The position numbers were made by a program, and so were the translations under genes. Below, piece by piece: positions 1 through 32,000 of a stretch of DNA of 32,000 bases. The notes under the pieces are model-generated. The model saw only the letters and a list, made by a program, of their open reading frames with translations. It did no database searches and was not told the origin of the DNA. Numbering within the stretch: position 1 is the stretch's first letter; each line of letters begins with the position of its first letter. The stretch lies in assembly GCF_000020025.1 (NCBI RefSeq), contig NC_010628.1, positions 5,580,001-5,612,000 of the forward strand. The letters are read 5' to 3'. This DNA comes from Nostoc punctiforme PCC 73102. GTDB lineage: Bacteria; Cyanobacteriota; Cyanobacteriia; Cyanobacteriales; Nostocaceae.

Positions 1-830
1 TTCAAGAACGGTTGCGAAAAGATGCTAATGAAGAAATTAGCAGTTTGCAAAAACGATTAGATGAAATTGAAAGTAAAATTGATGAATTAAATCGAGAACA
101 GGGTGCAAATCAGCAGCAAATTGCTCAACTCACAACTGAAATTGAAGGTTTAAACAAACAAATCGCCAAACAAAAGCTGAATGAAGACAAGCAAACTTTA
201 GCACAGCGACGAATTAACGCCACTCAAGATGCAATCGAACGGTTAACGGAAGTTAGAAATCGTCAAGAACAACAATTTCGTCTGCAACTAGAAAAGCGAG
301 TGCAGGAGATATTCACAGAGATTTCTGTTACTCCATACATTCCTAAAATTAGTGATAAATATGAACTGACATTAGTAGAAAATACTACAGGTGTGGAAGC
401 ACCAGTTGCAGCATCTACTGGGGAAAATCAGATTCTCAGCTTATCCTTTATTGCCAGCATCATTGACAAAGTGCGGGAATGGAGTGAGAAGCGAAAAATG
501 ATGATGATTCCCGATAGTAGTACTTTTCCAATTGTGATGGATTCGCCGTTTGGTAGTTTAGATGAGAATTCGCGGCGACATATAGCAAAGACAATTCCCC
601 AATTAGCGAATCAGTTGATAGTTTTAGTTACTAAGACTCAGTGGCGCGGTGAAGTGGAAGCAGAAATAACAGACAGAATTGGGAGAGAATATGTGCTTAC
701 GTATTATTCTTCTAAACCGGATTGTGAACAAGATTATATTGAGTTGAGTGGAGAAAGATATCCTTTGGTGAAACAAAGTCCGAATGAGTTTGAGTATACA
801 GAAATTATGGAAGTTGAACGAGATAGGTAA
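1..830 (+). CDS. DndD-like SMC/ABC-type ATPase, C-terminal part (5' end upstream of window)
   Basis: The frame is open back to position 3 (QERLRKD...), so the gene is cut by the window edge. A coiled-coil stretch (LQKRLDEIESKIDELNREQ...) is followed by signature-like STGENQILSLSF, Walker-B/D-loop FPIVMDSPFGSLDE and QLIVLVTKTQ. This is the same order as LSAGEKQLLAIAF / PVAIDTPLGRLD / QVILLSTDTE in the DndD at 8823-10808. Confidence 0.75.
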   Translation, partial: QERLRKDANEEISSLQKRLDEIESKIDELNREQGANQQQIAQLTTEIEGLNKQIAKQKLNEDKQTLAQRRINATQDAIERLTEVRNRQEQQFRLQLEKRVQEIFTEISVTPYIPKISDKYELTLVENTTGVEAPVAASTGENQILSLSFIASIIDKVREWSEKRKMMMIPDSSTFPIVMDSPFGSLDENSRRHIAKTIPQLANQLIVLVTKTQWRGEVEAEITDRIGREYVLTYYSSKPDCEQDYIELSGERYPLVKQSPNEFEYTEIMEVERDR

Positions 831-922
831 TTACAGCAGTTTTGATGTCTTTGACCCACATCTGTCATAAGGAAGTAGGCGAAAATATTTTTACAGGAAT
901 GATACAAAATACTTCTCAAATT

Positions 923-957
923 CTTATTCTCCGTGTTCTCTGTGCCTCTGTGGTTTT
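923..957 (-). repeat. Short dispersed repeat (SDR), family aaccgcagaggcgcagaggacgcggag, inverted copy
   Basis: The reverse complement (aaaaccacagaggcacagagaacacggagaataa) aligns at roughly 80% with the copies at 1332-1367 and 10809-10851. Confidence 0.7.
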
Positions 958-1031
958 ATTTTCCGTTACCTGTACATAAATCTGATTTTAGTTACAGTTG
1001 AGAAAATTGGCTTTTGAAAAGGAATAAGATT

Positions 1032-1370
1032 ATGGTTGCGAGTCCAGACAGAAACTATATGTCCCCCCAGGAATATCTGGAATGGGAAGAACGCCAAGAA
1101 ATTAAATATGAATATATTGATGGTGAAGTTTTCGCCATGACTGGGGAGACTTTGCAAGAATACGTCCTCATCGATGCTGAAAAAATTGGTTTAGATTGTT
1201 TTCGGTTAAATGATAGAGGACTTTGGGAGTTACATCCTTATGAGGAAGGGGATGAGGTTCATTTAACTAGTGCTGATTTTCACTTTCCTATTTCTTTGGT
1301 TTATGAGGATGTTCAGTTTGTAGGAAAAACGAACCGCAGAGGCGCAGAGGACGCGGAGAGAAGAGAGTAA
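1032..1370 (+). pseudogene. Uma2 (DUF820) family endonuclease remnant with internal deletion
   Basis: The Uma2 N-terminal block (SPQEYLEWEERQEIKYEYIDGEVFAMTG) joins directly to the family's C-terminal block (LQEYVLIDAEK...WELHPYEEGDEVHLTSADFHFPISLVYEDV). The central part, present in the full-length neighbour and expected to hold the nuclease core, is missing. The 3' end reads through an SDR (NRRGAEDAERRE). Confidence 0.6.
1332..1367 (+). repeat. Short dispersed repeat (SDR), direct copy
   Basis: The sequence aaccgcagaggcgcagaggacgcggagagaagagag matches the inverted copy at 923-957. Together the two bracket the Uma2 remnant. Confidence 0.7.
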
Positions 1371-1406
1371 AATTGAGATTATTACTAACTCATTAAAAGA
1401 TATTTT

Positions 1407-1958
1407 ATGAGTATTAAAACTGAAGCGACTATTGAAGATTTGTACCAATTACCAGACAATTGTAAAGCAGAGATTGTCAATGGGAAATTGGTGCTGATGT
1501 CTCCAACTGGATTTTTACCAGGACGTGCAGGTGGTGAAATTTATGCAAGTCTACGGGATTATAAACGATTGACAAAAAGTGGTTATGCTTTACCTGATAA
1601 TGTTGGTTTCATTGTCAATCTCCCTCATCATCGTTCTTTAAGTCCTGATGCGGCATTTTATACCGGCAAACCTACAGGTGGGAAGTTCCTTAATGGTGCG
1701 CCTGTGTTTGCTGCTGAGGTGAGAAGTGAAAATGATTATGGTGAGACAGCAGAGAAAGATATGGCTAGCAAACGCCGTGATTATTTTGCAGCTGGTACTT
1801 TGGTCGTTTGGGATGTGGATGTACTCAAAGAGGAAGTTATCAGAGTATACCGCGCTAGTAATCCCGAAGAAGCACAAGTGTATCGCCGTGGTGAGGTAGT
1901 GGAAGCTGAACCTGCGTTACCAGGATGGACTATGTTGGTGGATAATTTGTTTGTTTAG
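1407..1958 (+). CDS. Uma2 (DUF820) family putative endonuclease
   Basis: A 183-aa ORF with typical Uma2 layout: N-terminal TIEDLYQLPDNCKAEIVNGKLVLMSP, a central SPDAAF...APVFAAEVRSEND segment (PD...E.xS type core), and a C-terminal KRRDYFAAGTLVVWDVD block. Confidence 0.85.
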   Translation: MSIKTEATIEDLYQLPDNCKAEIVNGKLVLMSPTGFLPGRAGGEIYASLRDYKRLTKSGYALPDNVGFIVNLPHHRSLSPDAAFYTGKPTGGKFLNGAPVFAAEVRSENDYGETAEKDMASKRRDYFAAGTLVVWDVDVLKEEVIRVYRASNPEEAQVYRRGEVVEAEPALPGWTMLVDNLFV

Positions 1959-1967
1959 TGTTTGTTT

Positions 1968-2073
1968 AGCGATCGCCCACATACTATCATTAAATCATAC
2001 CTTTACAATTGCGTAAACGTAGCGATCGCCCACATACTATCATTAAATCATACCTTGGCAATTGCGTAAACGT
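1968..2073 (+). repeat. Tandem duplication, 2 x 53 bp, each unit starting with a HIP1 site
   Basis: The unit agcgatcgcccacatactatcattaaatcatacctt[ta/gg]caattgcgtaaacgt occurs at 1968-2020 and 2021-2073. The copies are 51/53 identical and differ only as TTTACA versus TTGGCA. Confidence 0.9.
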
Positions 2074-2126
2074 AGGCATAGCTTTTCGCTGTCGGTTAAG
2101 ATGGCAAAAATGTAAATATTAATATC

Positions 2127-2585
2127 ATGGCTGCAAATAGAATCAGGGTTGCTAAAGATAAGGCTGAGTTAGTGAAATCTCTAGTAGCATCAAAAGACAC
2201 AACTGGGCCTTTTCAAACTTATGTAGAAGTAATGGTGTTTGCAGCAGCCTTAGGCGTTAAATATAAAAAGCGCATTCCTTTAGACGTAATTTCTAAAGAT
2301 TTATCCCCACTGCGACAAGATTATTTTACTAGCAGCTTCACTCTGTTGATTAATTTGTTAGCTATCACTGAAACAGAAAACATTAAGATTTTAGACGATG
2401 ATAATGTTGCTGATGAGCAACGTATTCACATTTTTGAAGAGTATGCTAACGGTGGTTTAGGAATTATACAAAATGAACTACGCGGAGCAGTAGACTATTC
2501 AGAGAGAATACTATTAATTTTAATTTCTAAAAGATTTGATGATAGTTCAATAGAAGAAGAGTTTGATTTAACTAAATTACTCTAA
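2127..2585 (+). CDS. Small (152 aa) dnd-neighbourhood protein, function unknown; possible distant DndE-like fold
   Basis: ATG-started ORF and first gene of a tightly spaced three-gene operon. By eye it parallels DndE, with NRIRVAKDKAELVKSL versus ERIKLSQTAKDQLTKL and IFEEYANGGLGII versus LHLHRGIGYL. From memory, a curated family called 'DNA phosphorothioation-associated protein 4' lies next to DGQHR proteins. Membership is not verifiable here. Confidence 0.7.
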   Translation: MAANRIRVAKDKAELVKSLVASKDTTGPFQTYVEVMVFAAALGVKYKKRIPLDVISKDLSPLRQDYFTSSFTLLINLLAITETENIKILDDDNVADEQRIHIFEEYANGGLGIIQNELRGAVDYSERILLILISKRFDDSSIEEEFDLTKLL

Positions 2586-2619
2586 CATTTAAACATTTGC
2601 TAAGTTGTAACTACGATAA

Positions 2620-3651
2620 ATGTATCATACAATGATTGGAGAATATGCGGTGACAAATTATATTCAACTACCTGCATGGGAAATTAATCATCCTGGGGGT
2701 AAATTTTATACGTTTATATGTGATACCGAAACTTTGCTACGAATTGCCTATGTCTCTATGGAAGAAAGGAATAAGACGGGTGTTCAGAGACCATTAAGTG
2801 AGAGAAGATGTAAAGAAGTTGCTAAATTTATTAATTCTATTGATGCTGTTATTGCAAATAATATAATCCTCAATTTGCCAGAAGAGACAGAGTATATTCC
2901 TCCTAATACTGAAAGTTTAACTGGTATACTTAAATTCCCAGATAGAGAAAATTCGGCTTGGGTCGTTGATGGTCAGCATAGACTGTTTGGATTTAATTAT
3001 ACTGAAAAAAGACTGAATCTTCTATGCACAGGATTCATAAATATAGGCATAGAAAGCCAAGCCAAAATATTTATTACTATTAACAATGAGCAAAAGGGAA
3101 TTAATCCATCGGTTATTTATGATTTATTACCCTTAATTAAGGATGCTGATTTTAAAGAAAAACGAACACATAGTTTAGTGAAACAGCTAAATCAAGATCC
3201 TGAGTCTCCTTGGTATAATGAAATAAAGATGTTAGGTATTGGGAAGGGATTGGTTTCTCAAGCTGCATTTGCAAGAAATATTGAAATACTTATTGATTCT
3301 AATGGAGGTGTTTTATCACCTTATAATGAAAATCTACAATATGCCATATTAGTTAATTATTTTAATGCTTTTAAAGCGGTTTTTTCTGAAGAATGGGGCA
3401 GTAGTAAATACGTTTTAACAAAAGCAGTTGGTCTATCTGCAATGTGTGGAATTTTTCCCAAGGTTCATAGCCTATGTAGTAAAGATTTTACTGTTGAAAA
3501 TATAATAAAACAAATTTTCAATCTCCAGAAATTTGATTTTAGTAGTGCCAATTTAGGTAAAAGTACAAACAAGGTTGCGATTCAAAAGATTACGGCTGAT
3601 TTAAACAAAATGCTTCCTGAAATCTCAGATACATCTGATATCAAAATATAG
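2620..3651 (+). CDS. DGQHR domain protein (DndB paralogue, ParB-like fold)
   Basis: Carries the VVDGQHRLFGF motif, with an upstream GVQRPLSERRCKEVAKFI block and a downstream FITINNEQKGINPS block. It lies 34 bp after the preceding gene. Confidence 0.85.
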   Translation: MYHTMIGEYAVTNYIQLPAWEINHPGGKFYTFICDTETLLRIAYVSMEERNKTGVQRPLSERRCKEVAKFINSIDAVIANNIILNLPEETEYIPPNTESLTGILKFPDRENSAWVVDGQHRLFGFNYTEKRLNLLCTGFINIGIESQAKIFITINNEQKGINPSVIYDLLPLIKDADFKEKRTHSLVKQLNQDPESPWYNEIKMLGIGKGLVSQAAFARNIEILIDSNGGVLSPYNENLQYAILVNYFNAFKAVFSEEWGSSKYVLTKAVGLSAMCGIFPKVHSLCSKDFTVENIIKQIFNLQKFDFSSANLGKSTNKVAIQKITADLNKMLPEISDTSDIKI

Positions 3652-3670
3652 GAGATGTAGAATTAATTCA

Positions 3671-4621
3671 ATGCTCAACGATATTAGTACTACATTTAAT
3701 AAAAAAACTAGGCCAGGATTGAGTGATAGAAATTTTGATGTTCCTCTTTTAAAAGCTATAATTTATGATCAAATCAAGATTTATAATAGGCAATATTGTA
3801 TTAAAGTATATTTAAAAGATAAAATCACAAAATATGATGGATCAGACAAAGTATACAGTTTTGTAGATCAAGAATTAAAATCAGTTTTGCTGAATGAAGC
3901 AAACCTTCAATTTAGTAAAGCTCTTTATAATTGGTCAATATATAAAAAATTAGTTTCTAAAGGTCTGTGGTCATGGGCTTGTGTTACTTTATATTATGCA
4001 CAATTTTATTGTATTAATGGATTGCTTAATATTCAAGGTAATGCATTCTCTAGACCTAAACTTTTAACAAATATTGGCAAAGAAAAAGAGACAGTATTTC
4101 ATGTATATACTGAAGATTTTGCAGCAGGTAAATTCATTTTTGAAATGAGAAACTACAAACCTCATGAAGATGTATGGCGACAGTATTATAATGTGTACAA
4201 AAATTATAGATATAAAATATCATCTTACAATGAACTTTACCAATATGACATAGATAACCAGTTTGCTATTTTAGAAATTAGGCATCGTGCCAATTATGAT
4301 ACTGCTTTTTTATTAGAGGATTTTATTGAATATTTACTGCCTACAAACGAGCTTGAAGATTTTGCGCTCAAAATGCAGCCTAATATTTTTGAAACATCTT
4401 GGACAGAAGACGAATTCTTAAAATTAGAATATATTGCTTCCTTAAGAATTAAGTTATTATTTGATATTCTTCACGAGATTTTAGGCATAAGTAGTCATTT
4501 AGAAACTATTAGAAAAGATTTATATTTGGAACGTGCAAGTATGTTAAATAATCTTAAAGATGATACACCAGTTAAGGACTGTTTCCTTAATTGGATCGAT
4601 GAGAATAATATTATTATCTGA
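3671..4621 (+). CDS. Hypothetical 316-aa protein with HEPN/UPF0332-like sequence pattern
   Basis: Starts 19 bp after the DGQHR gene and is very AT-rich. The pattern GLWSWACVTLYYAQFYCINGLLNIQG ... ILEIRHRANYD resembles the HEPN (PF05168/UPF0332) helices YYAxFxxxxALL..G and lRxxa(D/N)Y. This is a by-eye call only. Confidence 0.65.
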   Translation: MLNDISTTFNKKTRPGLSDRNFDVPLLKAIIYDQIKIYNRQYCIKVYLKDKITKYDGSDKVYSFVDQELKSVLLNEANLQFSKALYNWSIYKKLVSKGLWSWACVTLYYAQFYCINGLLNIQGNAFSRPKLLTNIGKEKETVFHVYTEDFAAGKFIFEMRNYKPHEDVWRQYYNVYKNYRYKISSYNELYQYDIDNQFAILEIRHRANYDTAFLLEDFIEYLLPTNELEDFALKMQPNIFETSWTEDEFLKLEYIASLRIKLLFDILHEILGISSHLETIRKDLYLERASMLNNLKDDTPVKDCFLNWIDENNIII

Positions 4622-4752
4622 CAATAAGTTAATTTGAGAAGAGTATTTTAAGTGAACAGTATAGATAAAATTTACACCTCATTTAGCCTCTTTCAACTTG
4701 AGAAGGATGATAACGAGGCATGGTTTAACTATGGACAAGTGACCGCTCGGAA

Positions 4753-6351
4753 TTACAAGACAGTTGGAAGTCCTACTGCTTTCGGTTCAACAAACTTACC
4801 ATCAAAACCTATAGTTTTATCTTCCACAGTCCTAGCATCTGCTAAAGCCTTACGAAGTTCAGCACGTTCCATCTGTTCCTGAATTCCACCCAGGATGTAA
4901 ACCAATAACTTCGCCGCTAAATCTCGCCCAGCAACCTGCACCCGCTTTTTATTTGGGTCATATAAAATCCCATACCAGAGAGATTGGGGATATTCCATAC
5001 CGCTAAAGCCGCCTTGCTGGTCAAACTTCCGTAGCTTCTTAAAAATATCTGCTAGAGAAAAACCTTTTTTAAATACCAAAATTCCCAAAGCTTGCGCTAA
5101 TGCAACTTGAGCAACCGGACGGAAAAGCATATTTCCTTCACCTCCATCCTTCTCAAAACTGAATCGCCGTAAAGCTGGTGTATCCTCGTGTTCTAAAATT
5201 TTATAACTGGAAAGACTAGCCAAATTATCAAATAGCTTGCTAAATTCCTGAATCCCCTGCTCAAGTTCTTCATCCTCTGGACGCATTGGAATTAGACCTT
5301 TCTCCAAGGGTTTCCAGTGGGGGAACTTTTGAGCCAAATATCGCTCAGACATATCTTGCAGAGCTTGCAAAGTCGTCAAAACTGTAGAATTGGAAGCTAC
5401 TGTTGCACTATTCCAATTAACACGAGGTTTGCGTTCTTGTTGCTGTTCTAATAGTGGATGTGTAACTGCAATTTTTCTAGCGACGATCGCAAAACCATCA
5501 TCTTCATTCAACTGTGTTAGTTGCCCTTTAGTCAATGGTGCAGCCATCAGGTTGACATGAACAAAAATCGATCTTACCCTCCGCCTCGCCTGGGTGCGAG
5601 TTTCCCCAGCCGCTACCGCACAGATGAACTCAATACCAATTTTTTCCTTGGGTAAATTTTGCAAGTAAGCAAGGTCTACTTGGTACTTTTCTATCAAATC
5701 ATTGACTGTAATAAAACTGTCATCAACACCTTTATCTTTTTTATAGCGCTGGAGTTTACGAGTTTTGATTAACTCCATCAACCCCTGAACTCCCATCAGT
5801 CGATGTTGTCCATCTAGTGCATAAATGGTTACATCATCCTCAGAAATATTTAGCAGACCTACCTTACCGTCTTTATCTAGGGGTATAAAATCAGTCGTAG
5901 ACTTGGTGGCGCGTCCTTCGCTATCCCACTCAGCAGCTTTGGGATTATCCACCCACGGTTGATTAATCACCACCAGCACCGGCGGGAACTTATGATTGTC
6001 TCTAGCCGCTAAATACTGGACTAGCGGTGCTTGACGTGACCAATCAAGGGGACGCTGCTGAATTTCATCAATACTATCTGCATCAATTTCGACATTATCA
6101 GTTTCAGGATTATACTTTTTCTGAAATAGAGGTAAGCCAGAGGCGAAGTGAACCCGACCTGCAAACCATTCCAATGTAACAGAGCTAACATAAGCCTCAG
6201 TACCACCCATCTCGGTTTTTTGAACGAGAATCTGATCTTTTCTCCCTAAAAACTTCTCTAGGAGTAAAGCTAGTACCTGCTTTTCCTTGTTTTCTCGTTC
6301 CAGGTATTCTCTAGCGATGTCAGCAGTTGGGTCGGATGCACTGTCTTTCAT
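4753..6351 (-). CDS. dndB: DNA sulfur modification protein DndB (DGQHR domain), long 532-aa form
   Basis: Carries the IYALDGQHRLMGVQG motif and the IFVHVNLMAAPLTKGQ block. It is divergently placed next to dndC. Confidence 0.85.
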   Translation of the reverse strand: MKDSASDPTADIAREYLERENKEKQVLALLLEKFLGRKDQILVQKTEMGGTEAYVSSVTLEWFAGRVHFASGLPLFQKKYNPETDNVEIDADSIDEIQQRPLDWSRQAPLVQYLAARDNHKFPPVLVVINQPWVDNPKAAEWDSEGRATKSTTDFIPLDKDGKVGLLNISEDDVTIYALDGQHRLMGVQGLMELIKTRKLQRYKKDKGVDDSFITVNDLIEKYQVDLAYLQNLPKEKIGIEFICAVAAGETRTQARRRVRSIFVHVNLMAAPLTKGQLTQLNEDDGFAIVARKIAVTHPLLEQQQERKPRVNWNSATVASNSTVLTTLQALQDMSERYLAQKFPHWKPLEKGLIPMRPEDEELEQGIQEFSKLFDNLASLSSYKILEHEDTPALRRFSFEKDGGEGNMLFRPVAQVALAQALGILVFKKGFSLADIFKKLRKFDQQGGFSGMEYPQSLWYGILYDPNKKRVQVAGRDLAAKLLVYILGGIQEQMERAELRKALADARTVEDKTIGFDGKFVEPKAVGLPTVL

Positions 6352-6440
6352 GTTAAATTTTAAAAATAGAATAGTATTATGTAGTTCAATTATCCAAAAA
6401 ACTGGATATTAGTAGTAAAGTTTTTAAAAACTGTTTTTTC

Positions 6441-6499
6441 AAACCACGGAGGTGGGTTTTGTCTGTATAGCCGCGAATTCTATTCGCCCTATTCGCCCG
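6441..6499 (-). repeat. REP-like element (two-hairpin unit), inverted orientation, in the dndB-dndC divergent spacer
   Basis: The reverse complement cgggcgaatagggcgaatagaattcgcggctatacagacaaaacccacctccgtggttt matches the copies at 8178-8234, 8251-8305 and 8745-8796. Confidence 0.8.
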
Positions 6500-6533
6500 A
6501 ATATTAAGCCAGTGTTTCCAGAGAGAAGGAGAA

Positions 6534-8159
6534 ATGACTACAGCACAACAAACAGAAAATAAAGGTCAGCAGACACGTACTGTAGCAGAGTTAGTGGAAG
6601 ATATCAAAGCTCTCACTACTGAAATTCAAGAATTGTATTGTTTGGATCAGATACCTTGGGTTTTAGGTGTGTCTTGGGGAAAAGACTCTAGCACAGTATT
6701 GCAGCTTGTGTGGAATGCGATCGCTGCTCTTCCTCCAGAAAAAAGAACTAAAACGGTTTATGTAATTACAACCGATACTCAGGTAGAAAATCCTGTAGTG
6801 TCTGCTTGGGTTCGCAAATCCTTGCAGAATCTCAAGATAGCTGCAAAAGAACAGGGGATGCCAATCGATCCACATTTACTACAACCAGTAATTCAAGACA
6901 CATTTTGGGTAAATCTTATTGGTAAAGGATATCCAGCACCTCGTAACCAGTTTCGCTGGTGTACACCACGTTTAAAAATTAATCCTGCTAATCAATTCAT
7001 CCGTGAAATAGTTAGAGCTAACGGTGAAACAATTCTTGTATTGGGTACTCGCAAAGCAGAAAGCTCAAAACGTGCCGCCACAATGAAAAAGCATCAGGTT
7101 GATAGAGTACGAGATCGCCTGAGTCCTAATGCCAGCTTACCCAACTCCTTAATCTATACCCCTATTGAAGATTGGAGTAATAACGATGTCTGGATATATC
7201 TAAATCAGTGGAATAATCCTTGGGGACAAAGCAATAAAGAATTATTCACGATGTATCGAGGTGCAACAGCTGATAATGAATGTCCACTAGTTGTTGATAC
7301 TTCTACTCCTAGCTGTGGTGATTCCCGATTTGGCTGTTGGGTTTGCACACTAGTGAGTAAAGATAAATCAATGGAAGCAATGATCCAAAATGATGAAGAA
7401 AAAGAATGGATGCAGCCATTATTAGATATCCGTAACGAGCTAGATATTAAAGATGACCGAGACAAAAGAGATTTTAGAAGAATTTGGGGTGAGGTACAAC
7501 TTTTTGAGCGTAACAAAGATGGGAAGATATCTGTTGATCCAATACCTGGGCCTTATACAAAATATTGGCGCGAATATTGGCTTAAACGATTATTAGAAGC
7601 GCAAATAAAAACACGTCGGACAGCGCCAGAAAATATGCGCGACATCACTCTAATTACTCTAGAAGAAATGAGCGAAATTCGCCGCATTTGGCTAGAAGAT
7701 AAACACGAATTTGATGATAGCTTACCCCGGATTTATCAAGAAGTGACTGGAGAAGAATTTCAAGATCCTCGTCCTGGCGCTGACTATAGCCTACTAGGTC
7801 GTGATGAATGGATAGTATTAGAAGAAATCTGTGAAGGTGACGCGATGCACTTGGAACTCATGGCGAAATTGTTAGATACAGAACGCCAGTATCGCAAAAA
7901 GACTCGTCGTGTGGGAATATATGAAACTTTAGAAAAATGCTTTAATACGAGTTCCCGTTCTCCAGAAGATGCGATTAAAAATGCTCGTTTGAAACGCGAA
8001 TTAAGCGAAGCAGTTAGTCAAGGTGACGTTGCAAAAGTCAAGCAGATGACTTTAGGCGATGTTGCAGCAATCAATGAAGTAGATGAAGGTCAAAGTGAAA
8101 GTGATGAAGAGGTAACTTGGGCAAGTATGAAATTTAAAAAGGAAAATTCAGAAGAATAG
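6534..8159 (+). CDS. dndC: DNA phosphorothioation protein DndC (PAPS reductase/PP-loop family)
   Basis: A 541-aa ORF with a PP-loop-like VSWGKDSS motif, the Cys cluster CPLVVDTSTPSCGDSRFGCWVC, and FRWCTPRLKI. Confidence 0.9.
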   Translation: MTTAQQTENKGQQTRTVAELVEDIKALTTEIQELYCLDQIPWVLGVSWGKDSSTVLQLVWNAIAALPPEKRTKTVYVITTDTQVENPVVSAWVRKSLQNLKIAAKEQGMPIDPHLLQPVIQDTFWVNLIGKGYPAPRNQFRWCTPRLKINPANQFIREIVRANGETILVLGTRKAESSKRAATMKKHQVDRVRDRLSPNASLPNSLIYTPIEDWSNNDVWIYLNQWNNPWGQSNKELFTMYRGATADNECPLVVDTSTPSCGDSRFGCWVCTLVSKDKSMEAMIQNDEEKEWMQPLLDIRNELDIKDDRDKRDFRRIWGEVQLFERNKDGKISVDPIPGPYTKYWREYWLKRLLEAQIKTRRTAPENMRDITLITLEEMSEIRRIWLEDKHEFDDSLPRIYQEVTGEEFQDPRPGADYSLLGRDEWIVLEEICEGDAMHLELMAKLLDTERQYRKKTRRVGIYETLEKCFNTSSRSPEDAIKNARLKRELSEAVSQGDVAKVKQMTLGDVAAINEVDEGQSESDEEVTWASMKFKKENSEE

Positions 8160-8177
8160 AAGACCGAGTGAATAAAA

Positions 8178-8234
8178 GACCGGGCGAATGGAATTCGCGG
8201 CTACACAGACGAAACCCACCTCCGTGGGTTGAAG
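8178..8234 (+). repeat. REP-like element copy A
   Basis: The sequence is gaccgggcgaatggaattcgcggctacacagacgaaacccacctccgtgggttgaag. It has two hairpins: gcgaat/attcgc and aacccac/gtgggtt. Confidence 0.8.
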
Positions 8235-8250
8235 ACAAATAAGTTTAATT

Positions 8251-8305
8251 CCCGGCGATTGGAAATCGTGGCTACACAGACGAAACCCGCCTGTGCGGGT
8301 TAAAG
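8251..8305 (+). repeat. REP-like element copy B
   Basis: The sequence cccggcgattggaaatcgtggctacacagacgaaacccgcctgtgcgggttaaag has the same architecture as copy A. It sits immediately 5' of the RAYT ORF. Confidence 0.8.
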
Positions 8306-8308
8306 AAA

Positions 8309-8722
8309 ATGAGAGCAAATTTTACGCAATTGTATCTACATTATGTTTGGGCGACATAGGATAGATTACCCTTAATTACGCCTGATATTCAAAAGGAAGT
8401 TTACGGCGCAATTATCCGCGAATCTGAGGAGTTAAAATGTACCATCATTGCAATTGGTGGGATTGAAGATCATGTGCATTTCCTGACAGGTTTTCCATCA
8501 ACCATCAGTGTCTCTGAATGGGTTAAACAAATTAAGGGAAGTTCTTCGCATTTCATCACCCACGAAATCAAACCGGGTGAGTTTTTCAAATGGCAAGGTA
8601 GCTACGCAGCATTTACAGTTAGTCATGATGCCATCGACAGTGTAGCCAATTACATCAGAAACCAACCCACCCACCATAGCCAAAAATCAATCATTCCCAC
8701 CTGGGAACTGACTCCCAAGTAA
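8309..8722 (+). pseudogene. REP-associated tyrosine transposase (RAYT, IS200/IS605 TnpA-like) with one in-frame TAG
   Basis: Translation gives MRANFTQLYLHYVWAT*DRLPLITPD...GIEDHVHFL (HUH motif)...WQGSYAAFTVS (Tyr motif). The stop at 8357-8359 splits an otherwise intact reading frame. REP copies flank it in inverted orientation. Confidence 0.8.
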
Positions 8723-8744
8723 ATGAACAACTATGTATGAATTT

Positions 8745-8796
8745 AGTCCGCGGAGGCGGACTTTGCCTGTGTAGCTGCGAATTCCATTCGCCCGGT
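8745..8796 (-). repeat. REP-like element copy C (inverted)
   Basis: The reverse complement accgggcgaatggaattcgcagctacacaggcaaagtccgcctccgcggact matches copy A. Confidence 0.8.
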
Positions 8797-8822
8797 ATCT
8801 TATAAACCTTGCTTAAAAACTA

Positions 8823-10808
8823 ATGATATTTCTTGAACTCGTTCTACAAAACTTTGGCCCGTATAGCGGAAAACAAGTAATCAACCTTAACCCAAAAATT
8901 GATGAGGAAACCTCACACCCAATTATTCTCTTAGGTGGGATGAATGGCGGCGGAAAAACTACCCTTATGGATGCCATTCGTCTCGCTCTTTATGGCGCTC
9001 GTGCCCAATGTTCTACCCGTGGTAATTTAAGTTATAGCGATTTTCTCAACCAATGTGTTAACAACAAAATTGATCCAGTTGCAGACACCCGGATTGAATT
9101 ACTTTTTGAACATATTGAAAACGATAAACCAATAAAATACCGTGTTGTGCGTAGTTGGACAAAAAATCCTAAAGATGGTAAAGATACATTAGGTATTTTA
9201 GGTGACAGTGATACATGGCCCGATGCTTTAGTTAATATCTGGGATGAATATATTGAAAATCTCCTGCCATTAGGAATTTCTAACTTATTTCTCTTTGATG
9301 GTGAACAAGTTAAAGAACTCGCAGAACAGGAAACACCACCACCAGTTGTAGTAGACGCAATTCGCGGACTTTTAGGTTTAGAGTTAGCAGATCGTTTAGC
9401 AGTTGATTTAGATATCTTAGTTAACCGTAAACTGAAAGAAGTTGGTAATAGTAAAGATTTAGCAAACCTAGAAGAAATTGAAACTAGGTTAACCCAACAG
9501 CAAGAAGATTATCAAACAACAGGAGAAAAATTAGAAACTCTCAAAAATCAGGTAGAAGAGTTAGAACAAAAGCAGCAAGAAGCCTTTGATAAATTCATTT
9601 CTGAAGGTGGGAAGATTGCTGCAGAACGCAATCAGCTAGAACTACAACAGGATACAAAAACTGCGGAAATTGAACAAGTACGTCAGTCAATGTGTGAATT
9701 GGCGGCTGATGTTTTACCTTTGGCATTAATTCCCAATTTGCTTAATCAGGTGCAGACACAGGGCGAAAAAGAATTTCGCCATCAACAGGTACAAATCTCC
9801 AAGGATTTGTTACTTAAACGAGATCAGCGCTTACTCGCTTGGCTAAATCAAGTAGAAATTTCTCCGATACAAGTTGAAAAAATCCAATCATTTTTAATCC
9901 AAGATGTAGATAGTTTATATGCAAAGACTATCCAGATAGAAGCAGCTTGGCTATTAGCCGATGATGAAAGTTTAAGTCAGCTAGATAACCTTATATATCA
10001 TTTACAAAATTCTAAAATTTCTGCAAAAGAGAAATTAGCTATTCTCAAAAATAAAGGAGAAGAAATTCATACTTTAGAAAGACAAGTGCAAACAGCAGCA
10101 GCACCAGAAGATTATACAAAGCTGCGTCAAGCATTAGAAACGGCACAAAATCAAGTTGTTGAAGCTAAAGCAAATTATGAAACAATCCGCCGCCGTTTAG
10201 CTGAATTAGAAACTGTTATTGCTAAGTCAAAGAGAGAATTAAGTGATTATACCGTAGAAAATATTAAACATAAAAATAGCGAACATATTATTACCTCAGC
10301 AGCGAAAGTTCAAGAAACACTCAAGACTTTTCGGGAAAAATTAACTCTGCGAAAACTCAATAAATTAGAGGAGGAAGTTAAAAATTGCTTCCTTTATCTC
10401 CTGCACAAATCAGATTTAGTGCATCGTATCACTATTGATACCAAGACCTTTAGCCTTTTGCTTTATGATTTAAATGGTAAACCTGTACCTAAACATCGCC
10501 TCTCTGCTGGGGAAAAACAACTACTTGCGATCGCATTCCTTTGGGGTTTAGCCAAAGTCTCTGGACACCGCCTACCAGTAGCAATCGATACGCCACTAGG
10601 TAGACTAGACTCCTCTCACCGCAGTAATTTAGTTGAACGTTACTTTCCATCCGCCAGTCACCAAGTAATTTTGCTATCTACGGATACGGAGATTGGCAAG
10701 AAAGAAGTGGAAACACTGCGAGAAAATGAAGCGATCGCCCGTGAATATCTGCTCAAATATGACTCTACCACCCGCCAAACTACCATACAACCAGGATATT
10801 TTTGGTAA
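8823..10808 (+). CDS. dndD: DNA sulfur modification protein DndD (SMC-like ATPase)
   Basis: N-terminal MIFLELVLQNFGPYSG, Walker A GGMNGGGKTT, a long coiled coil, the signature LSAGEKQLLAIAF, and Walker B PVAIDTPLGRLD. Confidence 0.9.
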   Translation: MIFLELVLQNFGPYSGKQVINLNPKIDEETSHPIILLGGMNGGGKTTLMDAIRLALYGARAQCSTRGNLSYSDFLNQCVNNKIDPVADTRIELLFEHIENDKPIKYRVVRSWTKNPKDGKDTLGILGDSDTWPDALVNIWDEYIENLLPLGISNLFLFDGEQVKELAEQETPPPVVVDAIRGLLGLELADRLAVDLDILVNRKLKEVGNSKDLANLEEIETRLTQQQEDYQTTGEKLETLKNQVEELEQKQQEAFDKFISEGGKIAAERNQLELQQDTKTAEIEQVRQSMCELAADVLPLALIPNLLNQVQTQGEKEFRHQQVQISKDLLLKRDQRLLAWLNQVEISPIQVEKIQSFLIQDVDSLYAKTIQIEAAWLLADDESLSQLDNLIYHLQNSKISAKEKLAILKNKGEEIHTLERQVQTAAAPEDYTKLRQALETAQNQVVEAKANYETIRRRLAELETVIAKSKRELSDYTVENIKHKNSEHIITSAAKVQETLKTFREKLTLRKLNKLEEEVKNCFLYLLHKSDLVHRITIDTKTFSLLLYDLNGKPVPKHRLSAGEKQLLAIAFLWGLAKVSGHRLPVAIDTPLGRLDSSHRSNLVERYFPSASHQVILLSTDTEIGKKEVETLRENEAIAREYLLKYDSTTRQTTIQPGYFW

Positions 10809-10851
10809 CTCCCTCCTCTTTTCTCTGTCTCCTCTGTACCTCTGCGGTTCG
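10809..10851 (-). repeat. Short dispersed repeat (SDR) filling the dndD-dndE spacer
   Basis: The reverse complement aacgaaccgcagaggtacagaggagacagagaaaagaggagggag aligns with the copy at 1332-1367. Confidence 0.7.
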
Positions 10852-10865
10852 TTAATCAAAAACTT

Positions 10866-11252
10866 ATGGAATCACCAATAGAAAGAATTAAACTCTCCCA
10901 AACAGCCAAAGATCAACTTACCAAACTTAAGCGCAGCACTAAAATCGACCAATGGAATATTTTATGCCGTTGGGCGTTTTGTCGTTCCCTCGCGGAAGCA
11001 ACCACACCTTCCCCCGTCCCAATTCCCCAGGATAGCAACGTCGAAATGAGTTGGCGCGTTTTTGGTGGCGAAATGTCTGATATACTCCTTCTCGCCCTCA
11101 AGCAACGCTGTCACAATGACGGCTATCCCACCGACAAAGAAACCCTCGCCACCCAGTTCCGCCTGCATTTGCATCGCGGTATTGGCTATTTAGCAGGCGA
11201 TCCAAATATCAAGAAAATTGAAGATTTAATTGAACTAGCGGTTAAAAATTGA
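10866..11252 (+). CDS. dndE: DNA sulfur modification protein DndE
   Basis: A 128-aa ORF directly after dndD. RIKLSQTAKDQLTKLKRSTKIDQWNILCRWAFCRSL is typical of the DndE N-terminus. Confidence 0.8.
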   Translation: MESPIERIKLSQTAKDQLTKLKRSTKIDQWNILCRWAFCRSLAEATTPSPVPIPQDSNVEMSWRVFGGEMSDILLLALKQRCHNDGYPTDKETLATQFRLHLHRGIGYLAGDPNIKKIEDLIELAVKN

Positions 11253-11256
11253 AAGG

Positions 11257-11316
11257 ATATTAGTTGACTGTTAACTGTTCACTGTTCACTGTTCACTGTT
11301 AACTGACAACTAATAT
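11257..11316 (+). repeat. STRR-like heptamer array (ACTGTTC/ACTGTTA) enclosed in a 19-bp imperfect inverted repeat
   Basis: The arms atattagttgactgttaac (11257-11275) and gttaactgacaactaatat (11298-11316) pair at 17 of 19 positions. The loop holds tgttcac heptamers. The element ends 1 nt before the ATG at 11318. Confidence 0.85.
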
Positions 11317-11317
11317 T

Positions 11318-12775
11318 ATGCCTGAAGCGCTAGAAATTGAGCGTCATAGAGCTGCGATCGCTCGCATTGATATATCTCGCCCTGTACGATTGGCTATAGA
11401 AGGGTCAATCCTCAATCAAGACACCACTTTTTTTGACTACGGTTGCGGCTACGGTGGTGATGTGCAGCGAGTAAAAAACTTAGGCTACACCAGTGCAGGC
11501 TGGGACCCTTACTACTATCCTGATGTGCCACGCACCCCCGCCGATGTAGTCAATCTAGGTTACGTCCTCAACGTTATTGAAGACTCAGAAGAACGCCGTC
11601 AAAGCCTGATCCAAGCCTGGGAACTCACTGGGAAAGTTTTAATTGTCGCGGCTCAAATACTGATTAACGCTCCCAGCAAAACCCAGTTTGCTTACAATGA
11701 TGGCATTGTGACGCGCCGCAATACTTTTCAGAAATATTACGAACAACAAGAACTCAAAACTTATATTGATGAAGTCTTAAATGTAGATGCAGTACCGATC
11801 GCACTAGGCGTTTACTTTGTTTTTCGAGATGAAGCTGAAAAAGAAAGCTACAAAGCTATCCGCTTCTTTTCTGTGACTTCTACACCGCGAGTTCGCATTC
11901 CCACCAAGCGGTTTGAAGACTATCAAGAACAGCTGCAACCCTTAATGGCTTTTTTTACCAAGCGCGGTAGACTACCTGTGAAAGGCGAATTGGAAAATGA
12001 ACAGGAATTACTGAGCGAATTTGGTAACTTCCGCCGCGCCTTTGGTGTAGTTTTGCAAGCTACTGATGAGGCTGAATGGGATGCGATCGCTTATCGTCGT
12101 TCTCTTGATATCCAAGTTTATCTCGCCCTGACTCACTTTGATAAACGTCCTGCATGGCAAAAGTTAGCGCCAGAAATGCGTCACGATATCAAAGCCTTTT
12201 TTAGTAGTTATGAAGAAGCTTGTCAAGTAGCCGATCAAAAGCTTTTCAGCTTAGGCAAACCTGGGGTGATTCAAAATGCTTGTGAAAAAAGCAAAATTGG
12301 TAAACATACGCGTGGTGCGCTTTACGTCCATGTTTCCGCACTAGCAGCACTTGACCCAGTACTACGAATTTGTGAAGGTTGCGCTAGCCGTACTATTGGA
12401 CGTGTCGATGAAGCCACATTAATTAAATATCACACCGATAAGCCGCAAATCTCCTATCTGTCTTACCCCGAATTCGATACCGATCCTCATCCCGCGTTAA
12501 AAGCCAGCATCGGTATTGATTTAAAAACCTTATTTGTCACTCATCGAGACTACGAAACTAGAGCAAATCCGCCGATTTTGCACCGTAAGGAAACATTTGT
12601 TACCAGCAACTACCCACGCTACGAAGAATTTGCTAAACTCACCCAACAAGAACAGCAATTAGGATTACTCAATAGCAAAAGCGACATTGGTACGCGTGAA
12701 GGTTGGGAAAAATGCCTTGCTGCACACAGAGTAGAGATCAGGGGGCATCAAGTTTATTCCATTAAGGAAAATTAA
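11318..12775 (+). CDS. dnd-associated putative SAM-dependent methyltransferase
   Basis: Contains methyltransferase motif I (FFDYGCGYGGDV), then NLGYVLNVIED, then a long C-terminal region of about 300 aa with no motif I recognise. Position after dndE fits the curated family of DNA phosphorothioation-associated putative methyltransferases (TIGR04096, recalled from memory). Confidence 0.75.
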   Translation: MPEALEIERHRAAIARIDISRPVRLAIEGSILNQDTTFFDYGCGYGGDVQRVKNLGYTSAGWDPYYYPDVPRTPADVVNLGYVLNVIEDSEERRQSLIQAWELTGKVLIVAAQILINAPSKTQFAYNDGIVTRRNTFQKYYEQQELKTYIDEVLNVDAVPIALGVYFVFRDEAEKESYKAIRFFSVTSTPRVRIPTKRFEDYQEQLQPLMAFFTKRGRLPVKGELENEQELLSEFGNFRRAFGVVLQATDEAEWDAIAYRRSLDIQVYLALTHFDKRPAWQKLAPEMRHDIKAFFSSYEEACQVADQKLFSLGKPGVIQNACEKSKIGKHTRGALYVHVSALAALDPVLRICEGCASRTIGRVDEATLIKYHTDKPQISYLSYPEFDTDPHPALKASIGIDLKTLFVTHRDYETRANPPILHRKETFVTSNYPRYEEFAKLTQQEQQLGLLNSKSDIGTREGWEKCLAAHRVEIRGHQVYSIKEN

Positions 12776-12863
12776 AGAATAATCACACTGTTAAAGTATT
12801 GCTGATATGTATCTTAAATAAAGAAAATCTTAGCAGGTTTGTGTGTTTACACGAAATTAGACA

Positions 12864-12885
12864 GCAGTTATGGCAAGATAACTGC
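12864..12885 (+). terminator. Possible stem-loop at the right edge of the dnd island
   Basis: The sequence gcagttat-ggcaag-ataactgc forms a perfect 8-bp stem. An A/T-rich tail follows, but there is no clean T-run. Confidence 0.3.
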
Positions 12886-12918
12886 AATTCAATTAAATAA
12901 AAAGGAATCTTCAAGATT

Positions 12919-14193
12919 GTGCAAGTAAATAAATCGCTGCTACGAATTTTTGGCAGCCAGAAGATGGGAGCTTTGTTATTTCTTGGCTTCTCATCAGGGT
13001 TGCCGTTATATTTAACCAGTCAGACATTACAAGCCTGGTTGACCAAAGAAGGAATTAGCTTGGCAGCGATCGCCGCTTTTAGTTTAGTAAAGCTGCCCTA
13101 TTCTTTAAAATTTCTCTGGTCGCCTTTACTAGATAGATTTGTACCACCTTTTTTGGGGCGACGCAGAGGTTGGCTGGTAATTACACAAGTAGCATTACTG
13201 TTAAGTATAGCTGTAATGGCTCTACAACACCCATCCCAAGGGCTACAACCTTTAATAATTGCTGCTGTAGCCGTTGCCTTTTTTAGCGCCAGCCAAGACA
13301 TTTTAGTTGATGCTTACCGCACTGATGTCGTGGAAGTAGAAGAAAGAGGTGCTGGAGCATCTATTTACTTATTGGGTTATCGTGTTGCCATTCTAGTAAC
13401 CGGTTATGTCACCCTATTTTTGGCAGATAGGATGCCTTGGCAAGCTGTTTACTTGTTGATGTCGCTGTTGATGCTCGTGGGCTTAGTAAGTTCTATTTTT
13501 GCACCAGAACCAGTCCTACGCGATCGCCCGCCTCAGACTTTAGGAGCTGCCGTCAAATTACCCTTCATTGAATTTTTCCAGCGTCATGGCTGGTTACAAG
13601 GACTTTTAATCCTGATATTCATTGTGATTTACAAATTAGGAGATTCTTTACTAAAGAATGTATCCACCCCATTTTTGTTAGATAAAGGCTTACATTTCAC
13701 TCAAACCGACATCGCATTTCCTGGTGCATTGGGAATTTTCGCCACTATTGTTGGCACTTTGGCAGCAGGAGCAATAATCACCAAAATTGGTGTTAATCGA
13801 TCGCTCTGGATATTTGCCATCCTGCAAGCTGTCGGCAACTTAGCTTTCTTTGCGTTGGCAGTAGTCGGTAAAAACTTCTATCTAATGTTAGCTGCCGTTA
13901 ATATAGAACAATTCTGTGCTGGTTTAGAAACTGCTGCTTTTGTAGCATTTTTGATGAGTCTTTGTAACCAAAGCTTTTCAGCTACACAGTACGCCTTACT
14001 TTCGAGTTTACAAGCTTTTAGTAGAGATATTCTCACAGCTCCAGCAGGTACATGGGCGCAAGCCACCGGCTGGTCTACATTCTTTTTACTCACAGCAATA
14101 GCTGCTTTGCCAGGATTACTATTATTGCCATTCTTTGCACCTTGGAATCCAAAGCCAGTGGTAGTATTATCCAGACCAGGATTAGACGACTAA
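12919..14193 (+). CDS. ampG: AmpG-family MFS transporter (muropeptide permease type)
   Basis: Contains GALLFLGFSSGLPLYLTSQTLQAWL...LPYSLKFLWSPLLDRF and about 12 hydrophobic segments. The start may be GTG at 12919 or ATG at 12964. Confidence 0.85.
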   Translation: MQVNKSLLRIFGSQKMGALLFLGFSSGLPLYLTSQTLQAWLTKEGISLAAIAAFSLVKLPYSLKFLWSPLLDRFVPPFLGRRRGWLVITQVALLLSIAVMALQHPSQGLQPLIIAAVAVAFFSASQDILVDAYRTDVVEVEERGAGASIYLLGYRVAILVTGYVTLFLADRMPWQAVYLLMSLLMLVGLVSSIFAPEPVLRDRPPQTLGAAVKLPFIEFFQRHGWLQGLLILIFIVIYKLGDSLLKNVSTPFLLDKGLHFTQTDIAFPGALGIFATIVGTLAAGAIITKIGVNRSLWIFAILQAVGNLAFFALAVVGKNFYLMLAAVNIEQFCAGLETAAFVAFLMSLCNQSFSATQYALLSSLQAFSRDILTAPAGTWAQATGWSTFFLLTAIAALPGLLLLPFFAPWNPKPVVVLSRPGLDD

Positions 14194-14204
14194 CAAGAGG
14201 ATAT

Positions 14205-14615
14205 ATGGGGAATCAAGTAGTTATTGCTGTCGGCACATTTATTCTCTTACTCACTGGTTTATTACTTGGCTATGTTCTCTCACAGTTAGTTCTAGGATTT
14301 CTAGCATTTAACCTCCTAACTTTTTTCGGAACACTCAGCCTAATTTTAATTTTTGGTACACTTTATTACGTTTTATTTTGGCAATTGCGGAGAGATCAGT
14401 CCCGGCCATCAACTATAAATCAAGGGATACCAGCCCAGGTAGACGATGGTGTATCTGATAGCTATCTCAAAAACAGGCTAATCGCTAAATTATCCGGTGA
14501 CACTGCTGCTGCCGAACGGTTAATTGAACAGGCAAAGGAAACTTATCCTGGAATGCCGGAAAATTGGTATTGCGAAAGAGTGCTTGATGACTTAGAGCGC
14601 GATCGCGGCCAATAG
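14205..14615 (+). CDS. Hypothetical membrane protein (2 TM helices plus a conserved C-terminal ...WYCERVLDDLERDR motif)
   Basis: The ATG at 14205 is preceded by aagagg at 14194-14199. The longer ORF-track version (14052) would overlap ampG by about 140 nt. Confidence 0.6.
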   Translation: MGNQVVIAVGTFILLLTGLLLGYVLSQLVLGFLAFNLLTFFGTLSLILIFGTLYYVLFWQLRRDQSRPSTINQGIPAQVDDGVSDSYLKNRLIAKLSGDTAAAERLIEQAKETYPGMPENWYCERVLDDLERDRGQ

Positions 14616-14774
14616 TATTGTGGAATCAGGTGATAAGGGAGATGGGGAGAAAGAATAACTAATGCCCCATTCTCCATTCTCTTGCACAGAAAATCGCTAA
14701 AATAAATCAGGAATACTTCACAAATCTTCAGCTAAGTTCTCATAAAAGTTCGTAGCTCTCTTTGCAATTAAAAT

Positions 14775-14966
14775 ATGGCTATTTTTCGTCAATACATCGC
14801 CCCACTGCTTGTAGTTTTGGTATTTGTCTTTGCCCTAGTCGCTGTCAGCGCCCGTATCTTTTTACCCTCCGATATGGCAGCACCCGCACCAATTGAAGAG
14901 GTGGGGATAAGTTCTCAACCCACTCCTGTTAATTTGCCACCAACAGCACAAAACTCAGCTAGCTAA
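14775..14966 (+). CDS. Small hypothetical membrane protein (63 aa)
   Basis: ATG start, one clear TM helix (IAPLLVVLVFVFALVAVSARIF) and a Pro-rich tail. No homology call is possible. Confidence 0.45.
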   Translation: MAIFRQYIAPLLVVLVFVFALVAVSARIFLPSDMAAPAPIEEVGISSQPTPVNLPPTAQNSAS

Positions 14967-14983
14967 GTTAATAAACGCCAGAA

Positions 14984-15517
14984 GTGTCTGAGCAACTACT
15001 ACCTGGGTATATGATTCGCCGTGGTTCCACATTGGATCGAGCGCTACTGCTTAAATTCATGCAGCGAACTTACCAGGATCTTTTTCCCAATGAGGATTTT
15101 TCTCACCTAGAGCAAACAGTTAAGCAATACTTTTCCAGCGATACGCCCTTGTGGTGGGTAGAAGAGGAGGGGGAGCAGGGGAGCAGGGGAGCAGGGGAGC
15201 AAGGGAATAATAAAAAATTTCTCTCCTCTGCCCCCCATCCCTCCATCGCCTGCCTTTGGGTGGGTAACGCCATAGATCAAGTGCAGGGTAATCGTCATGC
15301 TCACATCTTTATTCTCTACGTTGTGCCAGAACATCGGCGGCGAGGTATTGGCACAGCCTTGATGCGATATGTGGAAAATTGGGCTATTCAAAGAGGCGAT
15401 CGCCAGATAGGATTACAAGTGTTTCAATCAAACAAACCCGCATTAAATCTTTACAATCAGTTAGGTTATCAAACCCAATCCCTGTGGATGGTAAAATTCC
15501 TGAGTGCAGAAAAATAA
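14984..15517 (+). CDS. GNAT family N-acetyltransferase carrying an in-frame repeat insertion
   Basis: GNAT motif A is present (VVPEHRRRGIGTALMRYVENWA) together with LNLYNQLGYQ. The start may be GTG at 14984 or ATG at 15011. Nucleotides 15171-15244 are a G-array/C-array repeat element. Confidence 0.8.
   Translation: MSEQLLPGYMIRRGSTLDRALLLKFMQRTYQDLFPNEDFSHLEQTVKQYFSSDTPLWWVEEEGEQGSRGAGEQGNNKKFLSSAPHPSIACLWVGNAIDQVQGNRHAHIFILYVVPEHRRRGIGTALMRYVENWAIQRGDRQIGLQVFQSNKPALNLYNQLGYQTQSLWMVKFLSAEK
15171..15244 (+). repeat. G-array (GGGAGCAG x4) / A-T spacer / C-rich arm element inside the GNAT CDS
   Basis: The sequence is gggagcaggggagcaggggagcaggggagcaagggaataataaaaaatttctctcctctgccccccatccctcc. 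It translates as GEQGSRGAGEQGNNKKFLSSAPHPS. Confidence 0.8.
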
Positions 15518-15649
15518 ACTAGAGGATAGACGTAAAATACTTTAGCGTCTGAGTTGTAGCAGTTCTCGTTTGGATAAAACTCAACGAGGGGAAAGTGAAG
15601 TGTATAATTACGCAACTAATACTTATAAAGTTTTAACTTATTGGTACGG

Positions 15650-15673
15650 GGGATTATGTATTAATCCCTTTTT
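15650..15673 (+). terminator. Possible intrinsic terminator after the GNAT gene
   Basis: The sequence gggatta-tgtat-taatccc is followed by ttttt. The stem is AT-rich. An alternative pairing aatccc/gggatt (15663-15679) is possible. Confidence 0.4.
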
Positions 15674-15690
15674 GGGATTGAAATGAAATT

Positions 15691-16449
15691 ATGTATGACG
15701 AAGACGATCTAAGCCTACTCGATATTGAGGAGGAGCTAGAAAGCCCCCTAGATAAAATAGAGCCGCTAACTGCCGAATCAGAGGTGGTAAAGCCCGATCC
15801 CGAAGTGATGCTAGCCCTCCTAGAAAATCCCCAGCCCCAGCAAAGAATGTTAGCGGCGCGTGCTTTTTGTGATATTGAAGATGCACGTGCTACACCCCAT
15901 TTGATTCGCCTGTTAAGTGATGTCTGTCCCTTAGTCAGGGTAAGCGCATCTTATGGACTCGGACGCAATCCCAGTTCAGAAGCAGTAAGTCCATTAATTG
16001 CTCAACTAAAGAGTGATTGGAATGGCTATGTGCGTAAAGGCGTTGTTTGGGCTTTAGGAAACTGTCGCGATCGCCGTTCTTTACCACCCCTAGCAGATGC
16101 CCTAAGAACTGACATTTCCGCAGTGCGTTTGTGGGCTGCTAGTGCCTTAGCACAGATGGCAGAAGTGGGTTATGAAGCGGTTATAGGGGCAATACCACCA
16201 TTAATTGAAGCCTTAGTCAAAGATCCCGTGGCAGCCGTGCGGAGTAACAGTGCTTGGGCAATTGGTCAACTGTGCCGCGAACTACCTTCTAATGTAGTTT
16301 ACGCCACAGCGATCGATGCTCTAATTCAAGCCTTTGCCGAAGACCAAGATTTGGGTGTCCGAGAAGACGCGAAAGCCTCACTGTTAGGAGTAGGCGATCC
16401 CCGTGGCTTACAGCTGATTGAAACCCTCGAACAAGAAGGGTGGTTTTGA
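15691..16449 (+). CDS. HEAT-repeat protein (PBS-lyase HEAT-like repeats)
   Basis: Shows repeated units of the type A..AL...D.RA...Li..L.D....VR..A..aLG, for example LVRVSASYGLG, YVRKGVVWALG, AVRLWAASALA and AVRSNSAWAIG. Confidence 0.8.
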   Translation: MYDEDDLSLLDIEEELESPLDKIEPLTAESEVVKPDPEVMLALLENPQPQQRMLAARAFCDIEDARATPHLIRLLSDVCPLVRVSASYGLGRNPSSEAVSPLIAQLKSDWNGYVRKGVVWALGNCRDRRSLPPLADALRTDISAVRLWAASALAQMAEVGYEAVIGAIPPLIEALVKDPVAAVRSNSAWAIGQLCRELPSNVVYATAIDALIQAFAEDQDLGVREDAKASLLGVGDPRGLQLIETLEQEGWF

Positions 16450-16452
16450 TTT

Positions 16453-16585
16453 GGCATTGGGCACTTGTACTGAGCGTATCCCTAAAGCGAAAGCTTCGCT
16501 AACGCGTAGCGTCTGTAAAGAAGCGGTAAAGCCTGCGGCATAGCTACGCTTAGGCACAGCCTCTCCAAGAGTTGTATTGGGCATT
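16453..16585. repeat. Dispersed-repeat / MITE-like element with GGGCATT termini between convergent genes
   Basis: The termini are ggcattgggca and tattgggcatt. Internal hairpins are agcgaa-agc-ttcgct (16486-16500) and gcgtagc...gctacgc (16504-16510 / 16552-16558). The core resembles the one at 27851-27889. Confidence 0.45.
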
Positions 16586-16620
16586 AATCGCTTAAATCCC
16601 AACTCCTAACTCAGCACTCA

Positions 16621-17031
16621 CTAACCTTCAGTTACAGATTTGACCAAATTTAAGTCATAAGGGCGCTCAGTATCATCTTCGCCCAAATACTCACCATTTT
16701 GAATTTCCAGAATAACTAGCGGTATGTGCCCAGGATTTTCTACCTTATGTAGGGTTGCTGCGGGAACATAAGTTGACTCATTTCGATTCAGTAATATTTC
16801 CGCATCGCCACAAGTCACCTTAGCTACACCAGAGACTACAACCCAATGTTCGTTGCGGTGATAATGGATTTGTGGTTTAATGCCGTGTCTGGGCTTGATT
16901 TCAACACGGCTAATTCTATAGGTATCTCCCTCCTCGATCACCTCCACCTCACCCCAGTATCGTGTGCCTGAATGTGGAGGCAATTCGTTGATATTTGACT
17001 GAGTATTATTTTCGTTGGGAGTCATAATCAA
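16621..17031 (-). CDS. Cupin domain protein (mannose-6-phosphate isomerase type II C-terminal-like)
   Basis: Contains WGEVEVIEEGDTYRISRVEIKPRHGIKPQIHYHRNEHWVVVSGVAKV...VPAATLHKVENPG. Confidence 0.8.
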   Translation of the reverse strand: MIMTPNENNTQSNINELPPHSGTRYWGEVEVIEEGDTYRISRVEIKPRHGIKPQIHYHRNEHWVVVSGVAKVTCGDAEILLNRNESTYVPAATLHKVENPGHIPLVILEIQNGEYLGEDDTERPYDLNLVKSVTEG

Positions 17032-17140
17032 TTTCTCAACCAGATAACTACTAGTATTTTTCTGTAATTTATCGTAAACGGGATAAACCTGGATAGGCAG
17101 ATACAGTCAAAAGTGTTCTAACTTTACTCTAGGGAATTAT

Positions 17141-18484
17141 TCATCCCCCCGTATACTGAATCCGATAAATCCGATTATTGGCTTCTTCTGTTAGTAGTAA
17201 ACTGCCATCTGGCAGCACGAGTAAACCTACAGGTCTTCCCCAAGTGGTTGGTACAGAAGGATTTAGTAAAAAGCCTGTGAGAAAGTCTTCGTAGTAGCCA
17301 AGCGATCGCCCTTTAGCATCGAAGGGAACAAATACAATTTTATAACCAGTGCCGCGATCGCGATTCCAAGAACCACGAAAAGCAGCAAAAGCACCGTTAC
17401 GGTATTTTTCTGGAAACGTCTTACCATCATAAAACTGCAAACCCAATGCTGCTGAATGCGCTTGGAACAGCACATCTGGCGTTTGGGTACGGGCTGCTAA
17501 TTCGGGGCGTTTGCTTTTGCCATCCGTTTTTTGACGCGGATCGAGGTTATTTGGTGTCAGATAAGCATAAGGCCAGCCGTAAAATGCCCCCTGTTTAACG
17601 CGTGTCAGATAGTCTGGAACCAAGTCATCACCGATTCCATCGCGTTCGTTGACAGTGGCGTAAAGTTCCTTAGTTATAGGATGAAAATCCAAACCAACAG
17701 GGTTACGCAAGCCGGAAGCGAAAGTTTGTTGCTGGGAACCATCTAAATTCATTACCTGTATCGAAGCCCGTGGTAGGGGTTCTTCATCTACATTGGTTCC
17801 TGAACCAACTGAGACATATAATTTATTGCGATCGGGCGAGACAACAACATTGCGCGTCCAATGGTTGTTATAACCTTGAGAAGGCAAGTCGGCGATTTTT
17901 TCTCCTTTACCTGTAATCTTGTTTTGACCTTGAGTATAGGGAAAACGCACCACGGCATCTGTGTTCCCCAGAAAAAAGGAATTATCTGCAAAAGCCATAC
18001 CAAAGGGTCTATTGAGTCCGTTATCCCCACTAGCAAAGGTTTCCCGAACATCAGCTACGCCGTCACTGTTGCTGTCACGTAACAAACGAATGCGGTTTTG
18101 GCCAGTTTCAGTCACCAGGACATCACCACTAGGAGTTAAAGCTAGCCAGCGTGGAGCATCTAAACCTTCAGCAAAAACATTAACTGTAAAGCCTGCTGGT
18201 ACGCGCAACACCGGATTTTGAGGAATAGGCACAACTTCAGGCCGCTTGGAAGCACTTTCTGTTGCAAAGGGTGCTGGTAAATTCTTCAGATTGATACGAA
18301 TAGGCGTAGGTGAAAATGCTTCAGTTCGGATAGTATTTTTTAGCTGTGTAGGATTCTGTGTCAGTTGGGCAGAAGGTACAGATATTTGTGGTGTGGGATT
18401 ATCTGACGAAGCGCGAGTCTGGTTACACGCTGCTGCCAAAGTCAGTAAAAAAACTGGTAGCAAGAAACGCGCAAAAACTTTCAT
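17141..18484 (-). CDS. PQQ-dependent sugar (sorbosone/glucose) dehydrogenase family protein, exported
   Basis: Has an N-terminal signal or lipoprotein-like sequence (FLLPVFLLTLAAAC). Family blocks present include GLRNPVGLDFHP and ERDGIGDDLVPDYL. Confidence 0.8.
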   Translation of the reverse strand: MKVFARFLLPVFLLTLAAACNQTRASSDNPTPQISVPSAQLTQNPTQLKNTIRTEAFSPTPIRINLKNLPAPFATESASKRPEVVPIPQNPVLRVPAGFTVNVFAEGLDAPRWLALTPSGDVLVTETGQNRIRLLRDSNSDGVADVRETFASGDNGLNRPFGMAFADNSFFLGNTDAVVRFPYTQGQNKITGKGEKIADLPSQGYNNHWTRNVVVSPDRNKLYVSVGSGTNVDEEPLPRASIQVMNLDGSQQQTFASGLRNPVGLDFHPITKELYATVNERDGIGDDLVPDYLTRVKQGAFYGWPYAYLTPNNLDPRQKTDGKSKRPELAARTQTPDVLFQAHSAALGLQFYDGKTFPEKYRNGAFAAFRGSWNRDRGTGYKIVFVPFDAKGRSLGYYEDFLTGFLLNPSVPTTWGRPVGLLVLPDGSLLLTEEANNRIYRIQYTGG

Positions 18485-18740
18485 AACGGTAGAAACTATG
18501 ACACAATTTTCTTACTTTAGACTTGAGATTTAATAATTGTCGCCAGTCTAAAGTCCGATTTTGCTTACTTAGTCACTCCATTAAGGTACTGGAAAAATAA
18601 TTTACTCTCCAATTCGCAATGCCCAATATTCATACATATAAGACTCATATTTGATTCTTGAAAAAATTCAGTATAGCTCAAAGAGCCTTCTTGCCTATTG
18701 CCTATTGACTGTTGCCTGCCTATGCAAATAATTTCAAAAA

Positions 18741-19961
18741 TCAAATCAGATTACGATATAAGCATTTGTTAGTCAATAAAAAACTTTCAAACTCTGCTGC
18801 TGGTAATGGAGGACTAAATAGAAAACCTTGCATAGAATTACAGTTTTGTTGGCGCAAAAAAGCAAGTTCTGCTTCGGTCTCTACCCCTTCAGCGATTACA
18901 TTTAGATTGAGATTGTGACCCATTTGAATTAATGCTTTAGTAATGGCTGATTTCTGTGTATCGTTAGCAACATTATGGATAAAATAACGGTCAATTTTTA
19001 AGGTGTTAATTGGTAAGTTTTTCAGATAAATTAGAGAAGAATAGCCTGTACCAAAATCATCGATCGCAATTTTGATACCCAATGATTGCAATTTGCTCAT
19101 AGTAGCGATCGCACTATTTACGTCTTGCATAATCATACTTTCAGTTAGTTCTAGCTCTAAGTCATCTGGTTGCACATTATTAATAGTTATAAAATTGACT
19201 ATTTTATTAATAAAATCTGGTTGGTTAAATTCAATTGCTGATAAATTTACAGTAACAACCAAGGAATTAATTCCGGTATCACGCCAGATTTTTATTTGCT
19301 TACATACACTTTTTAATACCGATTTACCGATTGGAACAATTAAACCTGTAGACTCTGCTAACGGAATAAATTCTGTTGGGTAAACTATCCCCAATTCTGG
19401 GCTTTGCCAGCGCAATAAACTTTCAGCAGCTACTATTTTCCCAGAAGCAATATCGACTATTGGTTGATAATAAATTTCAAATTCCTGAAATTTATGTTGT
19501 TTAATAGCTCGGTGCAAGCAAATTTCTAACAACTGCATTTTGGGAGACAAGTTGTTAATTCTAGTCTGAGTAGATAAATATTTTTTTAAAGTAGCGTATT
19601 TTTCCAACCGATTCATGATGGCACTTAATAACTCAGCCCGACTAAATGGCTTAGTTATATAGTCATCGGCCCCCATATCCATACCTTGACGGAAGTCAGA
19701 TTTGGCAGATTTGGCGGTGAGAAAAATGAAGGGAATTGTTGCCGTTGAAGGATCTTGGCGTAACGCTGTTAGAACACCATAACCATCAATTTCTGGCATC
19801 ATCATATCACAGAGAATTAAGTCAGGAACTTCACAGATAGCCAAATGTACACCAATCCTACCATTAGCGGCAGCAATAGTTTCAAAATCCTCAGCTTCTA
19901 GCAAATCTAAAATGTTTTCACGGACTGCTTCCTCGTCTTCTATTATTAAAATTTTGGGCAT
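18741..19961 (-). CDS. Response regulator with EAL (c-di-GMP phosphodiesterase) output
   Basis: The REC domain shows ILIIEDEE...DLILCDMMMPEIDG...FLTAK. The EAL domain shows YYQPIV, AAESLLRW, DDFGTGYSSL, KIDRYF, AEGVET and QGFLFSPP. Confidence 0.85.
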   Translation of the reverse strand: MPKILIIEDEEAVRENILDLLEAEDFETIAAANGRIGVHLAICEVPDLILCDMMMPEIDGYGVLTALRQDPSTATIPFIFLTAKSAKSDFRQGMDMGADDYITKPFSRAELLSAIMNRLEKYATLKKYLSTQTRINNLSPKMQLLEICLHRAIKQHKFQEFEIYYQPIVDIASGKIVAAESLLRWQSPELGIVYPTEFIPLAESTGLIVPIGKSVLKSVCKQIKIWRDTGINSLVVTVNLSAIEFNQPDFINKIVNFITINNVQPDDLELELTESMIMQDVNSAIATMSKLQSLGIKIAIDDFGTGYSSLIYLKNLPINTLKIDRYFIHNVANDTQKSAITKALIQMGHNLNLNVIAEGVETEAELAFLRQQNCNSMQGFLFSPPLPAAEFESFLLTNKCLYRNLI

Positions 19962-19964
19962 AAT

Positions 19965-20690
19965 TTACCTCAATTTATTATTTATTATTTCATAAGAGAA
20001 TAATAGTAAACTTTGTATCAAATCCCGGTGTAGTTGTGAAAAAATTTTACCTTTGTAGATATCTTTACACTTTTTTACAATTGCCATTGCTAATCGAGTC
20101 GCTAGCCTATGATCGACATTACTGACGCGATAGAAGGATTCCAATACTGAATAGAAATAGCTAGCCCAAAAGCCAGGATATTCAACTGTTTCCCACCCTT
20201 GATAACCCGTGATGGCGAGAACATTTTCGTTCATAAATTTACTAGCAAAATATTCCGAACTCTTGCAGATGTAAATTACTACTGGGCTGGAGAAGAATAA
20301 ATATTCCAGATGTTGAAGATTTCCAAGTAGCGTCCACCATATTTCCCAATATAAACGTCTAACTACATCTTGTGGTTGTAGTTTGGTAAAGTTAAGTACT
20401 GTTTGGTTCGCTTTTAGCACCATACCTTCTGTGATTAGCAATCCGATAAACTGGAAAGTGTCGTTGAAGATGGTGCGAAATCGTCTTTCACTCTCACGCA
20501 ATACTACTTCTACTACACGGGAGGTACTATTCACAGAAACTCCAATGAGGTGAGTCGATTGGTCGTGTCTGTCAGTACTATAGCGCGTACTAGTGACCAT
20601 TTGTACTCGGGTTAATTGTCTATTAACGAGAATTTGATATCCTACCTCAAACGAACTAATACTGGTGTTCCCTCTAGTTTTAGATTTCAA
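19965..20690 (-). pseudogene. Remnant of a multi-PAS sensor protein (no transmitter domain, no convincing start)
   Basis: A PAS N-terminal block (SERRFRTIFNDTFQFIGLLITEGMVLKANQTVLNF...YWEIWW) breaks off. A second PAS start follows directly (SSPVVIYICKSSEYFASKFMNENVLAITGYQGWE...PGFWAS) and also breaks off. The ORF starts at TTG and stops 3 nt from the REC-EAL gene. Confidence 0.5.
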
Positions 20691-20903
20691 AAAATAGTTA
20701 TCTAAAGCTGCTTATATTAAGTATTCTCCAATATTCTGGTTCTAAAGAAGTAGTAATATTTGGGATATAAACACAGCAAAAATTGTCTTAAGAATTACAA
20801 AGTGGCTTATATACGGCTAGTTGTGAATTGGGAAGATACAAAGAAGAAACTTGTTCAATAATTCCCCCTTGTCCCTTTGATCTCCCCCAACTCCCCAGCC
20901 TCT

Positions 20904-21022
20904 CAATACTTTTCGGTTAAGGGGGAGAGGGGAAAGGGTTTAAATTTATTTACCTTTACCCCTTAACCGTTAAACTTTCCCAGATCAAAAGAGAGATTGT
21001 TGGGTTTATCCGAAAAGTATTG
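20904..21022. repeat. MITE-like nested inverted repeat directly 3' of the 935-aa gene
   Basis: The outer IR is a perfect 13 bp: caatacttttcgg (20904-20916) and ccgaaaagtattg (21010-21022). The inner IR is 11 bp: cggttaagggg (20914-20924) and ccccttaaccg (20959-20969). Confidence 0.6.
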
Positions 21023-21035
21023 CCCTGCCTCTTTA

Positions 21036-23843
21036 CTAAGGGTGCAACTGCACCCGTCGTTCGCCGTAACGCAATAGCCTTTCTATAGTTACAAGCCGAT
21101 TTTCCCAAACTTTGACTTGATAGGAATTCGACTTAATTTCTTGGCTCATCAATACTCGAAATTGAGACTGGAATCGAGTTAGAGAGGCTTTTGCCACTAG
21201 TAAATTACTAGGAGAAGGAGAAGCAGCAAGCTGATTTAAAGCACTGCGTAAAACTTCTGCTTGGTTGTTAAAATCTGATATTGTCCGGGCAGGTCTTTCT
21301 TGTGGGTCATTTTGGAAAACAAATTTCCATTCTCGTTGCAGCGCAGTGTAACGGATGGCGGCAGTTTGAAAAGGTTGGCGGTGGGGAATCGGTTCACTTT
21401 TTGTAGATTGAACTTTACCTTGGGTACTAATAAAAAGTTTTTGTAGCTCGTTATTAAAATTCTCTGCGGCAAAGAGTGCGTAACCACTAACTGGTAAGTC
21501 CCTTACCAACTGGAGTTGATCGAATGCCCCGATTGTTGGTAACGAAAGTAAGCGAATTCCCGGCACTAACAATGTAGCTCCCAATTGTTTAGAGGCGATC
21601 CAGGGTTGGGCTAGTCGTTGGAAGCGAGAAGTATCCAGAGCATAAGTCATGGGAACGATTAAATCTACATCTCCCCGTCTTGCCCAAGTTTCCCAGTTTT
21701 GTTGAATTTTCTGAATCCGCTCTTGTTCTGGCAAAGGAAATACAGCAACCGACAAAATCAAATTCGGTCGTTTTTGCCGCAACTGCTCTGATACTTTCGC
21801 AACAAAGCTATCAACTTGCTTAGTGCGAAATGCCGTCCACTTTTGCCATAGTTCTGGTTGACTGGGGGAAATATTGATTGGATCTATGCCAGTAAGTTGC
21901 TGAAACTGCGCTCTTGCTGCTTTGCCATAGCCATAAATTCGACCTGCTGATGGATCTTGAAACGGGTAGCGAATGTAGTCTAGCTGTAAACCATCCACGT
22001 CATAGCGAGTAACAATTTCCTCGTATAGCTTGAGTAAGTATTGTCGAACTTCGGGGTTGGCTGGGTCAAAGAATGGCTTAGTCTGGCCAACGGGAATCAT
22101 GTTGCCAAGATTATCGTAGTTTGCCCAATCGGGATGAGCCGCCAGTACTGGCCCTGGATAATTTGGACTAACGTTGATAATCTCATTATGCCGTTGATTG
22201 CCAGCAGCAAAAGTCCAAACCCAAGCGTGTAATTCCATGTCGCGCTCATGGGCCAACTTCACCGCATCTTCTAGTGGGTTCCACCCACGAATTAGGGGGT
22301 TTTGCTCTTTTGCAACTTGGCTTGGATAAATGGTATAGCCAGCATTAACAGTTTCAAAGAAGACAGTATTAATTCCAGTTTGGGCTAGGCGATCAAAAAT
22401 TTGAGCTAGTCCTGCCTTGCTACCAGCACGAACAATCGTCCCTCTATCCAACCAAACTGCCCGAATTTCTGGTTGAGCCAACCTCCGATCAACTGGGAAC
22501 TGCTGCCACAAAATTGTCTTTGCTGCCAGCCACTGCTGACGAGCCAGAGCATAGTTTTTTTGAGCAATCAATTGGGGTAAGTTTTTGGCAATTACCCTGA
22601 CTTGTGCCAAGGCTTGGTCTTTGCTTGTGGCTAGCCCCCCCAATTTAGTTGAGGCCAATTGTATTGGCTGCTCTTTGACAGATTGGGGGGTATAGGTTTC
22701 CAGATGTCTGGAGGTCTGTTTTCCCTCAGATATCCCGATGCCTTCCTTAACCGCATTGGCTGACACCGCTAAATGAGCGCTTTCCACCCGACCAATGAGA
22801 TTTTCTAGCTCTTGCTGGAGAGCGATCGCTTGATTGTTGTCAATCGGCTCATTGGAGTTGGGTGCAACATCTAGACGCACCGCCTGTTCTAGCTGATCAA
22901 TAGCCTCTTGCGAACTTGGTGGTTTAACTATAGGAAGCGCTCTCGGTATGGGAGCAGTAGCAGTTTTAGGAGGAAGGGATGAGGAAGATGAACTACTGCT
23001 CTGTCCCTCTGCCCCTCTGCTCCCCTGCTCCCCTGCCCCCTGCCCCCTTGGTGCAGCCGCTACTGTTGTAGAGCAGTTTGGGGAACCTCCTGCTATTTTT
23101 TTCATCCGATTCGATGGTGCTAGCGCTGTTAAATAATGATTGATAGAAGCTTTTAACCAGGCATTATCTAACTCGGCTGCTGAGGCTGTATCCGTTCCCC
23201 AACGCCAGCCCAAAAAGGTAGTACGCTCAGTTGTCACTACTGCGGCTGGATTATCTTTGGAATTCCAAACAGCAGGAGATTCAGTGCCCATATCATTAGG
23301 AATCACAACGCCGCCGCGGATTTTGCCAAAGAGTTCGGTTTGATTTGCCCATTCTGGGATCTTGGTTTTTGTGGGCTTGATCTGTTCTATTTCACTAAGG
23401 CTGAATCCCCAATAACCTCCCAAGAGCGATCGCAATAACTGCCGCACTCCTGGGGATGACAAACTACCTACGGGGCCGCTAGCAATTAAACGCCCTCCCT
23501 TACTCATCCAGTCTTCAAGAGCGATCGCTTGGGTTGGTGTTAATGTCTCGATGTTTGGCAAAAATAATATCCGGCGATCGCCCCAATCTGCACCACTCTT
23601 GACATCTGTTAGGGGAATTACACAATATTTCACCCCGATCGTCTGCAAGCGGTCAGTTATCCCTGTCCATTGATTCGCATTTTCTTGGCTATGCACTACG
23701 CTCAATACAGGTTCTTCAGTCGCCGCCGTGACTGGCAAAATACTAAAATTATTTAAAATTAAAAAGTTAAAACTTAAAATGAAGAATCCGGCTTTCTTTA
23801 TGTGAGAATTTGCCTTTTCATGAAACTCTTTCCGATTCTTCAC
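21036..23843 (-). CDS. Glycoside hydrolase family-10-like (GHL10/DUF187) large exported protein with in-frame repeat insertion
   Basis: Core blocks are RAVWLDRGTIVRAGSKAGLAQIFDRLAQTGINTVFFETVNAGYTIYPS...LHAWVWTF and DGLQLDYIRYP. There is an N-terminal hydrophobic signal. The low-complexity stretch GQGAGEQGSRGAEGQSSSSSSSS is encoded by a repeat element. Confidence 0.75.
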   Translation of the reverse strand: MKNRKEFHEKANSHIKKAGFFILSFNFLILNNFSILPVTAATEEPVLSVVHSQENANQWTGITDRLQTIGVKYCVIPLTDVKSGADWGDRRILFLPNIETLTPTQAIALEDWMSKGGRLIASGPVGSLSSPGVRQLLRSLLGGYWGFSLSEIEQIKPTKTKIPEWANQTELFGKIRGGVVIPNDMGTESPAVWNSKDNPAAVVTTERTTFLGWRWGTDTASAAELDNAWLKASINHYLTALAPSNRMKKIAGGSPNCSTTVAAAPRGQGAGEQGSRGAEGQSSSSSSSSLPPKTATAPIPRALPIVKPPSSQEAIDQLEQAVRLDVAPNSNEPIDNNQAIALQQELENLIGRVESAHLAVSANAVKEGIGISEGKQTSRHLETYTPQSVKEQPIQLASTKLGGLATSKDQALAQVRVIAKNLPQLIAQKNYALARQQWLAAKTILWQQFPVDRRLAQPEIRAVWLDRGTIVRAGSKAGLAQIFDRLAQTGINTVFFETVNAGYTIYPSQVAKEQNPLIRGWNPLEDAVKLAHERDMELHAWVWTFAAGNQRHNEIINVSPNYPGPVLAAHPDWANYDNLGNMIPVGQTKPFFDPANPEVRQYLLKLYEEIVTRYDVDGLQLDYIRYPFQDPSAGRIYGYGKAARAQFQQLTGIDPINISPSQPELWQKWTAFRTKQVDSFVAKVSEQLRQKRPNLILSVAVFPLPEQERIQKIQQNWETWARRGDVDLIVPMTYALDTSRFQRLAQPWIASKQLGATLLVPGIRLLSLPTIGAFDQLQLVRDLPVSGYALFAAENFNNELQKLFISTQGKVQSTKSEPIPHRQPFQTAAIRYTALQREWKFVFQNDPQERPARTISDFNNQAEVLRSALNQLAASPSPSNLLVAKASLTRFQSQFRVLMSQEIKSNSYQVKVWENRLVTIERLLRYGERRVQLHP
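22969..23048 (-). repeat. G-array/C-array element (same GGGAGCAG octamer family) inside the CDS
   Basis: The plus strand reads ggaggaagggatgaggaagatgaactactgctctgtccctctgcccctctgctcccctgctcccctgccccctgccccc. The coding (minus) strand therefore carries GGGAGCAG-type octamers. Confidence 0.75.
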
Positions 23844-23940
23844 TACTGGCTCCTCAGTGGATTAATTATTAGGCATTACTTCTTATTTATCATCTAGCAT
23901 AACAATAAATTACCTCCGAAAAACAACTGATCTTTGATAA

Positions 23941-25281
23941 CTAAACCTGAACAAAATCGGAAATGCATGTTTTGATTAAATCTTCAACTCCTGCTAGGGG
24001 GAAAATTCTTGTATTTAGTCTGCCAGCTAATTCCTCAATACTCATATCATCTAAAAACACTAATTCCCCATTTTTTAACATGACATTGGGTAGCAAAATC
24101 CCATCACCTAAATCTTGCTCTTCTAAATTTAAAACTAAATCATGACCAGTTAGTAATCCGGTTACACTGATAGTTTGTCCCCAATAATCACTACATAAAG
24201 CCCGCATATTGACCTCTAAACCTTCAACACAATTTAAGCGTTTCAAAATTGGTTGAAATGCTTTTTCTACGGCGTTGCCCACTACCCAGGTCAATTTTCT
24301 TTGAGGATATACTTTTGGTGGAAGTAATTCTGCTGCAACGGTGGCAAATTGCTTGATAAATAGTTGAATCGAACCAACTCCATTATCAATTTGGGGATAT
24401 TCTTCATATTCAGACTCGCTGGGTAATTCCTCACCTGCAATCAAAAACCACTCATCGGCTAACCAAACAACGCTAGAACCAAATTGTTGCCGAAATTGCC
24501 GTGAGAGCATTTGCACTTGAGAAATCACTTCTTGAGCTTTTTCTCTAGTTACAGGGATGAGTTCATCTTCTGGAGGGCGAAACCGTGTCAACCCAACTGG
24601 CACAACTGCCACCGATGCCACTGCCGGGACTTCACCAGTATGAAAAGAAGTTAAATCTTTGAGAGTTTGTTCCAGATGTTTGCCATCATTTATACCAGGA
24701 CAAACAACAACTTGAGCATGAATTTGTAGTCGCCTTTTTTGAAACCACTTCAGTTGTTGCAAAATTTGTCCCGCACGCTGATTTTTTAGCAGCCTAATTC
24801 TCACATCAGCTTCTGTCGCATGAACAGAAACATACAACGGAGACAAGCGCATTTGCTCAATTCGCTGCCATTCTCTTTCTGGCAAATTGGTCAGGGTAAG
24901 ATAAGAACCGTATAAAAAGCTCAGACGGTAATCGTCGTCTTTTAAGTACAAGCTGGTGCGCTTACCTGGTGGCTGTTGATCGATAAAGCAAAATGGACAG
25001 CGATTATTGCACTGAATTAAGCCATCAAATAGGGCAGTTTCAAATTCTAGCCCCAAGTCTTGATCGTAATCTTTTTCGATTTCCAGGCTATGAGTTTTAC
25101 CAGTAGCATCTAAAACTTCTAGTTCCAAAACTTCATCAGCACACAAAAACTGATAATCAATTAAATCGCGGGGACGCGTACCATTGATTGCAACGATCGC
25201 ATCCCCAGCCTCAAAGCCAATCTCTGCGGCTATTGAGTCTGGTAGAACCTTGGTAATTCGGGCAGGATTAATGGTAGTCAT
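23941..25281 (-). CDS. PDZ plus radical-SAM-like FeS protein with DUF512-type C-terminus (cyanobacterial conserved)
   Basis: Has a PDZ-like N-terminus (IAAEIGFEAGDAIVAINGTRPRD) and the Cys motif CNNRCPFCFIDQ. The start is taken at MTTINPARI (ATG at 25281), because the longer ORF-track N-terminus runs through heptamer repeats. Confidence 0.8.
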   Translation of the reverse strand: MTTINPARITKVLPDSIAAEIGFEAGDAIVAINGTRPRDLIDYQFLCADEVLELEVLDATGKTHSLEIEKDYDQDLGLEFETALFDGLIQCNNRCPFCFIDQQPPGKRTSLYLKDDDYRLSFLYGSYLTLTNLPEREWQRIEQMRLSPLYVSVHATEADVRIRLLKNQRAGQILQQLKWFQKRRLQIHAQVVVCPGINDGKHLEQTLKDLTSFHTGEVPAVASVAVVPVGLTRFRPPEDELIPVTREKAQEVISQVQMLSRQFRQQFGSSVVWLADEWFLIAGEELPSESEYEEYPQIDNGVGSIQLFIKQFATVAAELLPPKVYPQRKLTWVVGNAVEKAFQPILKRLNCVEGLEVNMRALCSDYWGQTISVTGLLTGHDLVLNLEEQDLGDGILLPNVMLKNGELVFLDDMSIEELAGRLNTRIFPLAGVEDLIKTCISDFVQV

Positions 25282-25290
25282 GGGTATTTT

Positions 25291-25350
25291 GGCATTGGGT
25301 ATTGGGCATTGGGCATTTGCTTTAAACAAATGACCAATGACTAATGACTA
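25291..25350. repeat. Two adjacent STRR heptamer arrays (GGGCATT)n and (AATGACT)n filling the intergenic spacer
   Basis: The arrays are ggcattgggtattgggcattgggcatt (25291-25317) and atgaccaatgactaatgacta (25330-25350). Confidence 0.85.
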
Positions 25351-25358
25351 TTATGAAA

Positions 25359-26183
25359 TTATCCTTTCCAACCTGCTGCGATCGCAGCTAAAATAGCACT
25401 ACCGAATGCTAATCTATACCAAACAAAAACCAAAGTGTTTTTGGTTTGCAAGTATTTGATCAAAAATGCAATTGATAGGTACGAAAAAATAAAGGTTGAA
25501 ATAATCCCTACAATTAACAATCCCACAATGTTATCGGGCAACTCGTGGGCTTGAAATGATTTGAAGATTTTCAAACTTTTATACAGCGTAGCAATGGTAA
25601 GAGTTGGAAAGCCTAACAAAAATGAGAATTTCGCCGCTGTATCGCGTTCTAATCCTAAAAATAAGGCAGTCGTCAACGTTGAGCCAGAACGAGATACACC
25701 CGGAATTAAAGCAAGTGTTTGTCCCAATCCAACTAAAATACCATCCCGAATTTGCAGTGAATCAAAACCTCGCTTGCGAGTGCCAATTTTTTCTGCCAAA
25801 GCTAGTACAAGTGCCATGATGATTGACATGATGGCAATAATTAATGCACTCTCTGGTAGAATGTCTTTCAAAAGAAAGCCGAAAATTAAGGCAGGCAATG
25901 TTCCGACTACAATACCGACCAGAATTTTCCACTCCTCACGTTGCCAATCTTTCTCTTTGAATGCTTCGATTCCACCTTTGATAATACTAGAAATCAGCGA
26001 CCAGAAATACCCCACAATTGCAATAACACTGCCAAATTGAATGGCATCGACAAAATCTTTAGAACCTAGTTCTTTCCAGCCAAATACTTTAGTAAAAATC
26101 AGCAGATGTGCAGTGCTACTGATTGGCAAAAACTCTGTAATACCTTGGACAATGCCCAAAATAAAAGCTTGAATAAACTCCAT
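25359..26183 (-). CDS. uppP: Undecaprenyl-diphosphate phosphatase
   Basis: Contains GIVQGITEFLPISSTAHL and ALIPGVSRSGSTLT. It is a 274-aa polytopic membrane protein. Confidence 0.9.
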   Translation of the reverse strand: MEFIQAFILGIVQGITEFLPISSTAHLLIFTKVFGWKELGSKDFVDAIQFGSVIAIVGYFWSLISSIIKGGIEAFKEKDWQREEWKILVGIVVGTLPALIFGFLLKDILPESALIIAIMSIIMALVLALAEKIGTRKRGFDSLQIRDGILVGLGQTLALIPGVSRSGSTLTTALFLGLERDTAAKFSFLLGFPTLTIATLYKSLKIFKSFQAHELPDNIVGLLIVGIISTFIFSYLSIAFLIKYLQTKNTLVFVWYRLAFGSAILAAIAAGWKG

Positions 26184-26638
26184 AGCAATTAATACCTTTT
26201 TCCTGTTCTAGACATGATTATGAACATTGTCTAGATGATGATGTTGCTTTATATACTCTCTACTGCACCTAATCTTATAGAAAATTCGATTTTACCGATC
26301 AATAACATCATCTAAGACGCTGACCATGTTCTTACACCCACCTGAATAAGTCAACGAAATTTTCGCAGTTCATCAAACTTTAATATTTAGCGGACTGATG
26401 CTGTTCACTTTTTAACTGTTAAATTTTACCTTTCATCTCTCTGTAGTCTGCTATGTACAAAAACTACAGAGCAGTTTTGTACATAGCGCAACTTGAATGG
26501 ATTAGTCTGGCGGAGAAGGTTTTGTCTGGTTTGCACCCGCATTCGCCGAAATTTCAGTATAATTACAATGCCCCAGGGGGGGATTTTAAAATGTGATATC
26601 TTAAATAAGATAAAGTTTAGTAACAAATATTAAAAACT

Positions 26639-27418
26639 TTGATTAATAATACACTGTCCTCCTACACTGCTTCTACCCCTTCTATTGATACTGAGTTGGA
26701 TTTGGCTGATACTGGGCAGAATGGCATCAAGCAATTGGAATCTGCACTCTCTTTTTCTCCCTCTTTGCCCTTATCTATTTCTGCCCGACAAAATTGGTTA
26801 GTGTTTGCGGCGGCGGTGTTTTTGGTATCAGTGCCAGTATTTGTTGAAGCGCCAATAGTGCGATCGCTACCAACTCTCAGTTTAGCGCTGACAGCATTTT
26901 GGGTGTGGCTAAGTTTTACCTTAATGTCACGTCCTGCAACTTATGTCTGGGGCGATTTGCTCTTAGGATTTAGCTGGAGTTGGTTAGCAGGGGCGATTTA
27001 CTGGGGCTGGTTACGTTGGGAACCTGTATGGCATCTGCCAGTAGAATCTATAGGTTTACCTTTTGCTTGTTGGTGTCTAGCGAAGAGTTGGGGCAAGGTT
27101 GGTAGCTGGTTCTATTTAGGATCTTTATTCGGTACAGTTTTAACAGACGTATATTTTTATATAGCAGACTTGATGCCTTATTGGAGACAAATTATGAGAG
27201 TAGATGCAGATTTAGCACCACAAATCTTACAAAATGCCCTGATGCAAGTACAAACACCTTGGGGACAAACTTGGGCCATAATTCTTGCCTTAGTACTCTT
27301 AACAGTGGGAATTTTAGCTTTAGGTGGAAAGCAAAAACACTGGTATGCCTTTGGTGGTGCAGTTTTAAGCACAATTTTAGTAGACAGCCTATTTTTGTTA
27401 GCAGCGATCGCTGCATGA
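26639..27418 (+). CDS. Conserved cyanobacterial polytopic membrane protein (possibly DUF3120 family)
   Basis: Has several TM segments, for example LVFAAAVFLVSVPVFVEAPIVRS. There is no in-frame ATG near the 5' end, so the TTG start at 26639 is uncertain. Confidence 0.6.
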   Translation: MINNTLSSYTASTPSIDTELDLADTGQNGIKQLESALSFSPSLPLSISARQNWLVFAAAVFLVSVPVFVEAPIVRSLPTLSLALTAFWVWLSFTLMSRPATYVWGDLLLGFSWSWLAGAIYWGWLRWEPVWHLPVESIGLPFACWCLAKSWGKVGSWFYLGSLFGTVLTDVYFYIADLMPYWRQIMRVDADLAPQILQNALMQVQTPWGQTWAIILALVLLTVGILALGGKQKHWYAFGGAVLSTILVDSLFLLAAIAA

Positions 27419-27818
27419 AGCAGGCAGAAGGTTGCAATGCTCATGTAGGCTCTTCTTAGCAAAACTTTTTCCAGTCACTCTATGGCACATCAAGAATGAT
27501 GCTGTAGATAATTAATTAGTTAAGAAATATTACATAACAGTCCATCACCCTCAAGTCTTCTTGCTAGGGTATTCGGTATTAGATATCAGACGCTTTCGTG
27601 TCCGCTTAGAAGGTAGAATCAGCCACCCCAAAAAGATTTCGTCTCCTTGGGAATGCTACTGTAATCATTGATAGAAGGCTATTACAGCTGTACAGAAACT
27701 GCGATCGCGATAAAAATTTTGCCAAAACCGCAGTCAAACCCAGTAACGGTAAATATTGTGGATATTAATACGCTGTATATTAGTTTCTGATGACTGCTGT
27801 GTTAATTAAGCTATCAGG

Positions 27819-27925
27819 TTTTGTCTTTTGTCCTTTGTCCTTTGTTCTTGGCGCTCTCACGTAGACGCATTAGTAGCTTCCCGTAGGGTATGACTAATGA
27901 CTAATGGCTAATGACTGATGACCAC
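27819..27925. repeat. Composite element: (TTTGTCC)n array, unique core, (ATGACTA)n array
   Basis: Left array ttttgtcttttgtcctttgtcctttgttcttg (27819-27850), core gcgctctcacgtagacgcattagtagcttcccgtagggt, right array atgactaatgactaatggctaatgactgatgaccac (27890-27925). Confidence 0.8.
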
Positions 27926-27974
27926 TGTTAGCTTAAAACTTTTATTTCTGTTTGATGGAAAGAGGTAGAAAATC

Positions 27975-28403
27975 GTGAAAGGATTGGCGCGTTTATTAAC
28001 AGTGTTTAGTTTGTTACTTGGTTGCTGGGGATGGTTGGGAACAACTCAGATAGCCCAAGCTGCTAGTTTCAACAGTTTTGCTTTTCCTCAAGTGCCAATT
28101 CTGGCAATTGAGCGGCAGAATCGGGCAGATAAGAAGCTAGGAACGGAATTTGGTAAAAAAATTGATTTGAATAATACCAACGTCCGAGCTTTTCAACAGT
28201 TTCCAGGGCTTTATCCCACCCTGGCTAAGAAAATCATTACAAATGCTCCCTACAAAAATGTAGAGGATGTATTGGATCTTCCAGGATTGAGCGATCGCCA
28301 AAAAGCAACCCTGCAAGCCAACTTGGATAAGTTTACCGTGACAGAATTAGAGCCTGCCTTCAACGAAGGAGACGATCGCTTTAACAACGGCATCTACAGA
28401 TAA
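27975..28403 (+). CDS. psbU: Photosystem II 12-kDa extrinsic protein PsbU
   Basis: Contains [48 protein letters not shown] plus a signal peptide ending in AQA. The GTG start follows agagg. Confidence 0.9.
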
Positions 28404-28475
28404 GTTGTAGTTAATGTAGCAAATAGCAGCCCACTCCTGATTCTAGGGACTGGGATTATTCTATTAGAGATGAGT

Positions 28476-28629
28476 GGGACAAGGAGGACAAGGGAGATAA
28501 GGGGGACAAGGGGGACAAGGGGGACAAGCTGACAAAGTAAAATTTTTTCCTTGTCTCTCCCTGCCCCCTGCCCCCTGCCCCCTGCCCCTTTCCCCCTGCC
28601 CCCTTCCCCTTCCCCCTCACCCCTCCCCC
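28476..28629 (+). repeat. G-rich nonamer array (GGGGGACAA) / spacer / C-rich heptamer array (CTGCCCC) abutting the nadB start
   Basis: The G-rich block at 28476-28528 has four or more G-runs. The C-rich block at 28556-28629 has ten or more C-runs of at least 3 nt. The two blocks are partly complementary. Confidence 0.9.
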
Positions 28630-28635
28630 ATTACC

Positions 28636-30312
28636 TTGCCTCAGATAGATATTCCTAGCCAATTTGATGTTTTAGTAGTCGGCGCTGGTGCTGCTGGACT
28701 ATACACAGCGCTGTGTCTACCAGAGTCCTTGCGAGTCGGCTTGATTACCAAAGAAACTGTTGCTTTGTCCGCTAGTGATTGGGCACAAGGTGGTATAGCC
28801 GCAGCCGTTTCCCCGGAAGATTCTCCTACGCTGCACATTGAAGATACCATCCGGGCAGGTGCAGGTTTGTGCGATCGCACTGCTGTAGAATTTCTCGCAC
28901 AACTTGCCCCTAAATGCATTCAATCCCTAGTTGACTTGGGGGTTGCTTTTGACCGTCATGGTCAAGCCTTGGCTTTAACTTTAGAAGCTGCCCATTCTCG
29001 CAACCGTGTTCTCCACGCTGCGGACACCACAGGCAAGGAAGTTACAACCACTCTCACCGCCCAAGTATTACGTCGCCCGAATATTCAAGTCATTCAGCAA
29101 GCTTTGGCTTTGAGTTTGTGGATTGAACCTGAAAGCAATCGCTGTCAGGGAATAAGCTTGTTTTATCAAGGTAAAATCACATGGATTAAAGCTGGTGCTG
29201 TGATCTTGGCAACAGGTGGCGGCGGTCAGGTATTTGCCCAAACTACTAACCCGGCTGTGAGTACTGGTGATGGGGTAGCGATCGCATATCGGGCTGGGGC
29301 TATCCTCCGCGATTTGGAATTTGTGCAATTTCACCCCACTGCCCTGACTAAACCTGGTGCCGATCGCTTTCTGATTAGCGAAGCTGTACGCGGCGAGGGG
29401 GCACACCTTGTTGATAATGAAGGGCGACGTTTTGCCTTTGACTACCACCCTGCGGGTGAACTCGCACCCAGAGATGTGGTCAGTAGAGCAATTTTCAGCC
29501 ATTTACAACGTACTGCCGTTGATTTAGCGACTGCCCATGTGTGGTTGGATATGCGCCCCATCCCTGCCGACAAGATTCGTCACCGCTTTCCCAACATCAT
29601 CAAAGTTTGCCAGCATTGGGGAGTTGATGTTTTCCATGAACCAATTCCTGTAGCGCCTGCTGCCCATTATTGGATGGGTGGGATTGTCGCGGATCTGATG
29701 AATCGCACGAATATTAAGAGTTTGTACGCGGTGGGTGAAACTGCTAGTACCGGGGTGCATGGGGCAAATCGCCTTGCCAGTAATTCCCTGTTGGAATGTA
29801 TTGTCTTTGGGGCCCAGATGAGCCAAATAGAGTTGGAAAATATTGGGTTGCCGTCACAAATACCAGTGTTGCCATCACGGAAATTTAGTGTTGATGCAAA
29901 TGAGTGGCACATCCAGCAAGCACAACTAGAAACACTCAGAGAGAAGTTACCACGTCTAGTTTGGGAAAGTGCTGGTATTTGTCGGGAGCAATCAAAGTTG
30001 GAAACTGCGATCGCCACTGTTGAATCTTGGCAACAAGATTTCGCTGCTTTGCCTTTAAGTCAATTCTTGCTTGCTTTACACCCAACAGAATCAGCTAGTT
30101 TTGAGTTCCCAGATGTTGAACGACAATTGCGACTTTGGGCAGAAACCCGCAATTTATTAGATGTGGCTGATTTAATTCTCAAAAGTGCTGCTTTTAGAAC
30201 CGAGAGCCGAGGCGGACACTACCGTTTAGACTATCCTCAACCAGACCCCAATTGGCAAGTTCACACACTTGTCCAAAGAAATCATTGGTGGAAATCTCCA
30301 ATATTATCTTGA
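28636..30312 (+). CDS. nadB: L-aspartate oxidase
   Basis: FAD-binding motif FDVLVVGAGAAGL, plus SEAVRGEGA, HYWMGGI, GANRLASNSLLE and ESRGGHYR. TTG at 28636 is the only start candidate before the FAD motif. Confidence 0.9.
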   Translation: MPQIDIPSQFDVLVVGAGAAGLYTALCLPESLRVGLITKETVALSASDWAQGGIAAAVSPEDSPTLHIEDTIRAGAGLCDRTAVEFLAQLAPKCIQSLVDLGVAFDRHGQALALTLEAAHSRNRVLHAADTTGKEVTTTLTAQVLRRPNIQVIQQALALSLWIEPESNRCQGISLFYQGKITWIKAGAVILATGGGGQVFAQTTNPAVSTGDGVAIAYRAGAILRDLEFVQFHPTALTKPGADRFLISEAVRGEGAHLVDNEGRRFAFDYHPAGELAPRDVVSRAIFSHLQRTAVDLATAHVWLDMRPIPADKIRHRFPNIIKVCQHWGVDVFHEPIPVAPAAHYWMGGIVADLMNRTNIKSLYAVGETASTGVHGANRLASNSLLECIVFGAQMSQIELENIGLPSQIPVLPSRKFSVDANEWHIQQAQLETLREKLPRLVWESAGICREQSKLETAIATVESWQQDFAALPLSQFLLALHPTESASFEFPDVERQLRLWAETRNLLDVADLILKSAAFRTESRGGHYRLDYPQPDPNWQVHTLVQRNHWWKSPILS

Positions 30313-30552
30313 ATATTCTTCTGTCCCGCATTCCTCGTCTATGTAATTATGAGCGGGGTTAGTGACAGCCCTCTTCTAGAATATTTTTAATAAACTACCC
30401 TTGCTATCTCCCAAAGGAATAAGACTCGCTAGCCCTGTCGGCGGAAACTTCAGCCACTCTTTTTGGGGTATTTCCAAGGAACAGATTTGGTTTCTAAGAC
30501 ATAAGCCGCTTTATAGCGCTGCTTTACCACAAACTAAAATCAAAAATGCCCA

Positions 30553-30789
30553 TCAGCGAGTGCCACTACCATGCTGACTGTCAGGACCACCATAATTTGG
30601 TGGGATATATGCGTCTTTTAAATTTGGAGAATTGACTTTGCGGGCGATTAAAGTATTGCTGCTAGTACTAACAACAGTATTAGCACTTGCAGTACCGAAT
30701 AGACTTATGCAAGTGGCAAATTTCGGTAATAATATGTAAGCACTTATACATAGTATCATAATCTTTGTGAATCGGAAGTTGGTTTTCAT
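30553..30789 (-). CDS. Small exported peptide (78 aa) ending ...PPNYGGPDSQHGSGTR
   Basis: ATG start, signal-peptide-like hydrophobic N-terminus (IMILCISAYILLPKFATCISLFGTASA) and a polar Pro/Gly tail. No homology call is possible. Confidence 0.45.
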   Translation of the reverse strand: MKTNFRFTKIMILCISAYILLPKFATCISLFGTASANTVVSTSSNTLIARKVNSPNLKDAYIPPNYGGPDSQHGSGTR

Positions 30790-31537
30790 TAGTTGCAGTA
30801 AATTTACTAATTTTTCATTTCAAACGTATTATTATTGACCCACGTATATTTACTGGAGTTTTTGAAAAAAATATTTGAACTTTATTAAATTATTCCCAAT
30901 ACTTTACAAGTAATTGTGGTGTCTACTTGTAAAACAACCTTAATTTGCTGGTATTAAATAGTTTTTATACTTAAGTAATATTCTTAATTAGTCATTTTTA
31001 CATCAGTCTAAAGTTAGATATGTTGATGGATTGCTATAAGCGTTTTGCTTAATTCATTATTTATTAATAATATCTTAATACTTTTAAGTATTAACACTAT
31101 GTTTGCTGAATCAATATTTCAAAATATATAAAAACATACTTATTTTCTTGTATAGTTATGTTTTTCTTTTAGTAAAGATATATAAAGTTAAAATAAAGAA
31201 ATTGTTATTTTATAAGGATTTCAAAAACTATTAAACTAGAAGCTCAGTAATAATCCTATATAGTAAAAGTATATTTTTGTAGGTAAAAATAAATACAAAA
31301 AAATTATTTTTATAATTAATTCTGATGATTAATTCCTTTTTCACCTATCTTCTTAGTTTTAGTCATCAGGTCAAAAAGCCTTGCAAAGTCTCCATCTTGA
31401 TTAAAAAACTACCTCTATGGATATAGGAAATGCTTTTTCAAGATAGTACCTTAGACATATTTAAAGTTCATACTCCTAATTGGCGGTAAAATTTTTTACT
31501 ATAGGTAGAAAAATCTGGAGACTTGGCTCTTAACTAA
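30790..31537. other. ORF-free, extremely AT-rich ~750-bp intergenic region upstream of the small-peptide gene
   Basis: The track shows no ORF of 60 aa or more on either strand. The region contains a perfect 12-bp palindrome agtaaatttact (30797-30808) and a 10-bp IR tttacaagta/tacttgtaaa (30903-30912 / 30924-30933). Confidence 0.8.
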
Positions 31538-32000
31538 TTAAGCAAACTCGTAGCGATTTTTACCCAGGTGCTTGGCACGATACATTGCTGCATCTGCTTG
31601 TTTGATTAAATTTTCACTGTCTTGGCTATTGTATGGGTAGACACTTATGCCAATACTGGCAGAGATTCGGATTGCATAGCCATCCAAAACAATTGGCTTG
31701 GTAATACTGCTTAGGATTTTTTCGGCGACTTTAGCAGCTATCTGGACGTTAGGAATTGCCCGCAAAATTATAGTAAATTCATCGCCACCCAAACGAGAAA
31801 CTGTATCGCTAGCGCGTAAAGAGTTGCTGAGTCTTCCCGCGATAGTCATTAGCAAGCGATCGCCAGTCTCGTGCCCCAGAGTATCATTAACTTGCTTAAA
31901 GCCATCTAAATCAATAAACAGCAGTCCCAATAACAGGTTATTGTGTTGCGCCCAATGTAATGACTCGTAAAGTTGTTCGGCAAAAAATTTGCGATTGGAT
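31538..32000 (-). CDS. GGDEF-domain diguanylate cyclase, C-terminal part (5' end beyond window)
   Basis: Contains RLGGDEFTIIL and LLFIDLDGFKQVND. The frame stays open to the window edge (...NRKFFAEQLYESLHWAQHNNLLLG...). Confidence 0.85.
   Translation of the reverse strand, partial: SNRKFFAEQLYESLHWAQHNNLLLGLLFIDLDGFKQVNDTLGHETGDRLLMTIAGRLSNSLRASDTVSRLGGDEFTIILRAIPNVQIAAKVAEKILSSITKPIVLDGYAIRISASIGISVYPYNSQDSENLIKQADAAMYRAKHLGKNRYEFA

Follow-up and report, generated by a model that had tools for sequence, protein, structure and literature searches.

What kind of locus carries a dnd gene cluster together with what look like second copies of dndB, dndD and dndE? The window, a 32,000-nucleotide stretch of Nostoc punctiforme PCC 73102 DNA, raises this question, and an earlier note had proposed, as a hypothesis, a reader or restriction arm that cannot sulfurate DNA and was derived by duplication of the writer. 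We find that the supposed second copies are mostly PbeABCD, while the extra DGQHR gene belongs to a separate, uncharacterised cassette between the modules. All the genes lie at the positions that the note had given. The region is very probably a phosphorothioate (PT) defence island of N. punctiforme made up of three units, namely a writer, a PbeABCD restriction arm and an independent two-gene cassette (Table 1). Its core is the already-known PbeABCD system beside a DndBCDE writer, and to that extent the earlier reading rediscovers a published system; the novelty is modest and limited to side observations, the DGQHR cassette and the Uma2 genes in the operon. For N. punctiforme itself, both PT modification and restriction are assumed from homology.

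Table 1. Features of the dnd-pbe region, with positions in the window
Feature	Position	Strand	Evidence
PbeC, C-terminal 275 aa of a 690-aa CxC-type ABC ATPase that starts upstream of the window	1..830	+	PADLOC PDLC02753
Uma2-family remnant, c0 type	1014..1370	+	Pfam Uma2, first 28 profile positions and a second stretch
Intact Uma2-family (PD-(D/E)xK-like) protein, 183 aa, c2 type	1407..1958	+	Pfam Uma2, E 2.9e-26, full length
53-bp tandem repeat, 2.1 copies, with the HIP1 palindrome of cyanobacteria, GCGATCGC	1967..2075		TRF
PbeD, TIGR04062 (dnd_assoc_4), 152 aa	2127..2585	+	NCBIfam, E 1e-59, above cutoff
Second DGQHR (ParB-like) protein, 343 aa, first cassette gene	2620..3651	+	TIGR03187, E 5e-65
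DGQHR partner, 316 aa, mostly helical, HEPN-like, with a beta insert	3671..4621	+	AF2 model, pLDDT 92
DndB-position DGQHR protein, 532 aa, long cyanobacterial form	4753..6351	-	TIGR03187, E 2e-60, two stretches
DndC, PP-loop sulfurtransferase	6534..8159	+	TIGR03183, E 6e-220, above cutoff
DndD, ABC/SMC-like ATPase	8823..10808	+	TIGR03185, E 7e-223, above cutoff
DndE	10866..11252	+	Pfam DndE, E 5.6e-47; TIGR03184, E 7e-42, above cutoff
Dnd-associated putative methyltransferase TIGR04096, 485 aa	11318..12775	+	NCBIfam, E 2e-214, above cutoff

The upstream ATPase and the 152-aa protein belong to PbeABCD

The ATPase gene at the left edge of the window is an open frame (3-830, + strand) that runs off that edge. 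PADLOC identifies its product as PbeC (PDLC02753), with an E value of 1e-132 for the fragment in the window and of 0 for the full-length protein on contig L001; the match of the fragment to the DndD model TIGR03185 is far weaker (E 1e-18) and below cutoff. Two DndD-type ATPases with the same order of signature, Walker B and ST-x-T motifs had been noticed before, and these segments do align: STGENQ with SAGEKQ, VMDSPFGSLD with AIDTPLGRLD (Walker B) and VLVTKTQ with LLSTDTE (T-x-T). PbeC and DndD are 22% identical, and they are paralogues in a deep sense only. A CxC motif, RCICG, is seen in full-length PbeC, beyond the stretch of the gene that the window covers. In the published classification PbeC is a CxC-clade ABC ATPase and PbeD the cognate clade-2 DndE, the result of an ancient DndD-DndE duplication, and of the taxa that have Dnd, 22% carry a CxC ATPase and clade-2 DndE in tandem with it (PMC10853773).

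Examination of the upstream sequence in L001 recovered, besides the complete PbeC, the genes for PbeA and PbeB, located just left of the window. PbeA of L001 (453/492 aa) is an SF2 helicase that matched PADLOC PbeA (E 4e-162, profile positions 249-681) and model TIGR04095, and PbeB is a 57-aa ORF that overlaps the start of PbeC in L001 and is conserved in related loci. The ATPase had been suspected of belonging to a separate system lying to the left. It is instead part of one operon, PbeA-PbeB-PbeC-...-PbeD, that includes the 152-aa gene. PbeC adjoins PbeD at a distance of 0-64 bp in L008, L098, L099, L103, L127 and L146, the first five of which are Uma2-less loci in which the ATPase gene directly abuts the 152-aa gene. 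The backbone LexA-PbeA-PbeB-PbeC-...-PbeD-...-DndB(-)-DndC-DndD-DndE-TIGR04096 recurs across 80 cyanobacterial PbeD loci, with DndC detected in 71 of them, PbeC in 62 and both in 56. PbeABCD is a published PT-dependent restriction system whose antiviral activity requires all four pbe genes, and a PT-dependent block of viral DNA replication is an experimental property of that system (PMC6459918). TIGR04062 and TIGR04095 had been defined as PT-dependent families in 2011 (PMC3226654).

The 152-aa protein in the window is 100% identical to N. punctiforme protein P0086. Its family, TIGR04062, is named 'DNA phosphorothioation-associated protein 4', and 152 aa is also the length reported for PbeD (PMC6459918). 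The earlier note had suspected an echo of DndE in this protein, which agrees with its placement in clade 2 of DndE (PMC10853773). Our own searches returned no DndE match: PbeD showed no BLAST similarity to DndE and no Pfam DndE match, hhalign gave a probability of 1.4% with shallow alignments (Neff about 2), there was no DndE among the matches of a PDB profile search, and the AF2 model of PbeD, which is poor (pLDDT 65), had no DndE structural match. The PbeD-DndE relationship comes from the more extensive analysis of PMC10853773, and our comparisons did not recover it.

Uma2 genes occupy the gap between PbeC and PbeD

Two Uma2 genes had been described as separating the ATPase from the rest of the cluster. 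Both are present, although the one at 1014-1370 is a remnant: compared with 189-aa orthologues in 40 loci it has lost about 90 internal codons in frame, and with them the catalytic core. The intact copy has orthologues of 90-95% identity at the same position in 22 loci. Rather than being a one-off insertion, Uma2 genes are conserved occupants of the cyanobacterial PbeC-PbeD gap. Of 61 loci, 47 have the gap filled by Uma2 genes, all of them on the same strand as the operon; in 15 loci they start 2-12 bp past the PbeC stop. All 83 Uma2-like segments found in 1.18 Mb from these 61 loci lie inside the gap, which makes up 8% of the bases, and they represent three or four subfamilies, Oscillatoriales included. 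The 53-bp repeat upstream of pbeD varies in copy number between assemblies, the window being equivalent to L001 plus one copy. Several assemblies break at this repeat.

An HKD/PLD endonuclease domain is reported at the N terminus of the 'vast majority' of PbeA proteins (PMC10853773), and PbeA of L008 carries one. In all 57 cyanobacterial PbeA proteins it is absent, with neither room for it nor a match to it, and the alignment begins at about residue 214-261 of full-length PbeA. Uma2 was found in 55 of 73 loci with a short PbeA and in none of six with a full-length PbeA (Fisher p 5e-4, for loci that are phylogenetically non-independent). The combination of Uma2 in the gap and PLD-less PbeA suggests that the former may replace the missing nuclease, so that one or two Uma2 proteins encoded inside the operon may supply this activity. 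Since L116 and L127 have a short PbeA, no Uma2 and a PbeC-PbeD gap of 0-33 bp, Uma2 cannot be obligatory. No published link between Uma2 and Pbe was found in the literature searched.

These same features could be read as decay: a PbeA deprived of its nuclease, a PbeC-PbeD spacer invaded by repeats and selfish Uma2 genes, and an arm that no longer functions. The missing PLD domain, the internally deleted Uma2 copy, the polymorphic repeat, a gap that ranges from 170 to 4900 bp and the loci that retain PbeD with no PbeABC inside 10 kb are all in keeping with this. However, all four Pbe proteins, PbeA to PbeD, are intact, with 60-97% conservation over dozens of species-level genomes, and the Uma2 copies are always co-oriented, often begin 2-12 bp from the PbeC stop and occur nowhere else in the 1.18 Mb of flanking DNA. 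We consider decay distinctly improbable and retain the reading of PbeABCD as a restriction arm.

A separate DGQHR cassette between the modules

As the earlier note had stated, the window encodes two DGQHR proteins, and both match TIGR03187. Their similarity to each other is confined to 35 residues around the motif (E 2e-5). The 343-aa protein scores 220 bits against TIGR03187 (cutoff 59) but is below the equivalog cutoffs of DpdB (112 bits vs 300) and DGQHR_dnd_1 (130 vs 450), and it has no match to the DndB model TIGR03233. Its gene lies 3-19 bp from that of a partner of about 300-316 aa in every context examined. The partner in the window matched no Pfam, PADLOC or NCBIfam family, and the partner family is rare, with 114 representatives among 1.84 billion. 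With Foldseek the sole meaningful PDB match of the 316-aa model was the HEPN structure 2hsb (probability 0.99, target-normalised TM 0.68, E 0.35), and Pfam HEPN reached 4 of 61 family members below cutoff (E 0.009). The family has a motif E-x3-R-N-x2-N-Y and an invariant His; R204, Y209 and H165 are invariant and N208 nearly so. The canonical HEPN R-x4-6-H is not present in the 316-aa partner, which has R-N-x-x-N-Y instead and its His elsewhere (H165). We therefore make only a weak assignment of the modelled partner as HEPN-like.

The earlier proposal had joined this DGQHR protein to the upstream ATPase and the 152-aa protein as a DndB'/DndD'/DndE' reader trio. The three genes do lie on the same strand, and the DGQHR/partner pair directly follows PbeD in the window and its Nostocales relatives, in L008 and in L098. 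Distribution largely refutes the grouping. Of the 80 cyanobacterial PbeD loci only 2 contain the pair; it is missing from the other 78 and from all metagenomic PbeD loci examined, and the DGQHR protein always comes with its own partner. In Bacillus subtilis and L097 the pair is alone, and in L009 and L096 it is inside unrelated restriction-modification islands; none of the four has a Pbe or Dnd gene within 10 kb. The published Pbe system requires PbeA-D only (PMC6459918), and Pbe-linked DGQHR copies are non-monophyletic in a rough NJ tree. A reader trio of this composition is very improbable; what stands of the duplicated arm is the ATPase and the 152-aa protein, both part of published PbeABCD, without the second DGQHR protein.

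An equally improbable role for the 343-aa protein is that of a second DndB-type transcriptional regulator of the Pbe or Dnd operons. DndB has been reported as an ATP-modulated dnd repressor (cited in PMC10853773), and the protein does have a DGQHR domain. Against this, it falls short of the DndB equivalog model and resembles the resident DndB-like protein in the motif region only. It is also found strictly together with a conserved partner bearing invariant putative catalytic residues, and it occurs in places with nothing Dnd-like to regulate.

We have more sympathy for a PT-linked effector, in which the DGQHR and HEPN-like pair reads the PT status set by Dnd and takes the place of a PT-DNA-binding HNH endonuclease, although we still judge it unlikely. 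In 37 loci of other Nostocales the positional equivalent of the pair, in the slot between PbeD and DndB, is an HNH enzyme that resembles NF045808, a restriction endonuclease that binds PT-DNA. Precedents exist: the effector SspE is ParB-like and senses PT, and DndB has been described as a fusion of ParB with HEPN (PMC10853773, PMC3632139). The pair also recurs between PbeD and Dnd genes in three architectures (the window with its Nostocales relatives, L008 and L098), and since these are three different islands there is room for a functional link to Pbe/Dnd. Yet it also stands alone or beside methylase-based islands with no dnd within 9-10 kb, and no sulfur-binding domain was detected in it. 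We prefer to see the cassette as a probable independent mobile unit; the place that it takes between PbeD and DndB would be a variable 'effector slot', held in other Nostocales by the HNH enzyme or by other DGQHR proteins, some of them accompanied by a GIY-YIG-like protein. Some DGQHR relatives of the cassette protein pair with an HNH protein instead. Fusions of ParB-like DGQHR domains to HNH, PD-(D/E)xK or HEPN domains are documented (PMC3632139), and by comparison with SspE, GmrSD and DndB effectors the pair may be a split version, with DGQHR sensing DNA in an NTP-dependent way and coupled to an effector of the HEPN type. Such a cassette would act alone or as a back-up to the PT system.

The writer genes and a model for the island

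The 532-aa DGQHR protein is transcribed divergently from dndC and is kept in 69 of 80 loci. It matched only the DGQHR domain model and not the DndB equivalog TIGR03233, which the DndB proteins of L008 and L098 do reach. The TIGR04096 gene 3' of DndE was detected in 41 of the 80 loci. The absence of a second DndC and of a cysteine desulfurase, both pointed out before, holds: DndC is single, and there was no DndA or other Aminotran_5 domain among the window ORFs of at least 100 aa that were scanned. In other Dnd systems, substitution by IscS is established. Sulfur is presumably mobilised here by a cysteine desulfurase encoded elsewhere.

Gene content is consistent with the following model. The writer, composed of the divergent DndB-like DGQHR protein, DndC-DndD-DndE and the Dnd-associated methyltransferase-like protein, would put PT onto host DNA. 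PbeABCD, that is the SF2 helicase PbeA, the 57-aa PbeB, PbeC at 1-830 and the 152-aa PbeD, would be the reader or restriction arm. If it works like the haloarchaeal system that has been characterised, PbeC and PbeD would scan DNA as a pair, and the module would keep DNA without the host's PT mark from replicating.

Comparison with known systems

Compared with DndBCDE(A), the window has DndC, DndD and DndE above their equivalog cutoffs and a divergent DGQHR protein in the DndB position, but that protein is 532 aa long with no TIGR03233 match, DndA is not in the window, and a methyltransferase-like TIGR04096 gene follows DndE. The cassette resembles SspE, GmrSD/BrxU and DndB as a ParB+HEPN fusion (PMC3632139, PMC4619093) in coupling a DGQHR/ParB-like domain to a putative effector domain. 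It differs in that the parts are separate genes and the partner is an unclassified family with R-N-x-x-N-Y rather than R-x4-6-H. PT-dependent SBD-HNH restriction endonucleases (ScoMcrA type, NF045808) hold the same PbeD-DndB slot in 37 related loci, whereas they are absent from the window, where the slot contains the DGQHR/HEPN-like pair.

With PbeABCD (Xiong et al. 2019, PMC6459918), which also goes by the name of CxC ABC-ATPase / clade-2 DndE system (Rakesh, Aravind & Krishnan 2024, PMC10853773), the locus shares the order of helicase, small protein, CxC ATPase and 152-aa PbeD, the position of the module directly beside dndCDE, and matches to PADLOC PbeC and PbeA, TIGR04062 (PbeD) and TIGR04095 (PbeA). 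It departs from PbeABCD in that PbeA is without the PLD/HKD nuclease domain at its N terminus in every cyanobacterial locus examined, and in that the space between PbeC and PbeD contains one or two Uma2 genes, joined in some relatives by a porin-like gene. The 183-aa protein is a full-length Pfam match to the Uma2 family PF05685, a putative PD-(D/E)xK restriction endonuclease family; here the Uma2 genes are embedded in the operon and associated with a PLD-less PbeA.

Gene content of the locus

An open reading frame listing and family scans of the window produced the gene map shown below, with housekeeping genes downstream of the TIGR04096 gene. No cysteine desulfurase was found in the window, and the earlier note was therefore correct in its observation that DndB-, DndD- and possibly DndE-like genes are paired here while DndC is single. 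Its interpretation, that a DndB/DndD/DndE-like set without DndC forms a reader or restriction arm duplicated from the writer, held in part. Such an arm is already known as PbeABCD, a phosphorothioate (PT)-dependent restriction module, which here lies beside the DNA-sulfur-writing genes DndBCDE; the assignment of the second DGQHR protein (2620-3651) as the DndB copy of that set did not stand.

Genes, repeats and gap of the Pbe-Dnd locus, in window coordinates
Feature	Position	Strand	Remarks
ABC ATPase (partial PbeC)	3-830	+	C-terminal 275 aa
Uma2 remnant	1014-1370	+	
Uma2, intact	1407-1958	+	
53-bp tandem repeat	1967-2075		2.1 copies, with HIP1; just 5' of pbeD
PbeD	2127-2585	+	TIGR04062, 152 aa
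Second DGQHR protein	2620-3651	+	
316-aa protein	3671-4621	+	no family
532-aa DGQHR protein	4753-6351	-	DndB position
DndC	6534-8159	+	
16-bp tandem repeat	8154-8189		
dndC-dndD gap	8160-8822		660 bp
DndD	8823-10808	+	
DndE	10866-11252	+	
Heptamer repeat	11263-11305		GTTCACT, six copies; between dndE and TIGR04096 gene
TIGR04096 protein	11318-12775	+	'phosphorothioation-associated putative methyltransferase', 485 aa

Cyanobacterial hallmarks of the window include heptamer repeats and the palindrome HIP1, GCGATCGC; the GTTCACT repeat is of the type called STRR in heterocystous cyanobacteria. The size of the dndC-dndD gap varied widely among related loci. The TIGR04096 gene, which lacked a Pfam or PADLOC match, was found 3' of DndE in 41 of 80 loci. 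Promoter and terminator scanning of positions 700-6700 gave results no different from those for shuffled sequence.

The upstream ATPase is PbeC

The partial ATPase matched the PADLOC PbeC model with an E value of 1e-132, versus only 1e-18 for DndD. Upstream DNA was available from a public contig (L001) that is identical to the window except for one copy of the 53-bp repeat, and it encodes, in order, OTCase, LexA, a 453/492-aa SF2 helicase matching PbeA, a 57-aa ORF (PbeB) and the 690-aa ATPase (PbeC). The full-length ATPase matched PADLOC PbeC from end to end (E = 0), contains a CxC motif that reads 'RCICG', and shares 22% identity with DndD across its whole length. Lamassu, Wadjet and OLD were rejected as identities for this ATPase, as the PADLOC matches listed (25 of 61) were all to PbeC or DndD and the PbeC match runs along the full-length protein.

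For comparison, 80 species-level cyanobacterial loci were retrieved with PbeD. They share a recurring backbone, LexA-PbeA-PbeB-PbeC-...-PbeD-...-DndB(-)-DndC-DndD-DndE-TIGR04096, with DndC present in 71, PbeC in 62 and both in 56. Where no insertion is present, PbeC and PbeD are 0-64 bp apart (L008, L098, L099, L103, L127 and L146). The recurrence of the backbone and the direct abutment in Uma2-free loci place the ATPase with the PbeD/Dnd genes and not, as the earlier note had allowed, in another system to the left. As a side observation, the Tolypothrix tenuis PCC 7101 loci (L007/L040) lack DndD and DndE after DndC and instead have a 231-aa ORF, a DUF790 protein and an XPB-type helicase; they also carry an SLH/DUF3370 porin-like gene between PbeC and Uma2, a gene seen in 12 loci overall.

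PbeABCD was described as a PT-dependent antiviral module (PMC6459918), and later as an ABC ATPase of the CxC clade whose cognate DndE belongs to clade 2, derived from an ancient duplication of the DndD-DndE pair and lying in tandem to Dnd in 22% of Dnd-bearing taxa (PMC10853773). The TIGR04062 and TIGR04095 families had been defined as PT-dependent in 2011 (PMC3226654). The proposal that duplication of the writer gave rise to such an arm is therefore right, and it was known before; since the idea of a sulfur-less Dnd copy as reader was published in 2019 and 2024, it adds nothing new. The value of the locus is as a clean worked example of a sulfur-less Dnd scanning copy acting as the reader/restriction arm. 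What is left over are modest variants, namely a PbeA without its PLD domain accompanied by embedded Uma2 genes, and an uncharacterised DGQHR/HEPN-like cassette.

PbeD

The 152-aa protein, which the earlier note thought might echo DndE, is TIGR04062, i.e. PbeD. BLAST found no similarity between PbeD and DndE, and no support for a link came from a local hhalign comparison of 83 PbeD with 47 DndE sequences (shallow alignments, with at least 65% identity and Neff ~2), from a PDB profile search, or from an AF2 model, itself poor, searched with Foldseek. Because these comparisons gave no decision, the link between PbeD and DndE rests on the literature.

The 53-bp repeat preceding pbeD has one copy more in the window than in L001, and several public assemblies break there. 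PbeD itself occurs in two forms, one 86-89% identical to that of the window (L017-L030; 153 aa) and the other 65-69% identical (L041-L065; 156 aa), located at ~10001-10465 in each of these loci. Across both forms in Nostoc backgrounds, PbeC, DndB and DndD remain at 92-97% identity, while DndC co-varies with the PbeD form (93-97% versus 74-84%). This pattern suggests that the DNA-binding subunit, along with DndC, has diversified or undergone allelic exchange. Orphan PbeD loci, with no PbeA, PbeB or PbeC within 10 kb upstream, were seen at six genome loci (L026, L028, L036, L050, L054 and L058) and five metagenomic loci (L124, L140, L141, L154 and L173). PbeD adjoins Dnd genes in all six of the former and two of the latter, and some orphan loci keep Uma2 fragments upstream.

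Uma2 genes and the short PbeA

The Uma2 genes that separate PbeC from PbeD in the window are not one-off insertions. The PbeC-PbeD gap could be measured in 61 loci (1.18 Mb); in these, all 83 Uma2-like segments fell inside the gap, which makes up 8% of that sequence, and none was found outside it. Of the 61 loci, 47 had at least one Uma2 gene, invariably oriented like the operon, and in 15 loci it starts 2-12 bp past the PbeC stop. Several Uma2 subfamilies occupy this site, including in Oscillatoriales and metagenomic loci. Of the two copies in the window, the second is intact and the first lacks its catalytic core owing to an in-frame deletion.

None of 57 cyanobacterial PbeA proteins had the N-terminal PLD-like domain of full-length PbeA. 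With both data sets pooled, Uma2 was present in 55 of 73 loci with this short PbeA versus 0 of 6 with full-length PbeA (Fisher p 5e-4, for loci that are phylogenetically non-independent). Given this non-independence, and since some short-PbeA loci (L116, L127) contain no Uma2, we only infer that cyanobacterial Pbe may have replaced the PLD/HKD nuclease domain of PbeA with a Uma2 PD-(D/E)xK nuclease encoded within the operon. If true, this would be the first defined role for the large, function-less cyanobacterial Uma2 family and would support the view that Pbe-type systems cut DNA. The co-occurrence bears on a dispute, as DNA cleavage by Pbe was not observed in one study (PMC6459918) and has been argued for in another (PMC10853773). 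L132, a locus whose PbeA is full-length, has in its PbeC-PbeD gap an oppositely oriented ORF of 225 aa (6625-7302, -) with a PD-(D/E)xK-like 'IVEAKKDD' motif.

The DGQHR cassette and its slot

The interval between PbeD and DndB ranges from 130 to 2835 bp across related loci. It contains an HNH enzyme of 313 aa that resembles NF045808, a restriction endonuclease that binds PT-DNA (37 loci), a 562-aa DGQHR protein (11), a 396-aa protein with a full-length Pfam DndB match (11) or the DGQHR/316-aa cassette (2); in 8 loci a GIY-YIG-like 225-aa protein is also present in the slot. A second DGQHR gene beside the DndB-position gene is therefore recurrent, but drawn from different families, and the slot behaves as one in which effectors can be exchanged.

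Similarity between the two DGQHR proteins of the window is confined to 35 residues surrounding the motif, and for this reason recent duplication was rejected. The second DGQHR protein reached none of the DndB/DpdB equivalog cutoffs. Wherever a homologue of it occurs, one of the 316-aa protein comes next, 3-19 bp downstream. Of the 80 cyanobacterial PbeD loci only 2 contain this pair, and it was absent from the metagenomic PbeD loci examined. Three islands that differ in their arrangement (Nostocales, L008 and L098) have the pair between PbeD and Dnd. It adjoins a C5 methylase, a HATPase_c_3 protein and an Mrr-helicase in L009, shares an island with GmrSD_N, an Eco57I-type enzyme and an Mrr_cat protein in L096, and stands alone amid housekeeping genes in Bacillus subtilis (GCA_051908735.1) and L097. 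Copies linked to Pbe did not form a monophyletic group in a rough NJ tree. The two genes are thus a mobile cassette and not the DndB member of a duplicated trio; the cassette may be able to function by itself, as in Bacillus subtilis, and may have been recruited repeatedly into the Pbe-Dnd slot.

The 316-aa family is rare, with 22 word-index matches and 114 representatives in 1.84 billion, and has no Pfam, PADLOC or NCBIfam model. Its AF2 model is confident (pLDDT 92), and a small HEPN protein was the only meaningful PDB match; no viral structural match and no homologue in plasmid or phage collections were found. Among 61 diverse members Y108, H165, R204 and Y209 are invariant and W102, Y109, W169 and N208 nearly so, and the family motif is R-N-x-x-N-Y, whereas that of HEPN is R-x4-6-H.

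Literature searches on DGQHR, and on DndB together with HEPN, turned up no account of the two-gene cassette, which may be an undescribed, self-contained defence system with a split ParB-NTPase/HEPN-type effector. That this holds jointly with replacement of the PbeA PLD/HKD nuclease by Uma2 in cyanobacteria we consider rather doubtful. As a candidate defence cassette the pair is compact, rare and testable, and neither PADLOC nor Pfam includes it. Fusions of ParB-like DGQHR domains with HNH, PD-(D/E)xK or HEPN are on record, and DndB has been described as ParB+HEPN (PMC3632139); in more distant relatives of the second DGQHR protein the partner is an HNH protein. The cassette therefore resembles a known theme in split form, with domains that the fusions join in one protein divided here over two genes.

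Follow-up and report, generated by a model that had tools for sequence, protein, structure and literature searches.

Next to the dndBCDE genes of Nostoc punctiforme PCC 73102 lies an AT-rich block of three genes (Npun_F4487-89, encoding proteins 1, 2 and 3, hereafter p1, p2 and p3), which raises the question whether the three form one functional module and what such a module might do. A sequence-only reading of the 32,000-nt stretch analyzed here (the window) had taken them for a foreign three-gene operon that entered late and might read DNA phosphorothioation (PT) or act as its effector. We find that the block is composite: the last gene of a PbeABCD system is followed by a separate, rare, AT-rich and exchangeable two-gene cassette.

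The arrangement itself was described correctly, as the ORF coordinates (Table 1) confirm three ORFs on the same strand with gaps of 34 bp and 19 bp, converging on dndB on the minus strand. A promoter and terminator scan detected no terminator-like site within the block or in the convergent spacer between p3 and dndB, and the excess of promoter-like sites in the block is as expected for AT-rich DNA. No hairpins were found in the intergenic regions and no Rfam families between positions 800 and 6600. A search of the literature and its supplements for the locus tags and accessions of the block returned no mention. In the dnd region the dndE product matches TIGR03184 (142 bits), a further match concerns TIGR04096 (712.6 bits), and a Y1_Tnp fragment is located at 8474-8722. 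The dndC and dndD products show Pfam PAPS_reduct and SMC_N/AAA_23 matches (in locus L001), and dndB is 95-98% identical in most Nostoc loci.

Table 1. Features of the locus, in positions of the window.
Feature	Position	Strand	Basis or remark
pbeC 3' end (CxC-type ABC ATPase, PbeABCD)	12..830	+	gene start upstream of window; PADLOC PbeC PDLC02753, 436.7 bits, E 3.4e-131
Uma2-family gene fragment, between pbeC and pbeD	1014..1370	+	Pfam Uma2, E 1.9e-11
Uma2-family gene, between pbeC and pbeD	1407..1958	+	Pfam Uma2, 92.4 bits, full profile
protein 1, PbeD-position gene, 152 aa	2127..2585	+	TIGR04062 / PF27807
cargo slot, pbeD stop to dndB stop; p2-p3 here	2584..4750		blastn breakpoints, cargo comparison
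protein 2, DGQHR-domain, ParB/Srx-superfamily, DndB-like, 343 aa	2620..3651	+	TIGR03187, 219.9 bits
protein 3, alpha+beta, HEPN-like core, no curated family, 316 aa	3671..4621	+	fold match, invariant residues
dndB, 532 aa, divergent from dndCDE	4753..6351	-	TIGR03187, 205 bits; Pfam DndB
dndC, IS200-like fragment, dndD, dndE, dnd-associated putative methyltransferase	6534..12775	+	ORFs

p1 and the PbeABCD backbone

p1 matches TIGR04062, 'DNA phosphorothioation-associated protein 4', over the whole profile (positions 1-151 of 151) with 201 bits at a cut-off of 74.25. PF27807 is precomputed on every listed p1 homologue, and the family comprises more than 1,207 clusters. Its position and size, the definition of its family and published work identify p1 as the gene in the PbeD position of a full pbeABCD set, a conserved backbone that lies outside the cassette. 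The earlier view that none of the three proteins belongs to a known system is thus wrong for p1, which occupies the PbeD position of the characterized PbeABCD. The first pbe genes are located just upstream of the window, where pbeA (TIGR04095, 667 bits, cut-off 600) and a 57-aa pbeB precede pbeC, whose full gene encodes 690 aa (L001). pbeB is assigned by position and size only, as a 57-aa ORF overlapping the pbeC start (L001); ORFs of 54-57 aa occupy the same position in loci L007, L011 and L094. Residues 338-340 of the 690-aa PbeC (335-341 across loci) form a CIC motif, which is conserved in four divergent loci, L007, L011 and L094 among them, and is absent from DndD.

Among 80 Nostocales genomes with p1, PbeA was found in 63, PbeB in 66 and PbeC in 68, p1 being located after PbeC in 68 of the 80 loci. 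DndB, DndC and DndD were present in 70, 70 and 71 genomes, p2/p3 in only two. In N. punctiforme two Uma2 selfish genes are inserted between pbeC and pbeD and split the two. The fragment, whose Pfam match is restricted to two short stretches, recurs in 19 of the 80 loci and the longer Uma2 gene in 34. No insertion separates pbeC from pbeD in L007, L011 and L095; here the p1 homologue follows pbeC after a 1-bp gap (L007), overlaps it by 8 nt (L011) or abuts or overlaps it (L095). The SF2 helicase part of PbeA is present. Its N-terminal PLD/HKD domain is missing from N. punctiforme and from each of the 80 Nostocales loci, while L007, L011 and L094 possess it.

PbeD has been described as a DndE homologue by the Aravind lab (PMC10853773). 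We could not reproduce a relationship of p1 to DndE in fold or sequence. The p1 profile yielded no match among PDB sequences, the AF2 model is of low confidence (pLDDT 67) and reaches DndE 4lrv non-significantly at rank 40 (E 8.3, TM 0.41), and hhalign against 52 DndE sequences returned, at very low alignment diversity, a probability of 1.3%. Neither p1 nor p3 matched PADLOC even at E <= 10.

A variable cargo slot between pbeD and dndB

Other Nostoc loci are homologous at the DNA level over positions 2073-2583, a stretch that covers p1. Blastn homology to L014, L017, L056, L022 and L061 stops at 2578-2583 and restarts at 4751-4765. Since these breakpoints relative to other Nostoc genomes coincide with the stop codons of p1 and of dndB, the latter forming the right edge, p2 and p3 (about 2584-4750) are the fill of a variable slot. 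In the 80 loci the slot holds an HNH gene resembling NF045808, 'phosphorothioated DNA-binding restriction endonuclease' (33 loci), a DndB paralogue (17), a pair of DGQHR-665 and a GIY-YIG-like protein (13, plus three partial) or p2-p3 (two). The identity of p1 tracks the cargo class, amounting to 65-69% in the HNH class vs 76-90% in the other classes.

The two cassette genes belong together. Homologues of p2 and p3 are adjacent in all 11 contexts of a small, cyanobacteria-rich sample, 3-19 bp apart save for one annotated overlap. The match lists of both proteins contain contigs of corresponding length, and a p2-like C-terminus also precedes a remote p3 relative of 26% identity. In seven of the 11 contexts the pair immediately follows pbeD, with dnd genes alongside, giving the order p1-p2-p3 in seven loci, and this position is retained even in divergent loci (47-65% identity). 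The remaining four, including Bacillus defence islands, contain neither dnd nor pbe genes, and in B. subtilis standalone copies are found between housekeeping genes. The distribution is patchy, with very few clusters in Cyanobacteria, Bacillus and other metagenomic lineages. No p3 was found in phage, plasmid or viral-contig collections, a metagenome scan for p3 returned one short locus only, and the pair is missing from PADLOC.

These distributions do not agree with a single evolutionary unit of three genes, since p2/p3 accompany p1 in two of 80 genomes, and co-conservation of the trio fails in the neighborhoods as well, with four of the 11 p2-p3 contexts lacking both p1 and dnd. The proposed link to PT loci survives for the pair, which is strongly Pbe/dnd-associated (seven of 11 contexts) but not obligatorily so, and not for the trio. 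The idea of an effector module is likewise not plausible for the trio; for the pair it is plausible, because sister genomes have genes of nuclease or effector type in its slot.

The low G+C of the block had been noted before and is confirmed by computation: p1, p2 and p3 have 33.6%, 31.8% and 27.5% G+C in a window of 40.6%. The p2-p3 span is compositionally atypical, its 29.7% (z = -3.76) lying below all 520 non-overlapping windows of equal length (minimum 35.0%), and the pair shows 29-35% G+C in every host examined. HIP1 is indeed absent from the block, but this carries no significance: the 32 kb contain 28 sites, so that the block should have 2.2 and P(0) is 0.11. The HIP1-free gap extends from 2030 to 6716 and takes in dndB as well, and other parts of the window also have stretches of 3.8 and 3.7 kb without HIP1, including one across dndC-dndD. 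We therefore rejected HIP1 depletion as a sign of foreign origin. A recent insertion was rejected as well, contrary to the sequence-only reading. HT-58-2 shows continuous homology over p1-p2-p3-dndB at 81% nucleotide identity with flanks at 80%, and T. tenuis has the same arrangement at 81.3% identity across p1-p3. Because homology is unbroken and the cassette is about as divergent as its flanks, it is old in the lineage of HT-58-2 and T. tenuis.

Features of the two cassette proteins

p2 clearly exceeds the TIGR03187 (DGQHR) cut-off of 58.85 bits (Table 1), which upholds the DGQHR motif (VVDGQHRLFGF) recognized earlier. Matches to TIGR04172 DGQHR_dnd_1 (130 vs 450 bits) and to DpdB NF041060 (111.9 vs 300 bits) remain below their cut-offs, PADLOC returned DpdB models only (119 bits), and TIGR03233, the profile of DndB proper, was not matched. 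Only 35 aa around the motif are similar to the 532-aa DndB of the window (E 2e-5), in agreement with the earlier view of p2 as a DndB paralogue rather than a second DndB. In 20 homologues, with identities down to 25%, Q56-R57, D117-G-Q-H-R121 and F151...N155 show no variation. We propose p2 as a putative DNA-binding, NTP-dependent sensor or regulator of p3.

p3 gave no match in NCBIfam, PADLOC or PHROG; PHROG was empty for all three proteins. Its family is small: a set of 5.8e9 proteins contained 22 clusters, and one of 1.84e9 contained 113 representatives. Pfam HEPN was reached with 16.6 bits, under the gathering threshold of 22, and weak HEPN matches in six of 63 superfamily members (best E 0.005) make it the sole recurring Pfam family. 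The AF2 model (pLDDT 91.8) has one meaningful fold match, the HEPN structure 2hsb (probability 0.97, target-normalized TM 0.67, Foldseek E 0.53); Foldseek against PDB and viral structures returned nothing at E <= 0.001. The sole match of the p3 sequence to solved structures, FliE at E 0.023, is spurious. We also rejected an origin of p3 by detachment of the C-terminal half from the 665-aa DGQHR cargo, from DndB or from an L010 neighbor (hhalign probabilities 0.06-0.25%).

Across the p3 superfamily W102, Y108, H165, R204 and Y209 are invariant and N208 nearly so. R204-[N/H]-x-x-N-Y209 is located at the end of helix 199-209, and H165 directly follows the insert between helices 2 and 3. The canonical HEPN motif Rx4-6H is missing throughout, R204-x4-Y209 having Tyr in place of His; close family members carry E158-x-R160-x4-H165 too. 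By sequence and predicted secondary structure p3 appears to fit the AbiV/AF0298-type pattern, a HEPN variant described in PMC3710099. It looks like a HEPN-like domain of this type, an assignment that is weak on all formal measures. The invariance of His, Arg, Asn and Tyr across about 20% identity suggests catalysis or specific ligand binding, and we propose p3 as a putative RNase-type effector.

Possible working of the pair and comparison with known systems

The account that we favor, by a modest degree of confidence, is a PbeD gene followed by a separate p2-p3 cassette that acts as an accessory layer of sensor and RNase-type effector. p2, as a ParB-like DGQHR protein, would bind DNA and probably a nucleotide too, serving as sensor or regulator. 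p3 would be the nuclease effector, most likely an RNase, with an active-site arrangement of the AbiV/AF0298 type formed by R204 and the alternative H165. Together they may provide an accessory or back-up layer of abortive-infection type next to Pbe/Dnd, with no obligatory dependence on PT. Fusions and operons of ParB with HEPN, as well as HEPN, PIN or URI 'back-up' nucleases at the boundary of Dnd loci, are published themes (PMC3632139, PMC3710099, PMC10853773).

A bolder proposal, which we regard as speculative, makes the pair an uncatalogued, self-sufficient anti-phage system that would work independently of PT, as in Bacillus. In Nostocales, the pbeD-dndB interval would then be a dedicated socket for swappable effectors, whose cargos would supply the nuclease arm lost by the HKD-less PbeA. 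PbeD would dock the effector through its C-terminal part, which would therefore vary in step with the cargo.

We consider it unlikely that the pair is a split module resembling SspE/GmrSD, in which p2 would read PT or another DNA modification and license p3 to cut invading nucleic acid, p3 supplying in Nostocales the nuclease missing from PbeA. The position after pbeD beside dnd genes in seven of 11 contexts, the NF045808-resembling HNH gene in the same slot of 33 of the 80 genomes, the lack of a PLD/HKD domain in PbeA in all 80 loci and the relatedness of DGQHR and DUF262 DGQQR domains (PMC4619093) are in line with such a mechanism. However, PT is not an obligatory signal because four pair contexts contain no dnd or pbe genes, the pair is present in L007, L011 and L094 although PbeA retains the PLD domain there, and p3 is HEPN-like, a fold usually tied to RNases, not DUF1524/HNH.

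The pair could also be a selfish addiction cassette of toxin-antitoxin (TA) type, with p3 as toxin, p2 as neutralizer and the hotspot as a permissive landing site having no dedicated PT role. Toxins of the HEPN type are frequent in TA systems (PMC3710099), and tight coupling of two genes, low G+C regardless of the host, patchy spread in very few clusters and standalone copies amid B. subtilis housekeeping genes would suit it. We nevertheless judge it improbable, as divergent loci have the pair at one and the same site behind pbeD, none was found in collections of plasmids, phages and viral contigs, and p2 is large for an antitoxin with invariant, enzyme-like DGQHR motifs.

We rate it very unlikely that p2 is a DndB-like transcriptional regulator of the nearby dnd/pbe genes with p3 as a non-catalytic helical partner. 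DndB has been reported as a negative transcriptional regulator (PMC4507180; PMC10853773), one alternative cargo is merely a second DndB paralogue (17/80) and p3 has no canonical HEPN His, but the standalone Bacillus pair has no dnd genes to control and the conserved His, Arg, Asn and Tyr of p3 suggest catalysis or specific ligand binding. The original notion of p1-p2-p3 as one PT-reading or effector module inserted as a block by dndBCDE can draw on the common strand and short gaps, the p1-p2-p3 order in seven loci, the somewhat AT-rich p1 and its cargo-dependent identity, but is by now largely refuted by the census and the homology breakpoints: p1 is TIGR04062 and follows PbeC, 78 of the 80 p1-bearing genomes have no p2/p3, the breakpoints leave p1 outside the cassette, and p2-p3 occur without p1 in four contexts.

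In summary, the gene that opens the trio is part of PbeABCD, for which experimental antiviral evidence exists, and only the last two are uncharted. They define a very rare cassette of a ParB-like DGQHR and a HEPN-like protein, absent from defence-system catalogues, with a natural standalone copy in Bacillus subtilis. Nostocales offer a natural experiment with one pbeABCD-dndBCDE backbone, a single, precisely defined site that takes at least four alternative cargos and a PbeA without nuclease domain, and this makes it easier to approach the old puzzle of how Pbe arrests phage without obvious DNA-cleaving activity. Conceptually, the advance is modest since ParB + HEPN and Dnd-boundary nucleases are already published themes, and p2-p3 are best read as an accessory variant on the published sensor and effector theme.

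The backbone corresponds to PbeABCD, described by Xiong et al. 2019 (PMC6459918) and re-annotated by the Aravind lab in 2024 (PMC10853773) as a CxC-ABC-ATPase-DndE-anchored system. It has a TIGR04095 helicase, a 57-aa small protein, a 690-aa CxC-hook ABC ATPase and a fourth gene of 152 aa, the length of H. jeotgali PbeD (PMC6459918), beside dndBCDE. It differs by the two Uma2 genes splitting pbeC and pbeD and by the Nostocales PbeA without HKD/PLD nuclease domain; p2 and p3 are outside the system as described. DndFGH, SspE, SspFGH and other catalogued defence systems in PADLOC, NCBIfam and PHROG were not matched by the trio except for p2 with DpdB. DpdB, the DGQHR ATPase of the 7-deazaguanine Dpd system, and TIGR04172 DGQHR_dnd_1 are the best named relatives of p2 (112-130 bits), but p2 scores far under their cut-offs and dpd genes are absent nearby.

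SspE, GmrSD and BrxU (DUF262 ParB-like NTPase + DUF1524 nuclease) share with the pair the logic only, that is, a ParB-like NTPase sensor and a nuclease effector. SspE is PT-linked, and GmrS and GmrD can be two proteins, as p2 and p3 are. The p2 motif is DGQHR vs DGQQR in DUF262, and p3 is HEPN-like vs a His-Me finger, with no homology between p3 and DUF1524. Another comparison concerns the fusions and operons of ParB-like (DGQHR/COG1479/DUF262) and HEPN proteins described by Makarova 2013 (PMC3632139) and Anantharaman 2013 (PMC3710099), with the named types MAE_28990, RiboL-PSP-HEPN and Saro_3948. They likewise combine a ParB-superfamily protein with a HEPN-type domain in defence or DNA-modification neighborhoods. 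However, p3 fits none of the Pfam HEPN families made from these groups, contains a beta-sheet insert and Rx4Y with an alternative His, and belongs to a very small family, and p2 and p3 are two separate genes. AbiV/AF0298 (PDB 2hsb) appears to resemble p3 in keeping the motif Arg with a polar residue next to it, in missing the motif His and in having, within the insert that separates helices 2 and 3, another conserved His as an alternative. With 316 aa, added N- and C-terminal helical regions, a 35-residue beta insert and no significant sequence similarity, p3 nevertheless stands apart from AbiV/AF0298.

Gene order and base composition

The ORF listing upheld the three-ORF block described in the sequence-only reading (proteins 1, 2 and 3, here p1, p2 and p3), including its gaps of 34 bp and 19 bp and the DGQHR motif. 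The genes correspond to Npun_F4487-89 (ACC82854-56) and converge on dndB, beyond which dndC, dndD, dndE and a TIGR04096 methyltransferase gene follow. The low G+C content was also upheld, with 33.6% for p1, 31.8% for p2 and 27.5% for p3 vs 40.6% for the whole window. None of 520 non-overlapping windows of that length is as poor in G+C as the p2-p3 span (29.7%, z = -3.76). The absence of HIP1 sites had been taken as a mark of foreign origin and does not hold as such: the window contains 28 sites over its 32 kb, giving an expectation of 2.2 for the block and P(0) = 0.11. The HIP1-free stretch extends from 2030 to 6716, dndB included, and other gaps of 3.7-3.8 kb are found elsewhere. Taken as a whole, the initial observation was partly confirmed and its interpretation partly supported.

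Two further observations concern the dnd genes. The ORF between dndC and dndD is what remains of an insertion into the dnd operon and encodes the C-terminal part of a Y1 transposase of the IS200-like type (Pfam Y1_Tnp, E 3e-11). At 532 aa, the resident DndB is of unusual length, and the DGQHR-domain model matches two separate stretches of it, suggesting a large insertion within this domain.

Coordinates of features in the window and in the compared loci
Feature	Locus	Coordinates	Strand	Remarks
pbeC 3' end	window	12-830		truncated ORF; PADLOC PbeC, 436.7 bits
Two Uma2 genes between pbeC and pbeD	window	1014-1958		first one degenerate
Tandem repeat	window	1966-2071		
p1 (pbeD)	window	2127-2585	+	152 aa
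Variable unit	window	~2584-4750		
p2	window	2620-3651	+	343 aa, contains VVDGQHRLFGF
p3	window	3671-4621	+	316 aa
dndB	window	4753-6351	-	532 aa
Y1 transposase fragment	window	8474-8722		82 aa
AT-rich stretch	window	18501-19500		~33% G+C, far from p1-p2-p3
AT-rich stretch	window	31001-31500		23% G+C, far from p1-p2-p3
pbeA	L001	4852-6213		upstream of the window
Slot	L014	10463-11787		
Slot	L017	10463-13276		
Slot	L056	10472-11444		
DUF2887 gene	L094	4620-5489		
Distant DGQHR relative with partners	L010	6947-9850		

Protein 1 and the PbeABCD system

The first gene of the block belongs to the phosphorothioate (PT)-linked defence system PbeABCD. Its product matches TIGR04062 ('DNA phosphorothioation-associated protein 4') with 201 bits at a cut-off of 74.25, a family of more than 1,200 clusters which all carry PF27807. 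Including 10 kb of upstream genome, the locus (L001) contains a 453-aa SF2 helicase, a 57-aa ORF, a complete 690-aa ATPase, the two Uma2 genes and p1. The helicase is assigned to TIGR04095 ('DNA phosphorothioation system restriction enzyme') with 667 bits vs 600. Both families were defined jointly by Haft's group as strictly phosphorothioation-dependent (PMC3226654), and Xiong et al. reported that PT-dependent antiviral defence requires pbeABCD, including the 152-aa pbeD (PMC6459918). A Zn-hook (CxC) is the defining mark of CxC ABC ATPases (PMC10853773). In PbeC, the 690-aa ATPase, a CIC motif lies at residues 338-340, halfway along the sequence; it is kept in three divergent loci and has no counterpart in DndD. 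This motif is the CxC Zn-hook. The published homology of PbeD to DndE was not reproduced for p1, for which the predicted model was weak and the alignments were shallow.

Because pbeC and the p1 homologue abut or overlap in the metagenomic loci L007/L008, L011 and L095, the Uma2 genes in N. punctiforme represent an insertion. A DUF2887 gene occupies the same junction in the metagenomic locus L094. The junction of pbeC and pbeD can accommodate inserted selfish genes of cyanobacteria. A sequence of about 53 bp (TAGCGATCGCCCACATACTATCATTAAATCATACCTT..CAATTGCGTAAACG) is also present here twice in tandem with one HIP1 site per copy, ending just short of 2073, where homology to other Nostoc loci restarts.

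A variable site between pbeD and dndB

A genome scan for p1 homologues yielded 80 Nostocales loci, which were searched with the window proteins by tblastn. PbeA was found in 63, PbeB in 66, PbeC in 68, DndB and DndC in 70 each and DndD in 71 of these loci. In contrast to the co-conserved trio that had been proposed, p2 and p3 accompany p1 in just two of the 80, HT-58-2 and Tolypothrix tenuis. Blastn of the window against other Nostoc loci showed homology over 2073-2583, which starts again from 4751-4765 onwards. Since these edges coincide with the stop codons of p1 and dndB, the variable unit comprises p2 and p3 only.

Between the stop codons of pbeD and dndB lies a hotspot where the 80 genomes carry at least four alternative cargos. 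Most widespread is a 313-aa HNH protein (33 loci) resembling NF045808, a 'phosphorothioated DNA-binding restriction endonuclease', with 127 bits, below the cut-off. A 396-aa DndB paralogue (PF14072, 309 bits) fills the slot in 17 loci, and a 665-aa DGQHR protein together with a 227-aa GIY-YIG-like protein in 13 loci and partially in three more; p2-p3 accounts for the two loci already named. Seven additional loci have slot gaps of 355-1913 bp and none of the four cargos.

Identity of p1 to the window copy follows the cargo class: loci with the HNH cargo have 65-69%, those of the other classes 76-90%. The flanking genes PbeC and DndB are about 97% identical in most Nostoc loci, p1 being more divergent than its neighbours. 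In two Nostocales loci, L014 and L056, the N-terminus of p1 is identical to the window copy and divergence begins in mid-protein. This pattern may reflect either recombination breakpoints inside pbeD or co-adaptation of PbeD with the cargo. In HT-58-2, homology runs unbroken from p1 through p2 and p3 to dndB at 81%, about equal to the flanks. For all its atypical composition, the cassette therefore did not enter that lineage recently, which speaks against the proposed later insertion.

The p2-p3 cassette and its possible function

The second and third genes form one cassette. The p3 family comprises 22 clusters among 5.8 billion proteins and the close p2 subfamily about 25, and contigs of the same size appear in the match lists of both. 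The pair directly follows pbeA-B-C-D beside dnd genes in N. punctiforme, HT-58-2, T. tenuis and the metagenomic loci L007/8, L011, L094 and L095. Identity of p2 or p3 to the window copy is just 47-65% in the four loci from metagenomes. Standalone pairs without dnd or pbe genes were found in B. subtilis (WP_048655083 and an adjoining DGQHR protein), flanked by rlmH-like and FBPase genes, in L006 beside Dcm-type methylase, HATPase_c_3 and Mrr-helicase genes, in Bacillus sp. UMB0899 (L096, with L009 representing that island too) beside GmrSD_N, Eco57I-type and Mrr_cat genes, and in L097, with a partner of 38% identity (E 6e-62). The intergenic gap is 3-19 bp except for one annotated overlap (L094). 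Even upstream of a distant p3 relative (26% identity), an ORF at 7 bp distance aligns to the p2 C-terminus (E 1e-8). In all hosts the pair has a G+C content of 29-35%, about 3-15 points under the flanks. No copies were found in the phage, plasmid or viral-contig collections searched.

With 220 bits on TIGR03187, protein 2 belongs to the DGQHR-domain proteins; it remains below the cut-offs for DpdB and DGQHR_dnd_1. Homologues with identities as low as 25% all retain the signature motifs given in PMC4619093, namely the pair QR, the pentapeptide DGQHR and FxxxN. Proteins of the DGQHR type seem to change their partners. In locus L010, the partners of a more distant DGQHR relative, 43-44% identical to p2, are proteins of unassigned family, with 343 aa on its upstream and 232 aa on its downstream side; genes for a radical-SAM protein and an SF2 helicase adjoin. 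The 343-aa protein showed no homology to p3, and neither partner had a Pfam match.

Protein 3 had no match in NCBIfam, PADLOC or PHROG. A profile search of 1.84 billion representatives retrieved 113 relatives; 63 of them (about 20% identity) share W102, Y108, H165, R204 and Y209 without exception, and almost all share N208. The confident AlphaFold2 model (pLDDT 91.8, pTM 0.92) predicts long helices at 68-95 and 100-121, a beta insert at 125-159 and more helices thereafter. Foldseek against PDB and BFVD gave no significant match; the single meaningful partial one was 2hsb, the AF0298 HEPN protein (probability 0.97, target-normalised TM 0.67). Pfam HEPN was the sole recurring family among the relatives (6/63 members, below threshold). 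[quoted passage not shown] Similarly, R204-[N/H]-x-x-N-Y209 of p3 ends helix 199-209 and the invariant H165 directly follows the insert. These features are consistent with an HEPN variant of this type, to which p3 is tentatively assigned.

The 453-aa PbeA of N. punctiforme is devoid of an N-terminal PLD/HKD nuclease domain. In none of the 80 Nostocales loci does PbeA have this domain, whereas the 704-705-aa PbeA of L007, L011 and L094 contains it. The Pbe system of Nostocales thus lacks a nuclease of its own, which the slot cargo may supply. The same absence bears on the main rival explanation, PT-sensing by p2-p3 with an SspE-like logic. We prefer to read the cassette as a ParB-like sensor or regulator (p2) with an HEPN-like RNase effector (p3), which would act as an accessory to Pbe/Dnd in cyanobacteria and autonomously elsewhere. 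Published work already describes nucleases (HNH, PD-(D/E)xK or HEPN) to which ParB-like DGQHR/COG1479 domains are fused or linked (PMC3632139, PMC3710099), and the Aravind lab described Dnd/CxC systems bordered by HEPN, PIN and URI nucleases, which they proposed to be back-up suicide effectors (PMC10853773). Within this frame, the p2-p3 cassette represents a new and uncatalogued pair of families.
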